The notes under the pieces: model-generated | Database searches by the model: none | Told to the model about the DNA's origin: nothing | Seen by the model: the letters and a program-made list of their open reading frames with translations, nothing else | Part shown: positions 1 to 64,000 of the stretch, in pieces | Layout of the letters: the number at the start of each line of letters is the position of its first letter | Position numbering within the stretch: position 1 is the first letter of the stretch | Assembly: GCA_964383765.1 (NCBI GenBank) | Contig: CAYLHT010000004.1 | Location: 3,539 to 67,538 of the forward strand | Direction of reading: 5' to 3' | Source of the DNA: an uncultured Gammaproteobacteria bacterium | GTDB taxonomy: Bacteria; Patescibacteriota; Patescibacteriia; SBBC01; CAIJZX01 | Length of the DNA: 64,000 nt | Translations under genes and position numbers: made by a program

Positions 1-116
1 TCAATTGCGGCCTTAACCTGGTCCAGATTTGACTTGGCTAAATCCACTAGTTTAGATAGCGACATCGGCCGCGTCGCGACGAGGAGCAAACTTTCAAGTT
101 GGGAGTGGAGTTTCAT
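1..116 (-). CDS. scpB: Segregation and condensation protein B (ScpB), N-terminal fragment; the gene runs off the window edge
   Basis: Minus-strand ATG at 116..114. Translation MKLHSQLESLLLVATRPMSLSKLVDLAKSNLDQVKAAI matches the ScpB N-terminal winged-helix region. Lies downstream of scpA. Confidence 0.55.
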   Translation of the reverse strand, partial: MKLHSQLESLLLVATRPMSLSKLVDLAKSNLDQVKAAI

Positions 117-285
117 CCCGTTAGAGGTTGGTGCTTGATTGATTGCTTATCATTCATTATAGCAAAGCGAATGGTATGAGTGCTTTTATCAACCGGCCAA
201 ACTCATGCTGTATGACAAAGCTGAACATGCGGACATGGGCTGGGCACAACTAGAGTAATGATTATTCTGGACAACCTCTAACGGG
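117..285. repeat. 14-bp perfect inverted repeat (cccgttagaggttg / caacctctaacggg) bracketing a 141-nt AT-rich spacer exactly between the scpA stop and the scpB start
   Basis: Arms at 117..130 and 272..285 are exact reverse complements. They abut the scpB ATG (114-116) and the scpA stop (287-289). Confidence 0.5.
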
Positions 286-286
286 A

Positions 287-1018
287 TCATACGGAGGCAA
301 CATCCATGGTGATTGGTTGATCGGCGCTCAGCAGTGAAATATCCACATCGCCGTGTTGTTTATCTTGACTGACACTGACGCTGCGGAGTTTGACTAATTC
401 TAGCACAGCTAAGAAAGTCACGATCACGTCAGTCTTTGAATTGGCCAGCTGAAGCAGATTGTGAAAGCTGGTTTTGGGATTCTTGAGCAATCGGTCTTTA
501 ATTTGACCGATTTTTTCACGAATATTAATCGTCCGCACGATGACGGTTTGTGGCAGACGTGTCAGAGGTTCCAGTTCTTTCAGTACGCCGAACATGAGGT
601 CATGCAAATCGTTGGTGACTAAGTGTTCCGGCGGATGGAAAATCGGTTCGAGCATAGCAGAACCTTCCCGTGCCCAGACTGCTTTGTGTTTGTTCCAAAT
701 TTTCTCCACCTTTTTTGAGGCTTCCACAAACTCCCGATACATCTTGAGTTGCTTTTCGAGATCCAGGCCTGCGTCATCCGCCGGAAGTTCGTCAGTAGGA
801 ACAAGTAAACGCGATTTGATCAGTAACAGTTTGGCGGCTACCACGAGAAAATCCGCCAGTTCATCGACCGGCAACTCAGCCATGGCCTGTAAGCTCTGGA
901 TGTACTGTTCCGTGACTTTCGCTAAGGAGACTTGACTGATGTCAAGTTGCTGTTGCTCAATCAGTTGCAACAACAGGTCAAGCGGGCCGGAAAACTTTTC
1001 AACTTTGACGTCGCGCAT
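287..1018 (-). CDS. scpA: Segregation and condensation protein A (ScpA, kleisin)
   Basis: N-terminal FSGPLDLLLQLIEQQQLDI motif typical of ScpA; 243 aa. Confidence 0.8.
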   Translation of the reverse strand: MRDVKVEKFSGPLDLLLQLIEQQQLDISQVSLAKVTEQYIQSLQAMAELPVDELADFLVVAAKLLLIKSRLLVPTDELPADDAGLDLEKQLKMYREFVEASKKVEKIWNKHKAVWAREGSAMLEPIFHPPEHLVTNDLHDLMFGVLKELEPLTRLPQTVIVRTINIREKIGQIKDRLLKNPKTSFHNLLQLANSKTDVIVTFLAVLELVKLRSVSVSQDKQHGDVDISLLSADQPITMDVASV

Positions 1019-1032
1019 GAAGTCCTGCTTAT

Positions 1033-1689
1033 CTATTTGGAGAATACAATGCTATCAATTGCTTGATCTAATAAGCCTACTGATTTTGTGTTTTTTCTGG
1101 CTGACCCAAAAAAGTAAAACAATGTGTTGTCGTGTACAAATTCATAGCTCTTAATAATCATCGTGGAGGTTCGATATGATTCTAGTGGGTCTGCACCTAC
1201 CGAAACATACATACTTTGTCCAGCAATGGTATGACGTTCTACGAGGAAATATTCTCGGGCCATTACCATGGTTAAGTAGTTTACTGGATTCCGCGTCAGA
1301 GTTTCGTAGACCGCCCGGTTCGCTCCACCAACATTATTCTTGTCAGTAATCGCTAATGCAAAGTATATCGAAGGATTTTTCGTGGCCGGGTAAGAATAGG
1401 CAATCACCTGACCTCCAAGTAAAGCTGAGTCTGAGGGCTTATATTCTCTTATTTTCCCACCAACCGGTAGTCGCATTGAAAAACCGTAGGTGGGTTGTTC
1501 ATATACTTGAGATTTAACAAGTGGGGCTGAGCCGGATCGATCTGGTATCCATTGTTGAAGTGGCAAGACGTTCATAAACCAGTTCACAATAAATCCAAGA
1601 AAAACCAGCACCCCCAAAGAAACTAGACTGAGGAGAACGATACTGATTTTGTTTTTCTTTTCAAGCATTGACCACTTTGCGATCGTCAC
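1033..1689 (-). CDS. Hypothetical membrane-anchored protein (single N-terminal TM helix)
   Basis: 218-aa ORF with a hydrophobic N-terminal segment LLSLVSLGVLVFLGFIV. No recognised domain. Confidence 0.5.
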   Translation of the reverse strand: MTIAKWSMLEKKNKISIVLLSLVSLGVLVFLGFIVNWFMNVLPLQQWIPDRSGSAPLVKSQVYEQPTYGFSMRLPVGGKIREYKPSDSALLGGQVIAYSYPATKNPSIYFALAITDKNNVGGANRAVYETLTRNPVNYLTMVMAREYFLVERHTIAGQSMYVSVGADPLESYRTSTMIIKSYEFVHDNTLFYFFGSARKNTKSVGLLDQAIDSIVFSK

Positions 1690-2159
1690 TTCTTCGGCGC
1701 CTCCGAGACGTTGCCAACCATTGGCTGCTCGGTTTTCAGGTAATCTTTCACTTTCATCCGCACTGACTCAGTGAAACTCCCTGCTCCGAACAAAGCCTTT
1801 TGCGTTTTCAGTAAACCTTTATCAACTACGACCCCTAGCTTATGCAAACTCCCAAACGGCGTTAAGGCGCCGGGCTTCACTTTCATTTCTCGAACCATGT
1901 CCGATTCTTTAGCGATGGTGACTTTTTTCGCGCCCAGCAGTTTCTTCAACGCGTCGATATTCAATCGGCGATGGGCTGGCACGAGCACGAGTTTATACTC
2001 GGCATCAGCTTTCACCAGCAACGTCTTCACAATTTCATTCATTTTAATTTTCAAGGTCTGCGCTAAATCGTAGACCGTGAACACCGTTTTGTGTTCGACG
2101 ACTTCATGCTGCAATTTCATTTTTTGTAAGTAGGTTTTGACTTTGGCGGGAATGGGCAT
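1686..2159 (-). CDS. YbaK/ProX-family aminoacyl-tRNA deacylase-like protein
   Basis: 157 aa. LVPAHRRLNIDALKKLLG...LTPFGSLH resembles the YbaK/EbsC editing-domain family. Overlaps the upstream gene by 4 nt. Confidence 0.5.
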   Translation of the reverse strand: MPIPAKVKTYLQKMKLQHEVVEHKTVFTVYDLAQTLKIKMNEIVKTLLVKADAEYKLVLVPAHRRLNIDALKKLLGAKKVTIAKESDMVREMKVKPGALTPFGSLHKLGVVVDKGLLKTQKALFGAGSFTESVRMKVKDYLKTEQPMVGNVSEAPKK

Positions 2160-2200
2160 AGGTTAGCTCGTTAGCAATTTAGCTTTTTAGCGGGAGTTTT
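2160..2200 (-). promoter_or_regulatory. GCTAA-repeat motif (minus sense: CCGCTAAAAAGCTAAATTGCTAACGAGCTAACCT) ending 0-3 nt before the start codon
   Basis: The same motif architecture recurs at 40432-40488 and 42983-43010, each immediately 5' of a minus-strand ATG. Confidence 0.3.
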
Positions 2201-2472
2201 TGTTGTTGACCGAAGGTTTGCTTTGCCATCCGACGGCCGAGGGGTGTCAGACGCACTGATTCAATAAACCATTTTTCCGGCGTTCGTCGGCCGAAACCGA
2301 TCATTAAGCCTTTATCAATTAATCGTTCTAACGAACTGGTGATGCTATTCACAACCACTGCGTGCTTGGTTTTCGTCGGGTAGAACTTGGTGAACGGCTG
2401 GCGCGGAATCAGTTTTTGTTTCGATTGATAACATTCACGGAGGATATAACGCTGGAGTGCTGATAAACGCAT
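2179..2472 (-). CDS. Hypothetical small basic protein
   Basis: 97-aa ORF. Its C-terminus overlaps the GCTAA-repeat motif. No known domain. Confidence 0.35.
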   Translation of the reverse strand: MRLSALQRYILRECYQSKQKLIPRQPFTKFYPTKTKHAVVVNSITSSLERLIDKGLMIGFGRRTPEKWFIESVRLTPLGRRMAKQTFGQQQKLPLKS

Positions 2473-2480
2473 AACCAGAA

Positions 2481-3920
2481 TTACTTTTCTGTTCCCCGTT
2501 TGGAATTTGGTATTTGTGATTTGGATTTTGCTTCCGCCCTCAACTGGATATGTGCCTCCCGTAAAGTTTGAGGCGGAAGCTCACTCGGCGCGCCCATCAT
2601 CAGGTCCCGCGCATCACCGGTTTTGGGAAAGGCGATGACTTCGCGGATGTTTGGTTCATTGCGCAGTAGCATCACGATTCGATCATACCCCCAGGCAATT
2701 CCGCCGTGGGGGGGCGTGCCAAACTTGAAGGCGTTCAGCATGTGGCCAAAGTTGGCTTCAATTCGATCATCATCAAAACCCATGATTTCGAACACCGCTT
2801 TCATGGCCGCCGGTTCGTGATTGCGGATTGAGCCGCCGGCGATTTCAAAACCATTCAAGATCAAGTCGTATTGGCTGGTCAAAATCTTTTCTACATTCTT
2901 TTTTGCCATTAAGTCCGAATGGAATTCCGGTTTGGCCGCTGAAAACGGATTGTGGGTAAACGTCCAACCACCGGTGTCGGTTTTTTCGAAGAATGGAAAA
3001 TCAATCACCCAACAAAAGGCTAAATGATTCGGATCGTTTTTATCTTTGCGAAGGTCTGGTCGGTCGGTTCCGTGTTTCTTCATCGCTTCCGCATATGACA
3101 TTCTTGGGAATGGCACTTCTTGAATCTTTTTTTCCGGACAAAGCTCTTTGACCGCCGCAATTAGAATTTTTTCATTCACCGCCATCACGTCCTCGCGTTC
3201 CACAAAACTCATTTCCATGTCGAGCTGTGTGAATTCCGGCTGACGATCGCCGCGTTGGTCTTCGTCACGGAAACAGCGGGCAATTTGGAAGTAACGTTCC
3301 AAACCGGAGACCATGAGGAGTTGCTTGAACTGCTGCGGACTTTGCGGCAAGACATAAAATTTTCCAGACTGTAACCGCGAAGGAATAATGTATTCACGCG
3401 CACCTTCCGGCGTACCCTTAGTGATGTACGGTGTCTCAATTTCAGTGAAACCTTCGGCCAAGAAGGCGCGGCGAATCACGTCGTTGAAAGTTGAACGGAA
3501 TACCAGGTTGTCGTGCATGCGTTGCGACCGGAGATCGAGGTAACGATGCGTTAAGCGAACTTCTTCACTCACACCACTGGTATCATCCAGCGGGAACGGC
3601 GGGGTTTCAGCCGCGTTCAAAATTTTTAGCGCGGTCGCCTGGATTTCAACTTTTCCAGTCGGTATCTTCGGATTGACGTTCTTGGCTCCGCGTTCCACCA
3701 CCTTGCCGGCGAGTTCAATCACAAATTCATCGCGCAAGGTTTTGGCGGTTTCATAGTCCGGGTTGTCTGGTCCAAACACGACTTGCACCTGGCCGCTCCG
3801 GTCACGCAAATGAATAAAAATAATTTTGCCCATATCGCGCCGGACATGGACCCAGCCTTTCAGAATGACCGTTTGACCAACTAAAGATGGAGTTTCGGCG
3901 GCGAGAGTGCGGGAAGTCAT
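2481..3920 (-). CDS. aspS: Aspartate--tRNA ligase (AspRS) lacking the GAD insertion domain; probably non-discriminating
   Basis: Class II motif 2 FRDEDQRGDRQPEFTQLDMEMSF and motif 3 GGSIRNHEP, plus an N-terminal OB fold. 479 aa versus about 590 for E. coli. gatCA are nearby in the window. Confidence 0.8.
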   Translation of the reverse strand: MTSRTLAAETPSLVGQTVILKGWVHVRRDMGKIIFIHLRDRSGQVQVVFGPDNPDYETAKTLRDEFVIELAGKVVERGAKNVNPKIPTGKVEIQATALKILNAAETPPFPLDDTSGVSEEVRLTHRYLDLRSQRMHDNLVFRSTFNDVIRRAFLAEGFTEIETPYITKGTPEGAREYIIPSRLQSGKFYVLPQSPQQFKQLLMVSGLERYFQIARCFRDEDQRGDRQPEFTQLDMEMSFVEREDVMAVNEKILIAAVKELCPEKKIQEVPFPRMSYAEAMKKHGTDRPDLRKDKNDPNHLAFCWVIDFPFFEKTDTGGWTFTHNPFSAAKPEFHSDLMAKKNVEKILTSQYDLILNGFEIAGGSIRNHEPAAMKAVFEIMGFDDDRIEANFGHMLNAFKFGTPPHGGIAWGYDRIVMLLRNEPNIREVIAFPKTGDARDLMMGAPSELPPQTLREAHIQLRAEAKSKSQIPNSKRGTEK

Positions 3921-3969
3921 GCGTTTTTTGTCATCAGTATGCTTAGATTATAACATTTTCATTCTCATA

Positions 3970-4055
3970 TGTCATCTCGAACCCGCTGCGGGTGAGAGAT
4001 CTGCCTTGTGGTACTACAAAGTAGATTTCTCGCCCTTCTCGGGCTCGAAATGACA
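3970..4055. repeat. MITE/REP-like imperfect palindromic element, copy 1 (TGTCAT[C/T]TCGA...GAGA[G/A]ATCT...AGATTTCTCGCCC...GGGCTCGAAATGACA)
   Basis: Shares about 30-nt arms with elements at 16188-16267 and 38312-38392. Each arm contains an internal gccc-N-gggc mini-hairpin. Intergenic, 48 nt upstream of the aspS start. Confidence 0.6.
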
Positions 4056-4060
4056 GAAGG

Positions 4061-4645
4061 TTATTTTAGCTTATTTTGTTGAGTTATTCGGAAAAGCAGT
4101 ACCACCAGTCCCCCACCGAGCAAGTTGAAAAACAAGTCATGGGGCGTGTCATAAATGAACACCACACGATGCGTGCCAAACCACATATCCCCGAGCCACT
4201 CGGTCACTTCATACATCGCACCAATGAACTGGCCCGTCAAAAATCCCAACCAAGTGGCTTGGCCCCACGCGACCTTGAGTTTACCCGTCTTGCGCCAGGC
4301 TTGGTAGAAGTCGATAAAACCACCAGCCACGGCCATCCCTCCGACAGTGTGTGAAATTCGATCCCACCACCAAAAGCCAGCATACAAATGCTGAAAGTTC
4401 CCCAGCGCGTCCAGCCAGACAGCACCAAACGCCAAGAGAATGGTGATCCACGATAACTGTGCGCTACGTTTAGACAGCCAGCGATTAAACCCCAATACTA
4501 ATCCAACCGCGATCAGGTTAGTGACGGCCAGGGCAATTTGGCGTTGGGGTGTGTCATAGCTGGTGAACAACTCTAGTTTCAATAAGCCGACCTGCAGCGC
4601 GATCAGTCCGATCCACAGCCAACGACGAGTTCGAGCAGTCATCAT
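4061..4645 (-). CDS. Hypothetical polytopic membrane protein, translationally coupled to the upstream Nramp gene
   Basis: The ATG at 4645 overlaps the Nramp TGA stop (ATGA). The first 103 codons of the six-frame ORF 4061..4954 overlap the Nramp gene and are rejected. 194 aa, several hydrophobic helices. Confidence 0.5.
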   Translation of the reverse strand: MMTARTRRWLWIGLIALQVGLLKLELFTSYDTPQRQIALAVTNLIAVGLVLGFNRWLSKRSAQLSWITILLAFGAVWLDALGNFQHLYAGFWWWDRISHTVGGMAVAGGFIDFYQAWRKTGKLKVAWGQATWLGFLTGQFIGAMYEVTEWLGDMWFGTHRVVFIYDTPHDLFFNLLGGGLVVLLFRITQQNKLK

Positions 4646-5892
4646 TGGTGAAGAATCAATTGAACAATAAAGATCACGCCGGCGACTGACATCAGCCCCC
4701 AGGCCAGCCAACCGCCGAATTTCACGATCGGTCGAGTCGTGAAGTTGCCGACCACGTCGGCTCGATCGGCTAATCGCAAGATGAACCACAGCGCGATGGG
4801 TGCCAGTAACCCGTTCAATACCCCAGCCGCGATCAGGAAAGCGATCGGCGAAATTCCGGTGGCGGACATAATCGCCCCAATCCAAATCGAAATAATGATC
4901 ACAAAGTAAAACGATGGGGCCTGTTTGAAGTGCTGCGACAGTCCTTCCTTCCATCCAGCGACTTCGGCAGTCGCATAGGCGGCGGAACCGGCCAAGATCG
5001 GCACCGCCAATAAGCCGGTGCCAATGATCCCGATTCCAAATAACCAGAACGTTAAGTTGCCCGCTATCGGTCGCAAGGCTTCAGCCGCTTCTTGAGCAGT
5101 CGCGATGTTGGTGATGCCGGCTTGGTGCAACGTCGCGGCCGTCGTCACAATAATGAAGAACATGATCAGATTCGAAACGATCATGCCGGTAGCGGTGTCG
5201 AGTCGCATCGCTCGGATTAAACGGCTGATGTGCGAAGCTTGACGCGGACCGCGACTTTCATTTTCAACTTCTTCAGAGCTTTGCCAAAAAAATAAATAGG
5301 GTGAAATTGTTGTTCCCAAGATAGCCACAATTATCGCCACCACTCCGGGCTGATGAATCACACTTGGCACCAACGTCCGCCAAGCGACTTCGGCCCAATC
5401 AACTTTAATCACCAGGGCGGCGGCGACATATGTTAGTAATGCAAAGGTCAGCCACTTTAGGACATTCACATACTTGCGGTATGGCACCAGAACTTCCAGT
5501 GAAATCATCAGGCCTCCCAGCAGCGCCACATACAGAATTGTTGGCGCGGGGTGGAGCAGTTTACTGACCGCCGCCATCGCTCCCAAATCAGCACCGATGT
5601 TGATGGTGTTGACGATCAGCAGTAATAAGCTCAACCCGATAGCAACTCGTTTTGAGACATACCGTCGGATCAAGGCCGACAATCCGCGACGCGTCACCAA
5701 GCCTAGTCGGGCCGACATTTCCTGAACCGCCATCATCAGCGGCGTGGTAAAGAGTGCTAGCCAGAGCAACCCATAACCAAATTTCGCACCGGCTTGGGAA
5801 TAAATGATCACGCCCGACGGATCGTCGTCCGAGGCGCCGGTGATCACGCCGGGGCCGATGCTTTTAAAGACGTTGCGCGGTCGGAAGAACAT
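4642..5892 (-). CDS. mntH: Nramp-family divalent metal (Mn2+/Fe2+) transporter
   Basis: N-terminal GPGVITGASDDDPSGVIIYSQAGAKFGY matches the Nramp consensus. 416 aa, polytopic. Confidence 0.75.
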   Translation of the reverse strand: MFFRPRNVFKSIGPGVITGASDDDPSGVIIYSQAGAKFGYGLLWLALFTTPLMMAVQEMSARLGLVTRRGLSALIRRYVSKRVAIGLSLLLLIVNTINIGADLGAMAAVSKLLHPAPTILYVALLGGLMISLEVLVPYRKYVNVLKWLTFALLTYVAAALVIKVDWAEVAWRTLVPSVIHQPGVVAIIVAILGTTISPYLFFWQSSEEVENESRGPRQASHISRLIRAMRLDTATGMIVSNLIMFFIIVTTAATLHQAGITNIATAQEAAEALRPIAGNLTFWLFGIGIIGTGLLAVPILAGSAAYATAEVAGWKEGLSQHFKQAPSFYFVIIISIWIGAIMSATGISPIAFLIAAGVLNGLLAPIALWFILRLADRADVVGNFTTRPIVKFGGWLAWGLMSVAGVIFIVQLILHQ

Positions 5893-5895
5893 ACG

Positions 5896-8388
5896 TTAGG
5901 TCGATTGCGGATCGAATCGCCGGTAAAACCAGTGTTTCAAGAACTCAGTAATCAATAAATCAAAGACGACGATGCCCGCAATCGCCAGCACAATCCGAAA
6001 GGACAGCGGCGTGAAGTGGAAGAAATGGTTGACGGGCAGATAGGGCAGGAGCCACCCAATCGTGACCGTGACCAGGGTGTTCACGAGTAACCAGGCACTC
6101 GGCCGACTCGAGAGGAACGGAATACGCTTGGTGCGGATGACGTAGATCACCAAGACTTGTGAGGCGAGTGACTCAATAAACCAGCCGGTTTGAAACCCCG
6201 CCGCCGACAAGTGGAAGACCCAGAGTAATATGGCGAACGTCACAAAATCGAAAAATGAACTGATCGGACCGAACACCAGCATGAACCGACGGACAAAACG
6301 TAAATCCCAGGCTGTCGGTTTGGTCAAATCATTTTGATCGACCTGGTCAGTCGACAACGCTAATTGCGAGGTATCATATAAGAAATTATTTAAGAGCAAC
6401 TGGGTGGGCAACATGGGCAGGAATGGCATGAAGGCCGACGCCGCGGTCATCGAGAACATATTGCCGAAATTCGCGCTCAAGCCCATTTTGATGTATTTCA
6501 TGGTGTTGTGGAACGTCCGTCGACCCTCCAACACGCCGTCACGAATGGCATTCAGCGAGTGCCGTAGTAAAATAATGTCAGCTGTTTCCTTTGCCACGTC
6601 AACCGCATTATTGACTGAAATCCCAACGTCCGCTGCTTTCAGGGCCGGCGCGTCATTAATGCCATCGCCCAAGAAACCGACCACTTGACCGGCGTGCTGC
6701 AAGGCGGCAATGATCTGCTCTTTTTGCTCGGGGTCGATCCGGGCAAAAATCGAATTCTGCATGACCGCCTGTTGAAATTGAGCTTGATCTAAGCCATGCA
6801 GCTCTTGGCCGGTGATGCTGCCGTGGATCGGCACGTCGATCACCCGACAAATTTTCTCAGTCAACAACAGATTATCGCCGGTCAAAATTTTTATGCCGAT
6901 GCCGAGATCTTCCAAGCGGTCAATCGTTTCTTTGACGCCGGCTTTGGGTGGATCGAGCAGCGCGATGTACCCCAGGAGAATCATGTCGTGCTCGTGATCG
7001 GCTTCAAAGGATGGCTGACGCGATTGGATGATCCGCTGGGCGACGGCCAGGACTCGGTACCCATCCTGACTGAAACTGGTGTAGACCTGTTCGGCTGTTT
7101 GCCGAGCGCTGGCATCGAGTTGCACAACCTGATCACGGCTGGCATATCGCTGGCAGATGGGCACCACTGCTTCCGGAGCGCCTTTGGTGATCAGCCAACG
7201 TTGACCCTCGCGCTCGACCACCACCGACTCCCGACGGCGTTCGAAGTCGAAGGGAATTTCATCAATTTTCACCGCAGTGGCCGTACTCCACTGGCGATAG
7301 TTCCGAATCGCATCATCCAGCGGATTGCTGACGCCGCTGTGGAAGACGCTGCTCAAGCCCGCCGCGGATAAGACCTGTTCATCCTCGACCCCAAAGCAGT
7401 CGGTGTACTTGACCACGCTAATTTTATTTTCGGTCAAGGTGCCGGTCTTATCGGTACACAGAATATTCATCCGGCCAATGTTCTGAATTGCCGGCAAGCG
7501 CTTGACGATCACCGATTGTTTTGACATCCGGACGGCCCCGCGGCTGAGTGAGACGGTTAAGATGACGGGTAGGAGTTCGGGTGTTAACCCAATCGCAATC
7601 GCGATGGCAAAAATCAACGACTCGAGAATGCCGCGGTGCGCGGCCGCATTGAAGAGGAACACTAAGGTCACCATGATGACCGTCACTCGTAACAAGAAGG
7701 TGCTGAATGACCGGATGCCACGATCAAAATCAGTCGTCGGTTCAGATTTGGCCAACCGCTCCGCAATTTTTCCGTAGGCGGTTGAGCGACCGGTGGTGGT
7801 GACTTCCATCAGGCCGGTACCGGTGACCACGCTGGTGCCCATGAAAACCGCTGCCGGATTATTGCGATCGAGCGATTGGCTCGCGGCGTTAGTTGAAGCG
7901 GTCTTCGCAGCAGGCAACGACTCGCCGGTTAAGGCCGATTCATTCACATAGATGTCACGACCTTGGCGAATGAGGCCATCGGCCGGAATAACGTCGCCGG
8001 ACGATAACTGAACCACGTCGCCAGGCACAATCTCTTCCAGTGGGACATCTTGGAACTTTCCATCCCGCTGCACCGTCGCGGTCGTCACAACTTTCGCGAT
8101 TAATGTATTGACCGCTTTGGTTGACCGCGCGGTGTTCGTATAGTCGAGAATCGCCGAGAAACTGACCATCACCACTAAGATGACGGCATTCGTTCGCTCA
8201 CCAACAAAAAAAGAAATGGTCGACGCCACGATGATCACCCACAACAACGGGCTATTGAACGAGCGCAAAAATTCAACGAATGGCCGTAACGCTTGTTTGG
8301 TGACAATCGAATTCGGGCCGTATTGCTGACGTCGTTCGGCGACCACCAGGGTGGTCAGGCCAAAAGGTTGTTGATCCGTCACCATCAA
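5896..8388 (-). CDS. mgtA: P-type ATPase, MgtA-like Mg2+-importing type
   Basis: DKTGTLTEN phosphorylation motif, GDGINDAPALKAADVGISV hinge motif and TGES-like actuator motif. 830 aa. Confidence 0.75.
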   Translation of the reverse strand: MMVTDQQPFGLTTLVVAERRQQYGPNSIVTKQALRPFVEFLRSFNSPLLWVIIVASTISFFVGERTNAVILVVMVSFSAILDYTNTARSTKAVNTLIAKVVTTATVQRDGKFQDVPLEEIVPGDVVQLSSGDVIPADGLIRQGRDIYVNESALTGESLPAAKTASTNAASQSLDRNNPAAVFMGTSVVTGTGLMEVTTTGRSTAYGKIAERLAKSEPTTDFDRGIRSFSTFLLRVTVIMVTLVFLFNAAAHRGILESLIFAIAIAIGLTPELLPVILTVSLSRGAVRMSKQSVIVKRLPAIQNIGRMNILCTDKTGTLTENKISVVKYTDCFGVEDEQVLSAAGLSSVFHSGVSNPLDDAIRNYRQWSTATAVKIDEIPFDFERRRESVVVEREGQRWLITKGAPEAVVPICQRYASRDQVVQLDASARQTAEQVYTSFSQDGYRVLAVAQRIIQSRQPSFEADHEHDMILLGYIALLDPPKAGVKETIDRLEDLGIGIKILTGDNLLLTEKICRVIDVPIHGSITGQELHGLDQAQFQQAVMQNSIFARIDPEQKEQIIAALQHAGQVVGFLGDGINDAPALKAADVGISVNNAVDVAKETADIILLRHSLNAIRDGVLEGRRTFHNTMKYIKMGLSANFGNMFSMTAASAFMPFLPMLPTQLLLNNFLYDTSQLALSTDQVDQNDLTKPTAWDLRFVRRFMLVFGPISSFFDFVTFAILLWVFHLSAAGFQTGWFIESLASQVLVIYVIRTKRIPFLSSRPSAWLLVNTLVTVTIGWLLPYLPVNHFFHFTPLSFRIVLAIAGIVVFDLLITEFLKHWFYRRFDPQST

Positions 8389-8408
8389 AGTATACCAAAA
8401 AATCTCGC

Positions 8409-8693
8409 TTACGGCTTTGGCTCAATATTCAGAGGAGATGGAGGCGTTTCCAAAAAAATTTTCTTTAATTTGTTTGTGTTGCCGCAGTGCAAACACGCTA
8501 ACTGTCGCGAGGAGTGCTTCGTTGAGTTGAGTGCGCCAAATAATCCAGTTTTGCTTGGCTGAAGCAAGCCTCCCACAACTTGGTTTAGGTTCATGTACCG
8601 ATCTGGATTTACCCCATACTCATCTTCGGCAAAACGAGAATACTGTTGACAATTCGGACATTGATAGTATTTCTTTTTCGGGGTTTCCATCAA
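8409..8693 (-). CDS. Zinc-ribbon hypothetical protein
   Basis: CPNC...CLHC pairs of cysteines. 94 aa. Confidence 0.4.
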   Translation of the reverse strand: MMETPKKKYYQCPNCQQYSRFAEDEYGVNPDRYMNLNQVVGGLLQPSKTGLFGALNSTKHSSRQLACLHCGNTNKLKKIFLETPPSPLNIEPKP

Positions 8694-8716
8694 CTTCGGT
8701 ACTATTCGATTCGGTC

Positions 8717-9139
8717 TTAGCCCACAGCCCTTTTTACCAACGCCACAATTTTCTTCTCATCTGCCGAAGTGAGCTTGATCAGTGCAAAAGCCACCGGCCA
8801 CATCTGCCCAGCATCGAGCTTGGCCGCGTCCTGAAAACCAAGGGTCGAATATCGGTATTTAAATTTAGTCGCGTTTTGGAAAAAACACACAACCTTTCCA
8901 TCTTTGTTGGCATACGCTGGCATACCGTACCACGTTTTCGGGGTGAGCGAAGGTGCAGTTTTCATAATCAGTGCGTGGATGCGCTTCGCCAGACTTCGAT
9001 CAGGTTTCGGCATTTTTGAAATTTTCGCCAAGACCGCGCCTTCGCCTTCAGTATTTCCGGAGCGGCGTTCAGCCGCTTCTTCCCGCATGACCTTGAGCTC
9101 GTCGTCGGAAAAGACTTTGGTGGGTTTGGTGGGTGTCAT
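8717..9139 (-). CDS. DUF1801 (YdhG-like) domain protein
   Basis: The central [21 protein letters not shown] segment resembles the YdhG/DUF1801 family. 140 aa. Confidence 0.4.
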
Positions 9140-9154
9140 GCGAGCACTATTGTG

Positions 9155-9883
9155 TTAGTAGGTTGGACTGGAGGCGCCGTGTGCAAAGATAGAGACGAGA
9201 ATCGAAAGCAGGAGAAAGGCGCCCCCGATGCAGAAGATGACAATCCCCCAGATGCCCCACTGTCGCTGGACCTGTTTAAACTGATCGACGCTCTCCCAGC
9301 GGCCGGCTTTCCAGGCCCACTCGTTACCTTTGATCCCTAGGACAATCCACCAAACGTAACTGAGAACTGGAACGAAGCTTAAGAGAGATAACCAAACGCT
9401 ATGTGAGATTCCCCAAATCCAGGTTAAGCCGGCTGCTCCCCAGTTCCAACCCTCGATCTCAGGCGGCACCACCGACGCATCCCCTTTGCCTGACCGTTCG
9501 TCATAGTGACTATCGGGAGCAATGGTTTTTTTATTCAAGAACACGATGCCGAGAGGGACAAAGACAAAGATGCCGATCACCCCGAGGAGCGCCACGAGCC
9601 CGAGAATAAGATTGATAATTTTTATTACTGTCGTGCCGAGCGTTACCGAATCGCCACTCGGATTGGTCGTCCGCGAAATAAAAATGACAATCGCCCAAAT
9701 GAACAGTGTGGCAACCAGGGTCAGGAACGGCAACAGGATAAAAAATATTCCGAGTTTTTTATTTTTGTTCGAGACGACCATCGCAGTATTCTGCGGGGGT
9801 TTTGGAACTTCTGTAGTAGTTGATTTTTTGGTTGGGCTCATGACAATACGATACGACAGCAACCGATCAGTGTAAAGGGCCAC
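9155..9883 (-). CDS. Hypothetical integral membrane protein (Trp-rich C-terminal half). The true start may be the internal Met at 9841
   Basis: Multiple TM helices and WxW-rich segments. No clear SD at either candidate start. Confidence 0.45.
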   Translation of the reverse strand: MALYTDRLLSYRIVMSPTKKSTTTEVPKPPQNTAMVVSNKNKKLGIFFILLPFLTLVATLFIWAIVIFISRTTNPSGDSVTLGTTVIKIINLILGLVALLGVIGIFVFVPLGIVFLNKKTIAPDSHYDERSGKGDASVVPPEIEGWNWGAAGLTWIWGISHSVWLSLLSFVPVLSYVWWIVLGIKGNEWAWKAGRWESVDQFKQVQRQWGIWGIVIFCIGGAFLLLSILVSIFAHGASSPTY

Positions 9884-9989
9884 TTGCCTTTGATGGATCC
9901 CTCTTTAAGACTTGACTTTCCTATTCTTTCAGGTAAGGTCTCGTCGTTAAGCCGACATCGCGCCGTCCAACCCTTTCAAGGAGTATCCC

Positions 9990-10382
9990 ATGGCCATGGA
10001 TTGGAAGCTACGCTCGTTCTGGAACGTCTATCAGCGACTGGCGCCCTTGATTGGACCGGTGCACATCGTCCGGCTCAACCCAGCCGATGGTCGCCAGCCG
10101 GTCATGCTGTGTCAACGCCTCGGCGTTCGGCTCGTCACCCGCCAGGAATACCTGGATGCCGTCTCGTCCGGTCTGACCCACGCTCCCGGATTTCCGATCG
10201 CCGTTGCTGACCTGTTCTACGACAACTGGGGTGATACGATCCGACATGGCTACTTCGTCAACCCCTACCCGAGCCCTCGTCCCGCCTGGGCCGATGAGTA
10301 CTACAATTGGAGGCAACGTCGCGTCAGACGGCCGTTCCATCAGCTCTGGCGTTTCGCCGTCGCTCGGGTGGCCACTGTGTAG
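9990..10382 (+). CDS. Hypothetical protein in a GC-rich, foreign-looking module
   Basis: Upstream TTGACT-16-TAAGGT promoter-like element and an AGGAG SD 7 nt before the ATG. High-GC codon usage. No known domain. Confidence 0.5.
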   Translation: MAMDWKLRSFWNVYQRLAPLIGPVHIVRLNPADGRQPVMLCQRLGVRLVTRQEYLDAVSSGLTHAPGFPIAVADLFYDNWGDTIRHGYFVNPYPSPRPAWADEYYNWRQRRVRRPFHQLWRFAVARVATV

Positions 10383-10450
10383 CCATCAACCACCGCTTGG
10401 TTTCATGACCTGGCGGTGTTTTATTGCTTGCACCTTTCGTTCCGTTGAAA

Positions 10451-11431
10451 CTAGTCTACGTGGATTCGTTTACGATAATCAGCAATCATGGGAATCCGAC
10501 TGACATACCCTGGATACATATCGACATAATGCCCGCGCAGGTCTTCTGGCTTCTGCCCGCCATACCGACCGGCCAGCCGCTCGTACTCGAAGGCCGGCGT
10601 TGTGAGATCGCCGCCCCGCACCCATTTTTCGCGTAATCCGGTGGATCCAATCGGTCCATGCGCCTCGATCGCTCCGATCCAGATCCGTCCCTCGCCATCG
10701 CGGCAAAAAATGTAGGTAAATTTTTCATCGTTCGAAGGCAGAGCCTCCATCTCGACCGGTCCGTATAAGGTTGTCGACTGACGCCAACGCTGTCCGTGGG
10801 CACGCATATTTGGCATCTGATTGAGATCGGAGAGCTTGACCTTCTCCGGTTCAAGTTTTCCACCCACCCGAAAGTATTCTCCGGTTAACTCAATCGCTCG
10901 ACGGTCGACCTGATTCCGGTAGGTTTGGGATCGATCAATCGCGTGCGCCGTTCCAGCTAAAACTAAGTCTGGATGTTCAAGTTCCAGGGCTGATCGTCCG
11001 CTGATGTCTGCCAACCCAGGCTGCACTAACGTAGGAACAGTGACGCTTTCTTCACTGTACCCTTTCGAGTACCACTCCACCTTTCCATCGTGTGAGGTGT
11101 AGGTAGGTAAATAGCGCCACAGCCCGTGAGAGTTACTTAAGTAATAGCTGCGAGCGACGACGTTCCCTTGGTGTTCAATATACGCCACGACCGCCTTCCG
11201 ACCTTCATGCAATGCGTATGGATCAGACGACAGCCAACGAACGCCCTCTGACTCGGCCAATTGATGGCGCGGTTGTAAGGATAATTCGCGCAACGTGGCC
11301 TGGTCGAGCTCAACCCCATAAAACGGATCGCCGTGGATTTCGGTTCGTTTAAGAGTCTCAGCTTGCTCCGCCAGCGAAAGTTCTTGAACGGCCTCGGGTG
11401 GCAGTGATGGTTGGGGTTCACGTTCGGACAT
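10451..11431 (-). CDS. Hypothetical protein in the same GC-rich module, convergent with the previous gene
   Basis: 326-aa ORF with high GC third positions. No recognised domain. Confidence 0.5.
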   Translation of the reverse strand: MSEREPQPSLPPEAVQELSLAEQAETLKRTEIHGDPFYGVELDQATLRELSLQPRHQLAESEGVRWLSSDPYALHEGRKAVVAYIEHQGNVVARSYYLSNSHGLWRYLPTYTSHDGKVEWYSKGYSEESVTVPTLVQPGLADISGRSALELEHPDLVLAGTAHAIDRSQTYRNQVDRRAIELTGEYFRVGGKLEPEKVKLSDLNQMPNMRAHGQRWRQSTTLYGPVEMEALPSNDEKFTYIFCRDGEGRIWIGAIEAHGPIGSTGLREKWVRGGDLTTPAFEYERLAGRYGGQKPEDLRGHYVDMYPGYVSRIPMIADYRKRIHVD

Positions 11432-11549
11432 GGATCTGAGTATACACCAATTCAGAATACTACGAGCTGATCAAAGCATCAGAATGGATCCTGCCGATAA
11501 CCGTTGACTATTTGAACGCTTTTAGTTATTCTTGCTTACTGAAAAGTAT

Positions 11550-11621
11550 GGGTCCCTAACTCAATGGTAGAGTATCAGCCTTTTAAGCTGAGAGTTCTGG
11601 GTTCGAATCCCAGGGGACCCA
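11550..11621 (+). tRNA. tRNA-Lys (anticodon UUU)
   Basis: Cloverleaf: acceptor GGGTCCC/GGGACCC, D-arm ACTC/GAGT, anticodon stem TCAGC/GCTGA with loop CTTTTAA, T-arm CTGGG-TTCGAAT-CCCAG, discriminator A. CCA is not encoded. Confidence 0.85.
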
Positions 11622-11784
11622 CTAACGTCGGCGAAACCGACATTAATAATTTACTGCGTAGTCCGGGTACGGTCACAAAACTGTGCCCCTGGGACGAGAA
11701 GGGTTGAAGTGAGCTAGTCGAGCCAGGCTCGACGCAGCGAACGATCGGCGAGTTGCCGGTGGCAAGTCGCCGCAACCCAGGACA

Positions 11785-11806
11785 GAGTCCCAGGGGGGGC
11801 CACTAA
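11785..11806 (+). repeat. Partial direct repeat of the tRNA-Lys 3' end (gagtcccagggggggccactaa versus gaatcccaggggacccactaa); possible degenerate att remnant
   Basis: About 19/22 identity to tRNA positions 11600-11626, 165 nt downstream of the tRNA. Several small hairpins lie between them. Confidence 0.25.
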
Positions 11807-11859
11807 TTGAGACAACTTTTTAAGAAATCGCCGAATCTCGGCGAAGGTCTGCATAAACA

Positions 11860-12429
11860 ATGAGTTCGAAAAAGACTCAGGGCCAGGCGCCAGAACGGAG
11901 AATAATAAAGCTAAGAGCTGAGATCGAATCGATTGAGTCTTTCTTTTATGGTGCCAAAGATGGCGATAATGATGATGCTTTCTTCATGTTGAAGATAAAA
12001 CGAGACAATGTTATCAGAGGCATGATATTGGAGTTACATTTATCAATCGAAGATCTACTCAATGGCGTCATCAAAAGCCACATTCTAAGTACAAAGACTG
12101 GGAAAGAGCTGGTTGCTTCTTCAGCGGTTGACGAGTTGCTTGTTGGTGAGAGGGCGATGGGTTTTAAGCAGAAAATAATCTATCTGAAAGCTGCATCATT
12201 GATTCGGCCTCAACTTTTCAATGACTTAGATACATTAAACCGACTAAGGAATAAAGCAGGGCACAATTGGACACTAAATCGCGTTATTAGAAAAAAGATA
12301 AAGCGGAATAAGAGGAAAAGGCCATTGCTTGAATATAAGGGTCGTAATTTGTATCAACATGAAGTCATCAAGGAATTTATTGCCCACTACGGAAGGATTT
12401 ATTATCGCTTGTGGCTGAAATTCGCTTGA
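11860..12429 (+). CDS. HEPN-like domain protein (possible Abi/toxin-type RNase) in an AT-rich segment next to tRNA-Lys
   Basis: 189 aa. C-terminal RLRNKAGHN fits the HEPN Rx4-6H motif. AT-rich codon usage contrasts with the neighbours. Confidence 0.4.
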   Translation: MSSKKTQGQAPERRIIKLRAEIESIESFFYGAKDGDNDDAFFMLKIKRDNVIRGMILELHLSIEDLLNGVIKSHILSTKTGKELVASSAVDELLVGERAMGFKQKIIYLKAASLIRPQLFNDLDTLNRLRNKAGHNWTLNRVIRKKIKRNKRKRPLLEYKGRNLYQHEVIKEFIAHYGRIYYRLWLKFA

Positions 12430-12548
12430 AATCATTCAGCTTGGGTCAATCAGTCCGATACAGTGGTGGAAAGTAGAAGTCATCGGCTTCAAACAACCAA
12501 GTTCGAAGACGGATGCAAGAGGGTTCACCGTTCGGTATATCACGGGCT

Positions 12549-14144
12549 TTACGGCAACCGATAAATCGTCACGTGCGGCCCGCGACGGAGTTTCAGGTCG
12601 AGGGTGCGTAAGACTGACCAATCGCTCGCATAGAGTAATTGATTATTGTTCCAATCAGGATTTGGGTACGGCGGGAAATCAGCTGCCACCTTGGTTTGGG
12701 TGATCACGTTATCATACCCAGCCGCCACGTGTGCATACGACGAATCAGCGCCGTACCGATCAGCGGTGCGTGCGAGTGCACTTCGACTCCCAGCCGCGAT
12801 TAACACATGTTCATTGTGTTGCTGATAATATGTCGGCGGATGGAGACCGAGGGAACTTGTCGTAATGACCGTATAGCGATCACTCAAGACCGGACCATAC
12901 GGTTCGACGACTAGGGTTGAACCAGCCGGAACATTTTCCAGTACCCATTCTCGAGCTTGTTCAGCGGTGTGCGATAATTGAAATCCAACCACCGTCCGCC
13001 CTAAACGAACTGCCGGAGCAATGAAAACGAGTGCGAGCACGACGAATACGAGCGCACGTGGTTTGACTAAGTGCCAGAACCAGACTAACCCAGCGGCCAT
13101 TGGCACTGTCAGTAGTGTCGTGACCGGAATCATCCACCGATCCCAAGACTGGCTGGTCAAACTGATCGTCGCAATGTAGATCAACGCGGCGATGAATGGG
13201 ACGTCAATCCACGCGTGCCATCCTTTTTTTGTACTCCAAAGATATGACCCTAAACCTAGCAGGGCTAATCCAGTCCCAAGCTCCCAATTCAGCGCCTTGA
13301 AATAATTCATTAAATTATGCCACGGGCCAAGATCAGTATGAATGTTGTGATGCTGAATGATTTCTAAAGCTAAGTCGTGTGCGGCTCGCAGGGGTGTGAT
13401 AAATAAAAACGGTGCAGTCACAAAGATCGTAGTGAATGCAACCAAGCCGGCAACTGCCCAACGTCGCCAGATCATCCGGCCATGCCGCCACAGATGAACC
13501 CAAACGACGGGCAATCCGATCAGGAGTAATACCGAAGTAAACTTTTCGGTGATTGCCAGCCCGAAAGCAACCGCACCGACGAACCAGTCTCGACTCGATT
13601 TCGTTCCTTCTAAGATTCGAATCATGACCGAGACCGCGATGAGCAGGAATGTCGTTTGCCAAATGTCTGGCCGGATGACGTGACTGTGGTCAATCAAGTA
13701 GAAATTGAACCCGACCAGCGCGGCGGCGGTTAGACCCACGGCCGGTGAATAGCGCCGGCCGAGCTTGTACACCAATCCGACCGCCACCGTTCCCATCATG
13801 GCTGACAACAATCTGCCGAGCACAATGAACGGCGTTGGGTTTTGACGAAAGGCCTGAGCAGCCGAGAGATGGGTATGGTCAGCAATATTCATTGCTGAAT
13901 TCCAGATCCCCCATACAAAACCCGTGATGTAAATTTGCGGTTGAGCCGGCGCGCCGAACCAACCCGGATTCAATCCCCCGTTCGCAATCCGGAGCGCCGG
14001 GGTGGTGAAGAACGGCTCATCAGTAAATGACAGTCTCGGTAAACCGTACCCAATCTGCCAAATCCGCAAACCAAAACTAACGACAATAATTAGGACTAAC
14101 CACCGAGTGGCAGTTGACCAGCGTTGCGGATTGAATTGGATCAT
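12549..14144 (-). CDS. ArnT/PMT-family (GT39/GT83-like) membrane glycosyltransferase
   Basis: 531 aa, about 12 TM helices. The N-terminal RIWQIGYGLP...DEPFF region is typical of dolichyl-phosphate-mannose/ArnT-like transferases. Confidence 0.55.
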   Translation of the reverse strand: MIQFNPQRWSTATRWLVLIIVVSFGLRIWQIGYGLPRLSFTDEPFFTTPALRIANGGLNPGWFGAPAQPQIYITGFVWGIWNSAMNIADHTHLSAAQAFRQNPTPFIVLGRLLSAMMGTVAVGLVYKLGRRYSPAVGLTAAALVGFNFYLIDHSHVIRPDIWQTTFLLIAVSVMIRILEGTKSSRDWFVGAVAFGLAITEKFTSVLLLIGLPVVWVHLWRHGRMIWRRWAVAGLVAFTTIFVTAPFLFITPLRAAHDLALEIIQHHNIHTDLGPWHNLMNYFKALNWELGTGLALLGLGSYLWSTKKGWHAWIDVPFIAALIYIATISLTSQSWDRWMIPVTTLLTVPMAAGLVWFWHLVKPRALVFVVLALVFIAPAVRLGRTVVGFQLSHTAEQAREWVLENVPAGSTLVVEPYGPVLSDRYTVITTSSLGLHPPTYYQQHNEHVLIAAGSRSALARTADRYGADSSYAHVAAGYDNVITQTKVAADFPPYPNPDWNNNQLLYASDWSVLRTLDLKLRRGPHVTIYRLP

Positions 14145-14698
14145 GTCCGTGCCGGACTCGATTGCTTGGCCCGGTCAATCAATTTGTAAAAGATTTCGCG
14201 GGTGGTGACGACGTCGACTAAAGCGCGGTGGGCGCTGAGTTGCGGAACCTTGAGATAAGCCGCGACATTACCGAGTCGGTAGCTGGCCAATAAAAGATAT
14301 CGCTTGGCGATGTCGAGTGTGTCAATGGTTTGGTTTGTCAGCGCTGGCCGGCCGAGACGCTGCAAATGGGCGTTAATAAAGCCAATATCAAACGGCGCGT
14401 TATGGGCAATGATAATAGCTGGGCCGATGAAATCAACCAATTCTGGGATGACGTCATCTGCTGCCCGACCTTCAGTTTGCAAGAGTTCATCGGTAATGCC
14501 ATTCTTGGCGTGAAAGGCTACAACATCGATGGGAAGTGGGCGAGAGGGTTTGATGAGGTGCACAAATTCCCCCACGACGTCCCGACCACGGATTTTTTGG
14601 GCGCCGATTTCAATGACTTCGTGACCTTTGGCCGGTTCCAGGCCGGTGGTTTCGACGTCGAGCACCACGAATTCAGATGGTAGGCTGACTAGTGACAT
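14141..14698 (-). CDS. DEDDh 3'-5' exonuclease, DNA polymerase III epsilon-like
   Basis: Exo I VVLDVETTGL, Exo II IIIAHNAPFD and Exo III HRALVDV motifs. 185 aa. Confidence 0.75.
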   Translation of the reverse strand: MSLVSLPSEFVVLDVETTGLEPAKGHEVIEIGAQKIRGRDVVGEFVHLIKPSRPLPIDVVAFHAKNGITDELLQTEGRAADDVIPELVDFIGPAIIIAHNAPFDIGFINAHLQRLGRPALTNQTIDTLDIAKRYLLLASYRLGNVAAYLKVPQLSAHRALVDVVTTREIFYKLIDRAKQSSPART

Positions 14699-14818
14699 AG
14701 GTTAGGATGATACGTGAAAACTAGCCAGTTTTCAACGGCAATGTGGATGGTCATCGGGGAAAAGTTGGGTACAGGGGGCGTTGTCTGACCTCTGCCTTTC
14801 CAGTACACTACGTGGGCT

Positions 14819-16186
14819 ATGGCCGACGCGATGACCGAACTGAAAACCCCGCCCCAAGCCTTGGAAGCTGAGCAGGCGGCGTTGGGGTCGTTACTCATCG
14901 ATAAAGACGCAATCGTCCGGATTGCCGACTTGGTCAGTCCGGAAGACTTTTACAGCGATAAGCACCGTTTGGTGTTTGACGCCATGTTAACGCTCTATCA
15001 AAAACACGAACCGATTGACATCGTTTCGCTCTCAACGGTCCTGCAAGAACGCGGTCAATTAGACACTATCGGCGGACGGAGTTTCCTCGTGTCGTTGTCC
15101 AACGCGGTCCCAACCGCCGCCAATGTCATTCAATACGCAAAAATAATCCAGAAGAAATCGACCTTACGCCGGTTGTTGTCGGCGGCCACCAGCATGGTTC
15201 AACTCGGTCACCAGGAAACCGAAGATGTCAGCACGCTCCTCGATCAAGCCGAGCAATCACTGTTCAGCGTTTCCCAGCGCTACCTCAAGCAAAACTTCAT
15301 CAACATTCGTGACATTCTCGATGAAGCCTTTGACCGAATTGATAAACTCCATCACGAGGGCGGCGGGTTGCGCGGCATCCCAACTGGCTTCACCCAGCTT
15401 GACAACATTCTCGGCGGATTACAAAAATCCGATTTGATTGTGTTGGCGGCGCGGCCGAGCGTTGGGAAAACCTCGTTAGCGCTTGATATTGCCCGCCACG
15501 TTGGCATTACCAGCAAGCTACCGGTCGGTGTTTTCAGCTTAGAAATGTCGAAAGAACAACTGGTCGATCGCTTGTTGTCATCGCAAGCTGACGTTGAGCT
15601 TTGGAAAATGCGCACTGGCCGCTTGAAAGATGACGAAGACTTTCAACGGATAGGTCATGCCATGGGTTTGCTGGCCGAAGCGCCGATCTACATCGATGAC
15701 AGCGCCACCTCGAATATTCTGGAAATCCGCACCAAGGCCCGACGATTACAAGCTGAGCATAAAGGCTTAGGACTAATCGTGATCGATTACCTCCAGTTGA
15801 TGGAAAGCCGTTCCGGAGAAAACCGAACCCAGGAAATCTCGGAAATTACGCGCGGTTTAAAATCGATTGCGCGCGAGCTGAATGTACCAGTCTTAGCACT
15901 TTCACAGTTGTCCCGTGCAGTTGAAGCCGAACGCCCACCAATTCCAAAACTTGCCCACCTTCGCGAATCCGGTTCGATTGAGCAGGATGCGGACGTGGTG
16001 CTCTTCATTTACCGCCCGGCGGTCTACGATCCAGACATCGAAGCCGAGAAAAAGAATTTGGCGGAAATCTTTGTGGCCAAGCACCGCAACGGCCCGACTG
16101 GTAGAGTCAGACTCTCATTCATCGAACGCCGCGCCTCCTTTGACAATCGTGAGGAACGGATGGATGAGTCGCAGTTTGGATCGTAG
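14819..16186 (+). CDS. dnaB: Replicative DNA helicase DnaB
   Basis: Walker A ARPSVGKTS, LPVGVFSLEMSKEQL, and a RecA-like C-terminal domain. 455 aa. Confidence 0.85.
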   Translation: MADAMTELKTPPQALEAEQAALGSLLIDKDAIVRIADLVSPEDFYSDKHRLVFDAMLTLYQKHEPIDIVSLSTVLQERGQLDTIGGRSFLVSLSNAVPTAANVIQYAKIIQKKSTLRRLLSAATSMVQLGHQETEDVSTLLDQAEQSLFSVSQRYLKQNFINIRDILDEAFDRIDKLHHEGGGLRGIPTGFTQLDNILGGLQKSDLIVLAARPSVGKTSLALDIARHVGITSKLPVGVFSLEMSKEQLVDRLLSSQADVELWKMRTGRLKDDEDFQRIGHAMGLLAEAPIYIDDSATSNILEIRTKARRLQAEHKGLGLIVIDYLQLMESRSGENRTQEISEITRGLKSIARELNVPVLALSQLSRAVEAERPPIPKLAHLRESGSIEQDADVVLFIYRPAVYDPDIEAEKKNLAEIFVAKHRNGPTGRVRLSFIERRASFDNREERMDESQFGS

Positions 16187-16187
16187 T

Positions 16188-16267
16188 TGTCATTTCGAGC
16201 GAAGCGAGAAATCTACTTTGTGCAGTTCGTCCGGCTAGATTTCTCGCCCGTTGGGCTCGAAATGACA
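16188..16267. repeat. MITE/REP-like imperfect palindromic element, copy 2
   Basis: ttgtcatttcgagcgaagcgagaaatcta ... tagatttctcgcccgttgggctcgaaatgaca. The right arm is nearly identical to copy 1. Sits between the dnaB stop and the ybaB start. Confidence 0.6.
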
Positions 16268-16268
16268 A

Positions 16269-16595
16269 ATGGTGCTATACTCTAGATCTATGGCAATGTT
16301 TTCGAAGTTAAAGCAGTACAAAGACCTGCGTGATCAAGCCAAGACCATGCAGAATGCCTTGGCGGACGAAACCGTCTACGCCGACGCGAATGGCGGCAAG
16401 GTCCAAATTGTGATGGACGGCAATCAGCACATCAACGGCGTCCAGATTGATCCCGAGTATCTCAAGTCTGAGAAAAAACAGTCGCTGGAAAAAGATTTGC
16501 GGTCGGCCTTTAACGATGCGGTCAAAAAATCTCAAATGGCCATGGCCAAGAAGGCCAAGGAAATGGGTAATCTGAATTTGCCCGGGTTGTCCTAA
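16269..16595 (+). CDS. ybaB: Nucleoid-associated protein YbaB/EbfC
   Basis: MFSKLKQYKDLRDQAKTMQNALADETV...NGVQIDPEYL matches the YbaB family. A TATACT -10-like box at 16276-16281 suggests the true start may be the internal Met at 16290. Confidence 0.75.
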   Translation: MVLYSRSMAMFSKLKQYKDLRDQAKTMQNALADETVYADANGGKVQIVMDGNQHINGVQIDPEYLKSEKKQSLEKDLRSAFNDAVKKSQMAMAKKAKEMGNLNLPGLS

Positions 16596-16597
16596 CC

Positions 16598-17197
16598 ATG
16601 CCGCAGTATCCGCCGGCGATTGACCGGCTGTTAAAAGCACTCACGAGTTTGCCAGGTGTCGGTCCTAAAACTGCCGAACGGTATGTATTTTCATTACTTC
16701 GCCAATCGCCTCAACGTTTACATGAACTAGCCGAGTCGGTCGAACACCTGCGCGATTCGATTGTGGCGTGCCAACGATGTCATAACTTCGACCAACAATC
16801 CCCCTGCCAGTACTGCCAAGACTCGAAGCGTGACCAACACACGATTTGTGTCGTGACTGATGCACCGGACGTGATTGCCATTGAGCACAGCGGCGTGTAT
16901 CACGGGCTGTATCACGTCCTCGGTGGTACTGTCAGTCCAATGGAAGGCCGCGGACCGGAACAATTGTTCATCAAGGATTTACTGGATCGCATCCCTAAAG
17001 AAGAGGTTACCGAAGTGATTCTGGCAGTCAATCCGGACATTGAGGGTGAAACCACGGCGCTCTACCTGAAAAAAGCCTTAAAAGAATCTGGGGTCAAAGT
17101 CACGCAACTCGCCCGCGGTATTCCAACTGGTGGGGACGTGACGTATTTAGATGAAACAACATTGGCCGAGGCGATTAGTCACCGGCAGGCGGCGTAA
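16598..17197 (+). CDS. recR: Recombination protein RecR
   Basis: HhH motif LPGVGPKTAERY, C4 zinc finger CQRCHN...CQYC and a Toprim domain. 199 aa. Confidence 0.85.
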   Translation: MPQYPPAIDRLLKALTSLPGVGPKTAERYVFSLLRQSPQRLHELAESVEHLRDSIVACQRCHNFDQQSPCQYCQDSKRDQHTICVVTDAPDVIAIEHSGVYHGLYHVLGGTVSPMEGRGPEQLFIKDLLDRIPKEEVTEVILAVNPDIEGETTALYLKKALKESGVKVTQLARGIPTGGDVTYLDETTLAEAISHRQAA

Positions 17198-17203
17198 AAC
17201 TCC

Positions 17204-18556
17204 CTAGTCCGCGAAGAATGGATACACTGTTCGGCCGCCATCAATTTCTTTTATGGTCGACAATTTTTTTGACGTCGTGTTGTACGCATTAAATATCACT
17301 TTCATCGTTACATTATCTCTTGGAACCGGGTACCGGATTGAAGTTTCAAAAACAAAAATACTTCCATTCGATGGGAAAGCGGGGTATTGATCCCATTGTA
17401 GAGAAGACGTATTGGGGTCGAATTTCGGTTCCTCAAAAAACTTGGTCGCTGTTCCTGTAGTAACATCGATTACGTAACCGCTATGAGAAAAGCTGAGAAC
17501 CAGTTGACTGTTATTATTAAACCATTCGAGGTTATAGATATAGCCAAGTACGTTTTCCGGCGATGCATCCTTAACATCACTTAATGTAAGTGTCAGGCTA
17601 GGGGTTGTGATATTCGGTAGATCAAAGATGTGTATTTTTAAGGGGGAGCTGTCTGGTACCGGAATAGCCATTTTTTTGCCGTCCGATGAAAAGGCTGGTC
17701 CCGAGTTGTTGCCATAATCCGCTGATTTAACCTTTGATCCGTCCTGTTGGGAGATGCGGGTAACTGGGCTCGCGCTTCCAATCCCTTCGCCGGCCCGATG
17801 GGTGTACAAAAAGCCGTTCTCTTGATCCCACAGATCATAGAAAGTATCCAGATTAGATGGCCCCAGTATGATTTGGTCGGTTAAAAAAGTATAGGTATAA
17901 TATTTGCTTGATACTGGATTCGGACCGGCGAACTCACTTTTATAGGCTTCCGAGTTTTTATCGAACTTGGCATACTGCACAATGACCTGGTGCAAGTCAG
18001 AGGAGTAGACATACGGACCGACCACTTCATAGACGGTTTCGCCGGTCAGTGGGTTCGGGAGGCTCGTGGATTGGATGGTGTTTTTTTCTCGATCCCACAG
18101 CCAAATTTTTCCATTGCCCTGTAACCAAGCCAAACGATATTGATCAAAGGTCAACCGAGTGTACCCAGCAGGGGTCGTTTCTGGATTTGAAGCTTTACCA
18201 TCATAGGTAATCGTTTGCAGCGTGTTGATAGTCTCGCTCCCGGTTGCTTGGGTGGAGTAGAAAATTCGTCCTGACCCGAGTGGCTGTTGATTGATTCTGC
18301 TGATGCTGGTGTTGGTAACCACTGGGACATTTTCATTTTGAAAGAATTCGCACGGATTCTCGACGGTCCCGCCTAAACACGGTGCATTATTATTTTTATT
18401 GTGAGTCGGGAAAAGTTCATCGATCGACGCGGGTTGAACTGAGTCTGGGGACCACGGCCATTTCAATCCCGGTGTCACCGCCCAGTACACAAGCACAATA
18501 AACCCAGCAATGGCCAAGGCCATCACAGCGATCGGGAGAATATTGCCTTTGCGCAT
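17204..18556 (-). CDS. Hypothetical secreted/membrane-anchored protein, possibly beta-propeller-like
   Basis: N-terminal TM helix, then a 420-aa region rich in Ser/Thr/Gly with repeated WD-like segments. No confident domain. Confidence 0.4.
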   Translation of the reverse strand: MRKGNILPIAVMALAIAGFIVLVYWAVTPGLKWPWSPDSVQPASIDELFPTHNKNNNAPCLGGTVENPCEFFQNENVPVVTNTSISRINQQPLGSGRIFYSTQATGSETINTLQTITYDGKASNPETTPAGYTRLTFDQYRLAWLQGNGKIWLWDREKNTIQSTSLPNPLTGETVYEVVGPYVYSSDLHQVIVQYAKFDKNSEAYKSEFAGPNPVSSKYYTYTFLTDQIILGPSNLDTFYDLWDQENGFLYTHRAGEGIGSASPVTRISQQDGSKVKSADYGNNSGPAFSSDGKKMAIPVPDSSPLKIHIFDLPNITTPSLTLTLSDVKDASPENVLGYIYNLEWFNNNSQLVLSFSHSGYVIDVTTGTATKFFEEPKFDPNTSSLQWDQYPAFPSNGSIFVFETSIRYPVPRDNVTMKVIFNAYNTTSKKLSTIKEIDGGRTVYPFFAD

Positions 18557-18580
18557 TGGTTTTACCTATACACAGTCTAT

Positions 18581-18604
18581 CACAAAACTCCCCTGGCGGG
18601 GAGA
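18581..18604 (-). terminator. Rho-independent terminator downstream of rplU
   Basis: Minus-strand hairpin CTCCCCGCCAGGGGAG followed by TTTTGTGAT. Confidence 0.5.
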
Positions 18605-18608
18605 TTGG

Positions 18609-18923
18609 TTAGGCTGAGATCTTCTCGATTTTGACGGTCGTGAAGTCCTGTCGATGGCCAAAGGTCCGGCGGTAGCGAACCTTATTATGGAACTTCACGC
18701 CGGTGACTTTTGAGTCGCGACCATGCGTAACGACTTTGGCGGTAACTTTCGCGCCGGCAACCAAAGGTTGGCCGACAGTCGTCTCTTTGTCTGAGGTGAG
18801 CAAGACATCGGTGAAATCCACGGTTTTGCCCGGTTCCGTCTTCAGTTTCTCAACCTGAAGCGTTTGACCAGGGCTAACGCGGTACTGTTTCCCGCCAGTG
18901 CGGATGATAGCGAACATAAGCAA
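18609..18923 (-). CDS. rplU: 50S ribosomal protein L21
   Basis: MFAIIRTGGKQYRV... is the canonical L21 N-terminus. Confidence 0.85.
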   Translation of the reverse strand: MLMFAIIRTGGKQYRVSPGQTLQVEKLKTEPGKTVDFTDVLLTSDKETTVGQPLVAGAKVTAKVVTHGRDSKVTGVKFHNKVRYRRTFGHRQDFTTVKIEKISA

Positions 18924-18958
18924 GAAGTATTTGTAGCGTGAGCAGTATAGCGGAGGGC

Positions 18959-19465
18959 TTATTGTCTGTCAATCTCGACTGGATTGCCGATCGAGAGGTG
19001 CTGGGCAGCAATAAACCCGGCATTCACCTCGAGCACCGCGCTGGCCGGGGTTTTCGGTTGGTAAATACGCAAGTCAGTTATCGCTTGCCCCGCCGCCGGG
19101 GGTTGGACATTGGCCGTCAAATCAACAATCTGACCTTGGTCAATCCAAATGAAATCCAGTGGGATGAGCATGTCCTTCATCCAAAACTGGTACTCGCCTG
19201 GGTGATCGTAGAGCCAGAGCATACCGCTGCCCGCGGCTAAGCCCGTCCGCCCTCCCAAGCCCTTCGCTTGTAGTTCGGGGCTGAGCCGTACTTCAGCCGT
19301 GATGGTGGTATCAGAAAATTTTACTTTGGCTTGACCATAACCAGACGCGCCTGAAGATGGACCGAGGTGTCGTTGGCCAAGATAGGCTTTGATGTCTGGC
19401 CAGGCGCTCACAACCACGACGACAATAGCCAGAATGAAAGCAATTCCATACCAATTACCTTTCAT
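18959..19465 (-). CDS. DUF192 (COG1430) family protein
   Basis: MLIPLDFIWIDQGQIV motif typical of DUF192. N-terminal TM helix. 168 aa. Confidence 0.55.
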   Translation of the reverse strand: MKGNWYGIAFILAIVVVVVSAWPDIKAYLGQRHLGPSSGASGYGQAKVKFSDTTITAEVRLSPELQAKGLGGRTGLAAGSGMLWLYDHPGEYQFWMKDMLIPLDFIWIDQGQIVDLTANVQPPAAGQAITDLRIYQPKTPASAVLEVNAGFIAAQHLSIGNPVEIDRQ

Positions 19466-20573
19466 GGTGACTGCGTTGAATCCGAAGTGAGACCCATATG
19501 ACTAATGCTATCATTAGGACCAGTAACATGGCCAGCACATAGACCTTGGATTTGCCGCTCACAAATAACGTTGAGAGGCCAAAGACCAGGGTGACCAAGT
19601 ACAGTAAGCTCACCGTTTGTCGAGTTGATAAGCCGGCATCTAGCAAGCGGAAATGTAAGTGACTCCGATCAGCCGTCTCGAGTGGTGAAGTATGGCGACG
19701 AACGCGCTGGAAAATCACCCACAGCAAATCGAGAATGGGCAGCCCGAGAATGAGGAGTGCAGTGGCAATTTTTCCACCAGACACGATCGAAAGTATCCCT
19801 AAGCTGAATCCAATAAAGAGCGAGCCGCTTTCGCCTAGGAAGATCTTAGCTGGATGCCAATTCCAAACCAGAAATCCGAGACAGGCACCGGCGAGTGCCA
19901 AGGCCATGATGGCCACGCCAGGTTGATTGACCTCAGGTCGAAGTGTCAGTAAAAAAATGACGACTGCCCCAATCGCGCCGAACCCACTTACTAAACCATC
20001 CAGACCATCCAGGATTTTCGTCGTGTACATAGCGCCCAGCAACCAGACCAAGGTGAACAGATCGGCCCACAAGGTCAGGTGGTAGTTGATCCCATGCCAG
20101 GTGAAGACTGACCATTGCGCTCGATCAAGATACAAGACCCCACCAAAAGGGTTAGTGATAAATTTCACCCCGACTCCGGCCGCCACCATCACCAAAGCAG
20201 CGATGACCGCCCAAACCAGTTGTCGACGCGGACTTAAGTTGAATCGGTCATCGAGCGAACCAATAACTGCAATCACCAGACTGGCGATGAGTACTCCCCA
20301 CAGGGCTTTCGTCGTAACATCGCTTGTGTCATGTTGGTGAGGGACCAGCCACCACCACATTGCGTTCGCCACGATCAGAATCGCTAGGCCACCCAGCAGC
20401 GGTGTTGGTCGGCGGTGGCGCTTACGCAGCGGCGCGCTGGTCGGGTCATCCATTGCCCCCCAACGCTGTGCCCACCACCCAATCACCGGCGTTAAGACTA
20501 CCGTCGCCACAAAACTAACAATCAACGCCAGGAGTTGATGATTAGTCACGGTGGTGCTGCAGATAGGACTCAA
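19455..20573 (-). CDS. Glycosyltransferase family 4 phospho-sugar transferase (MraY/WecA-like)
   Basis: Polytopic, with DDxxN-like SLDDRFNLS and GLDGL motifs. 372 aa. Confidence 0.6.
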   Translation of the reverse strand: MSPICSTTVTNHQLLALIVSFVATVVLTPVIGWWAQRWGAMDDPTSAPLRKRHRRPTPLLGGLAILIVANAMWWWLVPHQHDTSDVTTKALWGVLIASLVIAVIGSLDDRFNLSPRRQLVWAVIAALVMVAAGVGVKFITNPFGGVLYLDRAQWSVFTWHGINYHLTLWADLFTLVWLLGAMYTTKILDGLDGLVSGFGAIGAVVIFLLTLRPEVNQPGVAIMALALAGACLGFLVWNWHPAKIFLGESGSLFIGFSLGILSIVSGGKIATALLILGLPILDLLWVIFQRVRRHTSPLETADRSHLHFRLLDAGLSTRQTVSLLYLVTLVFGLSTLFVSGKSKVYVLAMLLVLMIALVIWVSLRIQRSHHER

Positions 20574-20946
20574 CTAAGAGCTGAGCTACGCGGCTATCCT
20601 CCTCTCCGCGTTTCATCTTTTGGCCGACGTGTTCCCGTTGGACAGCCTGAGTCGAAAAACGTTCGTCCTGTTTCACGATCGGGACAGACAGTCCACTTGA
20701 GACAGCCATAAGGAATTCATCAACAATCTTCACTTGTGGTCCAGCTGATCCGTCCGTATTCAGCGGCCAGCCAGCTATAATCGTTGTAATTTTGTCGTGC
20801 TGAATGATGCGCTCGAGCAGTGACTTGGCATCAGACCATGAATTGATCAACCAAGCCGGCCGCGTAAATGCAAAACCAGTGTCAGTATCCCCGACCGCCA
20901 CGCCGATTTTCTTGGTGCCGACATCAAGCCCCAAAATCTTACTCAT
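20542..20946 (-). CDS. ruvX: Holliday junction resolvase-like protein RuvX/YqgF
   Basis: KILGLDVGTKKIGVAVGD is the RuvX N-terminus. Start chosen at the internal Met (ATG 20946..20944), overlapping the map stop. The six-frame ORF's 5' extension is rejected. Confidence 0.7.
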   Translation of the reverse strand: MSKILGLDVGTKKIGVAVGDTDTGFAFTRPAWLINSWSDAKSLLERIIQHDKITTIIAGWPLNTDGSAGPQVKIVDEFLMAVSSGLSVPIVKQDERFSTQAVQREHVGQKMKRGEEDSRVAQLLVESYLQHHRD

Positions 20947-21688
20947 GGGTGATGATCTCCGCACCGTCTTTTGAAACGAGGACGGTGTGTTCGAAATGAG
21001 CCGCCAGACTGCCATCGCGGGTGACGACGGTCCAGCCGTCAGCTTCAACATCAACCTCGGGCCGGCCGGCCGTCACCATTGGCTCAATCGCCAGGACCAT
21101 GCCGATTTGGATTTTCGGCCCCCGGCCGGCCGGCCCGACGTTAAATATCGTGGGCGGTTCGTGGACAGCCTTGCCCACGCCGTGGCCAGTGAGCTGGGTG
21201 ACAATTCCAAATCCAAATGGCTTGAGATAGTCTTCGATAGCCGCGCCGATATCGCCAATGTGGTGTCCAGGTTTAACTGCTTTCAGCCCCGCGGTTAAAG
21301 ATTCACGCGTCGCGTCTACTAACTTTTGGGCCGCGCTATCAATCTGCCCAACTGCAACCGTCACTGCGTGATCACTAAACAGACCCTGGTAGTTCACCCC
21401 GATATCAAGGCCAACAATATCGCCGGTCTTGAGTTGACGTTGTGGAGATGGCAAGCCGTGCACGACCTCGTTGTTGATTGACGTGCACAGACTGGCGGGA
21501 AACCCATTAAAACCCAAAAAGGACGGTTCCGCGCCGGCTTGCCGAATGTAGCTTTCCGCAATTTCATCCAGCGCTTTCGTGCTCACGCCTGGTTTAACCG
21601 CTCGCACGACTGTCTGAAGCGCTTGGGCGGCAATCTGCCCACTCCGACGCAATTTGGCTATGTCGTTTTCAGTCGTGAGGGTAGCCAT
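20939..21688 (-). CDS. map: Methionine aminopeptidase type I
   Basis: Metal-binding residues in conserved context (HGVGKAVHE, FTIEP-like IEPMV). 249 aa. Confidence 0.85.
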   Translation of the reverse strand: MATLTTENDIAKLRRSGQIAAQALQTVVRAVKPGVSTKALDEIAESYIRQAGAEPSFLGFNGFPASLCTSINNEVVHGLPSPQRQLKTGDIVGLDIGVNYQGLFSDHAVTVAVGQIDSAAQKLVDATRESLTAGLKAVKPGHHIGDIGAAIEDYLKPFGFGIVTQLTGHGVGKAVHEPPTIFNVGPAGRGPKIQIGMVLAIEPMVTAGRPEVDVEADGWTVVTRDGSLAAHFEHTVLVSKDGAEIITHE

Positions 21689-22335
21689 GAGTGCCGCGCC
21701 AGTTCTTTTTTGATGTGCTGATACACAATATGAATGCTTGGCTGGGCATCGATGTGAATAATCGGGACTTTACCATGAATCCACGTTAACATCGGCTCTG
21801 TTTCTTGTCGGGTCCAACGCAAACGTTTTCGAATCGCATGCGGAGTATCATCGTCACGCTGACGCAGCTTCAGACCGTCGTGATCACAAAACCCACGTCG
21901 TTTTTTCGGTGGATCGTGACGAATGTGGTAAACGTGCCCCCGCGGGCACACGCGACGGCCAGACAAACGGTGAATGGCTTTTTCGTCAGTTAATTCGAGT
22001 TGGATGATGATAAACGGCTTGGCGTAACGCATGAATGGCAGGACCTGCCCCATTCGTCGCGGGTACCCATCCACAATCCAACCGTGGCGAGCGTCAGGCT
22101 GGGATAAACGTTTCTTGACCACCGCGTTTGTGTTTCGGTCGGGTATCAAGCTCCCAGAATTCATGGTTGAGGTAATCCGCTTACCCAGCGGTGTGCCTTC
22201 TGCCATTTCACGCCGAAGTTCATCCCCAGCCGAGACGTGGGGAATATGAAAATAGCGCGATAGCAAGGCTGACTGTGTACCTTTGCCTGACCCTTGGGGT
22301 CCAAGCACAACAATATGTGGGGCCTGTTTCTTCAC
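21658..22335 (-). CDS. adk: Adenylate kinase with Zn-binding lid
   Basis: P-loop GPQGSGKGTQ, and a lid CPRGHVYH...CDHDG. Confidence 0.8.
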   Translation of the reverse strand: MKKQAPHIVVLGPQGSGKGTQSALLSRYFHIPHVSAGDELRREMAEGTPLGKRITSTMNSGSLIPDRNTNAVVKKRLSQPDARHGWIVDGYPRRMGQVLPFMRYAKPFIIIQLELTDEKAIHRLSGRRVCPRGHVYHIRHDPPKKRRGFCDHDGLKLRQRDDDTPHAIRKRLRWTRQETEPMLTWIHGKVPIIHIDAQPSIHIVYQHIKKELARHSWLPSRLKTT

Positions 22336-22367
22336 CGGCTCAGTATATCACAGAGGATTCAAACACC

Positions 22368-23645
22368 TTAGAAACCTTCGTAATCTCGTACAATCAACTG
22401 GGATTCGATTTGTTTGACGGTTTCGATCACCACGCTGACCACGATCAGCAATGACGTCCCACCAACCACTAACGTCGTGATGTTGGTGAAGCGCTGGACC
22501 AAGTTAGGCAGAATTGCAATCGCGCCCAAGAAAAGTGCTCCGGCCAGGATGATGCGATTCGTAACATACGACAAATATTCAGCTGTTTGTCGCCCGGGTC
22601 GAATACCCGGAATGAATCCACCTTGTTTTTGTAAGTTTTCAGAAACTTGGTTGGGTTGGAAGACAACGGCCGTATAGAAATACGTGAAGGCCACCACCAG
22701 TAAGAAATACAGCGAGTCATACAACCAGCCACCTTGGTGGAAAATCGTCGTTACTTGGGTAGCCAAGTGCTGCAGCCATGTAACTTTTGAACCAACAAAG
22801 AATTGCGCGACCAAAGATGGCATCAAGACCAATGAAATTGCAAAGATGATCGGAATCACGCCGGCCTGGTTAACACGCAATGGCAAAAACGTGTCAGCCC
22901 CGCCCACGATTTGGGTCCCACGTACGCGCCGAGCATAGTTGACCGGAACTTTCCGAACCGCTTCAGTCACGAACACGACGCCGGCCACCGTCACAATTCC
23001 TAGCGCGACGAAGACGATCATTTCTAAAAGTTTTGAGCTATCAAAAACAGCAATCGAACGTTGGACCTGGGCTGGCAAACGGGCCACGATCCCAGCAAAG
23101 ATCATCAGTGAAATGCCGTTGCCAATTTTCTTTTCAGAAATCAACTCACCCAACCACATTAAGAAAATCGTTCCAGCCGTGATGGTAATAATCGCGGTCA
23201 CAAATTGAAAGGTGGTTAGGTTTGGCAAAATACTGCCACTCGCCCGCCGGATCAAGGTGATCGTGCCGTACCCTTGGAGGGCGGCTAACGGCACCGTCAG
23301 ATATCTCGTCCACTGGTTGATTTTTTCTTGACCGCGTTCTCCTTCCTTCGAAAGCTTTTCTAGGGACGGGACGATCATTGTCAACAATTGGAAAATAATC
23401 GAGGCGGTGATGTAAGGGCCAACCGCTAACATCACGACTGAGAACGTATCATAACTGCCGCCGGAAAAGACGTTGAGTAATCCCAAAAACTGGTTGGTTT
23501 GGAAGAAATTCTTGAGTGCAACCAGATTGACGCCTGGAATCGGAATGTGGGCGGTCAGTCGGAAAATAAACAACAACCCGAGCACGAACAGGATTTTATT
23601 GCGGACTTCTTTAATTTTCCAAACCAGGGCGAGTTTTTGCCACAT
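22368..23645 (-). CDS. secY: Preprotein translocase SecY
   Basis: 425 aa, 10 TM helices. Positioned after rplO as in the spc operon. Confidence 0.85.
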   Translation of the reverse strand: MWQKLALVWKIKEVRNKILFVLGLLFIFRLTAHIPIPGVNLVALKNFFQTNQFLGLLNVFSGGSYDTFSVVMLAVGPYITASIIFQLLTMIVPSLEKLSKEGERGQEKINQWTRYLTVPLAALQGYGTITLIRRASGSILPNLTTFQFVTAIITITAGTIFLMWLGELISEKKIGNGISLMIFAGIVARLPAQVQRSIAVFDSSKLLEMIVFVALGIVTVAGVVFVTEAVRKVPVNYARRVRGTQIVGGADTFLPLRVNQAGVIPIIFAISLVLMPSLVAQFFVGSKVTWLQHLATQVTTIFHQGGWLYDSLYFLLVVAFTYFYTAVVFQPNQVSENLQKQGGFIPGIRPGRQTAEYLSYVTNRIILAGALFLGAIAILPNLVQRFTNITTLVVGGTSLLIVVSVVIETVKQIESQLIVRDYEGF

Positions 23646-23647
23646 GG

Positions 23648-24127
23648 CTATTTGGATTTGGGTTGCTTGGTTTCCGTTGGTTTGGGAGTCAGAACCACCG
23701 CTTGCCCGCCAGCCTTAGTAATCGCGGCGGCGGCGCCGGCCGAAAATTTATTGGCTTTAACAGTTAGTTTCTTCTTGAAGTCGGCTTGGCCAATGACTTT
23801 GTAACCATAGACCGGATTGCCGATCATGCCAAGGTGGTGCAAACGATCGGCCGTGACTTGTTGGCCATCGCTAAATGCTGAATTGAGTTGCAGCAAGGTC
23901 ACGACCCCCATCCGTGGTCGTAAGCTCAAGAAACCACGATTCTTTGGCGTGCGTTCAATCAGGTGTTTCAGACCGCGACGAGTCAACTTATTGCGACCGC
24001 CCGTGCGGGCCCGTTGACCTTTGGTACCCCGGCCAGCCGTCGTGCCTTTACCGGAAGCGTTACCACGGCCCACGCGTTTATAGCGATGCCGGGACTGCGA
24101 GGGTTTCAGTGTGTGTAACTCGATCAT
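23648..24127 (-). CDS. rplO: 50S ribosomal protein L15
   Basis: Gly/Arg-rich N-terminus RGNASGKGTTAGRGTKGQ. Operon position. Confidence 0.85.
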   Translation of the reverse strand: MIELHTLKPSQSRHRYKRVGRGNASGKGTTAGRGTKGQRARTGGRNKLTRRGLKHLIERTPKNRGFLSLRPRMGVVTLLQLNSAFSDGQQVTADRLHHLGMIGNPVYGYKVIGQADFKKKLTVKANKFSAGAAAAITKAGGQAVVLTPKPTETKQPKSK

Positions 24128-24128
24128 A

Positions 24129-24650
24129 CTATTTTCCTCGCTCAGCCGCGGCTTGTTCGCGAGTCTTCAAGCGTTGTAAGGCCAGCATCACGGCGTAGAC
24201 ATTGTTGATCTTGTTGGATGATCCGAGAATCTTACCGACAACGTTCTTGACGCCAGCCAATTCCATCATCAAACGCACCGGACCGCCGGCGATAACGCCG
24301 CTACCTTTTGGAGCGGGTTTGAGCAGAATTTTGGCAGCGCCGTGTTTGACCAGAATCGGGTGCGGAATGGTTTCGTTCACCATTGGGACCGTAATCATCT
24401 TCTTCTTGGCGGCGGTTACGGCTTTCTGGATCGCGCCGGAGACATCGTTGCCTTTGGCAATGCCAATTCCTAAGCGACCTTTCTGGTCGCCAATCGCAAT
24501 CGTGGCGCGGAAGCGCATGCGTTTACCGCCGGCCACCACGCGCGTCACGCGGGCCAGGTCAATGGTCTTCTGTTCGAACTCGCGTGGTTCGCGCGGTCCG
24601 GATCGGCGGCGTCGGCCGCCGCCACGTTGTTGGGCTGAAGGAAGTGCCAT
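24129..24650 (-). CDS. rpsE: 30S ribosomal protein S5
   Basis: S5 dsRBD and C-terminal domain (VVAGGKRMRFRA..., GSGVIAGG). Followed directly by L15; there is no L30 gene. Confidence 0.85.
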   Translation of the reverse strand: MALPSAQQRGGGRRRRSGPREPREFEQKTIDLARVTRVVAGGKRMRFRATIAIGDQKGRLGIGIAKGNDVSGAIQKAVTAAKKKMITVPMVNETIPHPILVKHGAAKILLKPAPKGSGVIAGGPVRLMMELAGVKNVVGKILGSSNKINNVYAVMLALQRLKTREQAAAERGK

Positions 24651-24654
24651 ACGT

Positions 24655-25011
24655 TTAGAAAGTTAATCCGGCTTGACGCGCGGCCTCGGCTAAGGCTTTG
24701 ACTCGGCCGTGGTAACGATGACCGCCGCGATCGAACACGACTGAGGAAATCTTCTGGGCTTTGGCTTTGGTCGCCAATTCGGTGCCGACGGCCGCAGCCA
24801 ATTCGGACTTTTTGCCTTTGGTCTTGAGTGTCAGATCTGAAACGCTGATTAAAGTTTTGCTAGCCATATCATCAATCAACTGAGCGCTGATATGTTTCAG
24901 ACTACGAAACACTGCCAGACGTGGTCGTTCAGCTGTGCCGCTCACGTTGGCCCGAATCCGGGCGTGGCGGAAACGTCGGGCGGTGTGTTTGGAGGTAGTG
25001 CGAAGTGACAT
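24655..25011 (-). CDS. rplR: 50S ribosomal protein L18
   Basis: [18 protein letters not shown]..., and C-terminal [17 protein letters not shown]. Confidence 0.85.
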
Positions 25012-25014
25012 AGA

Positions 25015-25566
25015 TTATTTGGCGCCAGCGGCTTTCACAACTTTACCGGCTTTACGGCGAATGACTTCATCGGAGTACTTAATACCTTTGCCTTTGTAGG
25101 GTTCGGGTTCTTTGAAACGACGAATTTTGGCGGCGGTCTCACCTACGAGTTGTTTATCAATCCCGGACACGGTCATCGTATTCTTTTCCACGGTCACGGT
25201 CACACCCTCTGGTACCATGAATTCAATCGGGTGGGAGAACCCCAGGTTAAGCGTCAGTTTTTGTCCGCTAACCGCCGCTTTGAAGCCAACACCGTTGATT
25301 TCGAGTTTAACTTGGAAGCCGGTGGTCACGCCGGTCACCGCATTCGCGATTAACATTCGCCACAGCCCCCACAGCGCCCGGTCATCTTGGTGGTCTGGGT
25401 GTTTGACGCTGATCGTCAGCTGGTTGTCAGCTTGAGCAATCTGAATATGCCGGTGCAGCACTAAATTGAGGCTACCTTTTGGTCCTTTCACTTCAGCCGT
25501 TTGGCCGTTGACGGTGACCGTCACGCCGGCTGGGACTGGAATCGGAAGTTTACCAATACGTGACAT
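25015..25566 (-). CDS. rplF: 50S ribosomal protein L6
   Basis: MSRIGKLPIPVPAGV... is the canonical L6 N-terminus. Confidence 0.85.
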   Translation of the reverse strand: MSRIGKLPIPVPAGVTVTVNGQTAEVKGPKGSLNLVLHRHIQIAQADNQLTISVKHPDHQDDRALWGLWRMLIANAVTGVTTGFQVKLEINGVGFKAAVSGQKLTLNLGFSHPIEFMVPEGVTVTVEKNTMTVSGIDKQLVGETAAKIRRFKEPEPYKGKGIKYSDEVIRRKAGKVVKAAGAK

Positions 25567-25571
25567 AAAGT

Positions 25572-25955
25572 TTAGGAAATTTCACACAAGACTTCGCCGC
25601 CGAGTTTGGCGTGACGGGCCTCATCGGCGGTCATCAAACCTTTGGGGGTGGAGATAATCGCCATGCCCAGGCCGCCTTTGACGCGCGGCAACTGATCACG
25701 TTTGACGTACACCCGGCGACCAGGCGTTGAGATCCGGCGCAAGTGTTCCATCACCGGTTGGTTATTGTTGAATTTCAACAGCAACTTGAGCGAGCGGTTC
25801 TGATCGAGACTGGCTAAACCGATAATCCAGCCTTCGCGTTCGAGCAATTGCGCCATGGCGTACTTCAACTTTGAGTACGGCAGCACCACCTCGCGCTGGC
25901 CGGCGAGTTGCGCGTTGCGGATACGAGTCAGGAAATCGGCGATCGGGTCAGTCAT
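25572..25955 (-). CDS. rpsH: 30S ribosomal protein S8
   Basis: MTDPIADFLTRIRNA... is the canonical S8 N-terminus. Confidence 0.85.
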   Translation of the reverse strand: MTDPIADFLTRIRNAQLAGQREVVLPYSKLKYAMAQLLEREGWIIGLASLDQNRSLKLLLKFNNNQPVMEHLRRISTPGRRVYVKRDQLPRVKGGLGMAIISTPKGLMTADEARHAKLGGEVLCEIS

Positions 25956-25959
25956 AGGA

Positions 25960-26145
25960 TTACCAAGAAGCTTTGATCACGCCCGGGATATCGCCCTTAT
26001 TGGCGAGTTCGCGGAAGCAGATGCGGCAGAGTTGAAAATCACGTAAGTAGCCACGCCGCCGACCACAGCGCCAACAGCGTCGAACAATTCGCGAAGAATA
26101 TTTCGGAGCGCGAGCGGATTTTGCAATTTGTGCGGCAGTAGCCAT
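25960..26145 (-). CDS. rpsZ: 30S ribosomal protein S14, zinc-binding type Z
   Basis: 61 aa with [20 protein letters not shown] (C4 zinc motif). Confidence 0.85.
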
Positions 26146-26148
26146 AGG

Positions 26149-26700
26149 TTAGCGGGTGGATGAACTAAATGGAAAACCAAGTTGAGTCAGAAGCGCTTTA
26201 CCCAGCGGGGCGGATTTCGCTGAGGTCACGATTGAAATTTCTAATCCGTGAATGTGTTCGACTTCATCACTGCGAATTTCCGGGAAGACGACGTTTTCTC
26301 GCAAGCCGACGGTCAACACGCCAGACTTTCCAAACCCTTTCGGATCAATCCCGTGAAAATCACGGACGCGCGGCAGCGTAATATTGATGAACTTATCCAG
26401 GAATTCCCACATCCGGGCGCCACGTAAGGTGACTTTCGCGCCGATCACCAACCCAGCTCGAATTTTGAAAGCGGCAATTGATTTTTTAGCCGCAGTGGTG
26501 ACAGGTTTCTGACCACTAATTCGTGTTAAGGTCGAGAGCGCGGTTTCTTGGTGCTTCGGATCTTTCAAATGCTTGCCAAATCCAACGTTGAGGACTATTT
26601 TCGAAATTGTGGGCACGGCCATAGCGTTCGCCAGCTGGAACTCTTTTTGGAGCGCCGGCACTACGTCCTTGCGATAGCGTTCGAGTAAACGAGGGGTCAT
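26149..26700 (-). CDS. rplE: 50S ribosomal protein L5
   Basis: Start taken at the internal MTPRLLERYRKDVVP (ATG 26700..26698), adjacent to the L24 stop. The six-frame extension to 26751 overlaps rplX. Confidence 0.8.
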   Translation of the reverse strand: MTPRLLERYRKDVVPALQKEFQLANAMAVPTISKIVLNVGFGKHLKDPKHQETALSTLTRISGQKPVTTAAKKSIAAFKIRAGLVIGAKVTLRGARMWEFLDKFINITLPRVRDFHGIDPKGFGKSGVLTVGLRENVVFPEIRSDEVEHIHGLEISIVTSAKSAPLGKALLTQLGFPFSSSTR

Positions 26701-26701
26701 A

Positions 26702-27019
26702 TTAGCTGAGAGATTCTTTCGTCCGAACAGCGCGGCGGGTCCGCTTGCCATTGACGTTCATTGATCCGACTCGCGTTGGTTGGTTGGATTTCGGGTCGAT
26801 CAACATGACATTCGACAGATGCACCGGAGCATTGTACTGAACGCGTTGACCTTGATCGCCGGTTTTGCGAGCCCGGACGTTCTTGGTGGCTGAGTTGATC
26901 CCATCGACCACTACTTTCCATTCGGACGGCAAGACCTGCAGGACTTTCCCCTTTTTGCCTTTGTCCTTGCCGGTCAGGATCAGGACCTGGTCGCCAGTTT
27001 TAATCTTTGGTCGCGACAT
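26702..27019 (-). CDS. rplX: 50S ribosomal protein L24
   Basis: [28 protein letters not shown] motif. Confidence 0.85.
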
Positions 27020-27020
27020 A

Positions 27021-27392
27021 TTACAGTACTTCCGGCGCTAAGGAAATAATCTTGGTGAAGCCTTTGGCTTTGAGTTCACGGGCGACCGGTCCGAAGATAC
27101 GGGTGCCTTTCGGTTCTTTTGACTTCGGGTCGACGATCACGCCGGCATTGTCAGAGAAACGGATGTAACTGCCATCAGCCCGGCGGTATTCTTTACGCTG
27201 GCGGATGATCACCATGTGGACCACGTCACCTTTTTTGACGGCGGCGTGCGGTGTAGCTTCTTTGACTGAGCCGGTCACGATGTCACCCAGCTGGCCGTAG
27301 CGCTTTTTGTAGCCGCCCCACACCCGGAAGACCGCCACGCGCCGAGCGCCGGTGTTGTCAGCTGGAGTCAGAATAGTACGGAGTTGAACCAT
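27021..27392 (-). CDS. rplN: 50S ribosomal protein L14
   Basis: [19 protein letters not shown]... is the canonical L14 N-terminus. Confidence 0.85.
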
Positions 27393-27394
27393 AG

Positions 27395-27649
27395 TTAGGA
27401 GAGTTTGCGAATCACGCGCCAGCGCTTCGTCTTCGAGAGCGGCCGCGTTTCTTCAATCACCACGCGATCACCCGTTTGGTACTGCTTGGTTTCATCATGC
27501 GCTGCTAAACGACGCGAGACACCAAATTGTTTGCCGTATTTCGGATGCGTCAGGACCCGGTCAATTCGAACCACCACAGTCTTGGCCATTTTATCGGACA
27601 CGACGGTACCATTCAGTTGACGGCGGCGGGCAGTTGTGGAATTCGACAT
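27395..27649 (-). CDS. rpsQ: 30S ribosomal protein S17
   Basis: [23 protein letters not shown]-fold signature. Confidence 0.85.
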
Positions 27650-27653
27650 ACGT

Positions 27654-27866
27654 TTAGGCAGACTTCGGTGATTGAGGCTTCGATTTGAGCTGTTGAATTT
27701 TGGTCATGATGCGCGCGATTTCGTGTTTAGCCTGACGGAGTTGGCGGACATTTTTCTGCTGACCTTGGCTGACACTGAACCGGAGCGTGCGCAGGTGTTC
27801 ACGGCTGGTCGCGAGCAAGCGTTCCAGTTCCGGCTGACCTTTGCGATTGATTTCGTTCCAGTCCAT
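27654..27866 (-). CDS. rpmC: 50S ribosomal protein L29
   Basis: 70 aa. ELERLLATSREHLRTLRF is L29-like. Confidence 0.8.
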   Translation of the reverse strand: MDWNEINRKGQPELERLLATSREHLRTLRFSVSQGQQKNVRQLRQAKHEIARIMTKIQQLKSKPQSPKSA

Positions 27867-27875
27867 AGTCAGGCG

Positions 27876-28289
27876 CTATGCTCCCTCACGTTGAATAAAC
27901 TTGGTTTTGACCGGCAGTTTGTAGGCGGCTAGTTGCATAGCTTCACGCGCGACCTCTTCTTTGACGCCGTCCATTTCGAATAACATGGTGCCAGGTTTCA
28001 CGACGGCCACGAAGTGATCAACTGCGCCTTTGCCGCCCCCCATCCGGATTTCGTTACCTTTGATGGTCACGGGTTTATCAGGGAAAATACGGATCCAGAT
28101 TTTGCCACCGCGTTGCACGAAGCGGGTCATAGCACGGCGAGCGGCTTCGATCTGGCGCGCCGTCACCCAACGTGCCTCGGCCGATTTCAAGCCATAGGTC
28201 CCGAAGGCCAAGCTAATCTTGTCCGTGGCTTTACCGCGGACGCGGCCGCGGTGCCATTTACGATGTTTGACCTTCTTGGGGAGTAACAT
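27876..28289 (-). CDS. rplP: 50S ribosomal protein L16
   Basis: [21 protein letters not shown] is the canonical L16 N-terminus. Confidence 0.85.
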
Positions 28290-28291
28290 AC

Positions 28292-28942
28292 TTACTTAGG
28301 TTGATCCTTAAACACTTCACCTTTGTAAATCCAGACTTTGATGCCGATCTTGCCGTAGGTCGTCTGAGCTTCGCCGCGAGCATAATCAATGTCAGCGCGC
28401 AGGGTTTGGAGTGGGAGACTGCCGCTGGCCAACATTTCCGTGCGGGCAATGTCGGCGCCGTTCAAACGACCGGCGACCATGACTTTCACGCCCTGGGCGC
28501 CGCCTTGGCTAACTTGGTCAATCGCCTGCTTAAGGACGCGGCGGAATGGAATACGTTTGGACAGTTGTTCAGCCATGTTCCCAACCATCACCTGCGCTGA
28601 TAATTCAGGCTTGTGAACTTCTTGGACGTTGAGCTTGACGTTGTACTTGCCCTGCCCCATCAGTAAGCGGCGTAAACCTTGGCGTAAGGATTCAATCCCC
28701 TGTCCGCCGCGGCCGATGACCACGCCGGGTTTTGAGGTATGAATCGTGACGGTCAAATTCTGGAGTGAGCGTTCAATATCAATCGCGGCCATACCGGCAT
28801 TCACCAGTTTCGTTTTCAAAAACTTGCGGATCATGATGTCTTGCTTCAGTAAGGCCGGAAAATTGCGCGCCGAAAACCATTTGGCATTCCAATTGCTGGT
28901 CACGCCGAGACGGAAACTCTTGGGATGAACTTTCTGACCCAT
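28292..28942 (-). CDS. rpsC: 30S ribosomal protein S3
   Basis: [14 protein letters not shown]..., with KH domain. Confidence 0.85.
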
Positions 28943-28943
28943 A

Positions 28944-29450
28944 TTATTCCTTTCCTTGGCGGCGAGTGGTTGAATCTTTAGCGCTGTGCACTTCAGCCGG
29001 AGTTGTGCTTGTTGGTTTCACGGCCTTGGTGGAAGTTTTTGGTTCAGCCGGAGCACCTTTGACGTCGTTCAGTTTCATCGGTTCTGATTCTTTCGGCTTG
29101 ACACCAGCTTTCGGTGGCGTCTGATCTTCTAAAATAATCGTGATGTGACTTGAACGCTTGAGAATTTCAGCGGCGCGGCCGAAGGCGCGAGGTTGGTACC
29201 GCTTCAAGCTCGGGCCTTCATTGGCGACGATCGATTTAATCCGCAATCCTTTGCGATCGAGTTTGAAATTGTGCTCGGCGTTGGCGATGGCTGAGTTCAA
29301 AAGTTTCAAAACTGGTTGAGCCGCGCCTTTGGGCAAGATTGTTAGTTGGTCAACGGCGCGATCAACCGGCAAGCCGCGCACCAAATCCACCACCAACCGC
29401 ACTTTGCGTGGGGCGACTCGGAGGTGACGAAGGTGAGCGCGGACTTCCAT
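28944..29450 (-). CDS. rplV: 50S ribosomal protein L22 with a roughly 55-aa low-complexity C-terminal extension
   Basis: MEVRAHLRHLRVAPRKVRLVVDLVRG core. The C-terminal tail is rich in K/P/T/A. Confidence 0.85.
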   Translation of the reverse strand: MEVRAHLRHLRVAPRKVRLVVDLVRGLPVDRAVDQLTILPKGAAQPVLKLLNSAIANAEHNFKLDRKGLRIKSIVANEGPSLKRYQPRAFGRAAEILKRSSHITIILEDQTPPKAGVKPKESEPMKLNDVKGAPAEPKTSTKAVKPTSTTPAEVHSAKDSTTRRQGKE

Positions 29451-29452
29451 AC

Positions 29453-29806
29453 TTATTTTTTCTCAGCGGCTGGTTTAGCCGGCGCTGCGGTCGCAGCCGC
29501 CGTTTGCGCTTGAGCGGTTTCAGCTTGCTTCATTTCCAATTCTTTCTGCATCCGACCGCCGTGACGCACGAATTTGCGGGTCGGTGAGAATTCTCCCAAG
29601 CGATGACCAACCATGTTTTCAACCACCAGTACCGAGATATGGTTCTTACCGTTGTGCACACCAAAGGTGAAGCCGACCATTGCTGGCGTAATCACCGAGT
29701 CACGTGACCAGGTTTTAATAATGGTTTTGTCACCAATTTTCAACTTGGACACCTTGGTCAGGAGTTTCGGATCAGTGAACGGACCTTTTTTAAGTGAGCG
29801 GCTCAT
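29453..29806 (-). CDS. rpsS: 30S ribosomal protein S19 with an Ala-rich C-terminal extension
   Basis: [19 protein letters not shown]..., with tail [20 protein letters not shown]. Confidence 0.85.
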
Positions 29807-29809
29807 AGG

Positions 29810-30646
29810 TTAGCGTGGTCGACGAGAAATAATCCAACGATTTGAATACTTTTTGCGACGGCGGGTTTTGACGCCCAGAGCGTGCTTACCCCATGGGGTT
29901 TTCGGATACGGCATACCAATCGGGTTATGGCCTTCACCGCCGCCATGCGGGTGATCGACCGGGTTCATGGCTTTCCCACGGACCGACGGACGACGGCCTT
30001 TCCAGCGCATCCGGCCGGCTTTGCCCCAGCGGATGTTGCCATGGTCGACGTTGCTGAGTTGACCGATTGAAGCCATGGCGATTTTCGGGACTTTACGGAT
30101 TTCACCGGACGGCATTTTCAGTAAAGCGTCATCACCTTCAACGGACATGATCAGCGCGGCCGCGCCAGCTGAGCGGACAATCGCGCCGCCTTTGCCAGGG
30201 ATCAATTCAATATTGTGGACTGGAACGCCAGTTGGGATGTATTGCAGCTGGGTGCGATTGCCAGGTTGAACATCAACTTTGTTGGGTGACACCACGAGTG
30301 ACTGACCAATTTGCACGCCCAGCGGGGCCAATACTAAACTCTTCATGTGATCCGGATATTCAATCAAGGCCACGTGGGCGGAACGATTCGGATCGTACTG
30401 CACGCCGAGAACTTTGGCTGGCTGGTTGTGGCGTTGCTGTTGGAAATCAACCTGACGATAGAACCGCTTATTGCCGCCGCCGCGATGTCGGACCGTAATT
30501 TTGCCCTGGCTGTTTCGGCCGGCCGTGGTTTTGATCGTCTGCAGCAAACGCTTTGGCGCAGTTTGTTCGCCACTCAACTCAGCATAATCGTTGACCGATG
30601 AGTGGCGACGACCTGGGCTAGTGGGTTGGTAAATGCGAAGTGGCAT
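29810..30646 (-). CDS. rplB: 50S ribosomal protein L2
   Basis: 278 aa. Conserved GGGEGHNPIGMPYPKTPWGK near the C-terminus. Confidence 0.85.
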   Translation of the reverse strand: MPLRIYQPTSPGRRHSSVNDYAELSGEQTAPKRLLQTIKTTAGRNSQGKITVRHRGGGNKRFYRQVDFQQQRHNQPAKVLGVQYDPNRSAHVALIEYPDHMKSLVLAPLGVQIGQSLVVSPNKVDVQPGNRTQLQYIPTGVPVHNIELIPGKGGAIVRSAGAAALIMSVEGDDALLKMPSGEIRKVPKIAMASIGQLSNVDHGNIRWGKAGRMRWKGRRPSVRGKAMNPVDHPHGGGEGHNPIGMPYPKTPWGKHALGVKTRRRKKYSNRWIISRRPR

Positions 30647-30649
30647 AGA

Positions 30650-31114
30650 TTATTTAGCAGGGTCGATGGTTTTGCCTTCAGGTAAGGTCACCACGGCTTT
30701 GCGACGGCCAGCTGTGCGGCCGACTGATCGGCCGTAGCGCACCCATTTGCCTGGCAGATTCACGATGTTGACGCTGACTGGTCGAACGCCGTAGACATGT
30801 TGGACCGCGTGGCGAACGTCAACTTTGGTGGCTTGGTCGTGGATCATGAATGAATATTGCGATTGAGCTTGTTGGCGCGTGGTCTTTTCGGTCACGACTG
30901 GACGTAGGAGTACGCGGTTGGCTTGATGCGTTGATTCGCGAACTTGGGCTGATTTAGTAGTTTCAGTTTTAGCCACAGGTTTTTTGTCATCTTTCCCAGC
31001 CGGAACATTCGCGAAAGATTTTTGCTTGGCATCGTCAGCACTCACCTTGCCACCTTTCGGTTTGCTCGGCGTTTGTTTGCCTTTACGGCTGGTGAAGCGA
31101 TCGAAGAAGCCCAT
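30650..31114 (-). CDS. rplW: 50S ribosomal protein L23 with a roughly 55-aa basic N-terminal extension
   Basis: Core RVLLRPVVTEKTTR...KVDVRHAVQHVYGV. The N-terminal extension is K/G-rich. Confidence 0.8.
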   Translation of the reverse strand: MGFFDRFTSRKGKQTPSKPKGGKVSADDAKQKSFANVPAGKDDKKPVAKTETTKSAQVRESTHQANRVLLRPVVTEKTTRQQAQSQYSFMIHDQATKVDVRHAVQHVYGVRPVSVNIVNLPGKWVRYGRSVGRTAGRRKAVVTLPEGKTIDPAK

Positions 31115-31115
31115 A

Positions 31116-31745
31116 TTACTTGGCGTAGGTTTTGGAGATCACTGGGAGAGCGTCTTGCAAAACAACTAGTTGCTGGTGACGCAAGACGTCGTAGACATTC
31201 AGACTGTCGGCTCGAATGAAACTGACACCAGGAATGTTACGCCCAGATTTGATCAGAGCGTGGTTAGTCGCCGGCATCACAATCAAGTTGGTCTTGTGGT
31301 GCGGGACGGCGTTCAAGACTTTGTTGAATTCTTTGGTCTTGGGCTGGGTCAATTCGATTTTATCGACGACGGACATCCGGTCGCTCTGGGCTTTGTCACT
31401 CAGGGTCATCAGTAAGGCTTGGCGCTTGGATTGGACGTTCATCTTAATTTCAAAATTGCGATTCTTGCGCGGACCGAAGATGACGCCGCCGCCTTTCCAC
31501 TGTGGAGAGCGAATCGAACCGTGCCGGGCACGACCAGTACCTTTTTGGCGCCATGGTTTCTTACCGCCGCCACGGACTTCAGCCTTGGTCTTGGTATGGG
31601 CCAACACCGGTCGGCGACCAGCCAGAATCGTGGTGACGGCTTGCTCAATCAATCCGCGATTCGGTTTTAAGCCGAAAACTTTGGCGTCGAGCTCAACGTT
31701 GCCAATCGCTTGCCCGGTTTGATTATAAAGTTTCGCGGACGACAT
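31116..31745 (-). CDS. rplD: 50S ribosomal protein L4
   Basis: GGGKKPWRQKGTGRARHGSIRSPQWKGGG signature. Confidence 0.85.
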   Translation of the reverse strand: MSSAKLYNQTGQAIGNVELDAKVFGLKPNRGLIEQAVTTILAGRRPVLAHTKTKAEVRGGGKKPWRQKGTGRARHGSIRSPQWKGGGVIFGPRKNRNFEIKMNVQSKRQALLMTLSDKAQSDRMSVVDKIELTQPKTKEFNKVLNAVPHHKTNLIVMPATNHALIKSGRNIPGVSFIRADSLNVYDVLRHQQLVVLQDALPVISKTYAK

Positions 31746-31746
31746 A

Positions 31747-32352
31747 TTACTTCGAGATGATTGTCACGAAACCGTTAAAGGGGCCAGGAACGGCACCTTT
31801 CAACCACAGTTCATGTCCTTCGGCGTTGACTTTGACCACTTCCAGATTCTTGACCGTGACTTTCGCGTTCCCCATCCGACCGGCCATCCGCGTGCCTTTC
31901 ATGACGTGCTGCGGGAAGGTGGCGCCGATCGAACCGGGAGCGCGCAAGTTATCTTTGTGACCATGCGAGGCCGGACCGCCTTTGAAATGGTGGCGCTTGA
32001 CGACGCCGGCGTAGCCGCGGCCTTTTGAGGTGCCCGTGACTTGCACAACGTCACCCGGTTGGAATTGGGTGACGTCAATCTTGTCGCCTTTACTCTTGCC
32101 GTCCGCATTGCGAATTTCACGCACGCGCGTAAAGCTGCCGAGCTCTTTCCATTCTTCCCGCTGAGCCTTGGCCAGCCGCGAGGCTTTGCGCTTGCCTTGA
32201 CCCAGTTGTAGGGCGGTGTAGCCGCCCGCGTCGGCCGTCCGGACGCCGGTCACGACGTTCGGTTCAGCTTTGACCACGGTCACCGGTACGACGCGCCCGT
32301 CGTCGGCGAAGACCTGGGTCATCTGCTTTTTTTGGCCGAGGATGAATTTCAC
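31747..32352 (-). CDS. rplC: 50S ribosomal protein L3
   Basis: GQKKQMTQVFADDGRVVPVTVV..., and FQPGDVVQVTGTSKGRGYAGVVKRHHF. Confidence 0.85.
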   Translation of the reverse strand: MKFILGQKKQMTQVFADDGRVVPVTVVKAEPNVVTGVRTADAGGYTALQLGQGKRKASRLAKAQREEWKELGSFTRVREIRNADGKSKGDKIDVTQFQPGDVVQVTGTSKGRGYAGVVKRHHFKGGPASHGHKDNLRAPGSIGATFPQHVMKGTRMAGRMGNAKVTVKNLEVVKVNAEGHELWLKGAVPGPFNGFVTIISK

Positions 32353-32402
32353 AAATGAGAAGTTAGAGATTGGAAGTTAGGGGTTGGAGGTGGGAAATTG
32401 GA

Positions 32403-32442
32403 GAAGGTACGAAACACCGCTTGGGCCGTCATTAGGCACCGC
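32403..32442 (-). promoter_or_regulatory. Strong 11-bp stem-loop (aacaccgcttg / caagcggtgtt) in the unusually long (about 190 nt) rpsJ-rplC spacer, followed on the mRNA strand by a pyrimidine-rich tract
   Basis: Perfect 11-bp stem with an 18-nt loop. The spacer is noncoding, unlike the tight S10-L3 junction typical of bacteria. Confidence 0.35.
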
Positions 32443-32540
32443 AAGCGGTGTTCATGATGGCGACCGTTGTCCGGGGATTACGACAGCGAGTACTGGTCTT
32501 GTCATCCCTGGAACTAATCGTCGGATGGATTGTGTAATGA

Positions 32541-32888
32541 TTAGGACTTGATCTCGATATCGACGCCGGCTGGCAAGGTCAGTGAGGTCAGTGCGTCCAC
32601 CGTTTTGGGCGTCGGGTCGACGATGTCGACTAAGCGCTTGTGAGTTCGCATTTCGTATTGCTCACGTGAATTCTTGTGAGCAAACGAGCTGCGAATGACG
32701 GTGTACTTGCTGCGCTCGGTTGGGAGCGGAACTGGACCTTTGATACTGGCGCCAGTTCTCAGGGCCGTTTCAATAATCGTTTTGGTTGATTGATCGATGA
32801 TCTTGTGATCATAGGCCCGAATCTTGATGCGGAGGCGCTGGTGCTGTTCTTCCTCGGTTGAGGTTTTCGGTTGCGGTGCGTCGGGCAT
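32541..32888 (-). CDS. rpsJ: 30S ribosomal protein S10 (possibly with a short N-terminal extension)
   Basis: [23 protein letters not shown]...KGPVPLPTE matches the S10 core. Confidence 0.85.
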
Positions 32889-32915
32889 GGGAAGGAGCGG
32901 CTGAGTTATGAGAGA

Positions 32916-34103
<1,188 letters not shown>

Positions 34104-34163
34104 TGGGGCTCAATCCTACGGGGTTAAACAATTGCTTGGAAACTAAACGAAAACGCAGGTCGG

Positions 34164-34192
34164 AGTATATCAGGATGGCCGCTAAATGGCAA
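34164..34192 (-). promoter_or_regulatory. Sigma70-like promoter for tuf (-35 TTGCCA, 17-nt spacer, -10 TATACT on the minus strand)
   Basis: Read on the minus strand: TTGCCA-tttagcggccatcctga-TATACT, about 60 nt upstream of the tuf ATG. Confidence 0.35.
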
Positions 34193-34210
34193 GGTAGACA
34201 TGATTCGAAC

Positions 34211-34253
34211 CTAATCTTAGAAAATGGAAATTGATTTTTTTACCTAAGATTAG
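34211..34253. repeat. 10-bp perfect inverted repeat (ctaatcttag ... ctaagattag) with a 23-nt AT-rich spacer, just upstream of the tuf promoter
   Basis: Exact reverse-complement arms at 34211-34220 and 34244-34253. Confidence 0.4.
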
Positions 34254-34704
34254 CCAAAAAGTAGCATTTTCAAGAACATAATTAGGGGCCCAATTGTCTT
34301 TCGACGTTCGGGCCCCATGCTGCGGACGACTCTTCGAGAAACCTCGACAGTTTTGGCTGGTGTGACCCAACCGGACCGTACGTGATTTTGCCTAGTGGCA
34401 ACTGTTTCCGACTGATCGGATAGGCGTTTGGCTTTTGAGGGCCTCAGACCTTTCACCCGTTCGGCCGGATCAGCCTTGCTTGTTTCCACCTCATGGTGGC
34501 CGGCGTTAGGTCTCCCCAACACTGACCTTCCCTGTGCGGGTCGCCCGTCCCCTTGCGGGATCGTGGCCTCTCGCCAGATGGATTTAGCTACGAAGGACTT
34601 CCGCTGCGTGAAAAGAAGGATACTGTGGCCATCAAATCACCGCAACCCCGCCTATCAACGACCTACCCCCAGGTTTTTCCCCGGAGTTGTTCACAGGTTA
34701 TTCA

Positions 34705-34734
34705 GAAAAAAGCCGCTGAAATGGATCGGCGGCT
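34705..34734 (-). terminator. Rho-independent terminator downstream of the GNAT gene
   Basis: Minus-strand AGCCGC-cgatccatttc-AGCGGCT followed by TTTTTTCTG. Confidence 0.6.
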
Positions 34735-34746
34735 AGAGACAAGAGT

Positions 34747-35322
34747 TTAGAGTTTTCCAGTACGACGGTACTTTTTCCACTTGGGCTCCCACCACTCGCG
34801 GAAAATACACAGGAGGATTTCGTCGTAGTAGCGCCCGCGCCGATAGAACTGCTTTCGGCGGCGACCCTCAACTCGATACCCGCACTTCTGGTTGTAAGCC
34901 GCGCTCCGCCCGTTGAAGGCGAAGCAGGCGGAACAGATTTTGCGGAGATTGAGTGTGTTGAAGGCGTAGCCGAGCAACGCCATCTTCGCGTCTTGGCCGA
35001 AGCCTTTCCCCCAGTAGGCTTTATCGCCAAAGGCCGCGCCGGTCGTCGCCACTCGACTGACCCAGTCGATCCGATGCAAGCCCATCAATCCAATCGGGGT
35101 GCCGTCTTTCGTTTCAACCATCAACACAACATCGTTGGGACGCTTGTCTAGTCCTTCTACCCAGGCGATTTCTGCCCCTTCGGTGAACGGCATAACGGCT
35201 GTCAGAAATAGTCGTACCTCTGGATCATTCATCCACCGTACCAACAGCGGCACATCCGTCTTATTGACCGGACGCAACACAGTCTTTCGTCCACGTAGGA
35301 ACACTACTCGATTCTTTTCCAT
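34747..35322 (-). CDS. GNAT-family N-acetyltransferase (RimJ/RimL-like), inserted between fusA and tuf
   Basis: GNAT fold with motif A around WGKGFGQDAKMALLGYAF. Start chosen at MEKNRVVFLRG (ATG 35322..35320), which has an AAGGAG SD 7 nt upstream. The longer six-frame ORF (to 35481) is rejected. Confidence 0.65.
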   Translation of the reverse strand: MEKNRVVFLRGRKTVLRPVNKTDVPLLVRWMNDPEVRLFLTAVMPFTEGAEIAWVEGLDKRPNDVVLMVETKDGTPIGLMGLHRIDWVSRVATTGAAFGDKAYWGKGFGQDAKMALLGYAFNTLNLRKICSACFAFNGRSAAYNQKCGYRVEGRRRKQFYRRGRYYDEILLCIFREWWEPKWKKYRRTGKL

Positions 35323-35569
35323 CTCCATTCTCCTTTTGACAAGGTACACATCCAAAACACCCGGTCGCAGGTTGCGCCGGGGCGGGTAGTGAACGTTATG
35401 AAAATGCTTTACTTTCGCATCCAATCCACCACCAGCCCGGGCGCAACGGTCGCGCAGCCCGAGTGTTTGATATCCAGCCAATATTGGCGGGTAGTGGTGA
35501 ACATAGTTTCAGCACCTTACTAAATCATCAGACCAAAGTCAAGAATGGCTGAAAAAATCTGCCTGGGTT

Positions 35570-36217
35570 TTACTGTAAGTGAGAAACGTCATTCAAATGA
35601 ATAACGCTTGCCCGACCGGTCGGATGAACATCCAGAATAGTCACGCTCGTATTGCCGAGCAGAAAATTTTGCCCGCCGATGTCAGCTCCGTCTTCGACCG
35701 CCGCTTCGAGTAACGTGAATAAAAGCACGCCATGACTGACCACCACGAGTGTTTCATCTAAATGTTTTGCCTTGGCGATATTGAACCACTTGATTGCTCG
35801 GGTCTTCACGTCATCAATCGATTCGCCTCCTGGAATCCTTTTCTTACGATCGATTTTCTTTTGCGTATTACCAATATCATCGTCTGGATGAATCGGCTTC
35901 CCGGTCATCTCGCCGGCGTTCCGTTCGCGGAGCAGGAGATCATAGACCAATTTCACCTTGGGATGATGAGACACAATTTCTTTGGCGGTAAAGTTCGCGC
36001 GCTGGAGATCGCTCGAATACACAATGTCAATTTTCTGTTTTGCCAAACGTTCTCCTACTCGTCTAGCTTGTTGTCGCCCGTTGTCATTCAACGGCACATC
36101 GCTCTGGCCAATGTGCGTATTGGTTCGATTGTGATCCGTTTCGCCGTGCCGAACGAGAATGAGTTTCATAGTGCTATCATAACACACCACCGATTCTACA
36201 ACCGATGGTGCGCTCAA
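35570..36217 (-). CDS. Histidine phosphatase superfamily protein (phosphoglycerate mutase-like)
   Basis: N-terminal LILVRHGETDHN catalytic RHG motif. 215 aa. Confidence 0.7.
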   Translation of the reverse strand: MSAPSVVESVVCYDSTMKLILVRHGETDHNRTNTHIGQSDVPLNDNGRQQARRVGERLAKQKIDIVYSSDLQRANFTAKEIVSHHPKVKLVYDLLLRERNAGEMTGKPIHPDDDIGNTQKKIDRKKRIPGGESIDDVKTRAIKWFNIAKAKHLDETLVVVSHGVLLFTLLEAAVEDGADIGGQNFLLGNTSVTILDVHPTGRASVIHLNDVSHLQ

Positions 36218-36225
36218 GTAGAATA

Positions 36226-38301
36226 CTATTTCGCCTTTTCGCCAACTATCTCCTGTGCCACGTTCCGCGGCACTTCGGCGTAGTGCGAGAATTCCATGGA
36301 GTAGGACGCGCGACCTTGGGTCATCGAGCGCAAACTCGTAGCGTAGCCGAACATTTCGCCCAGCGGCACTTCCGCGTCAATCACTTTCGCTTGACCGCGG
36401 TCAGTCATTTCTTTGATGGTCGCGCGTTTGGCGTTCAAGTCGCCGATCACGTCACCCATGAACTGTTCCGGCGTAATGGCTTCGACTTTCATGATTGGTT
36501 CGAGCAGGACTGGCTTGGCTTTACGGCAGGCTTCCTTGAAGCCCATCGAGCCGGCGATTTTGAAGGCGGCTTCGGATGAGTCAACGTCGTGGTAACTGCC
36601 ATCATAGACCGCGGCTTTGATGTCGACCATCGGATAGCCGGCCACCACGCCGCTATCCATGGCTTCCTTAATCCCTTTGTTGATTGGCGTGATGAACTCT
36701 TTCGGAATTGAGCCGCCTTTGACTTCGTCGATGAACTCATAACCTTTGCCGGCTTCATTCGGTTCCACGCGGATCCAGCAGTGACCGTACTGCCCGCGAC
36801 CACCGGACTGTTTGATGTACTTGCCTTCACCTTCGGCAGTTTGGGTGATGGTTTCACGGTAGGCGACGCGCGGCTTACCGACGTTTGCTTCAACTTTGAA
36901 TTCGCGTTTCATCCGGTCGACAATGATGTCGAGGTGGAGTTCGCCCATGCCGGAAATAATCGTCTGCGCGGTTTCTTCATCACTACGAACCCGGAAGGTC
37001 GGATCTTCTTCTGCCAAGCGGGACAAGGCAATGCCCATCTTCTCTTGATCCTGTTTGGTCTTGGGTTCGATCGCGATATCAATCACCGGTTCAGGGAAGA
37101 CGATGTTCTCGAGTTTGATCGGATGATCAGGATCGCAGAGTGAGTCACCGGTGACCGTGCCTTTCAAACCGACAGCCGCCGCGATTTCTCCGGCATAGAC
37201 ATGATCAACATCTTCGCGGGAATTGGCGTGTAGACGCACAATCCGGCCGATGCGCTCTCTGTCCCCGGTGGTGGTGTTGAGCACATAGCTCCCGGCCGCT
37301 AGATTACCAGCATAGACACGGAAGAAGGCGAGTTTGCCGACGAATGGATCGGTAGCAATCTTAAAAGCCAGGGCGGTGAACGGTGCATCGTCACTGGTTG
37401 GACGTTCAATCTCGGCTTCCGTTTTCGGATCCGTGCCTTTGACCGGCGGAATGTCGAGCGGTGAGGGCAGGAAATCATTGACCGCATCGAGTAAAAATTG
37501 CACGCCTTTGTTCTTCAAGGCTGAGCCGCACAGGATTGGAACCAGAGTATTGCTGATGACAGCTTTGCGGAGAGCAGCTTTTAATTCCGGCACGCCCGGC
37601 TCTGTTCCACCCAGATACTGTTCAAGTAACTTGTCGTCGGTTTCACAAATGGCTTCCACGAGTTTGTGGCGGTATTCCTCAACTTTGTCTTTCATGTCGG
37701 CCGGGACGTCAACCTGCTCGAACTCTTTTCCCATTTCGTCTTTGTAGATTTCGGCTTTGCGGTCGAACAAATCGATAATGCCTTGGAAGGTGTCGGCCGC
37801 GCCAATTGGCAACAGGGTAGGGTAGGCTCGCGTCGTCAATCGGTCGTGAATTGATTTCACTTCATTGTAAAAATCCGCACCCATCCGGTCCATTTTGTTG
37901 ATGAAACAAATCCGCGGCACGTTGTACTTTTCCGCTTGGTGCCAAACTGTTTCGGATTGCGGTTCAACGCCGGCGACACCATCGAAGACAACGACGCCGC
38001 CATCGAGAACACGAAGTGAGCGTTGGACTTCCACGGTAAAGTCAATGTGCCCCGGGGTGTCGATCAGGTTAATCCGGTGATCTTTCCAGAAACAAGTCGT
38101 GGCGGCAGCAGTGATAGTAATCCCACGTTCTTTTTCCTGCTCCATCCAGTCCATTTCAGCTGCGCCTTCGTGGACTTCACCAATTTTGTGCTTCTTGCCA
38201 GTGTAAACCAAAATCCGCTCGGGGTCCGTGGTTTTTCCAGCATTGATGTGGGCGTTGATTCCGATGTTCCGAGTTTGTTCGAGAGAGTATTCGCGGGGCA
38301 T
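36226..38301 (-). CDS. fusA: Elongation factor G
   Basis: AHINAGKTT and [22 protein letters not shown]-domain motifs. 691 aa. Confidence 0.9.
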
Positions 38302-38311
38302 AGGGGTTGAA

Positions 38312-38392
38312 TGTCATTTCGACGAGCCTACGAGGAGAAATCTATGTTGTGGAATTCGCAATACAGATTTCTCGCTGTTGCTCGAAATGACA
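38312..38392. repeat. MITE/REP-like imperfect palindromic element, copy 3
   Basis: atgtcatttcgacgagcctacgaggagaaatcta ... cagatttctcgctgttgctcgaaatgaca. Begins 10 nt upstream of the fusA start codon. Confidence 0.55.
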
Positions 38393-38399
38393 GTGTATA

Positions 38400-39272
38400 T
38401 TATTTCTTGACTAAATCAATAAGTTCTTGCAAAGTTTTCTGGGTCGTCGGGCCAGTCTCCTTATCCATGCTGGCGGTCAGGATTTTTTTGGTCTGATGAA
38501 GGTACCAGGCACCGGGTTCCTGGGTGTTCAGGGTTTGATATATTTCTGACAGATCGACCGTGCTATTCGGCTGCCCCCGGAAATCACCGAAGGCTTTGGT
38601 CGGGTCAGTCTGCACTCGGAGGACAAAGCCATGATGGTAGGCTTCAACATCACTGCCGCGGAAGGTGGAGTGGAGGCCAACGGCTTTTCCCCATTTCGTT
38701 TGAAACTCAATGCGTTGGTCCCATTCAGCCAGAAATCGTGCGCGTTGGTTGAGCTGTTCAACCAAGCCGTCAATCAGCTGTAATCCAAATCGCATCATCA
38801 CGTTATCGGGGTCCTGCAGTTTCTGTTTCTTCGCCGCCCAAATATTTTTTTGAACCGCCCACACCCCTCGCAAGATCGATGGGATCGAGAAGCTGCTGGC
38901 ATGCGCATCGTTCAACTCCCATTGCGCGGTGTCCTCTTTGTGAGCAAAATCCACTAACCACTCGAGCGCTTTATCTTCAAATCGGTCATTCGGGATCAAG
39001 CCGCGGTGAAGTAAATCTTCGTACACTAATTTCGTCGCAGATTGACCAGCTTTCATTCCGTGTTCATCGTATTTGCCACGTCCAATCCCGAGCGGCACCA
39101 TATTTTTTCCGGGTGGCATTGTCCCACCGGTTGGCGTATTGGCCACAAAGTAAAAATCGCAATCAGCGAAAGTCGGATCAAAGGTTCGCAACAACCAGCT
39201 CGCGACGACTTCGTCGAGGTGGGGACGACGATGCGTGACGATGGTGATCATGAGAGATGGGTTTTTCTCCAA
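38400..39272 (-). CDS. UPF0160/MYG1-like metal-dependent hydrolase family protein, inserted between rpsG and fusA
   Basis: N-terminal ITIVTHRRPHLDEVVASWLL resembles the MYG1 signature (I-x-TH-x3-H-x-DE...A-x2-LL). 290 aa. Confidence 0.4.
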   Translation of the reverse strand: MEKNPSLMITIVTHRRPHLDEVVASWLLRTFDPTFADCDFYFVANTPTGGTMPPGKNMVPLGIGRGKYDEHGMKAGQSATKLVYEDLLHRGLIPNDRFEDKALEWLVDFAHKEDTAQWELNDAHASSFSIPSILRGVWAVQKNIWAAKKQKLQDPDNVMMRFGLQLIDGLVEQLNQRARFLAEWDQRIEFQTKWGKAVGLHSTFRGSDVEAYHHGFVLRVQTDPTKAFGDFRGQPNSTVDLSEIYQTLNTQEPGAWYLHQTKKILTASMDKETGPTTQKTLQELIDLVKK

Positions 39273-39961
39273 TCACTGGTCGCCTTCAGCATGCGTGAAT
39301 GGAGGTCGATCAGCATATTCCGAACTTGTTCGCTGATGGCTTCTAATTCTTTCAGGGCCGGCGACGGGACATTGTCGAGGCTGGACGATTGAATGAAGTT
39401 CAGTGCGTCCGGTGTCTCCGTTTGAATCAACTGCTCCGCTTGGTTGGCCAGCTGTCCAACCTGCGATTCTGCCGCTCCGATAATATCATCCATCGGTTGC
39501 GGAAACTCCTCGGCCGCCTCGCCGATGGCATCATTCGCCATGGTTCGAATGTCCTGGTTCAAACCTTGGATTTGAGTGACCAGTTTACGAATATTCGCTT
39601 CCGAAATTTCTCGTTCCCGACGGATGGCCGACTCAACGACATCGTTGATATGCCGACCGGCAGTTTCGCTGGTGACCGTATCGGCCGCGACCAATGGATG
39701 TTCTTGGTTGAGCTGTTGGCGCAGTGAATCTAATTTGGCCTGATCTGGGTGGTCTTTTTTCAGCTCGACTGATAATTCATCAATCAATCGGTCAACCGGA
39801 CTTTCCGGATCACCGGCGATATGCTCAGCGTGTTCGTCCATGACGTTCTTGGCTTGCTGAAAAGTGAGCTCACGACCAAGATGGCCCCGCAGTTGCCGAA
39901 CTTCCTGTTCATCGATATGACTGTCCTGGGGACGGCCGGTTTCTCCTTCGCTCTCACCCAT
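39248..39961 (-). CDS. Hypothetical acidic, coiled-coil-like protein
   Basis: 237 aa, rich in E/Q/D with heptad-like segments. No known domain. Sits between rpsG and the MYG1-like gene. Confidence 0.4.
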   Translation of the reverse strand: MGESEGETGRPQDSHIDEQEVRQLRGHLGRELTFQQAKNVMDEHAEHIAGDPESPVDRLIDELSVELKKDHPDQAKLDSLRQQLNQEHPLVAADTVTSETAGRHINDVVESAIRREREISEANIRKLVTQIQGLNQDIRTMANDAIGEAAEEFPQPMDDIIGAAESQVGQLANQAEQLIQTETPDALNFIQSSSLDNVPSPALKELEAISEQVRNMLIDLHSRMLKATSDWRKTHLS

Positions 39962-39966
39962 ATTCG

Positions 39967-40431
39967 TTAGGCGAAGTGGGCGAAGGCGCGGTTGGCTTCC
40001 GCCATCCGATGGACGTCCTGTTTCTTCTTGATAGCGTCGCCTTGGTTGGTGGCCGCAGCCATTAATTCTTCGGCGAGCTTGTCAGCCATCGGTCGGCCTT
40101 TTTTGCTACGGGCAGCGTCGAGAATCCAGCGGAAGGCTAGGGCTTGTCGGCGCTTGGGTGCGACTTCAATCGGGACTTGGTAGTTTGAGCCGCCGACGCG
40201 TCGGGATTTGACTTCCACGATTGGCGAAACGTTTTTGATCGCCGATTCAAAAACTTCAAGTGGCTTCTGCTTGGATTTGTCGGCGATAACATCGAAAGCC
40301 GAGTAGACAACTTTGCGCGCCACGGTTTTCTTGCCGCGGGTCATGACCACATTAATAAATTTGCTCAAGACCACCGATTGGTGTTTCGGGTCGGCCGGGA
40401 TATTTCGAATCGGAGCTGGTTTGCCTCGCAT
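39967..40431 (-). CDS. rpsG: 30S ribosomal protein S7
   Basis: [20 protein letters not shown]...QVPIEV matches the S7 core. Confidence 0.85.
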
Positions 40432-40488
40432 TGAATTAGCTCGTTAGCGTTTTAGCGGATTAGCGGTTTAGTTTCTTGGCGGTTTGGT
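40432..40488 (-). promoter_or_regulatory. GCTAA-repeat motif in the rpsL-rpsG intercistronic region (minus sense: ACCGCTAATCCGCTAAAACGCTAACGAGCTAATTCA-ATG)
   Basis: Four tandem (C)GCTAA units ending 3 nt before the rpsG ATG. There is no canonical SD. The same architecture recurs at 2160-2200 and 42983-43010. Confidence 0.35.
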
Positions 40489-40905
40489 CTATTTTGGTTT
40501 TTTTGCGCCGTAAATCGAGCGACCTTGTTTGCGATCGGACACGCCCTGCGTATCGTACACGCCGCGGACGATATGATACCGCACGCCCGGCAAGTCTTTC
40601 ACCCGGCCGCCGCGGATCAACACGATTGAGTGTTCTTGCAGGTTGTGGCCAATGCCCGGAATGTAGGCCGTTACTTCTTGGCCGTTCGATAGGCGCACAC
40701 GCGCAATCTTCCGCAGGGCGGAGTTCGGCTTTTTGGGAGTCGTGGTCGTGACTTTAACGCACACGCCGCGCTTAAATGGGCTGCCTTTCGGCAAATAGGT
40801 ACGTTGCCGGTGCACCGCATTCATAATAGTTTCCAGGGCCGGGGTTTTCGACTTCGGCTTTTGGAGTTGGCGCCCTTGGCGGACGAGTTGATTAATTGTT
40901 GGCAT
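40489..40905 (-). CDS. rpsL: 30S ribosomal protein S12
   Basis: [13 protein letters not shown]...[10 protein letters not shown] is canonical S12. Confidence 0.9.
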
Positions 40906-41037
40906 TAACGGGAAAAGTCTACTGAATGTTAGCGCTCAGGTCAAGCCCGAGCGGGGTCAAGAAAAGTCGCTTGAGAAAGCGACAAACGATAAGCAACCTG
41001 CTCAGACTCTACCATTCCGTCGTCAGACTGTCAAATC

Positions 41038-41664
41038 CTACAGCAATGAACCGAGACCCAGTACTCGCAGCACGAGCTTTACCCCGCCGAAAATATAGCT
41101 GTTCAACAATCCCCCGCCGAAATAACTCATCGCGACCAGCGCTAATAATAGGAACATACCGTACCGTTGCAGAAATTGCGTTAACGGATGTTGCGGCCCG
41201 GCGATGGCGGTCAAAATGTGTGAACCATCTAATGGACTGATTGGAATGAGGTTGAAAACGGCCAGACTAGCATTCACGATTACCAATGCTTGTAAGAAAA
41301 TCACCAGCAGGTTCGTCGTCGGCAGATGTGGGCCGACGAGGAGTAATGTGTATCCGCCGAGCGCTACGAGTACAATATTTGAAATCGGGCCGGCAATCGC
41401 CACTAGGCTCGAACCCCAACGTCGGAAGCGTAAGTTGTAAGGATTGAACGGGGCCGGTTTACCCCAACCAATCCTGGCCACCAGGATCATTAAGCTTCCG
41501 ATCGGATCAAGATGTTTGAGTGGATTGAGCGTTAACCGTCCTAGCATCTTTCCGGTTTGATCTCCCTGCAAATAAGCAGACAAGACGTGAGCAAATTCAT
41601 GAACGCCAATCGACAAGAACAACGCCAGATAGGCGGCGATGGCGGTCAGGACGTCAGCATTCAT
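41038..41664 (-). CDS. M50-family (site-2 protease-like) membrane zinc metalloprotease
   Basis: HEFAH (HExxH) in a TM helix, and NLIPISPLDG second motif. 208 aa. Confidence 0.7.
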   Translation of the reverse strand: MNADVLTAIAAYLALFLSIGVHEFAHVLSAYLQGDQTGKMLGRLTLNPLKHLDPIGSLMILVARIGWGKPAPFNPYNLRFRRWGSSLVAIAGPISNIVLVALGGYTLLLVGPHLPTTNLLVIFLQALVIVNASLAVFNLIPISPLDGSHILTAIAGPQHPLTQFLQRYGMFLLLALVAMSYFGGGLLNSYIFGGVKLVLRVLGLGSLL

Positions 41665-41756
41665 ATCTAGGAATTCAGGCCTTGATTCAAAGATGGGCTT
41701 GTGCTAGAGTAGCACAGCTTCATAATTCTTCGTAGTCATCCAACAATTTCACCGTT

Positions 41757-41948
41757 ATGGCTCGCATCTGCGCCGTCTGTGGTCGGGGAGCGATGAATAG
41801 CTTCTCCCGTAGCCACTCCAATATCGCCACCAAGAAAAAGCAGCATCTCAATCTGCAGACCTTGTTCAAAGATGGTCGGCGGGTGGTCGCGTGCGCTTCG
41901 TGTATTCGTACCGAAACGAAACGTTTGACGTCGACTGCGACCGCTTAG
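41757..41948 (+). CDS. rpmB: 50S ribosomal protein L28
   Basis: MARICAVCGRGAMNSFSRSHSNIATKKKQHLNLQT matches the L28 N-terminal region. Confidence 0.8.
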   Translation: MARICAVCGRGAMNSFSRSHSNIATKKKQHLNLQTLFKDGRRVVACASCIRTETKRLTSTATA

Positions 41949-42982
41949 CGGTTCAGCAGTCGCCATTCGAGGAAGAGCAACACGAACCAGCCCACCAACT
42001 GGATGTACCAGAGAATTTGTTGAATTTGTTCAGCCCGCTGTTCGTTCGTGACGCTGAAATGGTCGGCCGCCATGGTCGACATGCCTTCCAAACTCTCGAG
42101 CACTTGCCGGATACTCTGACGCCAACGGTCGAGATGGAGTTTTTTGCTGGCGAGTGAGTAGAGTCGACCGGCGTACCAGTCGCCGATAAGTTGGATATCG
42201 CGCTCGGCGTGTTCAAACTCAATTACTGACTGGGCTCGCAAGCGCATCAATTCCGACATCATCGTGCGGACCTCACGCCGGCTAATATTTGGCACCCGTC
42301 GAAGTAGAGAACTCATGGCGTCCAAGCGTTCGTCCAATTGCTGATCGAGGTGTCGTAACCGCAACAAATTCACATTCGCGACTTGAAGTACGTCTATGGT
42401 GTCTTGCCAGTCGCCATTGGTATCAAAAATGAACGCTCCATCCCAATCGACGATAGTCAAATCATGATGGGCGTACTGTAAACTCGATTCCTCTATCGTT
42501 TTGTGAATTTCCGGTTGGCTGAGTTCAACATTCTCGCTCTTGACCAGGGCGGCAATTCGATTGGCTTGGATTAAAAAGTCGCGCGGGTTCCCGCGATAAT
42601 TCTGAATACAGTATAACGTGTACTCTTCTCGGAATTCCGGCTCAACGGCTTGTTTCAGCAGTAACCGCGCCGCGGTTTCAACCACCTCGTCTTTGAAGCC
42701 AAGGGTAGCTTGGCTAAACACATCTGACACGGTCGTCTGAGCTTCAACCAAGATATTTTCCGGTGGAACAGCTTTGACCGTCAACTCAACTTTCTGACCC
42801 TTGACCGTGGCCGTTTGTTTTTTTAAGACTTTGTACTGCGGGAGGTGACTCGCATAGGTTGGAAAACTCCGGACTGCCTTGATGGTTGAAGCGCCGCGGG
42901 CTGAGACATCACCTTGACTTTGGCCGATCACAAAGGCAATCAGGGTGGCGGGAACTGGTCCTGAATTTTTCCCTCCCGGCAT
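41945..42982 (-). CDS. Hypothetical protein with a C-terminal TM helix
   Basis: 345 aa. No recognised domain. The start codon is immediately preceded by the GCTAA-repeat motif. Confidence 0.45.
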   Translation of the reverse strand: MPGGKNSGPVPATLIAFVIGQSQGDVSARGASTIKAVRSFPTYASHLPQYKVLKKQTATVKGQKVELTVKAVPPENILVEAQTTVSDVFSQATLGFKDEVVETAARLLLKQAVEPEFREEYTLYCIQNYRGNPRDFLIQANRIAALVKSENVELSQPEIHKTIEESSLQYAHHDLTIVDWDGAFIFDTNGDWQDTIDVLQVANVNLLRLRHLDQQLDERLDAMSSLLRRVPNISRREVRTMMSELMRLRAQSVIEFEHAERDIQLIGDWYAGRLYSLASKKLHLDRWRQSIRQVLESLEGMSTMAADHFSVTNEQRAEQIQQILWYIQLVGWFVLLFLEWRLLNR

Positions 42983-43010
42983 GATTAGCTCGCTAGCTCG
43001 TTAGCTGGTT
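42983..43010 (-). promoter_or_regulatory. GCTAA-repeat motif copy (minus sense: CCAGCTAACGAGCTAGCGAGCTAATC-ATG). It overlaps the last 10 codons of the upstream zinc-ribbon gene
   Basis: Shares CTAACGAGCTA with the other two copies. Positioned directly 5' of the ATG at 42982. Confidence 0.3.
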
Positions 43011-43224
43011 GAGCAGGTAGTGGTTCCCACATTTCTTCGCCTTCGAGATACTCTTCGTGCTCGCCGTTCGGCGTGCCGCTCAAACACGATAAGCATTCGC
43101 CGAAGGTCTCACCGGCTTTGTAGTCGTGTTGGTAACCGCACGGCACACACACATAGCGCCCGGCTTTGGGAACAGGATCACCTTTACTGAACGGTTTTTC
43201 CATCAAGGCTTGGCTATCGGCCAT
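42985..43224 (-). CDS. Small zinc-ribbon protein
   Basis: CVPCGY...CLSC four-Cys arrangement. 79 aa. Confidence 0.45.
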   Translation of the reverse strand: MADSQALMEKPFSKGDPVPKAGRYVCVPCGYQHDYKAGETFGECLSCLSGTPNGEHEEYLEGEEMWEPLPAQPANELAS

Positions 43225-43233
43225 GCCGAGAGT

Positions 43234-43899
43234 TTACACCAAAATTTTGACGGGTGCTAGTCGCGGTCCGGGAATCGTATGCCGGTCGGCAACTTTGGAG
43301 GCGGCAAACGATTCGGGTTTGGTTTTCGCGGCATACCCATGCGCCACGATCATACCGACCAGCTCCTGAATCATTTCCCGGGTTGGTCCAAGTTCACCCA
43401 CATCAACATGAATTTCGATGTTGTGCTTCAACCACGGCTTGAGTTCCGGCATGGCTTCGAGTTTTTGAGCGGCCGCGATTGACGTTAACGCCTCGGCGTA
43501 CATTCGATCACGCAACGTCACGAGACGTCCGGTCAGTTGGCGTTGCCAGAAGTAAATACCACCATTACCAACGCGGTGGAGCACAATTGCGGTGACTAAA
43601 TAGACGCGGCCGTCAGCGCTGGGTAATGAATCGGTCCCGACAATTAAACGGTAGTCGTGGTCAGCACTGGCCACCACAAAATCCCGGATGCGGCTGACAA
43701 TCTGGCTCGGTTTCAGCTGTCCGAAGGTGGGACTGTGATATGTCTCTGGCGCTGGCACGCGATGGTGACTCCTTGTTCCTCCTGAACTGTGAAACCTCTC
43801 AAGCCAGGGTTTCACGAATCGACCGTAGTATATACCACTCTGGGCGACTATGCAACCCGCGCCGGAATGGCCAATTTCGACTGCCGGAATTCGGGCCAA
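43234..43899 (-). CDS. DUF458/YkuK-like (RNase H-like fold) family protein
   Basis: RLIVGTDSLPSADGRVYLVTAIVLHRVGNGGIYFW resembles the YkuK family core. The 5' end overlaps tgt by about 50 nt, so the start is uncertain. Confidence 0.4.
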   Translation of the reverse strand: MARIPAVEIGHSGAGCIVAQSGIYYGRFVKPWLERFHSSGGTRSHHRVPAPETYHSPTFGQLKPSQIVSRIRDFVVASADHDYRLIVGTDSLPSADGRVYLVTAIVLHRVGNGGIYFWQRQLTGRLVTLRDRMYAEALTSIAAAQKLEAMPELKPWLKHNIEIHVDVGELGPTREMIQELVGMIVAHGYAAKTKPESFAASKVADRHTIPGPRLAPVKILV

Positions 43900-45029
43900 C
43901 GTTTTTCAGTAATCGCCTGGCGAATATCAGACATCAATCGAACCATCATCCGCACATTATGAATCGACAACGCCCGACTCCCCTGTCGGTCGCGAGCTTT
44001 GCACCAGGCTTTAATCTGATTCGCGCTCAGGGTTGTGCAGGACGTACAATCACAACTGTTAACCAATGGGCCGTCAGTTTGACGTCGAGCCACGCCGGTG
44101 ATGTCTTCATACTTCGTGCCGGTTAAGGCACTCTGGTGCCGGGCGCGGCGGATCGGTTCGACACAGTCGAACAGATCGGCGCCAGCCTCAACGCAGTCGA
44201 GAATATCATTCACCCAGCCGATGCCGAGAACGTGGCGAGGTTTTCCTTCGGGCAGGAACGGCGCCGCGGCGCGCAGCGCCGCCGCCGCTCCACCCGCGTC
44301 GTAGGACCCACCAATGGCAAAACCGCCGAAGGGTAGCTGGCCAATTAACTCGGCACTGGCTTTTCGCAAATGTTCAAACGGACCACCTTGGACGATGCCG
44401 AGCAACAGTTGGTCAGATCGGTGATGAGATTCAAGACAGAGTTTAGCCCAGGAATGCGTTCGTTCCAAGGCTTGACGGTTGTAGGTTTCATTGTGTTGAG
44501 GTGACGTCGGTTCATCAAACGCAAAGGCGATATCAGCTCCGAGAAGTTGTTGCAATCGCATTGATTCTTGGGGCGTCAGACGAATACTCTGCTCACCATC
44601 CGTAAATGTCACGCCGTCGTTATCGATCATGACCTTACTTTCGCCCAGCGGTCGTGGGTCTGCGGCGTTAATCCCACCCTGTTTTTTCATAGAGCCGTGC
44701 ACGCGGGACCAACCGTAACTGAAGACTTGAAAACCGCCGGAATCGGTAGCCAGCGCTTTGTTCCAGCCCATCCATTGGTGTAGTCCACCGGCTTCAGCTA
44801 TTTTTTCAGCTCCGATTTGGCGTGAAAGGTGGTACGTATTGCACATGATCACGTCGACATCAGCATCGATGGCATCGGTTAATTCCATACCGTGAAATAC
44901 ACCGCGCGTCGCAACGGGCATGAAATTCGGGGTGGGGATGTCGCCGTGGGGTGTATGCAGAATACCGACGCGAACCGAGTGCGGTTGGTACCCATGAGTA
45001 ATCTCAAATGTAGACATGGCACACATCAT
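43848..45029 (-). CDS. tgt: Queuine tRNA-ribosyltransferase
   Basis: Conserved MPVATRG near the N-terminus, C-terminal zinc site CDCTSC...H, and substrate-binding regions. The start is probably the third Met (MSTFEITHGY). Confidence 0.85.
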   Translation of the reverse strand: MMCAMSTFEITHGYQPHSVRVGILHTPHGDIPTPNFMPVATRGVFHGMELTDAIDADVDVIMCNTYHLSRQIGAEKIAEAGGLHQWMGWNKALATDSGGFQVFSYGWSRVHGSMKKQGGINAADPRPLGESKVMIDNDGVTFTDGEQSIRLTPQESMRLQQLLGADIAFAFDEPTSPQHNETYNRQALERTHSWAKLCLESHHRSDQLLLGIVQGGPFEHLRKASAELIGQLPFGGFAIGGSYDAGGAAAALRAAAPFLPEGKPRHVLGIGWVNDILDCVEAGADLFDCVEPIRRARHQSALTGTKYEDITGVARRQTDGPLVNSCDCTSCTTLSANQIKAWCKARDRQGSRALSIHNVRMMVRLMSDIRQAITEKRWPEFRQSKLAIPARVA

Positions 45030-45142
45030 GTCACATCACGCGACTCATATCAATCCTTGACATTCGGGTTTTTCTAGCGTACAACACTGTCTACTTGTTC
45101 CGCGTGGCGTCGTCGAACCCAAGTGTGCCAAGGAGGCCTCCC

Positions 45143-45367
45143 GTGGTCGCGTCCCGTGCCAGACGAATCAAACAGTTCACCGGATTCACTGTTCCCGAAC
45201 TCGCCCGCCTGCAGAAGTTGTCCGCCCCCTGTCAACATCCGACCGAGTCGGAATTGCGCCGGGATGTGGTCGAGCTCCATCAGAGCGGCACCATGTCAGA
45301 CCGTCTCCGGCGCGCCAAGTCCTGCGGCCAGTGCTATGTACTGACCAACCGACTGCTTCGCTCCTAG
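45143..45367 (+). CDS. Small (74 aa) high-GC hypothetical protein with a possible helix-turn-helix; GTG start
   Basis: Perfect AAGGAGG SD 6 nt upstream of the in-frame GTG at 45143. Upstream TTGACA -35-like hexamer and a downstream intrinsic terminator. GC-rich codon usage unlike the neighbours. Confidence 0.45.
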   Translation: MVASRARRIKQFTGFTVPELARLQKLSAPCQHPTESELRRDVVELHQSGTMSDRLRRAKSCGQCYVLTNRLLRS

Positions 45368-45395
45368 CTCGCCTCCGGGCGAGTTTTCTTTTTCG
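45368..45395 (+). terminator. Rho-independent terminator after the small high-GC gene
   Basis: CTCGCC-tccg-GGCGAG followed by TTTTCTTTTT. Confidence 0.6.
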
Positions 45396-45432
45396 ATCGT
45401 AATCCGAACGTTGAAATGATACCAGTCAGGTT

Positions 45433-45831
45433 CTACCACCCAAATGTGGTTTTTATGGCTTGCCAATAGTATTCACGCCAACCCTGGGCGATATCCTTGG
45501 CTTTATTGGCCGGCACGTCGGTTTGGGTAAACATGTACTTCGTGCCCTTTGCCGCTTTGACCAATTGGAGTTTCAGCGTCGAAAAATGACCGGCCGGCCA
45601 ATCATCGGCCCGCCAGCTTTGGACAATCTTTTTGCCCGGCTCAAGTTCGATGTTCTTACCGGTCGCCCAGCCATCAAAGGTAGTAAAGGTTCCGCCGACT
45701 TTGGGACTGACCACTGCTCCTTGTCCAGTAAAGGCGGCATGTTGGTCGCTAGTCATCCAAGCATCGTAGATCTGCTGGGGGGTGGCTTTGAACATGCCGC
45801 CTTGTTTAATGGTCACGTTTTTCTTGGACAT
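45433..45831 (-). CDS. SRPBCC superfamily protein (AHSA1/activator of Hsp90 ATPase-like domain)
   Basis: 132 aa. TPQQIYDAWMTSDQHAAF...GGTFTTFDGW is typical of the AHSA1/START-like fold. Confidence 0.5.
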   Translation of the reverse strand: MSKKNVTIKQGGMFKATPQQIYDAWMTSDQHAAFTGQGAVVSPKVGGTFTTFDGWATGKNIELEPGKKIVQSWRADDWPAGHFSTLKLQLVKAAKGTKYMFTQTDVPANKAKDIAQGWREYYWQAIKTTFGW

Positions 45832-46097
45832 AGTTTAAGTCTGATCTAATTCGGACGGCTTGACAAGCTCCGTCGACGGTCCTGGTCAAGAGTGCTAAGC
45901 TACGTGAGGTTCGGAAATGGAGGGATGATGCCGAAACCAAAATCACGGACCACGCCGGTTCGTGCCACACGGCGATCGGCCCAACGGAACGGCACGTTTG
46001 CACCGCCGTTGCCTGACGGTCTACCGCCGGAGTCATGGCTGGTCTACAACCGAACGGTTGGCCATGTCCAACCCCGCCAGCCAGTCCGGCGTCGCTC

Positions 46098-46128
46098 ACC
46101 TCGAGTTCGTTGAACCCGAGGTTTTTTC
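46098..46128 (+). terminator. Plus-strand intrinsic terminator, convergent with the DEAD-box gene stop
   Basis: ACCTCG-agttcgttgaacc-CGAGGT followed by TTTTTTC. Implies a plus-strand transcript at about 45.85-46.12 kb (small basic ORF 45892..46113, or an sRNA). Confidence 0.45.
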
Positions 46129-47367
46129 TTACCGGTGACTAGATTGATGGGATCGAGAATGTCGATGCTGACGCCGTCGGAATTGGCGGCCTAAGCGGCC
46201 ATGCTGCGGGGCTTGAAATGGTACACGCTCGTGAACGGTCAGCGGTGCGCGGCGCGGCGGTAATGTTGGTAAAGGTTTAACCGGTAAACTTGCTCGAATC
46301 AGCCGTTCAATATCTTTCAAGTCACGCCGTTGGTCGGGTTGGGCAAAAGAAATGGCCAGGCCGCTGCGTCCAGCCCGACCCGTTCGGCCAATTCGATGGA
46401 CGTAATCTTCGGCTTGACTTGGCAAATCAAAATTAATAACGAGCTCAATTCCAGTCACGTCAATGCCGCGAGCGGCAATGTCCGTGGCCACCAGGACTCG
46501 GTAGCGACCCGCACGAAACCCATCCAGGGCTTCGCGGCGTTGAGCCAGACTCCGATTGGAATGAATATCGGCGGACGTGTGACCCATTTGCTTGACTTGA
46601 CGTGCGAGTTTCTTAGCGGCGAACTTAGTGCGAGTAAAGACTAAGACGGAACCACGATGTTCGGACAGTAGTTGGTCGAGGAGTTGAACCTTTTGGTCTT
46701 TCGCGACGATGTAGATTTCCTGTTGGACGGTTTCGGCGGCGGTCCCGGCCCGCGCGACTTCAATGTGGACGGGAATGTGCATGTGCGTGCGGGCAATCCG
46801 TAAAATATCCTGAGGCATCGTGGCCGAAAAGAGTAACGTCTGACGTTGCTTCGGGACGGATTTCAAAATTCGATTGAGTTGCGGCGCAAACCCCATATCG
46901 AGCATCCGGTCAGCTTCGTCTAACACCAGAATTTGTACATCGCCGAGTTTAAGGGTGCCTTGATCAAGGTGATCAATCAACCGACCGGGCGTGGCAATAA
47001 TAATGTGTGGTTTTCGTTGGAGTGATTGGTTTTGGATATGCATCGACGCGCCACCAATCAAGACCGCAGTCCGTAAATTGACCCGCCGGCCAATTTGTTG
47101 AATGGCGGCATCAACTTGCAAGGCTAATTCTCGAGTGGGCAAAATTACCAAACCGCGACCTTGAACTTGGGCCAGACGTTGCAACATCGGAATTCCAAAC
47201 GCTAAGGTTTTGCCGGTGCCGGTTTGCGCCACGCCAATCATATCCTGGCCGGCAATCGCGACCGGGATCGATTGGGCTTGAATCGGCGTTGGTACCTTAA
47301 ACCCGAGCTGCCCAATGATGTCGAGCAGCCGCGGGGCAATTCCTAAACCAGTGAAGTCATTCGTCAT
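46129..47367 (-). CDS. DEAD-box ATP-dependent RNA helicase
   Basis: Q motif, Walker A AQTGTGKT, DEAD (VLDEADRM), SAT, and HRIGRTGRAG motif VI. 412 aa. Confidence 0.85.
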   Translation of the reverse strand: MTNDFTGLGIAPRLLDIIGQLGFKVPTPIQAQSIPVAIAGQDMIGVAQTGTGKTLAFGIPMLQRLAQVQGRGLVILPTRELALQVDAAIQQIGRRVNLRTAVLIGGASMHIQNQSLQRKPHIIIATPGRLIDHLDQGTLKLGDVQILVLDEADRMLDMGFAPQLNRILKSVPKQRQTLLFSATMPQDILRIARTHMHIPVHIEVARAGTAAETVQQEIYIVAKDQKVQLLDQLLSEHRGSVLVFTRTKFAAKKLARQVKQMGHTSADIHSNRSLAQRREALDGFRAGRYRVLVATDIAARGIDVTGIELVINFDLPSQAEDYVHRIGRTGRAGRSGLAISFAQPDQRRDLKDIERLIRASLPVKPLPTLPPRRAPLTVHERVPFQAPQHGRLGRQFRRRQHRHSRSHQSSHR

Positions 47368-48254
47368 ACTAACTTATCTAACCACTGTCCAATCAATTTG
47401 ACCAGCTGCTTTTGGTGACGGTGAAATCCGTGACTAGCGCCGGGGATCACAGCGCCGGTGAAATGACGGCTAGATGTTGATCGATGTCTAAAAAAATCAA
47501 CAACGTTTTTCGCCGGCTGATCAAGAAAATTATCTTTCCCGCCGAAAACGACGAAAATTGGTTTAGAAATTTTATCGAGAGCAGCCCAGCGTCGCTTGGG
47601 ATCGTACCACGGAAAAGTGTCTTCCGATGCTCCGGGCGTGTAGAGACTGACAAATCGCTGAGCTGATAAAAAACCATCCCAGTGCATATGGATAATATGA
47701 TCGGGCTGATGTTTGGTGATTTTGGTTGCTTGCTTCAAAGTGTTTTCAAGTTTCCTCCGACCCATATCTTTACGTTGCGCCACAATATCGCTGACTGGGC
47801 CGGCCAGAAAAACTCCGATGAGCCCTGGAAATTTTCGACGAGAGAGAAAATAGACAACCTTGTTTGCACCAGTTGAATGCCCTGCCAGAATCATTTTCTT
47901 ATAGCCACGACCTCGAGCCAGTTTGATAACTGCCTCAACGTCCCGAACTGACTCATTGAAACGTTCGAACGCCGCGCCCTGCATGTGTCGTTCTCCCCAA
48001 TCGGCGATGTGATGCCCACGTGTGTTGAACTTAAAATACCCAATTCCTCGCTTGGTACAGGCTGCACTTAGCTGTCGCATCAATTCTTGTCCGGAATCAA
48101 AACTCGACGTTAATCCGTGCACCCAAATCAAGGCCGCTTTCTTTCGACCTCGTGGTTCAACCACAACACCAGCTAAATCAAGTCCGTCAGTCGTTGTGAC
48201 ATGCGTCAGATTGACGGGCACCAGCGGAAAAAGTTTTGGGCGACGGGTCGGCAT
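47364..48254 (-). CDS. Alpha/beta hydrolase fold protein
   Basis: GHSTG nucleophile elbow (GxSxG). 296 aa. Confidence 0.6.
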   Translation of the reverse strand: MPTRRPKLFPLVPVNLTHVTTTDGLDLAGVVVEPRGRKKAALIWVHGLTSSFDSGQELMRQLSAACTKRGIGYFKFNTRGHHIADWGERHMQGAAFERFNESVRDVEAVIKLARGRGYKKMILAGHSTGANKVVYFLSRRKFPGLIGVFLAGPVSDIVAQRKDMGRRKLENTLKQATKITKHQPDHIIHMHWDGFLSAQRFVSLYTPGASEDTFPWYDPKRRWAALDKISKPIFVVFGGKDNFLDQPAKNVVDFFRHRSTSSRHFTGAVIPGASHGFHRHQKQLVKLIGQWLDKLV

Positions 48255-48368
48255 ATCAGTAGTGTATCAGAGACTTGACAAAGATGTCCTTTTCTGTCAA
48301 CGTGGTCCCATTACTGAAACACGCCGAACTGCTGTCTTGTTGTTGTTTGACAACCAAGGAGAGCATCC

Positions 48369-49112
48369 ATGCCCTCGCCTATTCGTGGGTCAACCAAAGA
48401 GTGCTTGGCGCACTACTTTGCTCAGCTGCCGCCGACCAGTCAACGGTCCGGGGTGCGCGCGCGAACGCCGCTGATCCAGTATTGCGGCTGCATCCGGCGG
48501 ACCGTTGCCGATTGGCAAACCGGTCCCCTGCCAGTCGGTGTCTACTTGATCAAGCTTCGCTTTTTTTTGGCGAGCCAAGGATACACCGTCACCGAGTTGG
48601 AGAGTTTGCACCCGTTGGTCCGTTCGCTCGGCTTGATCCTGGCCGAGGGGCGAGCCACGCTCGAGGAATTGCGTCTGGCGCTGGGGTATTCGGACCAGCA
48701 AGAAGTCTTGACGATTCTTCGAGGTAAGCAGAAGCCATACCACCTGGAACAGCGTCTGCAACCACTGGTCGACCGTTACCGAGCGGAACCGAAACCCCCG
48801 GCGACCGGAGTGAAACCGGCCAATGGTGGCGCCGTTCGGGCCACCCCACCCTCAATTCCGGGCGTGAATGGAAGTCAGAAGGGTCTCGTCATCAAGACGC
48901 TCGGCGCCATGATCAAGGCCATGCTACCGCTTGCGAAAGCGGTTGAAGCCAGCCCATTCACCGTCGCCGATCGTGATGCGCTGCATGAGTTGCTGCCCGA
49001 GAACGAGATGTTCCATCTGATCTACTCCCTCAAGCGGCTCACCAGTGAGACCGCTCGACGGGACATCCCACCTGAAGCGCAATCCCACCAAGGAGGAGAC
49101 CGTGGGCGATAA
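48369..49112 (+). CDS. Hypothetical protein, first gene of the high-GC three-gene island
   Basis: AAGGAG SD 7 nt upstream of the ATG. High-GC codon usage. No recognised domain. Overlaps the next gene by 11 nt. Confidence 0.55.
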   Translation: MPSPIRGSTKECLAHYFAQLPPTSQRSGVRARTPLIQYCGCIRRTVADWQTGPLPVGVYLIKLRFFLASQGYTVTELESLHPLVRSLGLILAEGRATLEELRLALGYSDQQEVLTILRGKQKPYHLEQRLQPLVDRYRAEPKPPATGVKPANGGAVRATPPSIPGVNGSQKGLVIKTLGAMIKAMLPLAKAVEASPFTVADRDALHELLPENEMFHLIYSLKRLTSETARRDIPPEAQSHQGGDRGR

Positions 49113-50817
49113 CGAGCTCAAAGGCGTCAGCCAGTTCGGCTTTCACATGGGTAACACCATGGCCAGCATCGCGGCCGAGTATCCGCTCCTGCACGACGTC
49201 ATCAAGGAGTGTGTCCAGAATGCACTGGACGAGGACGCTCGACAGATCACGATCGTCGTCAACCTGCGCACGCGGCGGGCGGCGGTGCGTGACGATGGGA
49301 ACGGCTGCAACCAGTCCAAGTTCGACGCGGCGCTGCTCCAGATCAATCAGTCGTCCAAGCTCAAGAAGCGGTTGAAGCTCGGCCGTTTCGGCAAGGGTTT
49401 GATCTCGCCGTTCGGCAAGGGCAAGTACTTCACGTTCACGTCGTGCCCCAAGGGCCGCAACCGCGACTACATCGAGTGGATGTTCGACACCGATGAGATT
49501 ACGCATCAGGCGCGGACCAACACCATTCCGTTCCGGAAGCGCACCGAGCTGATTCGCGGCCTGGAAGGCATCCCGCCCAAGGGGTGTGCTCTCCGGTGGT
49601 GGTCGACCGAAGTGGCGATCGAAGAGATCACCGAAGACCGGGTCATCAGCAAGGTCAACGGTGAGAGCCTCGTGTTCGACATCCTCAAGACCTTCGGCCT
49701 GGCGATGCGGTTGAAGCAGACCGAGATCCAGATCAAGGTGATCAACGAGGATGGTCGGGACTTCGAGCGGACGTTCACCGCCGACGAGCCCACCGGCCAG
49801 CCTCTGCCGGTGGTGGAGTTGGCGGACAAGGACGCCGGCATGGTCACCTTCCGACTGGCCGTCGCTCGGAAAACCGAGCAGGGTCGGCGCGGCGTGGTCT
49901 CGGTCGGCGAGACCGATGACCTCTACCGTTTCCGATTCTCGAATCTGCGGATGCAGGCGAACGAGTGGTTGCCCAAGGAGGCCTTCGACGCGCTGACGTC
50001 CGGGTTCTTCGAGGGTGAGATCACGGCCACTGGGGTCGAGCTGCAAGCCTCGCGCAAGAGCTTCAAGCCCGGCAACGCGGTGGTCGGGTTCTGCGCGGCG
50101 CTCGAGGAGTGGTACAAGAAGCACGGCGACGCGATCTTCACGGACTTGCGCGAAGAGCGTAAGGACGAGGAGTTCGTGGATTCGGCCCAGCGTTGCTTCA
50201 GTGTGCTGAAGGGTATGCTGGGGCTGCCGCAGTTCCGACACCTGAATGAGGTGTTGGATGCGGCCAAGTTGGGAACCATCGGTCCTGGGCACAGTCGCAA
50301 GGGTAAGCACATCATCGGTCAGCAACCGGTCGGGGCCTACGCTCACAGTTCCGAGCACCGGGCCGCGCCGGGTGAGTCGACGCGGGAGCGGGGGGAGCCG
50401 CGGCATGATCTGCCCAAGCATCACCCCTTCTCAGTCCTGAGCGAGAGTGGGCGCAAGCGGTCGATCGTTTCTGATGACAGTCTCGGCCTGCAGATCGTGG
50501 CCGTCGAACTGGACCAGGAGACGTTCTGGGAATACGACCCAACCTGCGGGCTGCTGAGCATCAACCATCTCTACGGCGCCTGGCGCCAGGTGGAGAAGGA
50601 TGCGCGGATGCGAGATCGTCTGATGCTGTTCGCCGCGGTCCAGGCGCTCTCGCTGCATTCCATGCCGGATGATTACCAGACGACCCAGCGCCTGGTGCTC
50701 AACGCCATGGTCGACCCGTATACGTTCACCCTCGTCAACGCCGAAGCCCTGTCGGGGCGGCGACGCGGACGGAGTGAACCGAAGCGGGCGGTGGCCCAGA
50801 TCAAGCGTAAGGCTTGA
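49102..50817 (+). CDS. GHKL-superfamily ATPase, MORC/Hsp90/MutL-like (HATPase_c_3-type)
   Basis: In-frame GTG start with an AAGGAGG SD 6 nt upstream. Bergerat motifs: N-box ECVQNALDED, G1 DDGNG, G2 GRFGKGLISPFGKG. About 571 aa from the GTG. An intrinsic terminator follows. Confidence 0.65.
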   Translation: MGDNELKGVSQFGFHMGNTMASIAAEYPLLHDVIKECVQNALDEDARQITIVVNLRTRRAAVRDDGNGCNQSKFDAALLQINQSSKLKKRLKLGRFGKGLISPFGKGKYFTFTSCPKGRNRDYIEWMFDTDEITHQARTNTIPFRKRTELIRGLEGIPPKGCALRWWSTEVAIEEITEDRVISKVNGESLVFDILKTFGLAMRLKQTEIQIKVINEDGRDFERTFTADEPTGQPLPVVELADKDAGMVTFRLAVARKTEQGRRGVVSVGETDDLYRFRFSNLRMQANEWLPKEAFDALTSGFFEGEITATGVELQASRKSFKPGNAVVGFCAALEEWYKKHGDAIFTDLREERKDEEFVDSAQRCFSVLKGMLGLPQFRHLNEVLDAAKLGTIGPGHSRKGKHIIGQQPVGAYAHSSEHRAAPGESTRERGEPRHDLPKHHPFSVLSESGRKRSIVSDDSLGLQIVAVELDQETFWEYDPTCGLLSINHLYGAWRQVEKDARMRDRLMLFAAVQALSLHSMPDDYQTTQRLVLNAMVDPYTFTLVNAEALSGRRRGRSEPKRAVAQIKRKA

Positions 50818-50839
50818 TCGCGAGCTACGTTCGAACCTT

Positions 50840-50872
50840 CCCCCGAGGTGTTTCTCGCCTCGGGGGGTTTTT
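50840..50872 (+). terminator. Rho-independent terminator after the GHKL ATPase gene
   Basis: CCCCCGAGG-tgtttctcg-CCTCGGGGG followed by GTTTTTCTTATT. Confidence 0.7.
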
Positions 50873-51251
50873 CTTATTCGGATTCTTGACACGGGCGGTA
50901 AGCTGTGATAAGTCTGTGGCGCAGTCATCGCTCGTTGTCAAACCCTCAACCCACAGGAGGTGGTCTTCAACGACCCGTAAGAAAGCGACACCCCCGGAGG
51001 GACCTGGGATTCGAGCCACCATTGCGGCAGTTCACCCAGAGTACCTGGTCCTCTACCCTGAGGACCGCTCACTCCTCCCGGCCGGCGAGAACATCACCTG
51101 TTCCCGTCGCAACTGGCGAGGACGACGCCCACCGGAGAAAGGGCAGGTCGTCATGCTGTCCGAAATCCTCCGGTACGCTAAAGGCTGGCGAACGCGATCC
51201 GCGCGTCCCGTCACCTTGGCAGACACAAGACCCAAGACGAAAGGGTAACTC

Positions 51252-52073
51252 ATGGCTCCGAAAGCCAAAACCGCCGTGCTGTCGTTCAAGCAGATCACCG
51301 TTCCGTTCTTCGTTCGCCGCGGACTCGACCAGTCCCGGGTGGACTACTTCGTCAACCTGTACCGGTCCGGCGGAGACGTCGAACCGATCCTGGTCAACCG
51401 GAAGGGCGAGCTGATCGAGGGCCGGCATCGCCTCAAGGCCCAGGAGGTGCTCAAGCGCAACAAGGTGACGTGCATGGTCACCGATATCACCGACCGGGCC
51501 AAGATGATCGAGCTCGCGATGCAAGCCAATTCCGGCGGCGCCAAGCCGATGTCGGAAGAGGACTACATCTACAGCGCGACGCATCTGCTCGAGCTGAACC
51601 GGCCCTACCGACAGGTGGTCAAGAGCCTGATCGGCATGGGCTTGCCCGACCAGTACGCCCGTCGGCTGGTGTCGAACGCCAGGGCCAACATCGGCAAGGC
51701 CAAGATGCGGGCGGCCGCCGAGGACGTGGTCGATCGCGATGTGCCGATCGCCGAGGCTGCCAAGAAGCACGGGGTGGAGGTGACCAGCCTGCGGTCGTCG
51801 CTCCGCAGCCGGGGTCGGGCAGCCACCAAGACCGATCGCCCGGCGACGATCAACTCCCTGCTCAGCAAGCGGTTCAAGGCGTTGTCGAGCAGTAATGGTC
51901 GCCTGCTCCAGGGCCTGTTCCGGTCCTACGAGGACGGCGACGTCAGCGAGAAGACGATCAAGGCCGCCCTGACGAAGATGAAGGAGCTGCACGTCAAGCT
52001 GGGCGTGGTCATCGATGACCACGAGAACCGCTTCGCGAAGCTGTCCGGTCGCCGGATGCGGCGGTCGGCCTAG
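51252..52073 (+). CDS. ParB/Srx/DGQHR-fold domain protein (ParB-like N-terminal domain)
   Basis: ILVNRKGELIEGRHRLKAQEV matches the ParB/sulfiredoxin GxxRxxA-type core (EGRHR). 273 aa. A downstream terminator follows. Confidence 0.55.
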   Translation: MAPKAKTAVLSFKQITVPFFVRRGLDQSRVDYFVNLYRSGGDVEPILVNRKGELIEGRHRLKAQEVLKRNKVTCMVTDITDRAKMIELAMQANSGGAKPMSEEDYIYSATHLLELNRPYRQVVKSLIGMGLPDQYARRLVSNARANIGKAKMRAAAEDVVDRDVPIAEAAKKHGVEVTSLRSSLRSRGRAATKTDRPATINSLLSKRFKALSSSNGRLLQGLFRSYEDGDVSEKTIKAALTKMKELHVKLGVVIDDHENRFAKLSGRRMRRSA

Positions 52074-52084
52074 CAGTGCAACAC

Positions 52085-52117
52085 CCCCCCGATGGAAACG
52101 TCGGGGATTTTTATTTT
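52085..52117 (+). terminator. Rho-independent terminator after the ParB-like gene
   Basis: CCCCGA-tggaaacg-TCGGGG followed by ATTTTTATTTT. Confidence 0.6.
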
Positions 52118-52545
52118 ACTGGAGTCAGCGCGACTGCTACCTGACGCACCCAACTATACAAATGCTGACTTGTTGCGCCGAGACCGGTGATTTGAACGTC
52201 AACAATTCCATCATCAGTCGTGCTCGGGACTCCGGCGACTTCAACTGATTCATTCGCCGCTAGAACTTCAAGCCGCTGCGGTCCATCAGTGTTTCGATAA
52301 AATTCTAACACCACAATTTCTCGCCGCTGCCCGCGATGAAGCCAAGAAAACTTTATATCCATTTCGGTCAAGGTATCCGGACCGAGGTTACGAAGTTCGA
52401 CCCGAATGTTCTCACCCCGCTGAATCTTCGACACCACAACATTCGGTCCCTGCTGTTGCTCATTCCGACGTTGATACCGATAGAAGAGCCACTGACCGAT
52501 CAGACCCAGTCCGGCACCGAAGATTAAGAGTCCGAGGTCACGCAT
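52111..52545 (-). CDS. Hypothetical protein with an N-terminal TM helix
   Basis: 144-aa ORF. No known domain. Confidence 0.4.
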   Translation of the reverse strand: MRDLGLLIFGAGLGLIGQWLFYRYQRRNEQQQGPNVVVSKIQRGENIRVELRNLGPDTLTEMDIKFSWLHRGQRREIVVLEFYRNTDGPQRLEVLAANESVEVAGVPSTTDDGIVDVQITGLGATSQHLYSWVRQVAVALTPVK

Positions 52546-52655
52546 AAGAAAAGTATAGCATGTTCTTCTTCACAGCCTGTCCACCAGGGCAGCTAGTGTT
52601 TGTCATTGATCACTTGTATACTGACCACCTGAATCGTTATCAGTCGTGAAAGGAG

Positions 52656-52859
52656 GTGATCGACATGGACGATATGCAAGAGATGATGGATCATCTCAAG
52701 TCGCACATGACGTATCCGGCAACCAAACAGGATATCTGGAATGCCTGCAATACGATGTCACACGTCCCAGAAGAACACCGTAAGATGTTCATGGACAAGG
52801 TCCCGGACGGCACGTATAACAGCGCAGAGGAAGTCATGCAAGCGGCCGGGATGATGTAA
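52656..52859 (+). CDS. DUF2795-like small protein
   Basis: 67 aa. YPATKQDIWNA resembles the DUF2795 signature. Strong AAGGAGGTGA SD. Confidence 0.4.
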   Translation: MIDMDDMQEMMDHLKSHMTYPATKQDIWNACNTMSHVPEEHRKMFMDKVPDGTYNSAEEVMQAAGMM

Positions 52860-52945
52860 GGTGTTGATGTCAAACCACCCCCGTAGATTCGGGGGTGGTG
52901 TTGTGTGTTGAATTGCTTATTCCGGACGGGTCGAACCTTTAGCCG

Positions 52946-55900
52946 CTAGCCAAATATCTGCCTAGCATGTTCGACGTCATCAACCCCCACCGACCAATCT
53001 AACCAGACCACCCGTAAATCGTTGACTGGGGCAGGCGGGGTCGTGTCAGGGGAGATAACGGGGTTGTTCACAATCATCACGACGGTCGGGGAAAAGGCGG
53101 AGTTCCCGGCGTTGTCGCGGGCAAGGGCGGTCAGGTCATAGGTACCGTTGGGAACTGAGTTGCTATCCCAGGAGTATACTAACTGTCCCGACCCAAGAAT
53201 TTTTTGTGAGATGGGTTCACCATTCAGGAAAAATTGAGTGTCTTTCACCCCGCTCGTGCCGAAATCGAAGACCGAGATTCTGAAAGAGACGATGCCGCTT
53301 ACTTGCGTTCGGTCGGTCGGAGAGTAAATGGTTGCAATCGGAGGATCGGTATCAATATTCCCGACATTGTTCACGGTTACAGAAATTGCACTCGAGGTAG
53401 TCGTGTTTGTACCATCGGTAGCGGAGGCGGTCAGCGTGTGTGTTCCATTTGAAAATGGGGTCGTATCCCAGTACTGAACATACGGGGAAGCGGTCAAGGT
53501 TGAGCCTAGTGGCTGGCCATCGACGTACACTTGGACCCCGGTCACGAGGCTATTATCGGCGGCGGTCAATCCGACAGCAACGGTGCCGCCGACGGTTGAG
53601 CCATTCGTCGGGGTAGTGATGCTGATCGTCGGCGGCTCTGTGTCGCCATTCGGATCAACCAAAACTCCATCCGAGGATTGGGTTGGGCCAATATTGCCAG
53701 CTGCATCAACGGTTCGAACGGAAACGTAATAGTGCCGACCCGACGTCAGGGTCAAGTTGTTCAAACTCACTCGCGTATCGATCAAGGCTTGAAAGGACTG
53801 GACGTCAGTTCCGCCCGGTGTCGTCCCGATCGCATACTGATACGTCACGCCAGACGCATCATTGACGACTTGCCAGTTCGCGGACAGGTTGGTCAGACTG
53901 TTTTGGACATCAATATCAGCTCCAGTCCCATCGTTCACAAATCCGGTCGCCGGGGGCGAAGTATCATCGACCAACACGCCACTCGACGTCGCCCGCGGAC
54001 CAGCCACCCCATTCAGACCGACCGAACGAACGGAAAAATAGTAGTGCTGACCCTCCACCAGGGCTAAGCCAGTCCGACTGGCATAGATGTTTTTTCCGAC
54101 GTCAGTATACCCCACCACATTCGTCGCGCCGGCCGTCGTACCGATGGCGTATTGGTAATGATCAAGCGTCGCCAGGTCCGGCGAATCACACCAGAAAGCG
54201 GTTAAGACTGATGGCGAATTGGTGGCCGAGTTTTCCGCGCCCCCGACCACGCCATCCAGCACACAATCCGGCGGCAAGGGGCGGCTGCCGGTCGTCAGCG
54301 GACCGGCCGGAGCTGGAGGAGTTGTATCGATAGTGACGCCGTCGGACCAGGTCATATAACTTGCGTTGCCGGCTATATCGATTGCCTGCACTCCAATCAA
54401 ATAGGTCGTCCCGGGTGTCATGGTTAAACCGGTTTGTGAAAACGACGTCTGAAGTCCGTTATCAGTTAGCGGGATGAGGTTGATGCCATCCGGCGTATCA
54501 ACTTCATATTTGTATTTAGCCACCCCAGTGCCATCATCAGTCACCGCATCCCAATTCCCCGCCAGCGAAGTCGTATCAGTTTGAACATCAATATCTTGGC
54601 CGGGTCCATCGTTGACGATGGCCGGGGCCAGCGGCGGGATGGTATCAAAATTCGGCGACGTCACGGTCACGCTCAGGCTGGTCGGCGTGGTTGAGTTGAC
54701 CGTGATGGTTGATCCATTCTTCGGATCAGTCAAGGACTGTCCCGGTTTCAACACCGAATCGACTTGAGTATTCGTCGGTTGTGGCGAAGCATCCAGTAAG
54801 TACGTATAGATGCCATTCGTGTCTAGAATCAGTGCTCCACCGAAGACCGCAGATAACCGGGGATCGCTCGCTGAGAACATCTGCCCATCAGTATTCAGAG
54901 TCACCCCGTCGGCCTGATACGGTTGCCGATATTCAACCGTGGTGTATTCGTTTTGGTCACGCTGAATTCGTAACAGTTTGGTTCCTGCTCCGGCTTGGTC
55001 GACTGGAGTGAGGGTCACGGTCTGACCCGGAGCATGGTTGTTGATGGTGATTGATTGGCCAGGAATCCAACCGGCCAAGTCTTTGCGTTCAGCACTAAAA
55101 TGTCCTTGGTCATAAATCTCATAAAACGGATCATAAATTTGCCCGCCCATCACATCGTAGGGATTTCCGTACTCGACATTCTGGCAAGTTGAATCGTAAA
55201 ACGTTGTGCCGGCCGGACACGATGTCCAACTCGCATGCCCACCGCCAACCAGGGTATGCCCAAGTTCGTGGTTCCAGATGTACTGAATTCGTTGTGAAGT
55301 TTTTGGCAGTTTCACCCAGATCGTATACATCGGAATCGTGCCTTCGTTAGTCGTGTAGTTGATTTGCCACGGCCAAGCCAACCCATCCCAGGCGCAAGAT
55401 TGATCCGTGGTTTCGTCCGGGTAGGCCTTGTACGGAACCAGGATGGCCAGGGTTTGATTTGCCAGTTGGCTGAAGTCGACATCAGGGTCAGCTTGGGTCA
55501 CCAACTGCTGGGCAAATTGCATGTAGGGGCAGGTATTACCCCGCGCCACCGGCACCTCGTACCAATCCCGATTGGTAAACTGCCATTGGTACTGCCCATA
55601 GGAATTGTCCGCGTAATAAGAATTGACGGTATTGGAAATTGTTTGCAGCGTTGAAAAATTTGGGGACCGAACGTCCGTGTTGTTGAAGTCGCCCATCAGC
55701 GTCAAGACTTTGGCGTGGCTTGCGGCTAGTGTTTGGGGCGAAGAAATGACGGATGTGATCGTTGGAGCTGAGGAAGGGCTGGTCTCAGTTTTTACGAGAA
55801 AGGCATCGTCTAGGGTGTAGCCATCAACTTGAAAGGTTGCTCCTGGTGTGATCACTGTCTTCGACCCTTCGACCCCATACACAGTGTATGTTTGATTCCG

Positions 55901-56455
55901 AGTTCGTAATAACAATTCATTCATTCCAGGCTGCTTGTCATCAACCAGATCTCCGTGCAGAGCGTGGATCTGTCCTTGGACTTTGGCTGCCTGCTCAACA
56001 CAGCCTCGACTAACGGCGGCTAATTTTCTCTCCTGGGCCGACCCGAACACCAATTTCTGGGCCGCTACCGGATCGCTCGACATCAAATCCCGCAGCGCTT
56101 GTTTCCGAGCTTGAGCGGCGTGTTGCAGCGCTCCGCGTTTGAATATTTTTCCGGCCCCAGCGGTTTCATAATCCGCGCGAGCCTCGAGAACTTGCTGGTT
56201 GAGGGTTTGTACTTGGCTCTCAGATAACGAGCGGGACGAGTTTGTCGAGCTGACCGATGAACATGTGACTGCGGTCAGATCTGGCACCACCGAAAAGGCC
56301 ATCCCGATAACCCCCAATCCGATGCCGAGAGAAAGCAAAATCACGGCCACTTCGGTTTTCTCGAGAACCGGAACCTGGATGGCTGTTTCGATTGTGGGTC
56401 GTTTCTGTTTGGCCATGATTTTCATTCCACGAGGTGGATTTTTTTCTCCGACCAA
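52946..56455 (-). CDS. Large (1169 aa) secreted/surface protein with an HExxH zinc-metalloprotease motif and tandem Ig/FN3-like repeats; TTG start
   Basis: N-terminal TM/signal anchor. WNHELGHTLVGGGH (HExxH) lies around residue 400. Two repeated about 100-aa modules (VNDGPGQDIDVQTDTTSLAGNW... and VNDGTGADIDVQNSLTNLSANW...). C-terminal tandem ~100-aa Ig-like repeats (TDPPIATIYSPTD..., TEPPTISITTPTN...). Confidence 0.6.
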   Translation of the reverse strand: MVGEKNPPRGMKIMAKQKRPTIETAIQVPVLEKTEVAVILLSLGIGLGVIGMAFSVVPDLTAVTCSSVSSTNSSRSLSESQVQTLNQQVLEARADYETAGAGKIFKRGALQHAAQARKQALRDLMSSDPVAAQKLVFGSAQERKLAAVSRGCVEQAAKVQGQIHALHGDLVDDKQPGMNELLLRTRNQTYTVYGVEGSKTVITPGATFQVDGYTLDDAFLVKTETSPSSAPTITSVISSPQTLAASHAKVLTLMGDFNNTDVRSPNFSTLQTISNTVNSYYADNSYGQYQWQFTNRDWYEVPVARGNTCPYMQFAQQLVTQADPDVDFSQLANQTLAILVPYKAYPDETTDQSCAWDGLAWPWQINYTTNEGTIPMYTIWVKLPKTSQRIQYIWNHELGHTLVGGGHASWTSCPAGTTFYDSTCQNVEYGNPYDVMGGQIYDPFYEIYDQGHFSAERKDLAGWIPGQSITINNHAPGQTVTLTPVDQAGAGTKLLRIQRDQNEYTTVEYRQPYQADGVTLNTDGQMFSASDPRLSAVFGGALILDTNGIYTYLLDASPQPTNTQVDSVLKPGQSLTDPKNGSTITVNSTTPTSLSVTVTSPNFDTIPPLAPAIVNDGPGQDIDVQTDTTSLAGNWDAVTDDGTGVAKYKYEVDTPDGINLIPLTDNGLQTSFSQTGLTMTPGTTYLIGVQAIDIAGNASYMTWSDGVTIDTTPPAPAGPLTTGSRPLPPDCVLDGVVGGAENSATNSPSVLTAFWCDSPDLATLDHYQYAIGTTAGATNVVGYTDVGKNIYASRTGLALVEGQHYYFSVRSVGLNGVAGPRATSSGVLVDDTSPPATGFVNDGTGADIDVQNSLTNLSANWQVVNDASGVTYQYAIGTTPGGTDVQSFQALIDTRVSLNNLTLTSGRHYYVSVRTVDAAGNIGPTQSSDGVLVDPNGDTEPPTISITTPTNGSTVGGTVAVGLTAADNSLVTGVQVYVDGQPLGSTLTASPYVQYWDTTPFSNGTHTLTASATDGTNTTTSSAISVTVNNVGNIDTDPPIATIYSPTDRTQVSGIVSFRISVFDFGTSGVKDTQFFLNGEPISQKILGSGQLVYSWDSNSVPNGTYDLTALARDNAGNSAFSPTVVMIVNNPVISPDTTPPAPVNDLRVVWLDWSVGVDDVEHARQIFG

Positions 56456-56611
56456 TCTTTATTGGGTTAGTCTATAGTGTACCACGACTACGGAGATCAC
56501 ATGAATTCGGTGTCGTCTTGGTCAGAACAGAATCATGGGGTCATCCCCGGGCTGGGATGATGCAAGAAAAAATCACCACCGACTCACCTGAGGCATAGTG
56601 GGTTGAAATAC

Positions 56612-56641
56612 TTGTCAACCCGACCGCTTATCAATTATGAT
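56612..56641 (+). promoter_or_regulatory. Sigma70-like promoter for tRNA-Pro (-35 TTGTCA, 18-nt spacer, -10 TATGAT)
   Basis: The -10 box ends 7 nt before the tRNA 5' end. Confidence 0.3.
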
Positions 56642-56648
56642 TGTCGTC

Positions 56649-56724
56649 CGGGGTATGGCGCAGTTGGTAGCGCGCATGCATGGGGTGCATGAGGCCGTGG
56701 GTTCGAGTCCCGCTACCCCGACCA
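56649..56724 (+). tRNA. tRNA-Pro (anticodon GGG), CCA encoded
   Basis: Acceptor CGGGGTA/TACCCCG, D-arm GCGC-AGTTGGTA-GCGC, anticodon stem CATGC/GCATG with loop ATGGGGT, T-arm GTGGG-TTCGAGT-CCCGC, discriminator A, then CCA. Confidence 0.8.
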
Positions 56725-56727
56725 CAG

Positions 56728-57090
56728 CTACTGATACTGTTTATCTTTGCCCCCTAGGTACAGATTAGTGTGCTTTGATTTGACGTCTTTGACCGGGAAG
56801 CGGGATTCATTCTTTTTAATCACGTTATCTATTGCCCGATCAATGTCGATATCCGAGCCGTTGGCTAACAGCGCGAGAAACCAGTAAATATCTCCGATGT
56901 TATCCTCTATTTCCTGTGCATGTTCTCGCATAACTTTTTCAAGCACTGCTGGATCCTGTTCCCACTTCACCACATTTCGAATTTCACCAATTTCTTCAAC
57001 AATGCCCAGCAGCAGATCTTTTGGATTGTGGAATTGTTTCCAATCTCGAGCTTGGGCAAAATTTTGAATCCGCTGTTGAAAGGTATTCAT
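56728..57090 (-). CDS. MazG-like nucleotide pyrophosphohydrolase domain protein
   Basis: EEIGEI and EDNIGDIYWFLALLA motifs typical of MazG-like all-alpha NTP pyrophosphatases. 120 aa. Confidence 0.55.
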   Translation of the reverse strand: MNTFQQRIQNFAQARDWKQFHNPKDLLLGIVEEIGEIRNVVKWEQDPAVLEKVMREHAQEIEDNIGDIYWFLALLANGSDIDIDRAIDNVIKKNESRFPVKDVKSKHTNLYLGGKDKQYQ

Positions 57091-57491
57091 AGTTTAGAAA
57101 AGAATTATTGAATTCAATATTTCGTCCTGGGCTCGCCTGTTCCTTCGAAACATGGCTCGCCCGCTTAGGCCGAACGCGCATGAAGCATCCTTCGACTTCG
57201 CTCAGGAGAGCGTTCATGCGCTACTCCGTCCGGCCTAAACCCCCAGCTCACCGCGTCCTTTACGATCGTAAGCGGGCTTGATTCCCAACGCCGAACTTGG
57301 CGAGGGACTGCTGCGGAACGATTCCGGCACTCACGTGAAGCACCCGAGCGTTGAGAAGCAGTGTGTTGGCCGCTGGGTCAGTTAGAGTCGGATCCCACGG
57401 GACCCGGCGATTCAACCGCCCAAGGACAGTGTATAGAACAACGATGAGACTGGGGACGCCCTGAGGATACAAAATTTTGTCTTTTTCCGCA

Positions 57492-57517
57492 AGAAAAAGC
57501 CGCCGTGTTACTGGCGG
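57492..57517 (-). terminator. Possible intrinsic terminator at the end of the membrane protein gene
   Basis: Minus-strand CCGCC-agtaacac-GGCGG followed by CTTTTTCTTG. The hairpin overlaps the stop codon. Confidence 0.3.
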
Positions 57518-58083
57518 AAGGTCCTGATGTAGGTCCAGATCATTTTCACCAAAGTGCGTTTCGAGTGATCGAGGGTGCTAATGACCGCTAGATCGTCGCC
57601 GAGAACGTCCTGACGTTCGTAGCGAGTCACCATCCGCTTGACGACTGCCCGAAAGTTGAGGTAATAGGCCGGGGACAACATACCCGCCATGATCACGAGG
57701 TGGTGGAGAAGGTACAAGCTGACCAATCCCACCAGCATGAAGATCAGACCAAGAGACCAAGCCGGAGTATTCGGCATCCAGTGTTGGATTTGGGACGCGA
57801 GCAGTTTCGGCAGGACCAGCACGATCACGATCAAGCTGCCGTTGAAACTCAGGTGATCGAGCCGCTTATCCAAGACTTCAAGGTCCGTTACATCATCCAG
57901 GAGTTTGACCAGTCGTTCCCGCTCTTCATACGACCGATCTTCTTGGTCGATTGAGAAGGCGAGGCTGAGGTCACGGACGATGGTGTACGTCATCCACCAT
58001 GGTGGCGGCCACCGCTTGTTACGATATTCAAGCACGAAGTAACTGACGTGTTTCGGAAACCGGTACGGTTGCGGCATGATCAC
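57508..58083 (-). CDS. Hypothetical integral membrane protein
   Basis: 191 aa, 3-4 hydrophobic helices. No domain recognised. Confidence 0.4.
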   Translation of the reverse strand: MIMPQPYRFPKHVSYFVLEYRNKRWPPPWWMTYTIVRDLSLAFSIDQEDRSYEERERLVKLLDDVTDLEVLDKRLDHLSFNGSLIVIVLVLPKLLASQIQHWMPNTPAWSLGLIFMLVGLVSLYLLHHLVIMAGMLSPAYYLNFRAVVKRMVTRYERQDVLGDDLAVISTLDHSKRTLVKMIWTYIRTFRQ

Positions 58084-58188
58084 CTCCCTAGGGTCAAGGT
58101 GCGACGGTCGGTCAGACCTTATCTACTTTTTCCACTCAGGTCAAGACAGAAAGAACGCCCATGGTTAACCCAAGGACGTCCGCTCAAA

Positions 58189-58407
58189 CTAGTGCCCCAG
58201 CTGGGGCAGAAGGTGCGCCGCACCACTCAGTACAATCCCCAGTCCGAAGACCAAGGGAAGTAATGCGAGTGGTCCGAACCGACGTCCGGAAAATGCGACG
58301 AGCACGAGCACGCCTCCGATGACCATCATCCCATACGACTGGGTGAACGCCAGAATTGGCGCGAGGTAGGAAGCCGTTTCTATCGTGACTGGGCCGATAT
58401 GCAGCAT
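58189..58407 (-). CDS. Small hypothetical membrane protein
   Basis: 72 aa, two hydrophobic helices. Confidence 0.3.
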   Translation of the reverse strand: MLHIGPVTIETASYLAPILAFTQSYGMMVIGGVLVLVAFSGRRFGPLALLPLVFGLGIVLSGAAHLLPQLGH

Positions 58408-58490
58408 AGGTCCTTGGATTAGGACTGGCTAAGTATTGGTGATGTGAAGGTGCTACTCCGAAACGAAAAGGAAAGGACTCTACCTCTACC

Positions 58491-58516
58491 TGAAAAATCC
58501 GTCAAGGCTCTGACGG
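58491..58516 (-). terminator. Intrinsic terminator downstream of 58533..59339
   Basis: Minus-strand CCGTCA-gagcct-TGACGG followed by ATTTTTCAGG. Confidence 0.45.
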
Positions 58517-58532
58517 TGGAAAACTAAAGAAT

Positions 58533-59339
58533 TTAGCGGCCAGCAGCGTTTTCGGCTTGGATATCGGCTGGCGTGCCTGGTTGGTAGGTATCGATGTGTT
58601 TCAACCAATTCATCACGACCTGTTCGACATCATTATCGGTCGCTGCAAATGGCAATTTGATGAGCATGCCGACGTTCGCGTTTGAGATGAGCATCGAGAT
58701 GCTCCAGCTTTTCGTAGCGAATCTATCGGCCTCAGTCCCCTTCAAGTCATCCCACGATTTGGTCACAACATTGTCTACTCCGAGCTTGGAAAAAGAACTG
58801 TACTGCGTATTCCGATTGTACCCGGCGAAATTTTGATTGGCTGGTTCACGAAAAATTTTCGCGATGCTTTCAGTCGAGGCGTAGTCATGGGCCGCCGCCG
58901 ATGTATCCACAAAGGTATGGAAGGAGAAACTCGCGTCGGCCCACGCCGAGTTCGGCGACGAATCAAAGTTACTCATGGTCGGTGAGTTGTAGACTTGGGT
59001 TGAATCCTTGTCCTCGGAGGTGACCGAAAAATTCTTGCTGTAGCCTCCCTGATCAAGGTTCTTGTCAATTGAGTATGGCCCATACACCGCCGGCAAGTCC
59101 GTCGGTTGAAAATCAAGTTGTTCCAGTTTACCTTGGAATTTTCCGGGGTCACCAGCCGGCGGGACGTTAACATTACCAATCACTGCCCCGTTTACCAGAC
59201 TTAATCGGTTGGCATTCGTGGTCCGTTGTTGAGCGTCCCGAATGGCGTTCGGTAAATCAATCAGCTGCCAAATGATAATGGCAGTCACAACGACCGCGAA
59301 CCCGATGCCGATCAGGAGCCCTTTTTGTTTTTGTTCCAT
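58533..59339 (-). CDS. Hypothetical secreted protein with an N-terminal signal anchor
   Basis: 268 aa. N-terminal TM helix, then a Ser/Asn/Thr-rich region. No known domain. Confidence 0.4.
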   Translation of the reverse strand: MEQKQKGLLIGIGFAVVVTAIIIWQLIDLPNAIRDAQQRTTNANRLSLVNGAVIGNVNVPPAGDPGKFQGKLEQLDFQPTDLPAVYGPYSIDKNLDQGGYSKNFSVTSEDKDSTQVYNSPTMSNFDSSPNSAWADASFSFHTFVDTSAAAHDYASTESIAKIFREPANQNFAGYNRNTQYSSFSKLGVDNVVTKSWDDLKGTEADRFATKSWSISMLISNANVGMLIKLPFAATDNDVEQVVMNWLKHIDTYQPGTPADIQAENAAGR

Positions 59340-59351
59340 TAGTGACGCCCG

Positions 59352-59945
59352 TTAGCCGAACATCACATCCTCATCCGCCCGTTTGTAATCGTGAATTTCT
59401 TTGGATGTGAACCAGAGTTCAATTTCGTAGGCCGCTTCTGCCACATTTCCAGAGGCATGCACGAGATTATGGACCGCCCGCTTTTGTTGGTTAGCGAGAG
59501 CTGGGGAGTCGATGGAGTGGTCACCCCGGATACTGCCTGGATCGGCAAACGATGGCAACGTATTTCCCGTAATCATGCGAACGTTATCGACGCTGTGAAT
59601 ACCTTCCAAGACCATCGCCACCACCGGGCCCGAAGTCAGAAAATCACGGTTCCATTCGTTAATCATCCGACCAATTTCGGTTGGATCTTTCGTGCCGAGG
59701 ATTTGAATGGCGTCCAAACCATATTTCTCATAGGTCTTCAGCGACTTTTCGCCCATGGCGGTCAACAATTCTGTCCGGCTGTCGGGATAGTGTTTGGCGA
59801 CATGCTGCTTCGTGACCCAAACCATTTTCATAGCCACGATTTTCAGGCCGGCCTTTTCAAAGCGGTGGGTGATTTCGCCGACCAGTCCGCGCTTGACGCC
59901 GTCGGGTTTAACCAAAACTAGTGTGCGTTCAATGAGGTGGTTCAT
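59352..59945 (-). CDS. ndk: Nucleoside diphosphate kinase (long form with insertions)
   Basis: TLVLVKPDGVKRGLVGEI N-terminus and NLVHASGNVAEAAYEI active-site His region. 197 aa. Confidence 0.7.
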   Translation of the reverse strand: MNHLIERTLVLVKPDGVKRGLVGEITHRFEKAGLKIVAMKMVWVTKQHVAKHYPDSRTELLTAMGEKSLKTYEKYGLDAIQILGTKDPTEIGRMINEWNRDFLTSGPVVAMVLEGIHSVDNVRMITGNTLPSFADPGSIRGDHSIDSPALANQQKRAVHNLVHASGNVAEAAYEIELWFTSKEIHDYKRADEDVMFG

Positions 59946-60331
59946 ATTTTTTGTCCTAAGACTTGACGAACTTTCACCACGACTTCCGCGGGGGTGTGGT
60001 TGGCTTTCACAAAGTAATCAACCGCACCAAGTTGTTTCCCCTTCTTGACGTCTTCGTCTTGGCCGAGGTTGGTCAGGAGAATGACTGGGATATTTTTGGT
60101 GCTGGCGTTGTCCTTCAGCATCTTCAGGGCGGCGAAACCATCGAGCTTCGGCATAATCACATCCAACAGAATGATGTCTGGAATAAAGGTCTTGGCTAGA
60201 TCGACGCCGGCTTGGCCGTCGTAGGCTTTCTGCGCGTCAAAACCTTCCATCACGAACTTCGTCGTGTACATGTCTGCCAGCATTTTTTCATCCTCCACCA
60301 GCAGCAGTTTAACTTTCTTGTCGGTAGGCAT
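59942..60331 (-). CDS. Stand-alone response-regulator receiver (REC) domain protein
   Basis: LLLVEDE...DIILLDVIMPKLDGF...K, CheY-like with no output domain. Overlaps the ndk start by 4 nt. Confidence 0.7.
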   Translation of the reverse strand: MPTDKKVKLLLVEDEKMLADMYTTKFVMEGFDAQKAYDGQAGVDLAKTFIPDIILLDVIMPKLDGFAALKMLKDNASTKNIPVILLTNLGQDEDVKKGKQLGAVDYFVKANHTPAEVVVKVRQVLGQKI

Positions 60332-60371
60332 CTGAGTTCAGGCTAGCACATTTTCACCTGTTTCGCAACTT

Positions 60372-61859
60372 TCACTTTATTTCTGGGCGGCGGGTGTGCC
60401 AATCCGTTATTTGTTGGTAGGCGTAGCCGGCGCGGAACATGGTGGCTTCGTCCCACTCATTCGCCATCAGTTGAATCCCAACCGGTAACCCATCAACAAA
60501 TCCACCCGGTAATGACATGGCCGGAATGTTAGCTAAATTTGCGGGGACCGTCAGCAAATCCGCTAAGTACATCGTTAGTGGATCCTGGGTTTTTACGCCC
60601 AGGGCGAAAGGGAGGATCGGCGAAGTCGGTGTGAGCAGGATATCGACGTGCTTAAAGGCTTGCGCAAATTCACTACGCAATAAAGCGCGGACTTGAGTGG
60701 CTTGATGATAGTAGGCGTCAGTGTAGCCGGCCGATAACGCAAAGGTGCCGGTCAGGATGCGGCGTTTCACCTCGGTACCAAAACCTTGGGCGCGGGTGTG
60801 GTGATAAATGTCATTCAAACTCCGGCCGTCACGGACCGAGAGTGGGTAGCGGATACCGTCATAGCGTGCCAGGTTAGAACTGGCTTCGGCGGGTTGGATA
60901 ATGTAGTAGGTGGCCAAAGCCTCAGGTGCGTGTGGAATGGAAACCTGACCAATCTTGGCGCCTAGTCCTTCAAATGCTTTGGCCGCCGTCTGCACAACCT
61001 CAGCCACCTTTGGATCGACGCCAGGACCAAAAAACTCTTTGGGGAGTCCGATCTTCAACCCGGCCACGGATTGGGTGATTGATCCGCTCACATTGCCGAC
61101 CTCGCGGTCACTGGTAGTCAGATCATTCTCGTCCTGGCCGGCGATGGTTTGATAGACACTCGCGGCGTCTTCGACCGTTCGAGCAAACGGACCAATTTGA
61201 TCGAGTGATGAGGACAGAGCGAATAAACCATAGCGCGAGACTCGGCCATAGGTTGGCTTCATGCCGACGACGTTGCAAAAGCTGGCAGGTTGGCGGATTG
61301 ATCCGCCGGTGTCAGAACCGAGTGCGATCGTCGCCAGATCGGCCCCCACGGCCGCCGCCGAACCACCCGACGACCCACCCGCGACTAATTCATGATTCCA
61401 AGGATTCCGCGTCGTTTGAAAGGCTGAGTTCTCGGTGGAGGAGCCCATGGCGAACTCATCCAAATTTGTTTTGCCGACCACAATTGCGCCGGCGGTTTGC
61501 AAGCGTTCAACCGCAGTCGCCGTGAATACCGCTTTGTAGTGTTCAAGAATTTTTGAAGCCGCGGTTGTGATTTCTCCATCCAGACTCAGGTTGTCCTTAA
61601 TTGCGACGATTGCTCCTTCCAATGGCCGAGGTGATTCCCCATTGGCCAGGCGTTGATCAATCTGAGCCGCTTCAGTTTCGGCGGCTGATCGGGTACGCAA
61701 AAATGCACTCAGCTGCCGGTCGTGTTTGGCAATCTTGACGAGTGATCCCCGGACGAGTTCGACGGCGGAAAACGTTTTGTCGACTAGGCCTTTCTGGATT
61801 TGCCCGAGTGTCAGAGAGTCCAGTCCCATGGTTATGAAAAGACGCCGGTTACCCGCCAC
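60372..61859 (-). CDS. gatA: Glutamyl-tRNA(Gln)/aspartyl-tRNA(Asn) amidotransferase subunit A
   Basis: Amidase signature GGSSGGSAAAVGA. 495 aa. Confidence 0.85.
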   Translation of the reverse strand: MAGNRRLFITMGLDSLTLGQIQKGLVDKTFSAVELVRGSLVKIAKHDRQLSAFLRTRSAAETEAAQIDQRLANGESPRPLEGAIVAIKDNLSLDGEITTAASKILEHYKAVFTATAVERLQTAGAIVVGKTNLDEFAMGSSTENSAFQTTRNPWNHELVAGGSSGGSAAAVGADLATIALGSDTGGSIRQPASFCNVVGMKPTYGRVSRYGLFALSSSLDQIGPFARTVEDAASVYQTIAGQDENDLTTSDREVGNVSGSITQSVAGLKIGLPKEFFGPGVDPKVAEVVQTAAKAFEGLGAKIGQVSIPHAPEALATYYIIQPAEASSNLARYDGIRYPLSVRDGRSLNDIYHHTRAQGFGTEVKRRILTGTFALSAGYTDAYYHQATQVRALLRSEFAQAFKHVDILLTPTSPILPFALGVKTQDPLTMYLADLLTVPANLANIPAMSLPGGFVDGLPVGIQLMANEWDEATMFRAGYAYQQITDWHTRRPEIK

Positions 61860-62110
61860 CAGTGCTCCAAGCGATCAGGTGCCTGGGCCAGGATGGCTTC
61901 AACGCTTGGGCTTGGCTGAACGACATCATCGCGATTAGGCTTGCTCGCCGGCCGATCCGTATGTTGGTCGGAAGTTTTGACCTGCGCGAGTTGACCGACG
62001 TATGCGATGATCTTTGGAAGCTGTTCGGTCAAATGACGTGCTTCGTCCGCAGTCACGTCGATCCGTGCCAACTGTGCGAGTGTTTTGACCCGAGATGAAT
62101 CCTGGCTCAT
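61832..62110 (-). CDS. gatC: Amidotransferase subunit C
   Basis: VKTLAQLARIDVTADEARHL...QLAQV is typical of GatC. 92 aa. Overlaps the gatA start. Confidence 0.75.
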   Translation of the reverse strand: MSQDSSRVKTLAQLARIDVTADEARHLTEQLPKIIAYVGQLAQVKTSDQHTDRPASKPNRDDVVQPSPSVEAILAQAPDRLEHWWRVTGVFS

Positions 62111-62116
62111 AGCTAT

Positions 62117-62145
62117 AGTCTACGCAGCTTTGTCGTGATTGACAA
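62117..62145 (-). promoter_or_regulatory. Sigma70-like promoter for gatCA (-35 TTGTCA, 17-nt spacer, -10 TAGACT), implying a very short or leaderless 5' UTR
   Basis: Read on the minus strand: TTGTCA-atcacgacaaagctgcg-TAGACT, then ATAGCT-ATG. Confidence 0.35.
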
Positions 62146-62375
62146 GCATTCGGGGTTCACTCTCTGCGGGTCAGGTCATTGATCATTCCCGCACTCTCCT
62201 GATGCCTATGATGAGACAAGGCTTGGGGTTCGGCCGCGCTGCGAGCACAGCTGAGCCTCAGTCATCGTGCGGGATTTTCTATCCGCCTCGGGAATCGCAT
62301 GCGGGCGATGCCAACAGAGAGAATGGGCGGATATCCCGACGCAGGAGGGATATACATTATTAGTTTCGTTGGGTC

Positions 62376-64000
62376 TCATTTCTTGAGCAGTGCTGCGAAT
62401 GCTTTTTCGTCCAAAATTTTTACCCCGAGCGATTTCGCCTTGTCAGCCTTCGAACCCGGTTCGGCGCCGACCACCACGTAACTCGTTTTTTGGCTGACCG
62501 CTGAGACAGCCTTCCCCCCGGCTTGGCGAATCGCGTCTTCGGCTTCTTCTCGGCTCATCGACTCAAGCGTCCCGGTCACCACGACACTTTTGCCCTGGAG
62601 AGGGCCGCCGGTTGAACCTTGAATTTTCGTCGCAGTCACAAAGTTAGCTAAGCGTCGGACAGCCTGACGGTGTTGCCGATCCTCGACGTAGTCAGCAATG
62701 CTCGCGGCCACGACCGCTCCAATATCTGGCACGGCGGAGAGTTGATCAACCTGAGCTTCTAGAAATTTTTCTAATGTTCCAAAATGTTGAGCCAGGGTTC
62801 GAGCGGTTTCTTCGCCGACGTGACGGATGCCTAATCCAAAAATAAACCGGTCGAGCGGCACGCGGCGACGCGCTTGAATCGCTTCAATCAGCTTGACAGA
62901 TTTTTTTTCGGCGAAGAGCGGCAGGCCGATCAACTGTTCGGTCTTCAGCCTGAAGAAGTCTGAGGGTTCATGCACCAGGTTTTCATCGACCAGCGTGTCA
63001 ATCGTGCTTGGTCCTAATCCATCAATGTCGAAGGCGTGACGAGAAACAAAATGATACAAATGTTCGCGTTGACGGGCCGGGCAATGCCGGTTGGGGCAAT
63101 AGGTAATGGCCTCACCCGATTTTTTTGTGACCGCGTGACGACAGACCGGGCAGACCTTCGGCATTGACCAGGCTTTGGCTGATGTCGGTCGTAAACGCTG
63201 AATCACTTCAACCACTTCCGGAATTATGTCGCCGGCTTTCTGGATAATGACCGTGTCGCCGATACGCACATCCAAGCGCGCAATTTCCTCGGCGTTGTGG
63301 AGCGTCGCGCGGCTGACCGTTGTGCCGGCGACTTGCACCGGTTTGAGATGAGCCACCGGTGTCAATGCGCCGGTCCGGCCGACTTGGACCACGATATCTT
63401 CGACCACGGTCGTGGCTTGTTCCGCCGAAAATTTCCAGGCCACGGCTGCCCGCGGCGATTTTCCAATCAAACCCAAGTCCTGATAGAGTTGGCGTGAATT
63501 CAGTTTGACCACGACGCCGTCAATCCAAAATGGTAACTGCTCACGTCGGGCATGAATCTGGGTATGGAACTTGGCCACCGCTGCCAGCGACGCACAGACC
63601 GCGGCCCGGGGATTCACCGGAAGACCAAGTTTTTTGAGGAGCTCATAGCTGCCGGATAATGACGCTTGTCCTAGATCCGTCACCAATTCCCAAGCGAAAA
63701 AGTGCAGGGTCCGGCCGGCCGTCACTTTCGGATCGAGTTGTCGGATACTGCCGGCCGAGACATTGCGGGGGTTGGCGTAGGTGGGTTGGCCGGCTTTGAT
63801 CTGACGTCGATTCAGGGCCTCAAAATCTTTTTTAAACATCACGACCTCGCCCCGAATTTCAACCGTCCCAGAAGTCACTATCTTCTTCGCGTCAGTGGAG
63901 AGATCCTGAGTGCGCAGGCGCAGTGGAATCGCTTCAATCGTCTTGATGTTTTGGGTCACGTCTTCCCCGACTTGACCGTCGCCCCGCGTCGCGGCTTGAA
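62376..64000 (-). CDS. ligA: NAD-dependent DNA ligase LigA, 5'-truncated by the window edge
   Basis: EIRGEVVM adenylation-domain segment, C4 zinc finger CPVC...C...C, HhH repeats, and C-terminal BRCT KSVVVTGTLESMSREEAEDAIRQAGGK. The N-terminal ~150 aa, including the KxDG motif, lie beyond 64000. Confidence 0.8.
   Translation of the reverse strand, partial: QAATRGDGQVGEDVTQNIKTIEAIPLRLRTQDLSTDAKKIVTSGTVEIRGEVVMFKKDFEALNRRQIKAGQPTYANPRNVSAGSIRQLDPKVTAGRTLHFFAWELVTDLGQASLSGSYELLKKLGLPVNPRAAVCASLAAVAKFHTQIHARREQLPFWIDGVVVKLNSRQLYQDLGLIGKSPRAAVAWKFSAEQATTVVEDIVVQVGRTGALTPVAHLKPVQVAGTTVSRATLHNAEEIARLDVRIGDTVIIQKAGDIIPEVVEVIQRLRPTSAKAWSMPKVCPVCRHAVTKKSGEAITYCPNRHCPARQREHLYHFVSRHAFDIDGLGPSTIDTLVDENLVHEPSDFFRLKTEQLIGLPLFAEKKSVKLIEAIQARRRVPLDRFIFGLGIRHVGEETARTLAQHFGTLEKFLEAQVDQLSAVPDIGAVVAASIADYVEDRQHRQAVRRLANFVTATKIQGSTGGPLQGKSVVVTGTLESMSREEAEDAIRQAGGKAVSAVSQKTSYVVVGAEPGSKADKAKSLGVKILDEKAFAALLKK

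Follow-up and report, generated by a model that had tools for sequence, protein, structure and literature searches.

A GC-rich island with an HTH protein and a GHKL ATPase is one copy of a previously undescribed, self-contained accessory module

Introduction

What is the function of a short block of GC-rich, plus-strand genes lying in DNA whose other genes run almost entirely along the minus strand? Such a block lies at 48.37–52.07 kb in the 64-kb stretch of DNA analyzed here (the window). The initial annotation took it for a foreign-looking island of three genes (A; B, a GHKL ATPase; and C, a ParB-like protein) that resembled no named defence system and might be a conflict/defence or partition module.

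Composition and setting of the island

The island is compositionally foreign. Its GC content is 0.624 compared with 0.524±0.015 in other 3.7-kb windows (z 6.7); in 500-nt windows it is 0.60–0.65 inside and 0.48–0.55 in the flanks, and it exceeds 0.56 nowhere else in the 64 kb. The profile is thus far from flat, and the suspected enrichment extends to GC3 (A 0.68, B 0.84, D 0.68 and C 0.90, vs 0.57±0.05 with a maximum of 0.68 for 21 host genes) and to tetranucleotide distance (z 11.4). All genes of the island are on the plus strand, in the minus-strand context already described. The long ORFs antisense to them are artefacts as proposed, since the sense frames they overlap have homology support and the sense frame of B is under purifying selection (dN/dS 0.16).

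The 12-nt direct repeat said to bracket the island is present at 48331 and 52164, but its bracketing role did not hold up: an equivalent pair arises in 3.6% of random placements, the right copy falls within the flanking gene, and there is no such repeat at the syntenic locus L001. The repeat is probably due to chance. The island is not a recent insertion, because a related genome has it at the same site despite synonymously saturated flanking genes; having stayed at one site over such divergence, it is not highly mobile either. Conserved synteny had been considered an argument against a foreign origin. It is indeed seen in this one relative (L001), but not family-wide, where many unrelated contexts and a GC shift relative to the hosts mean that horizontal spread still holds.

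Gene content and control elements

The region upstream of gene A (48275..48361, plus strand) contains TTGACA at 48275–48280, an inverted TGTCAA at 48295–48300 and a second TTGACA at 48347–48352, followed by the Shine-Dalgarno sequence AAGGAG (48356–48361) ahead of the ATG at 48369. The pattern TTGACAA...TGTCAACGTGG...TTTGACAACC is kept in L001 and partly in L002. Most loci of the family have a near-consensus TTGACA-N17-TAtaAT promoter 50–145 nt upstream; a generic promoter scan found no full consensus upstream of the A gene of the window, where the conserved elements may nevertheless act as the promoter of an A-B operon.

Gene A (48369..49112, plus strand, 247 aa), whose homologue stands directly upstream of B in nearly all loci, is a Cro/C1-type HTH protein and the universal partner of B. 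An N-terminal HTH is joined by a variable, low-complexity linker to a C-terminal helical domain that is conserved. The HTH matches are weak (PDB 3op9 at E 0.0015 and P22 C2; YdaS, HTH_23 and HTH_17 in Pfam), and a 25-sequence family alignment (A2) has no conserved acidic or catalytic residues. Gene A evolves faster than B and D. Across the family, the segment that may form its recognition helix (T..RW) varies rather little, as would be expected of a shared target or of autoregulation more than of a recognition that diversifies against invaders. An all-alpha model from AlphaFold has low confidence (pLDDT 48), too poor to confirm the fold. The TAA stop (49110–49112) lies beyond the GTG start of B at 49102, giving the 11-nt overlap reported earlier, which suggests translational coupling, and the AAGGAGG reported with it stands 5 nt before this GTG.

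Gene B (49102..50817, plus strand, 571 aa from GTG 49102) codes for a GHKL (Bergerat) ATPase domain, an S5 transducer, a long helix, a disordered linker and a C-terminal zincin-like domain without HExxH. The claim that it carries all GHKL motifs of the MORC/Hsp90/MutL clade is correct: it matches Pfam HATPase_c_3 at 2.8e-12, and the four ATP-binding motifs (E29, N33, D36, D57xGxG61 and K85LGRFGxG92) are invariant in the family. The S5-fold domain that follows has a conserved basic finger. The fold is closest to SMCHD1, MORC and MutL, with MutL as the best sequence-level PDB match. Structurally, B belongs as an intact GHKL+S5 ATPase to the MORC/SMCHD1/MutL class. That B might be an ordinary sensor histidine kinase was rejected, as it has no HisKA, scores 18.0 bits against a cut-off of 26.4 for HATPase_c, and has its nearest folds in MORC and MutL. 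For B as part of a type IIB topoisomerase (Topo VI A+B), the catalytic-Tyr winged helix and Toprim acidic cluster expected of an A subunit were not found.

Intrinsic terminators had been placed after B and C, and both were found. The one after B (50839..50867, plus strand) has a 12-bp stem with 9 GC pairs and a T-run, and the hairpin is also kept in L001. Downstream of it, a putative control region (50886..50960, plus strand) with TTGACA at 50886–50891 and the Shine-Dalgarno sequence AGGAGG at 50955–50960, both common to the window and L001, may serve a D-C unit. The 435-nt gap between B and C is not empty, so that there are four genes and not three: it houses gene D (50970..51248, plus strand, about 80–92 aa), recognized by tblastn, family HMM and alignment. 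The D proteins of L009 and L005 match the window at 50979–51215 (E 5e-12 and 1e-8), the D HMM matches in 15 loci, and D is 77% identical to its L001 counterpart with a dN/dS of 0.21, indicating purifying selection. D is a small, conserved protein. It is beta-rich with an invariant KGWRA..A.P tail and has no match in Pfam or PDB; its start codon is uncertain (ACG 50970, ATT 51009 or GTG 50916).

Gene C (51252..52073, plus strand, 273 aa) starts 3 nt past the stop codon of D and is followed by the second terminator (52087..52106, plus strand; 8-bp stem, 6 GC pairs, T-run). It combines an N-terminal ParB/Srx-fold domain, in which the reported EGRHR core is present as LIEGRHR, with a C-terminal HTH (AAKKHGV). 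The resemblance is real at the superfamily level (PHROG 620 ParB-like, 1.3e-7), but the match to Pfam ParB_N (E 0.004, 17.7 bits) is under the 26.3 cut-off, TIGR00180 gives 16.4 against 58.45, and Noc and Spo0J (1vz0) are weak matches. In place of the GERRxRA box of canonical ParB, C has GRHR. The alternative of a chromosomal Spo0J with a nearby parS was rejected on these scores and on the lack of a parS-like site in the window, the consensus having 0 matches at ≤3 mismatches in 64 kb where 2.1 are expected by chance; nor is there a ParA-like ORF in or beside the island. C can be aligned with its L001 and L026 homologues (alignment A6). It is extremely diverged (27% identity, dN/dS about 1). 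It was found in just 3 loci, each time adjoining D, with no relatives in phages, plasmids, viral contigs or JGI metagenomes, and it is an optional accessory.

Distribution and evolution of the module

Comparison of about 35 related loci shows that the island is a single copy of a previously undescribed, self-contained accessory module made up of (D)-A-B and, optionally, C. The conserved architecture is not A-GHKL-ParB as first thought: A and B are adjacent in about 33 of the 35 loci and form the invariant unit, D precedes them in about half (15), and C occurs in the 3 mentioned. At 50% identity the B family falls into about 430 clusters, almost all of them from metagenome-assembled genomes of the ultra-small Patescibacteria, and its distribution is sporadic, one peptide pattern retrieving 26 of 185,579 species representatives. 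The neighbours are different housekeeping genes in every lineage, and copies have their own promoter and terminators. In 28 of 32 loci the module is richer in GC than its flanks (mean difference +5.4 points, p 2e-6; as much as +35 points in GC3), and its GC follows that of the host with a slope of 0.71. Taken together, these patterns suggest that the module spreads horizontally among Patescibacteria (CPR) genomes.

No partner gene for an integrase, nuclease, methylase or helicase was found for the module. Within ±8 kb of about 30 loci there are no integrase, transposase, replication, conjugation or ParA genes; among the 113 flanking ORFs of these loci no SF-II helicase, restriction-fold/HNH nuclease or methylase recurs, and the flanks are not enriched in defence, restriction-modification or mobile-element genes. 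A, B, C and D have no recognizable nuclease, methylase, helicase or toxin domain. Terminal repeats were not found, and the module has no relatives among 72,556 plasmids or 50,697 phages. The contigs bearing it are chromosomal and up to 486 kb long. Some copies abut tRNA genes (L014, L030), and one is on a 354-kb contig catalogued as viral.

Comparison with known systems

The statement that the island matches no named defence system is borne out by PADLOC, Pfam and the literature, with system definitions taken from PMC2292703, PMC12065111 and PMC12137116. Searches of PADLOC-DB v2, which includes Mza, Tiamat and Shedu, gave only noise-level matches: none for A, TmtA for B (E 1.2e-4 over 67 residues) and the ParB-like segment of MTase_II for C (E 0.011). 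Other local matches of B (MzaB 1.3e-3, BbrUII/HgiDII 8.5e-5 and a sacsin domain 6.6e-8) are all under cut-offs.

Among the closest known systems are the prokaryotic MORC/paraMORC ATPases, DNA-looping proteins predicted to serve in conflict (restriction-modification) systems (Iyer, Abhiman & Aravind 2008, PMC2292703), with which B shares a GHKL domain with four motifs and an S5 domain with a basic residue. Like B, paraMORCs have family-specific C-terminal extensions, a sporadic distribution suggesting lateral transfer and a predicted action on DNA; compared by description only, B agrees with paraMORC1-5 in architecture (GHKL, S5 and its own C-terminal extension, with no MORC motif). In contrast to the strict MORC family, the GhXhhpXXRhl S5 motif is missing in 13 of 13 B-family sequences by regular-expression search. 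MORC/paraMORC operons are linked to SF-II helicases, restriction-fold/HNH nucleases and methylases (PMC2292703), whereas B is never so linked; it is accompanied instead by a Cro/C1 HTH protein and a small beta-rich protein, and in some loci by a ParB-fold protein. B further differs in its restriction to Patescibacteria and its zincin-like C-terminal fold. Sequence identity to the ATPase modules of SMCHD1 and MORC2/3 (PDB 6mw7, 5ix1, 5of9) is just 11–13%, and B lacks the chromatin-reader domains (CW, hinge or coiled-coil). DNA targeting by the module would rest on separate HTH and ParB proteins. With regard to MutL (PDB 7p8v, 5x9y, 1b63), NCBIfam scores for B are 16–26 bits against cut-offs of 180–840; the TIGR00585/PRK00095 match (25.8 bits, cut-off 180) is confined to residues 51–109, the C-terminal domain has another fold, there is no MutS/MutH context and the distribution is sporadic.

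Gene C shares with the ParB/Srx superfamily (Spo0J/ParB, Noc, KorB; DndB/DUF262) the P..., [DE]GRHR, A.AN.GG..ED signature followed by an HTH, and it adjoins an ATPase as in several conflict systems. It differs in being below curated ParB cut-offs and in having neither parS nor ParA, and it is not of the DUF262 type. Menshen NsnABC consists of a ParB-DUF262 + ParBDB sensor, an ABC ATPase with DUF3696 and an inPIN-nuclease effector (PMC12065111); there are no DUF262, ABC ATPase or nuclease matches here, and the ATPase of the island is a GHKL. The module has C as an option and no accompanying nuclease effector. GHKL domains do occur in validated defence proteins, among them Shedu type I-D (PMC12137116).

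Discussion

The reading that we prefer, plausible but held with somewhat less than even confidence, is that the module spreads horizontally, works without a nuclease and lets the HTH protein (and ParB) guide an ATP-gated clamp to DNA. Judged by distribution and evolution, its most likely function would be one in conflict, exerted on DNA. A would bind DNA via its HTH and recruit B via the conserved C-terminal domain, and the B dimer, held by its own C-terminal domain, would close its GHKL heads on ATP as in MutL, MORC and Hsp90, entrapping or compacting the bound DNA. Incoming DNA (of phages or plasmids, or taken up by these naturally competent cells) would thereby be kept from replication or expression without a nuclease. 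C, where present, would add a second nucleotide-gated DNA-binding component, and D may bridge or regulate. Physical interactions between A and B and between D and C are suggested by gene order and by overlapping or closely adjacent frames.

The conflict reading is supported by the A-B adjacency, the HTH in A and the ParB core with HTH in C; by the sporadic distribution, varied housekeeping neighbours, own promoters and terminators and GC excess; by purifying selection on B and D next to the faster evolution of A and the hyper-divergence of C, the last a pattern frequent in the specificity components of conflict systems; and by the published conflict predictions for MORC/paraMORC ATPases and the GHKL domains of validated defence proteins. 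It is weakened by the lack of a nuclease or toxin effector, which is unusual for defence systems, by flanks without defence enrichment and noise-level PADLOC matches, and by the conserved T..RW segment of A and the long persistence at one site. Of the original proposal, the defence part survives as an inference, whereas the partition part has no support: ParA and parS are absent, the contigs are chromosomal, and plasmids and phages hold no relatives.

A rather unlikely alternative is a lineage-specific accessory function of the host in DNA metabolism or chromatin without any conflict. B would then be a clamp of the MutL/MORC/Hsp90 kind, serving in repair, in compaction of the nucleoid or in the remodelling of protein and DNA, and A would be its DNA-targeting or regulatory subunit. 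Chromosomal housekeeping contexts on contigs of up to 486 kb, retention at one site over long divergence, purifying selection on B, the absence of an effector gene, the conserved recognition-helix segment of A and the MutL match in PDB all agree with this. However, the distribution is sporadic, the position varies by lineage, the composition is persistently atypical, MutL scores are far under their cut-offs, and an optional, hyper-divergent ParB partner is a poor fit.

We consider quite unlikely a selfish cassette of the stabilization or partition type, or what remains of an integrated mobile element, whose ParB-like protein, HTH protein and ATPase would act to maintain or silence that element, in the manner of KorB/KorA-type silencing on plasmids. 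Foreign composition, copies with their own promoters and terminators, a ParB-fold protein with an HTH in three loci, the tRNA-adjoining copies and the copy on the viral-catalogued contig would be expected of such an element, but mobility, replication and ParA genes are missing around about 30 loci, there are no terminal repeats (the 12-nt repeat being at chance level), no parS-like site in the window and no plasmid or phage relatives, and >90% of copies are without ParB. It is very improbable that the island is a diverged form of a named system (MORC/paraMORC restriction-modification, Menshen, Mza, Tiamat, GHKL-Shedu or a two-component sensor kinase), since the weak matches to TmtA, MzaB, BbrUII/HgiDII and sacsin concern Bergerat motifs only, spanning just about 60–90 residues of ATP-binding motifs, while the defining partners (SF-II helicase, endonuclease, methylase, ABC ATPase, nuclease effector, DUF4263, HisKA) and the MORC S5 signature are absent.

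Patescibacteria account for much of bacterial diversity and have tiny genomes with few recognized defence systems, and the lineage-restricted, unannotated module is a tangible candidate for their means of dealing with foreign DNA. MORC-like ATPases of prokaryotes have long been predicted to be ancestors of eukaryotic chromatin silencers and have hitherto been tied to nucleases and helicases; one paired only with DNA-binding proteins would offer a simple system in which to ask if GHKL clamps restrict or silence DNA uncut. A more specific version of the preferred reading, which we regard as unlikely, is a CPR-specific, nuclease-free immunity or silencing of MORC/SMCHD1 type, in which A as a sequence- or feature-specific HTH loader, sometimes with C as a nucleotide-gated ParB-fold clamp and D as a small adaptor, would direct the ATP-gated B clamp to entrap and silence incoming DNA. 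If true, the module would be a prokaryotic functional counterpart of eukaryotic MORC/SMCHD1 silencing. The family-wide, long-lasting GC excess is an unusual evolutionary signal that needs explanation, and under such silencing it could reflect avoidance of the module's own, possibly AT-directed, action.

Results

In this study, we show that the island at 48.37-52.07 kb of the window is a compact, autonomous, sporadically distributed and compositionally foreign module, in which two components are invariant, an HTH protein of the Cro/C1 type and a GHKL+S5 ATPase of the MORC/MutL class. Three of its genes were taken from the list of long ORFs, all on the plus strand: gene A (48369-49112, 247 aa), which encodes the HTH protein, gene B (longest ORF 49045-50817, start GTG at 49102), which encodes the ATPase, and gene C (51252-52073, 273 aa), which encodes a ParB/Srx-like protein. 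Almost all other long ORFs of the window lie on the minus strand; the strand bias over positions 1-64000 is extreme, and the sole long plus-strand ORF (at least 200 aa) besides the island is at 14819-16186. GC content is 0.60-0.65 at 48.5-52.1 kb versus 0.48-0.55 on both sides (500-nt windows); elsewhere in the 64 kb, every 2-kb window stays at or below 0.56. The foreign character proposed in the initial annotation is therefore confirmed by composition, with an island GC of 0.624 against 0.524±0.015 in all other 3.7-kb windows (z 6.7), a tetranucleotide distance of z 11.4, and a raised GC3 (A 0.68, B 0.84, D 0.68, C 0.90) compared with 0.57±0.05 (maximum 0.68) in 21 host genes.

The view of the island as a set of three genes was not borne out, since the 435-nt "gap" between B and C codes for a fourth gene, D. 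Its reading frame resembles a 95-aa protein of the related locus L005 (tblastn E 1e-8), whose gene lies upstream of A, and a 97-aa protein of the related locus L009 (tblastn E 5e-12); the stretch aligned in both comparisons is 50979-51215. The D protein, detected by HMM in 15 loci, is about 90 aa long and apparently beta-rich; T, W, V, G, R and A residues are invariant at certain positions of its alignment, and the tail reads KGWRA..A.P. It has no relative in Pfam or PDB, and the alignment is too variable to serve pattern scanning. The D stop codon lies 3 nt ahead of the ATG of C. In the window copy there is no canonical start codon downstream of a conserved, promoter-like TTGACA (50886-50891). 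The arrangement AGGAGG (50955-50960)-N9-ACG (50970) is kept in both the window and L001, a related genome with the island at the same site; alternative starts are ATT at 51009 (Shine-Dalgarno GGAGGG at 50996) and GTG at 50916, and a GTG at 50960 overlaps the D Shine-Dalgarno and opens a frame of a mere 6 codons.

The expression signals first read from the sequence are present. Gene A has the Shine-Dalgarno AAGGAG (48356-48361) 7 nt ahead of its ATG at 48369, gene B has AAGGAGG 5 nt ahead of GTG 49102, a start which agrees with the N-termini of homologues, and the two genes overlap by 11 nt (TAA stop of A at 49110-49112). Terminators, each a hairpin with a T-run, lie at 50839-50867 and 52087-52106. 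In most module copies, a promoter close to the consensus, TTGACA-N17-TAtaAT, lies 50-145 nt upstream. The upstream TTGACA motifs were rejected as a family-wide operator because they resemble ordinary -35 boxes; extra copies are common to the window, L001 and L002 only, and no internal repeats or palindromes were found as candidate binding sites. The 12-nt direct repeat thought to bracket the island does exist at 48331 and 52164, but we take its position as chance and reject it as an insertion scar, since an equivalent pair occurs in 3.6% of random placements. The right copy falls within the flanking 144-aa gene, and the repeat is absent from the syntenic L001. A metagenome scan for an empty site, using the flanking hydrolase, gave no matches.

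The B protein matches Pfam HATPase_c_3 (E 2.8e-12), with local sub-threshold matches only to sacsin, MutL, MzaB, BbrUII and TmtA, and all the Bergerat motifs ascribed to it are kept in the family alignment. Judged by its motifs, the architecture of B is paraMORC-like and not MORC in the strict sense, because the MORC-specific S5 motif GhXhhpXXRhl (as in PMC2292703) occurs in no family member. Its zincin-like domain is not an active protease, as HExxH is absent in every member; an active zincin protease in the C-terminus, an HNH-like site and a Topo VI-like A/B pair were all rejected by motifs. Viral structural analogues of B were generic GHKL proteins only (topoisomerase II, rIIA, Hsp90-like; TM at most 0.44). 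Domain and profile searches yielded no family assignment for A. In its 25-member alignment, an HTH-like segment at the N-terminus is followed by a low-complexity linker that varies between members and then by a helical C-terminal domain that is conserved; there are no conserved acidic residues. Profile searches gave weak Cro/C1-type matches (3op9, E 0.0015; P22 C2), and weak Pfam matches were to YdaS, HTH_23 and HTH_17; a structure model from a three-sequence alignment (pLDDT 48) was too poor for a fold search. The ParB likeness claimed for C holds in a divergent form (ParB_N E 0.004, below the cut-off; PHROG ParB-like 1.3e-7), with weak matches to Noc and Spo0J. C is a divergent ParB/Srx-fold protein, in which the conserved core P...[DE]GRHR...A is accompanied by an A.AN.GG..ED motif and a C-terminal HTH.

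Word-index homology searches strongly under-report the B family: they returned 12 matches for B and 2 for A, whereas an exhaustive profile search with B returned 428 clusters (50% identity, E<=1e-30), of which at least 150 are full-length. When GTDB species representatives were scanned with a single pattern, 26 loci emerged on contigs of up to 486 kb, nearly all from Saccharibacteria, Parcubacteria, Minisyncoccia, Vogelbacteria or "Patescibacteria group" MAGs; the exceptions by label were three Gammaproteobacteria, one Bdellovibrionales and one Acidobacteriaceae. Two loci labelled "uncultured Gammaproteobacteria" (L019 and L025) agree with a Candidatus Parcubacteria MAG (L036) both in the synteny of the flanking P-type ATPase and in where the module lies, which makes their labels doubtful; some TPA MAGs have probably been given the wrong taxonomic label. 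By HMM mapping, A is immediately upstream of B in essentially all loci and was undetected in two of the most divergent, and the usual order in D-bearing loci is D-A-B. The proposed A-GHKL-ParB architecture did not hold, as C occurs in only three loci (the window, L001 and L026), each time directly after D, and is thus an accessory; in L026, D-C and A-B are divergently arranged. No relatives of C were found in phage, plasmid, IMG/VR viral-contig or JGI metagenome collections.

The neighbours of the module are housekeeping genes that vary by lineage (EF-G, ArgRS, gyrA, polA, L10/L12, P-type ATPases and others), and none of the recurring flanking genes belongs to an integrase, restriction-modification, toxin or phage family; nor do the flanks hold another conserved gene that lacks annotation. 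A hidden effector gene was rejected, since all-versus-all clustering of 664 flanking ORFs gave no further recurrent family, and PADLOC found no recurrent defence-island association among 113 flanking ORFs. One copy (L014, 6708-9921) has tRNA-Val 62 nt ahead of it and tRNA-Arg 163 nt behind it, and in another (L030) tRNA-Ser and tRNA-Glu directly follow B (9744-9972); these surroundings may be preferred insertion neighbourhoods, and neither copy adjoins an integrase. An A-B pair also occurs, with ambiguous flanks, within 2950-15857 of a 354-kb contig catalogued as viral (L037, IMGVR_UViG_3300013121_000020), which could belong to a jumbo phage or else to a CPR chromosome that was mis-binned; its neighbours there are ThyX, dUTPase, a sulfatase, a GT2 glycosyltransferase and a beta-helix protein.

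Module GC exceeds flank GC in 28 of 32 loci (mean +5.4 points, Wilcoxon p 1.7e-6), the GC3 excess averages +10 points (+30 to +35 in L019 and L025), and module GC regresses on host GC with a slope of 0.71. This excess and slope support horizontal movement between hosts with incomplete amelioration. Moreover, the B of L002 stands at 70-75% to those of the window and L001, equal to their mutual similarity (72% identity), yet its context is unrelated, which indicates that the module has moved. In L001 (9223-12941) the island occupies the same site as in the window (48369-52073), in the order hydrolase-A-B-D-C-144-aa gene, yet the flanking genes of the two are synonymously saturated (pS 0.66-0.79). 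The island has thus long been resident at this site, and its high GC3 has been kept up over time instead of being left over from a recent transfer; recent transfer alone is no explanation for the persistent high GC3 and the GC excess across loci. Between the window and L001, B (dN/dS 0.16) and D (77% identity, dN/dS 0.21) are under purifying selection, and A changes at a rate equal to that of the fastest flanking gene. The two C proteins (51252-52073 in the window, 12144-12941 in L001) share 27% identity with a dN/dS of about 1.06, which suggests that C is under diversifying selection or that a distant allele has replaced it.

Discussion

No published account of an HTH + GHKL (+ ParB) module from CPR bacteria turned up in full-text literature searches. 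MORC and paraMORC ATPases have been tied to SF-II helicases, nucleases and methylases (PMC2292703), Menshen combines ParB-DUF262 with an ABC ATPase and a nuclease effector (PMC12065111), and in GHKL-Shedu the ATPase is fused to a DUF4263 nuclease (PMC12137116). None of these matches the module; their partner sets all differ, in agreement with the initial annotation, which could name no system. The module is a paraMORC-like GHKL module of which both the partner set and the host range are new, and no nuclease, helicase, methylase or toxin accompanies it.

We tentatively favor a role in conflict with foreign DNA, since the module is sporadically distributed, mobile and atypical in composition, and its accessory parts evolve fast. 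In such a role, A would target DNA and recruit B, which would be dimeric via its C-terminal domain and would shut on ATP as do MutL, MORC and Hsp90, so that DNA is clamped or compacted; C, with a predicted nucleotide-binding ParB fold and an HTH, and D might modulate this clamping. A lineage-specific function in DNA metabolism would fit a module that sits among housekeeping genes, has long stayed at one site, lacks an effector and has a conserved putative recognition helix in A, though we consider it rather unlikely. That the module is a selfish stabilization or partition cassette, as the ParB-like gene had first hinted, seems improbable, since no ParA and no canonical parS were found, nor integrase, repeats, or plasmid or phage relatives, and a partition role is thus unsupported. 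Membership of an already named system is most improbable, having been rejected feature by feature.

Apart from the island, a 1169-aa ORF with an N-terminal hydrophobic segment lies on the minus strand (52946-56455). Judged by eye, Ig/FN3-like segments recur many times in its product, which also has a metalloprotease-like HELGH motif and is probably a large surface protein.

What the first reader, a model, noticed from the sequence alone, without database searches (positions are those of the whole stretch)
49102..50817. GHKL ATPase of the MORC/Hsp90 type, with a GTG start and no kinase H-box
Seen directly: E-x3-N-A-L-D-E (N-box), DDGNG (G1) and GRFGKGLISPFGKG (G2, the GxFGxG form characteristic of Hsp90/MORC/MutL rather than histidine kinases). 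No phospho-acceptor His-box or dimerisation motif precedes the ATPase. The about 350-aa C-terminal region is unassigned and could carry an effector or DNA-binding module (it has an RFRFSNLRMQANEW segment and a basic stretch GPGHSRKGKHIIGQQ). The most plausible start is the in-frame GTG at 49102, which has a perfect AAGGAGG SD 6 nt upstream. The ORF-track ATG/GTG at 49045 lacks an SD.
Basis: partly seen in the sequence, partly recalled or inferred. Interest (0 to 1): 0.7.

Follow-up and report, generated by a model that had tools for sequence, protein, structure and literature searches.

The report
MORC/MutL-type ATPase with HTH partner
The gene does encode a MORC/MutL/Hsp90-type ATPase, not a kinase; it belongs to an undescribed family, mostly from tiny "candidate phyla radiation" bacteria, that always travels with its own DNA-binding partner gene on a small foreign-looking island, which suggests a DNA-acting conflict or defence module of untested function.

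Summary
ORF 49102-50817 (GTG start, AAGGAGG 5 nt upstream) encodes a 571-aa protein with all the GHKL motifs. It passes Pfam HATPase_c_3. Its best sequence-profile matches are MutL, Hsp90 and MORC2. Its best fold matches (SMCHD1, MORC3/2, MutL) span 255-288 residues, so they cover both the GHKL domain and an S5 transducer. There is no H-box and no histidine-kinase match.

New findings:
- It belongs to an unnamed family of at least 435 clusters (50% identity), all about 550-590 aa, mostly in Patescibacteria (CPR) genomes.
- An approximately 250-aa protein with an XRE-type helix-turn-helix is encoded immediately upstream in 41 of 43 loci, and it co-evolves with the ATPase.
- A conserved approximately 90-aa protein is a third component in 17 of 38 non-redundant loci. 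In this window it lies downstream, unannotated, ahead of a ParB_N-like gene.
- The four genes form a sharp GC-rich island (GC3 0.68-0.90 against 0.44-0.58 in the flanks).
- The conserved C-terminal domain matches no family. It has a zincin-like fold but no HExxH.

Best reading: an HTH-guided, ATP-driven dimeric DNA clamp or switch in a mobile conflict module. The function is inferred, not shown. I class it as a new variant of the MORC/paraMORC kind.

The parts
48275..48353 (+). Promoter/operator-like region upstream of the partner gene: TTGACA (48275-48280) and its inverted copy TGTCAA (48295-48300), plus a further TTGACAA (48347-48353) next to the RBS
   Evidence: The boxes are conserved in L001, while the spacer between them is not. 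The role is inferred. TTGACAA is not enriched window-wide, and the sigma-70 scan found no full promoter.
48369..49112 (+). Partner gene, 247 aa: N-terminal XRE/lambda-repressor-type helix-turn-helix, a possible second HTH-like unit, a variable linker, and a conserved C-terminal helical module
49090..49096 (+). Shine-Dalgarno AAGGAGG, 5 nt before the GTG start
   Evidence: Read directly from the sequence.
49102..50817 (+). GHKL-S5 ATPase gene, 571 aa, GTG start
49102..49641 (+). GHKL (Bergerat-fold) ATP-binding domain, aa 1-180, carrying E36/N40/D43, D64/G66/G68, K88, G94-G99 and S114
   Evidence: Pfam HATPase_c_3 covers aa 31-128. Residue conservation across 152 sequences. AF2 pLDDT is 80-93 over most of the domain.
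49660..50031 (+). S5-fold transducer domain, aa ~187-310 and continuing to the invariant R318-x-x-F321 (nt 50053-50064)
50074..50262 (+). Long helical hairpin, aa 325-387
   Evidence: AF2 secondary structure. W337 and G342 are conserved.
50269..50427 (+). Low-complexity linker, aa 390-442, bounded by the conserved motifs G391-x-x-G394-x-G-H397 and H440-x-P442
   Evidence: pLDDT below 50. The motifs are conserved in more than 80-90% of members.
50428..50754 (+). Conserved C-terminal domain, aa 443-551: five strands followed by long helices. No family assigned; zincin-like fold without HExxH; probably the dimerisation or partner-binding module
50839..50877 (+). Intrinsic-terminator-like hairpin with T-run, directly after the GHKL stop
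   Evidence: The hairpin position is conserved in L001 and L005.
50886..50976 (+). Second promoter-like region: TTGACA at 50886, inverted TGTCAA at 50936, and a conserved AGGAGGTGGTCTTCAACGACCC box at 50955-50976
   Evidence: The role is inferred.
51009..51248 (+). Small conserved protein (about 79-110 aa, depending on the start), the third component of the module. The start codon is unresolved: ATT at 51009 with GGAGGG upstream, or GTG at 50916
   Evidence: 76% identical to the L001 orthologue, with mostly third-position differences. The family was detected in 17 of 38 non-redundant loci, usually directly upstream of the partner gene. No Pfam or PDB match.
51252..52073 (+). ParB_N-like protein with a C-terminal HTH-like region, 273 aa; a lineage-specific fourth gene of the island
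   Evidence: Weak ParB_N hits (Pfam 0.0037; phrog_620 1.3e-7; Spo0J 0.04) that include the LIEGRHRLKA segment. It follows the small gene in the window, L001 and L032 only. GC3 is 0.90.
52087..52106 (+). Terminator-like hairpin closing the island

Best explanation
The ORF encodes an active GHKL+S5 ATPase of the MutL/MORC/SMCHD1/Hsp90 class. It is the enzymatic core of a small accessory module that moves horizontally and is found mainly in Patescibacteria (CPR).

The module has three regular parts, plus a fourth in this lineage:
- a dedicated XRE-type helix-turn-helix protein, always encoded directly upstream and translationally coupled
- the ATPase
- in about half of the loci, a ~90-aa beta-rich protein
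- in this lineage only, a ParB_N-like protein

Proposed mechanism:
1. The HTH partner binds DNA and, through its conserved C-terminal helices, recruits the ATPase.
2. The ATPase is held as a dimer by its C-terminal domain.
3. ATP binding closes the N-terminal GHKL gate, as in MutL, MORC and Hsp90. The invariant R318 of the S5 domain completes the active site.
4. The complex therefore clamps or remodels DNA (or the partner) in an ATP-dependent cycle, in the service of genome conflict: defence against, or silencing of, foreign DNA.

Shown here: the fold class, the intact ATP motifs, the obligatory linkage and co-evolution of the two genes, the third component, and the island character.

Inferred: complex formation, dimerisation, DNA clamping and the conflict role.
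For: Fold and sequence class:
- Pfam HATPase_c_3, E=2.7e-12, above threshold.
- The family profile hits MutL (4e-8), Hsp90 and MORC2, but no kinases.

Catalytic residues conserved in 152 members: E36, N40, D43, D64, G66, G68, G94, G97, G99 (93-100%), and R318 at 100%.

Size of the family: at least 435 representatives at 50% identity with E<=1e-30, all full length.

Linkage to the partner:
- The partner is immediately upstream in 41 of 43 loci, overlapping or abutting the ATPase start.
- Mantel r=0.80 between partner and ATPase distances; 0 of 2000 permutations reached it.
- The partner carries an HTH.

Third component: the small protein is present in 17 of 38 loci.

Accessory or mobile character:
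- GC3 is 0.68-0.90 in the island against 0.44-0.58 in the flanks. A similar excess is seen in L001, L004, L005 and L011.
- The flanking genes differ between loci and are housekeeping genes (rpsP, M50 peptidase, VWA, Mur ligase, P-type ATPases).
- The family is found in only 31 of the loci recovered from 185,579 species representatives, mostly CPR.
Against: - No nuclease, methylase, helicase or toxin domain is present in the module or recurs next to it. That is unlike every described MORC/paraMORC, MZA or Shedu context.
- No defence-system model matches.
- No integrase, flanking repeats or consistent tRNA site explains how the module moves.
- The island sits at the same site in two genomes whose flanking proteins are only 51-80% identical. 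It can therefore be long-resident.
- The conserved His, Arg, Ser and Asn residues of the C-terminal part hint at an enzymatic site that this model does not use.
- The partner model is of low confidence (pLDDT 51).
- No complex prediction could be run.
Confidence: 0.55

Rival explanations
1. An effector-bearing defence ATPase. The conserved C-terminal region (G-x-x-G-x-G-H397, H440-x-P, G450-x-x-R453, S460-x-G462, N488-x-x-H491) is a new hydrolytic effector, a nuclease or peptidase. The GHKL-S5 module switches it on or off, as in paraMORC3 (RecB-type nuclease) or the GHKL-Shedu protein VcSduA. The HTH partner acts as sensor or regulator.
Against: There is no HExxH, PD-(D/E)xK, HNH or GIY-YIG motif. 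The profile of the region hits nothing in PDB sequences or Pfam. H397 and H440 lie in a segment predicted to be disordered. The window protein itself has Y at the 91%-conserved H491 position.
Confidence: 0.2
2. A regulatory switch, not an effector. The ATPase, whose C-terminal domain resembles the ImmA/IrrE/CapP zincin fold, acts on its XRE-type repressor partner by sequestering or remodelling it in an ATP-dependent way. This controls transcription of neighbouring genes; here those are the small-protein and ParB-like operon.
Against: The metallopeptidase motif is absent. In most loci there is no conserved downstream operon to regulate. In other loci the TTGACA boxes look like ordinary -35 elements. 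A 570-aa GHKL-S5 machine is unusually large for a mere anti-repressor.
Confidence: 0.12
3. A lineage-specific housekeeping GHKL protein: either a divergent Hsp90-like chaperone or a MutL-like repair factor of CPR bacteria.
Against: Scores fall far below the equivalog cut-offs: MutL 25.9 against 180 bits, HtpG 12.3 against 455. There is no MutL endonuclease or dimerisation domain. The distribution is sporadic, the contexts vary, and the GC content is foreign. The obligatory HTH partner has no counterpart in either system.
Confidence: 0.06
4. A histidine kinase or anti-sigma-type protein kinase that phosphorylates the partner, like CapK-CapS or a two-component system.
For: The Bergerat fold is shared. 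The arrangement of a regulator gene next to a GHKL gene superficially recalls CapK/CapS (PMC13373217).
Confidence: 0.02

Closest known systems
Prokaryotic MORC and paraMORC1-5 families (Iyer, Abhiman & Aravind 2008, PMC2292703)
   Same: An N-terminal GHKL domain with all ATP motifs, an S5-fold domain that supplies a conserved basic residue, and a family-specific C-terminal extension. The distribution is sporadic and mobile.
   Different: - The MORC-specific S5 motif GhXhhpXXRhl is not matched exactly.
- Instead there is an obligatory XRE-HTH partner and a ~90-aa protein.
- The family is centred on CPR bacteria.
Eukaryotic SMCHD1 and MORC2/MORC3 ATPase modules (6mw7, 5of9, 5ix1)
   Different: Sequence identity is 12-13%. 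There is no CW, coiled-coil insertion, UBL or SMC-hinge domain. The C-terminal domain is different. Any DNA targeting would come from a separate HTH protein.
MutL N-terminal domain
   Different: The score is far below the MutL equivalog cut-off. There is no MutL C-terminal dimerisation or endonuclease domain and no MutS/MutH context.
Hsp90/HtpG and sacsin SRR domains
   Different: The scores are sub-threshold. The gene has an operonic HTH partner and island-like genomics.
GHKL-containing defence proteins: MZA MzaB, BbrUII/HgiDII restriction enzymes, and the GHKL-Shedu protein VcSduA
   Same: A GHKL ATPase embedded in a mobile conflict system.
   Different: Only weak hits confined to the N-terminus (E 1e-3 to 1e-4, far below the cut-offs). 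No DUF4263 or restriction nuclease domain is present, and none of those systems' partner genes are nearby.

Membership tests
GHKL (Bergerat-fold) ATPase superfamily | Motif I (E-x3-N-x2-D), motif II (D-x-G-x-G), motif III (G-x-x-G-x-G lid) and motif IV (T/S) | tested here: met
   E36/N40/D43, D64/G66/G68, G94/G97/G99 and S114 are each conserved in 93-100% of 152 members. Pfam HATPase_c_3 scores 47.3 bits against a cut-off of 25.
GHKL+S5 class (MutL, Hsp90, type II topoisomerase B, MORC) | An S5-fold transducer domain after the GHKL domain that supplies a conserved basic residue to the active site | tested here: met
   [not shown]
MORC family sensu stricto | The G-h-X-h-h-p-X-X-R-h-l motif in the S5 domain (PMC2292703) | tested here: not met
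   The nearest equivalent is G269-x6-R276-F (GETDDLYRF), or G264 with a spacing of 12. The G-to-R spacing is therefore 7 or 12 rather than 8, and the hydrophobic pattern differs.
[not shown]
   None occur in the window island, and none recur among the neighbours in 38 loci.
paraMORC1-5 | Sequence membership in one of the five named families; for example the ExxxH motif (paraMORC2), a C-terminal RecB nuclease (paraMORC3) or a TIR domain (paraMORC4) | not testable with these tools
   No profile of these families is available in the libraries. The C-terminal RecB, TIR and ExxxH features were not seen.
MutL | Reaches the MutL equivalog score and has the C-terminal dimerisation/endonuclease domain | tested here: not met
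   TIGR00585 scores 25.9 bits against a cut-off of 180, and the hit covers only the N-terminus. The C-terminal profile hits no MutL chain.
Hsp90/HtpG | Reaches the HSP90 family score over the N, M and C domains | tested here: not met
   NF010683 scores 12.3 bits against a cut-off of 455. The only matches are N-terminal profile hits of 1e-3 to 3e-5.
Sensor histidine kinase | A HisKA/H-box dimerisation and phospho-acceptor domain before a HATPase_c domain | tested here: not met
   The ATPase domain starts at about residue 30. HATPase_c scores 18.1 bits against a cut-off of 26.4. No kinase appears among the top profile or fold hits.
GHKL-Shedu (type I-D, VcSduA) | A C-terminal DUF4263 PD-(D/E)xK nuclease | tested here: not met
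   No DUF4263 or other nuclease hit in Pfam or PADLOC.
CapK/CapS regulator pair | A SpoIIAB-like small kinase plus a STAS-domain repressor | tested here: not met
   [not shown]
ImmA/IrrE/CapP-type metallopeptidase with an XRE repressor | A zincin fold with an HExxH catalytic motif | tested here: not met
   [not shown]

The most novel reading that the evidence does not exclude
The module is a previously unrecognised, CPR-centred immune or silencing system. A sequence-specific HTH adaptor loads a MORC/SMCHD1-like GHKL clamp onto foreign DNA, with the ~90-aa protein and the new C-terminal domain acting as sensor or effector. It would be a prokaryotic counterpart of adaptor-guided MORC silencing in eukaryotes, and one of very few dedicated conflict systems known in these reduced genomes.
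Probability: 0.25. Interest if true: 0.75.

Novelty: new variant of a known kind. Interest (0 to 1): 0.55.

Why it matters
- Bacterial GHKL+S5 ATPases of the MORC kind have so far been tied to restriction-type systems that include nucleases and helicases. This family has neither. It is instead welded to a DNA-binding HTH protein and a small unknown protein.
- It is common enough to count as a real family (at least 435 clusters at 50% identity), yet it has no name in Pfam, NCBIfam, PADLOC or PHROGs. I found no paper on it.
- It is concentrated in CPR/Patescibacteria, whose defence and genome-conflict biology is poorly known.
- If the clamp-plus-adaptor model holds, it offers a simple bacterial model for how MORC and SMCHD1-type ATPases are targeted to DNA, and it adds a new module to the list of candidate defence systems.
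- At the annotation level, the work fixes the start codon, assigns the transducer domain, and reveals an unannotated small gene.

Tried and rejected
Searches that gave nothing:
- PADLOC, NCBIfam and PHROGs gave only weak, sub-threshold hits to the N-terminal GHKL domain (TmtA, MzaB, BbrUII, MutL, sacsin). No system could be assigned.
- The profile of the C-terminal 190 aa found nothing meaningful in PDB sequences or Pfam; the TFIIA hit at E=0.45 is noise.
- The profile of the small protein found nothing in PDB or Pfam.
- IMG/VR viral contigs hold no relative. BFVD fold hits are only generic GHKL proteins (phage topoisomerase II, rIIA, Hsp90; TMq at most 0.42).
- Rfam found only two tRNAs in the window.

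Island boundaries and regulatory elements:
- A repeat search found no direct or inverted repeats at the island boundaries.
- tRNA adjacency is not consistent across 37 loci.
- TTGACAA is not enriched window-wide: 12 found, 12 expected. The idea that it is an operator therefore stays a weak inference.

Systems considered and rejected:
- CapK/CapS (anti-sigma-type kinase plus STAS) and GHKL-Shedu, both on domain content.
- The ParB near L034 and L035 is the canonical chromosomal ParB and is unrelated to the module.

Technical limits:
- The AFDB50 fold library was unavailable.
The three-sequence model is poor (pLDDT 51), so only its HTH core was used.
- The first word-indexed homology search found only 9 relatives. 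That understated the family, which the exhaustive profile search showed to be large.
- The window's own protein was missed in that first search because its 90% cluster is represented by a 49-aa fragment.
Full report
**1. The observation**

Numbered from the GTG at 49102 they are:
- E36-x3-N40-A-L-D43-E
- D64-D-G66-N-G68
- G94-R-F96-G97-K-G99-LISPFGKG
- RFRFSNLRMQANEW (aa 276-289)
- GPGHSRKGKHIIGQQ (aa 394-408)

Three things support this start:
- The upstream GTG at 49045 has no SD and lies within the conserved C-terminus of the preceding gene, which stops at 49110-49112.
- The nine first-round homologues all begin at the aligned position of 49102.
- The exact 571-aa product is in the public protein collection, and the 590-aa version is not.

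The 461-aa antisense ORF at 49039-50424 is the usual stop-free artefact of a GC-rich gene. The GC3 of the sense frame is 0.84.

**2. What the protein is**

Sequence evidence:
- Pfam HATPase_c_3 matches residues 31-128 at E=2.7e-12 (47.3 bits, cut-off 25). The kinase-type HATPase_c model stays below its threshold.
- A profile of the family against all PDB sequences hits MutL N-terminal domains best (4e-8). PMS1/PMS2, Hsp90 N-domains (3e-5 to 1e-3) and MORC2 (1.6e-3) follow. No histidine kinase or GyrB is in the top 60.

Structural evidence:
- The AlphaFold2 model has a mean pLDDT of 75, and 80-95 in the folded parts.
- Alignments of 255-288 residues cover both a GHKL domain (aa 1-180) and an S5-fold transducer (aa ~187-320). 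Separate hits to ribosomal protein uS9 and to GHMP kinases confirm the S5 fold.

Conservation:
- In an alignment of 152 diverse members, the ATP-binding and hydrolysis residues are 93-100% conserved.
- R318, in the transducer, is invariant. It is the natural candidate for the basic 'finger' that Lys or Arg supplies in MutL, GyrB and Hsp90. That role is an inference.

After the transducer come three further regions:
- a long helical hairpin (aa 325-387)
- a low-complexity linker (aa 390-442), bounded by the conserved motifs G-x-x-G-x-G-H397 and H440-x-P
- a well-predicted C-terminal domain (aa 443-551)

**3. The family**

The word-indexed search found only nine relatives, at 72-29% identity. 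The exhaustive profile search found 435 representatives of 50%-identity clusters at E<=1e-30, all 520-630 aa and matched end to end.

A scan of one genome per species returned 31 loci. Most are from Patescibacteria/CPR: Saccharibacteria, Parcubacteria/Paceibacterota, Vogelbacteria and Taylorbacteria. A few MAGs are labelled Gammaproteobacteria, Bdellovibrionales or Acidobacteriaceae; I could not verify those labels.

No Pfam, NCBIfam, PADLOC or PHROG family covers anything beyond the GHKL domain. Literature searches found no description of the family.

**4. The surroundings: a conserved module**

*The partner.*
- In every context examined, a gene of 230-290 aa with no Pfam match lies immediately upstream, abutting or overlapping the ATPase start.
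- An HMM of this partner detects it in 41 of 43 loci, always in that position.
- Pairwise distances of partner and ATPase are correlated across 33 loci: Mantel r=0.80, with 0 of 2000 permutations as high. The two genes are inherited as a unit.
- The partner profile hits an XRE-family regulator in the PDB (3op9, E=3.6e-4) through a typical '...GVs..TV..W..G...P.G..L.RL..FL' helix-turn-helix.
- Individual members hit HTH_17, HTH_23 and HTH_3.
- Behind the HTH region lie a variable linker and a conserved helical C-terminal module (LA..A.PLA...SD.FT.E.R..LR.L....VF.LSN.LN.LCSE.AR). This is the likely contact to the ATPase, by inference.

*The small protein.*
- Clustering of all neighbouring ORFs revealed only one further recurrent gene: a ~90-aa protein with the motif sITFS..W.G...P..GQVV.L.....F.KGWRA..A.P.
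- It is present in 17 of 38 non-redundant loci, normally as the first gene of the operon.
- In the window and its closest relative L001 it lies downstream of the ATPase instead, within the mechanically listed ORF 50814-51248.
- There it is 76% identical between the two genomes, with mostly third-position differences.
- It ends 3 nt before a ParB_N-like gene (51252-52073).
- The pairing of small gene and ParB-like gene recurs in L032, divergently oriented.
- The small protein matches nothing in Pfam or the PDB.

*The ParB-like protein.* Its N-domain similarity is weak but consistent, and it includes an LIEGRHRLKA arginine-patch equivalent. It also has an HTH-like C-terminal part.

**5. Island character**

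- The four genes form a block with sharp compositional borders. GC3 is 0.68 (partner), 0.84 (ATPase) and 0.90 (ParB-like), against 0.44-0.58 in the flanking abhydrolase, DEAD-box helicase and 144-aa genes.
- The same excess is seen in L001, L004, L005 and L011, and more mildly in L002 and L006.
- Flanking genes differ from locus to locus and are ordinary housekeeping genes.
- L005, which is 70% identical, sits in a different context from the window.
- No integrase, boundary repeats or consistent tRNA site was found, and there are no viral relatives.
- One point is unexplained. The island occupies the same site in L001, whose flanking proteins are only 51-80% identical to the window's. It has therefore either resisted amelioration for a long time or been replaced repeatedly.

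Transcription signals within the island:
- A terminator-like hairpin follows the ATPase gene (50839-50877), and another closes the island (52087-52106).
- TTGACA/TGTCAA boxes conserved in L001 lie in both intergenic regions. Whether they are operators or plain -35 elements is open.

**6. Mechanism**

The best-supported reading is an adaptor-guided GHKL machine:
1. The HTH partner binds DNA and holds the ATPase.
3. ATP closes the N-terminal gate, giving an ATP-timed clamp or remodelling step on DNA.

The sporadic, compositionally foreign and context-independent distribution points to genome conflict (defence, silencing of foreign DNA, or maintenance of a selfish element) rather than housekeeping.

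- Shown: fold class, intact catalytic motifs, obligatory linkage and co-evolution, the third component, and island character.
- Inferred: complex formation, dimerisation, action on DNA and the biological role.

The main rival is that the C-terminal region is a new catalytic effector. In its favour:
- H397, H440, R453, S460, N488 and H491 are 82-98% conserved.

Against it:
- There is no HExxH or any nuclease motif.
- Nothing was found by profile search.
- The window protein itself has Y at the H491 position, with an H two residues earlier.

A third reading is an ATP-driven anti-repressor acting on the XRE partner, by analogy with ImmA/ImmR, IrrE/DdrO and CapP/CapH. It cannot be excluded. The chaperone, mismatch-repair and kinase readings are unlikely.

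**7. Comparison with what is known**

- The protein works like a member of the MutL/MORC/Hsp90 GHKL+S5 class, and it meets that class's defining features.
- It is not a MORC in the strict sense. The S5 motif GhXhhpXXRhl that defines MORCs (PMC2292703) is not matched.
- It also lacks the helicase, nuclease and methylase neighbourhoods of MORC and paraMORC systems.
- It falls far below the MutL and HtpG equivalog thresholds.
- It lacks the nuclease of GHKL-Shedu (PMC12137116).
- It differs from CapK/CapS (PMC13373217).
- It is best described as a new paraMORC-like family with its own partner set.

**8. Verdict**

The added value is fourfold:
- the gene is the core of an undescribed, CPR-centred two-to-four-gene module
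- that module has an obligatory HTH partner
- it includes an unannotated small gene
- the ATPase has an unassigned conserved C-terminal domain

I rate the novelty as a new variant of a known kind and the interest as moderate (0.55). The family is sizeable and unnamed, and it departs from all described MORC-type contexts, but its function is only inferred.

Noticed in passing
window 50916-51248 (+): An unannotated small protein-coding gene lies between the ATPase and the ParB-like gene. Conservation with L001 has a coding signature. No canonical start codon follows the conserved AGGAGGTG box. The candidate starts are ATT at 51009 (GGAGGG 7 nt upstream; L001 has ATC at the aligned position) and GTG at 50916, directly after a -10-like box.
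   Followed up: partly
window 48300-52100: A sharp GC-rich island: GC 0.60-0.65 and GC3 0.68-0.90, against 0.44-0.58 in the flanks. It sits at the same site in L001, even though the flanking proteins of the two genomes are only 51-80% identical. The lack of amelioration is unexplained.
   Followed up: partly
window 50955-50976 (+) and L001 ~9850-9875: A conserved box, AGGAGGTG(G/A)TC(T/G)T(C/T)AACGACCC, lies in the 5' region of the small gene. It is not followed by a usable start codon and may be a regulatory or RNA element.
   Followed up: no
window 50566-50577 (aa 489-492 of the ATPase): The window protein reads N-H-L-Y-G-A-W where 91% of the family has N-x-x-H-x-x-W, and its closest relatives have N-Y-L-H or N-F-I-H. 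The His and Tyr appear to be swapped. It also has G107 where 94% of members have Cys.
   Followed up: no
window 49039-50424 (-): A 461-aa antisense ORF covers most of the ATPase gene. I treat it as a stop-free artefact of the GC-rich sense frame, not as a gene.
   Followed up: partly
window 52946-56455 (-): A 1169-aa ORF with a TTG start and an N-terminal hydrophobic segment. It carries an HELGH zinc-metallopeptidase-like motif (IWNHELGHTLVGGGHAS) followed by many repeated T/S-rich Ig/FN3-like segments. It is probably a large surface protein.
   Followed up: no
L009 6584-6862 and L010 2111-2389: In this lineage, the position of the ~90-aa beta-rich protein upstream of the partner gene is taken by an unrelated 92-aa coiled-coil protein (weak SlyX hit). 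The third component may have been displaced non-orthologously.
   Followed up: no
L038 3375-5012 and L039 5977-7614: These are the two most divergent family members (26-27% identical). No partner was detectable with the HMM. Their upstream ORFs were not examined further.
   Followed up: no
window 56649-56724 and L005 6251-6324: A tRNA-Pro(GGG) gene lies a few kb from the module both in the window and in L005, although the intervening genes differ. This may be coincidence.
   Followed up: no

Follow-up and report, generated by a model that had tools for sequence, protein, structure and literature searches.

A ParB/Srx-fold protein encoded outside a partition locus, with a small protein and an HTH protein as recurrent partners

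Introduction

Some ParB paralogues serve as CTP-gated clamps for silencing or membrane tethering, and not for partition; KorB of RK2, which works with KorA, and Noc are examples. The partner of KorB is a small HTH co-repressor. GHKL ATPases are found in conflict systems, examples being paraMORC in R-M contexts, TmtA of Tiamat, and MzaB.

Orphan proteins that share the CTPase fold of ParB lie outside parAB operons, are often linked to mobile elements and often have a divergent box III. Their nucleotide may be CTP, ATP or GTP, and for ParB-fold proteins this specificity is unpredictable from sequence or from AF3 (Kaljevic, Sukhoverkov, Johnson, Hocher & Le, bioRxiv 10.1101/2025.10.10.680097). 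That survey was built on PF02195, and its text mentions neither GHKL, HATPase or Hsp90 nor Patescibacteria. TasParB, encoded at TIGR-TasA loci, is a ParB-like protein that is operonic with a partner other than ParA, with predicted C-terminal dimerisation and a CTPase site marked by a distinct, conserved motif; phages as well as CPR bacteria carry TIGR-Tas loci (Faure et al., Science 2025, PMC12045711). The fold is also used by toxins. ToxB, which does not bind DNA, is an ATPase toxin with an immunity protein that neutralises it (bioRxiv 10.64898/2026.05.05.722872), and conflict systems frequently contain ParB-like nuclease domains (PMC3710099).

Here we describe a ParB-like gene in a 64-kb stretch of DNA (the window), where an initial annotation had placed a ParB/Srx/DGQHR-fold protein next to a GHKL ATPase. 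Related loci are denoted by L numbers.

Results

The ParB-like gene and its family

The ParB-like gene (51252..52073, + strand) starts with ATG and encodes 273 aa, comprising a predicted ParB/Srx fold, a psq-like HTH and a C-terminal helical hairpin. The peptide quoted in the initial annotation, PILVNRKGELIEGRHRLKAQEVLKRNKVTCMVTDITD, is exactly residues 45–81 of this product. Judged by sequence comparison the ORF is a genuine gene and not a chance ORF in GC-rich DNA, because it has many near-full-length homologues with invariant residues. An exhaustive HMMER search gave 497 cluster representatives at E ≤ 1e-3, including 314 at E ≤ 1e-10, where clusters are counted at 50% identity (~500 in total). 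Family lengths range from 229 to 406 aa, mainly ~255–320 aa, and almost every one of the 150 matches listed (of 497) aligns over nearly its full length. Members from identified sources belong to Zambryskibacteria and Nomurabacteria, that is to the Patescibacteria (CPR). The EF-Tu encoded in the window clusters at at least 90% identity with Kerfeldbacteria/Patescibacteria EF-Tu. A related-locus search with a three-sequence family alignment returned one locus in genomes, one in metagenomes and none in viral contigs; one family member is located beside a second ParB_N gene, among successive small ORFs of phage-like arrangement.

Taken from single-sequence HMMs the ParB/Srx assignment is weak. Pfam ParB_N matches at E = 0.0037, with 17.7 bits against a gathering score of 26.3, and ParB_N (PF02195) is found at E ≤ 0.01 in just one of 39 family members. 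The NCBIfam scores (parB_part, 16.4 bits against a cut-off of 58.45; noc, 18.1 against 315) fall far short of both cut-offs. The best single-sequence matches are to PHROG ParB-like (partition) families, at 1e-7. The family profile matches the PDB sequences of Noc (2e-4), sulfiredoxin (4e-4) and Spo0J (5e-4). In a Foldseek search the AF2 model (pLDDT 90.4) is matched best by ParB, Noc, KorB and pNOB8 ParB (E from 7e-7 to 1e-4; to 2e-3 when Srx is included), and the alignments of 185–215 columns cover the N-domain and the HTH. Because the PHROG, PDB-profile and AF2/Foldseek evidence agrees, membership of the ParB/Srx superfamily is solid at the level of the predicted fold and of the P-motif in box II. 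Since the orphan survey uses PF02195 and the family mostly falls below the gathering threshold, it may lie outside that survey.

The fold is common to DndB and DUF262, the DGQHR/DGQQR proteins of phosphorothioation and GmrSD-type systems, which the initial label implied. That label was not upheld. Pfam gives no match to PF14072 or PF03235 at E ≤ 1, the family carries [DE]GRHR where those proteins have DGQ[HQ]R, and dnd, ssp and HNH partners are absent.

The nucleotide pocket and domain architecture

V21, R22, G57, R60 and N93 are invariant in 60 family sequences, and R58 (59/60), D104 (59/60) and H59 (57/60) are nearly so; A63 is present in 52/60. In an HMM alignment to Noc, R22, G57–R60, A63 and N93 map onto boxes I to III. 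Box II is [DE]GRHRxxA, with DGRHR in 48 of the 60 sequences and EGRHR in the window protein; it fits the GxxRxxA P-motif but departs from the canonical GERRxRA. Box III reads A-N-x-G-G in place of the canonical ENxxR, with an invariant Asn and Gly for Arg. At position 92, where the Glu would stand, 38/60 sequences have Ala and 13/60 an acidic residue. The Arg-rich GxRHR box of the initial annotation is corroborated by the model, the Noc alignment and the conserved residues, and the pocket residues are conserved, with Ala at the position of the hydrolytic Glu in most members. From the fold and the conserved pocket residues, the protein would bind an NTP. In having no ParA, in keeping GxxRxxA and in its A-N-x-G-G box III it resembles the surveyed orphan ParB proteins.

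The AF2 model contains an HTH (helices 166–173 and 177–193) followed by a hairpin (197–227 and 233–272); HTH_psq is matched in 18/39 family members. An N-terminal ParB domain, an HTH and a putative C-terminal dimerisation element are arranged as in KorB (8qa9, 8qa8) and Noc (7nfu, 7ol9), which are among the best structural matches of the model. By this architecture the protein may be a dimeric nucleotide-gated DNA-binding protein like KorB or Noc, and would bind specific sites as a dimer. It differs from both in its psq-like HTH, in its two-helix C-terminal hairpin and in an additional ~85-aa partner (below); the Glu of ENxxR is missing in most of the family, and at the sequence level it is no member of noc.

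Layout of the island

The four genes ORF-A, GHKL, small and ParB-like run in the same direction, closely packed, in a single GC-distinct island. An Rfam search of the island gave no match at E ≤ 1.

Starting at the 5′ end, the ORF-A leader (48270..48368, + strand) comprises CTTGACAA, TGTCAAC ~14 nt further on, and TTTGACAACC 15 nt before the ATG, with the SD GGAGAG. These elements are invariant in the window, L002 and L003, though the ORF-A proteins are just 42–48% identical, and the leader is a putative promoter/operator. ORF-A (48369..49112, + strand) encodes 247 aa, probably with tandem HTH motifs at the N-terminus and helices towards the C-terminus. Pfam, NCBIfam and PADLOC offer no family for it, and its HTH signals are weak (LacI 0.004 and HTH_23 0.019, both with the L006 orthologue; homeobox 0.04).

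The next gene (49102..50817, + strand; ~571 aa) has its longest ORF from 49045 and a probable GTG start at 49102 that follows the SD AAGGAGG and overlaps the stop of ORF-A. By motifs I to III and the predicted fold it is a GHKL (Bergerat-fold) ATPase, in agreement with the initial annotation. Pfam HATPase_c_3 matches at 2.8e-12, and the Bergerat motifs are intact, ExxQNxxD, DxGxG and KLGRFGxG being invariant in 13 GHKL homologues. Among PDB sequences it matches the N-terminal domain of MutL best (1e-7), and an AF2 model (pLDDT 77) has Hsp90/TRAP1/HtpG as top Foldseek matches (2e-12) with GyrB, PMS1 and MutL-like proteins also present. The protein resembles the GHKL ATPases of conflict systems in its intact Bergerat motifs and in a middle/transducer region like that of MutL, Hsp90 and MORC. 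Matches to TmtA (1e-4; PADLOC 1.2e-4) and MzaB (1e-3) are weak, N-terminal, limited to a ~70-residue ATP-lid region and far below cut-offs. The partner genes of TmtA, MzaB and paraMORC are absent here, where the partner of the GHKL gene is ORF-A. None of the four island proteins is covered by a model in PADLOC v2; known anti-phage systems were rejected as identifications on its motif-level matches, TmtA and MTase_II (0.011), and ORF-A and the small protein gave no match.

An intrinsic terminator follows the GHKL gene (50839..50877, + strand), with a 12-bp stem containing nine GC pairs (−24.8 kcal/mol, centroid; z = −3.0) and then TTTTTCTTAT. It has equivalents at 9743–9766 of L002 and 1773–1796 of L001, and hairpins also follow the GHKL genes of L003 and L004, making five of five GHKL loci. 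Beyond it lies a second leader (50884..50965, + strand), conserved in a three-way alignment of the window, L002 and L001, that contains TCTTGACA, N17, a promoter-like cTGATAAG, GTTGTCAAC and the SD AGGAGGTG. It may serve as a promoter, though a simple consensus scan made no promoter call there. Because the terminator and this promoter-like leader part the GHKL gene from the small gene, the island would consist of two transcription units. Only three exact copies of TTGACAAC are present in 64 kb, and the island's two leaders hold two of them, at 48347 and 50934. These conserved leader elements are putative operators; OB/NBS-like repeated sites were not found. From the shared TTGACAAC-type elements the two units are probably co-regulated, most likely by ORF-A.

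The small gene (50916..51248, + strand) has a conserved core of ~73 aa (51030–51248) and an uncertain start codon. GTG at 50916 is the sole canonical in-frame start 3′ of the terminator; the alternative at 50814, taken from the ORF listing, overlaps the GHKL stop and would enclose the terminator. The protein carries the motifs ITxS, W, PExGxxVxL and GWRA, and has no match in Pfam, PADLOC, NCBIfam, PHROG or the PDB. The ParB-like start codon lies 3 nt past the small gene's stop. A terminator with an 8-bp stem followed by ATTTTTATTT (52087..52116, + strand; equivalents at 10958–10980 of L002 and 3005–3027 of L001) closes the GC-rich island, and the GC content falls there from 0.65 to 0.51. We found no integrase, transposase or flanking or direct repeats that would define a mobile element, and the island is not tRNA-flanked, the nearest tRNA (tRNA-Pro) being ~4.5 kb off.

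Gene contexts in related loci

Gene order was compared in ~12 independent loci of the ~500 clusters, picked for long contigs. A triad of ORF-A, small and ParB-like genes without GHKL, its components confirmed by HMM, is present in six independent loci (L006/7, L008-10, L012/13, L016, L017 and L018/19); given how the loci were picked, the frequency of the triad is not a proper statistic. ORF-A homologues (blastp; HMM E from 1e-45 to 1e-105) lie 5′ of the small and ParB-like genes in L006, L008, L012, L016, L017 and L018, and 5′ of GHKL in L002, L003 and L004. Small homologues of 81–97 aa (HMM E from 1e-24 to 1e-34) directly precede the ParB-like gene, in many cases with an overlap, in L005 and in the same L006, L008, L012, L016, L017 and L018. 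L003 and L004 have ORF-A and GHKL without small or ParB-like genes, with a hairpin after each, while L011 and L014 have solo ParB-like genes with no small gene 5′. GHKL adjoins the ParB-like gene in one lineage only (the window, L002 and L001).

The ~85-aa small protein and the ~250-aa HTH protein ORF-A are therefore real conserved partners of the ParB-like protein, and the small protein is its tightest partner. GHKL and ORF-A form a separate, terminator-bounded two-gene unit, and GHKL is a lineage-specific add-on. The initial annotation, partly supported overall, did not single out the small protein or ORF-A. Its proposal that the ParB-like protein works with the GHKL ATPase runs counter to the single lineage with this adjacency, to the terminator between the genes, to the six triads and to the GHKL loci L003 and L004 without ParB. 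ORF-A is an HTH partner as KorA is for KorB, but is unrelated to it in sequence.

The cassettes occupy a different location in every sampled lineage, and are found singly on long contigs of chromosomal origin, amid genes for ribosomal proteins, tRNA synthetases and chaperones. TasParB, similar by description in being ParB-like and CPR-linked, is the sole CPR-linked ParB-like protein that we found in the literature. A TIGR-Tas locus was ruled out, as a k-mer array detector found no TIGR dual-repeat/stem array in the window or related loci. ORF-A compared with a TasA sequence (PMC12045711 supplement) gave an hhalign probability of 0.04%, with no Nop-domain signal.

Allele exchange and base composition

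Between the window and L002 the GHKL proteins are 72% identical, the small proteins 78% and flanking genes 51–80%, whereas the ParB-like proteins are 29% identical. Nucleotide identity falls between 51227 and 52140, corresponding to the ParB-like gene and its terminator, and the L002 ParB-like allele is closer to other subclades. The conservation of GHKL and small beside so divergent a ParB-like protein in a syntenic locus indicates allele replacement. Against L001 the pattern is reversed, with 63% identity for ParB-like and 30% for GHKL. These independent exchanges of GHKL and ParB-like alleles argue against co-adapted partners. The 78% conservation of the small protein beside ParB-like alleles of 29% identity would be odd for a specific interaction.

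In most loci the GC content of the cassette is unlike that of the host. The offset follows host GC, and could in part reflect an Arg/Ala/Gly-rich composition instead of transfer.

ParA and palindromic sites

The deviant Walker A motif KGGxGK[ST] is absent from all six frames of the 64-kb window, and no ParA/CbiA-type gene lies beside the ParB-like gene in the gene tables of 12 related loci. By direct reading there is no LG(R/K)GL-type ParA-activating peptide in the N-terminus MAPKAKTAVLSFKQITVPFFVRR; in the AF2 model the ParB fold begins at residue ~6.

The initial annotation saw no parS-like palindrome in the island. A perfect 20-bp palindrome, CGTGGTCATCGATGACCACG, is however present at 52004..52023, within the 3′ end of the ParB-like gene, where by our estimate the number of perfect palindromes expected by chance with arms of at least 10 bp and a spacer of 0–6 in 3.9 kb is ~0.03. 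It occurs in one copy, is not kept in L001 or L002, and is no more than a candidate for a binding site; a related GTGGTCGACCAC is found in L001 at another place in its ParB-like gene. Two further palindromes in the island are imperfect, mutually related and 18 bp long. The island also has ACCGCTT..GCGAA sites at 48926 and 52027. The earlier statement holds in that no parS-like family of repeated or clustered palindromes is found in the island, and L001 and L002 conserve none of the palindromes. Palindromes number 30 against 14.8 ± 5.2 in shuffled sequences, but since nested versions of the same few sites swell the count we claim no enrichment. An ordinary partition locus, for which both a ParA motif in 64 kb and a repeated parS are absent, was ruled out, in agreement with the initial annotation.

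Discussion

The interpretation we favour, at about even confidence, is that the ParB-like protein is an orphan, non-partition ParB-fold protein, NTP-gated and DNA-binding, in a modular and horizontally shuffled accessory cassette. The conserved functional unit of the family would be ORF-A, the ~85-aa protein and the ParB-like protein. In the lineage of the window, a unit of ORF-A and GHKL with its own terminator would have been joined to a unit of small and ParB-like genes. The small protein may modulate the ParB-like protein, and the cassette could have a defence or silencing role. The GC offset, variable insertion site, ParB/GHKL allele divergence and phage-like member suggest an accessory module, of conflict type or regulatory, and not a segregation device. 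The invariant pocket residues and the recurrent three-gene context indicate a functioning module instead of a decaying remnant.

We think it unlikely, though conceivable, that ORF-A is the hub of an undescribed, Patescibacteria-centred system that recruits either or both of two unrelated nucleotide-gated DNA clamps, one a ParB/Srx NTPase to which the ~85-aa protein would be the cofactor, the other a GHKL ATPase like Hsp90 or MutL. If so, it would be a new DNA-surveillance, silencing or anti-mobile-element system whose clamp alleles are swapped like cassettes, hosted by bacteria with few known defences.

It is improbable that the ParB-like and GHKL proteins form one obligate machine, in which ORF-A and the small protein would be adaptors for two dimeric clamps, a CTP/NTP-ParB and an ATP-GHKL, acting jointly on DNA. 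Tight packing of co-directional genes in one GC-distinct island, an order identical in L002 and L001, the TTGACAAC-type elements common to both leaders (which suggest co-regulation), an ORF-A that partners both GHKL and small+ParB, and a GHKL model resembling the dimerising ATP clamps of Hsp90, MutL and GyrB would all fit such a machine. Yet the combination is confined to one lineage, beside six triads that lack GHKL and two ORF-A–GHKL loci that lack ParB; a strong terminator follows GHKL in 5/5 GHKL loci; and the two alleles have been swapped independently.

We also doubt that the ParB-like protein is a CPR lineage-specific housekeeping factor of nucleoid or transcription, a chromosome organiser or global repressor in the manner of Noc or KorB, uninvolved in conflict and with an incidental GHKL. 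Noc and KorB are themselves ParB paralogues turned organisers or regulators, and single cassettes amid ribosomal, tRNA-synthetase and chaperone genes, together with strong purifying selection on pocket residues, are what such a factor would present. Against this, ~500 clusters at 50% identity looks to us patchy for the diversity of the CPR, the location differs with each lineage sampled, alleles are replaced within a syntenic island, and one member is on a phage-like contig.

A module of toxin–antitoxin or addiction type, with ORF-A as regulator, the small protein as antitoxin and a ParB/Srx-fold NTPase or nuclease as toxin, which would secure its own maintenance in small genomes, seems to us quite improbable. 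Gene order and sizes fit, with the small gene directly 5′ of, and translationally coupled to, an enzyme-like protein of ~270 aa. The patchy distribution, varying insertion sites and GC offset agree with it too, as do the existence of ParB-fold toxins such as ToxB and the frequency of ParB-like nuclease domains in conflict systems. However, the HTH and dimerisation hairpin of DNA-binding ParB proteins are kept here, where ToxB does not bind DNA; a putative antitoxin conserved at 78% beside toxin alleles at 29% is unlike co-evolving toxin–antitoxin pairs; and the solo ParB-like genes of L011 and L014 would be lethal if they encoded a toxin.

That the gene is a decaying, orphaned relic of partition in a plasmid or phage, the other option of the initial annotation, is very improbable: the missing ParA, the foreign GC of the island and the PHROG partition families as best single-sequence matches are outweighed by an intact ORF with motifs invariant across 60 diverse homologues, by conserved partners, by its own promoter-like leader and terminator, and by the lack, on direct reading, of a ParA-binding peptide.

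Orphan ParB-fold proteins are a large and versatile class of NTP switches, very few of which have an assigned partner or role. To this class we add a defined family, most of which Pfam ParB_N misses at its threshold, and a three-gene context that recurs with two partners lacking a family assignment. The independent swapping of ParB-like and GHKL alleles inside a single syntenic island is, in addition, an experiment done by nature. In the CPR/Patescibacteria, whose tiny genomes make any accessory gene notable and whose immune repertoire is poorly known, the cassette would be an additional system if it proves to work in defence or silencing. If it is a lineage-specific regulator only, the family would still provide tractable variants of the ParB fold, with the hydrolytic Glu replaced, for studies of nucleotide specificity and clamping.

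Fold and nucleotide pocket of the ParB-like protein

The ParB-like gene (51252–52073, + strand) has an ATG start and encodes a protein of 273 aa that includes the peptide from which the initial annotation proposed a ParB/Srx fold. HMM support for this assignment from the single sequence is weak. Pfam ParB_N matches with E = 0.0037 (17.7 bits, under the gathering score of 26.3), the NCBIfam noc/parB matches are far under their cut-offs, and in PADLOC the sole match is with a methyltransferase model, in its ParB-like N-terminal part; the PHROG ParB-like families match better (1e-7). The family profile and the predicted structure support it clearly. When the window protein and one close homologue were used as queries, an exhaustive HMMER search gave 497 cluster representatives at E ≤ 1e-3 (314 at E ≤ 1e-10). 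Among the 150 matches listed of these 497, lengths are 229–406 aa (mostly about 255–320 aa), with near-full-length coverage for nearly all. The family profile matches the PDB sequences of Noc (2e-4), plant sulfiredoxin (4e-4) and Spo0J (5e-4).

The AlphaFold2 model, based upon 39 homologues (pLDDT 90.4), contains the ParB N-domain, followed by an HTH (approximately residues 166–193) and two long C-terminal helices (197–227 and 233–272). The HTH is recognised as HTH_psq in 18 of 39 family members, and the C-terminal helical hairpin is a probable dimerisation element. In a Foldseek comparison with the PDB the top ranks are exclusively of ParB type (pNOB8 ParB-N, B. subtilis ParB-CDP, M. xanthus ParB, Noc and KorB, with E from 7e-7 to 1e-4 over 185–215 columns), with sulfiredoxin and free serine kinase next. 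Many phage ParB-like proteins are found in BFVD at about 1e-7. The N-terminal fold proposed originally is thus borne out, as is the arginine-rich box, which reads [DE]GRHR in the family alignment. The accompanying DGQHR/DndB label finds no support in the Pfam search or in the form of the box.

In an alignment of 60 sequences V21, R22, G57, R60 and N93 are invariant, and R58, H59, D104, A155 and R260 nearly so. In the profile alignment R22 corresponds to the arginine of ParB box I (QPR), G57-R58-H59-R60-x-x-A63 to GERRxRA, and N93 to the box III asparagine. At the site of the hydrolytic glutamate of ParB (ENxxR) the family has alanine in 38 of the 60 sequences and an acidic residue in only 13, and the arginine of this motif is replaced by glycine. 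Binding of an NTP is plausible, and canonical CTP hydrolysis is doubtful; in the ParB fold, sequence does not reveal nucleotide specificity (bioRxiv 10.1101/2025.10.10.680097).

Organization of the island

The ParB-like gene forms the 3′ end of an island of ∼3.8 kb (about 48300–52100) comprising four co-directional ORFs, with a GC content of 0.59–0.69 vs roughly 0.46–0.55 on both sides. Starting at the 5′ end, ORF-A (48369–49112, +; 247 aa) encodes a putative HTH protein. Its stop is overlapped by the gene for the GHKL ATPase (+), for which the longest ORF runs from 49045 and the likely start is GTG 49102, preceded by AAGGAGG. The gene of the small protein (+) ends at 51248, 3 nt before the ParB-like start. 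ORF-A gives only faint HTH signals, and neither it nor the small protein has relatives in Pfam, NCBIfam, PADLOC, PHROG or the PDB sequences.

The island is flanked by housekeeping genes on the opposite strand (TGT, DEAD-box helicase and a hydrolase); farther upstream lies a block of ribosomal-protein, EF-Tu and EF-G genes. At 90% identity the window EF-Tu clusters with proteins of Candidatus Kerfeldbacteria/Patescibacteria, and therefore the host is a CPR bacterium (Patescibacteria). Just downstream of the island, a 1169-aa ORF (52946–56455, –; TTG start) probably encodes a surface protein, the product having a membrane segment at its N-terminus and many Ig/fibronectin-like repeats; tRNA-Pro(GGG) follows at 56649–56724. 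Searches at the island for an integrase, a tRNA junction or terminal repeats gave none.

Gene contexts of the relatives

A word-indexed search found one close homologue of the ParB-like protein (63% identity), at locus L001, where the gene is also downstream of a GHKL gene and the small ORF. Three more loci were reached through GHKL homologues. One of them, L002, shares synteny with the window and carries ORF-A, GHKL and small together with a ParB_N gene. L003 and L004 have ORF-A and GHKL followed by unrelated genes, with no ParB; in these, ORFs of 150 and 164 aa (L003 4246–4698; L004 9874–10368) without family assignment lie after the GHKL terminator.

Distant members of the ParB-like family are preceded by homologues of small (81–97 aa, often overlapping the ParB-like gene) and ORF-A (241–291 aa) in six independent contexts (L006/7, from Zambryskibacteria; L008–10; L012/13; L016; L017; L018/19), and GHKL is absent from all six. 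By blastp the window ORF-A matches that of L006 with 8e-17, and the window small protein that of L005 with 3e-12; HMMs confirm the partners (ORF-A, E from 1e-45 to 1e-105; small, 1e-24 to 1e-34). Other arrangements are small plus ParB-like at L005 (Nomurabacteria) and a solo ParB-like gene adjoining tRNA-Val at L011. The L014/L015 contig (1–12800) carries about 30 short co-directional ORFs, without family matches except one PHROG of unknown function, and is probably from a CPR phage or plasmid. Its family member (6001–6798) is followed 400 nt downstream by a different ParB_N protein (7193–8020; phrog_1033, 6e-30).

In view of the six GHKL-free triads and these other arrangements, the unit that recurs is ORF-A, small and ParB-like, and ORF-A is the sole component common to this unit and the GHKL unit. 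The GHKL neighbour (571–590 aa) is by sequence and model a genuine Bergerat ATPase. It matches Pfam HATPase_c_3 (2.8e-12), its motifs ExxQNxxD, DxGxG and KLGRFGxG are invariant across 13 homologues, among PDB sequences it is closest to the N-terminal domain of MutL (1e-7), and its AlphaFold2 model (pLDDT 77) is most like Hsp90/TRAP1/HtpG, then GyrB and PMS1. None of the curated defence models includes it, and the likeness of TmtA and MzaB to it is confined to the ATP-lid region. The initial annotation had offered the ATPase as a working partner of the ParB-like protein; the six triads without GHKL, and L003 and L004 with GHKL and no ParB, count against this. An obligate ParB–GHKL double-clamp machine is accordingly unlikely.

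Putative transcription units and leaders

A hairpin with a 12-bp stem (9 GC pairs) and a T-tract directly follows the GHKL stop (50839–50877), and a second terminator (52087–52116) follows the ParB-like gene. Hairpins also lie 3′ of GHKL in L003 and L004. The GHKL–small intergenic region is conserved between the window, L002 and L001, in the order hairpin, TCTTGACA-N17-cTGATAAG, GTTGTCAAC and AGGAGGTG. A conserved strand at the N-terminus of the small protein (IRATIAAVH.EY; window 50955–51030, L001 1890–1956) lies 5′ of every canonical in-frame start that comes after the conserved SD AGGAGGTG. In the window GTG 50916 is the sole in-frame ATG/GTG/TTG past the terminator, and sits within the stretch that resembles a promoter. 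This points to a non-canonical start, or to initiation that is leaderless or otherwise odd.

The ORF-A leader, with the elements CTTGACAA, TGTCAAC and TTTGACAACC (the last just before the SD), is kept in the window, L002 and L003 despite ORF-A proteins that are only 42–48% identical. The exact sequence TTGACAAC occurs at three sites in the 64 kb, two of them in the island leaders (48347–48354, +; 50934–50941, –). These two are conserved in L001, L002 and L003 and may be an operator, but overlap sigma70-like –35 hexamers. We infer separate transcripts (ORF-A with GHKL, and small with ParB-like) under a common regulator. This is probably ORF-A, because L003 retains the leader elements without a ParB gene.

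Exchange of alleles

The amino acid identities between L002 and the window are 48% for ORF-A, 72% for GHKL, 78% for small and 29% for ParB-like. For L001 they are 30% for GHKL, 78% for small and 63% for ParB-like, ORF-A not being on the contig. The L002 flanks are 80% (DEAD), 77% (TGT), 68% (downstream gene) and 51% (hydrolase) identical. In a sliding nucleotide comparison of the window with L002, identity is 0.65–0.80 over GHKL and 0.64–0.77 over small, 0.41–0.55 across the ParB-like gene (51227–52062), and 0.27 in the heavily gapped last bin containing the terminator (52063–52139), returning to ∼0.7 past that. Substitution by a distant allele is thus confined to the ParB-like gene (L002 10120–11000, vs window 51227–52140) in an otherwise 65–80% identical syntenic island, and this allele is nearer to other subclades (39% to family member P0115) than to that of the window. 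From the opposite divergence of ParB-like in L002 and GHKL in L001, these two genes have therefore been exchanged independently, while in these alignments the small gene and its leader stay in place.

The GC content of the cassette differs from that of the host at most loci and is higher in 10 of 14, with an excess of up to 13 points (L008, 0.54 vs 0.42). It roughly tracks host GC, and the offset may arise from transfer or from amino acid composition. Beside the island, the DEAD helicase and hydrolase of L002 are separated by two additional genes (3469–6195, vs window 47367), for a 601-aa unknown protein and a Memo-family protein, which shows local gene flux.

ParA and candidate binding sites

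The 64 kb contain no deviant Walker A motif in any reading frame, in agreement with the absence of a nearby ParA remarked upon initially. The reported absence of a parS stands insofar as repeat searches gave no palindrome family in repeated copies; it fails in that a direct scan located a perfect 20-bp palindrome, CGTGGTCATCGATGACCACG, at 52004–52023 within the 3′ end of the ParB-like gene. Two imperfect palindromes, ACCGCTTGCGAAAGCGGT (48926–48943, 3′ part of ORF-A) and ACCGCTTCGCGAAGCTGT (52027–52044, 3′ part of ParB-like), are mutually similar (ACCGCTT..GCGAA..). The 20-mer was not found in L002; L001 has GTGGTCGACCAC elsewhere within its ParB-like gene, where it may merely encode VVDH. All three are candidate sites only.

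DISCUSSION

The model has the architecture of a ParB paralogue that binds DNA as a nucleotide-gated dimer, and its closest working analogues are KorB and Noc, not the partition ParBs. The protein fits the class of orphan ParB-CTPase-fold proteins, often on mobile elements, with a frequently divergent box III and unpredictable nucleotide specificity (bioRxiv 10.1101/2025.10.10.680097). In the literature the sole CPR-linked ParB-like protein found is TasParB of the TIGR-TasA loci (PMC12045711). Membership of that system was rejected, there being no TIGR arrays, no Rfam match and an ORF-A unlike a TasA sequence.

As a reading that we put at an even chance, the ParB-like protein would serve as the DNA-binding switch in a cassette that is accessory and shuffled horizontally, with the small protein and ORF-A as its core partners; the GHKL ATPase would be a second, optional module associated with ORF-A. 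A housekeeping regulator specific to the lineage seems improbable. A regulator–antitoxin–toxin module, as might be considered given that ParB-fold toxins are known (bioRxiv 10.64898/2026.05.05.722872), is quite improbable, as the protein keeps its HTH, solo copies occur, and there is no co-variation between the small and ParB-like genes. That the gene is a decaying remnant of a partition locus is very improbable.

The observation behind the initial annotation, a ParB-fold protein encoded next to a GHKL ATPase rather than a ParA, holds; its interpretation does so in part. A limited literature search on ParB-like proteins with GHKL, MORC or Patescibacteria found no description of the cassette. 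From the sequence comparisons, the protein is a ParB-fold orphan and belongs to a modular, hitherto undescribed cassette of CPR bacteria, whose functions we infer.
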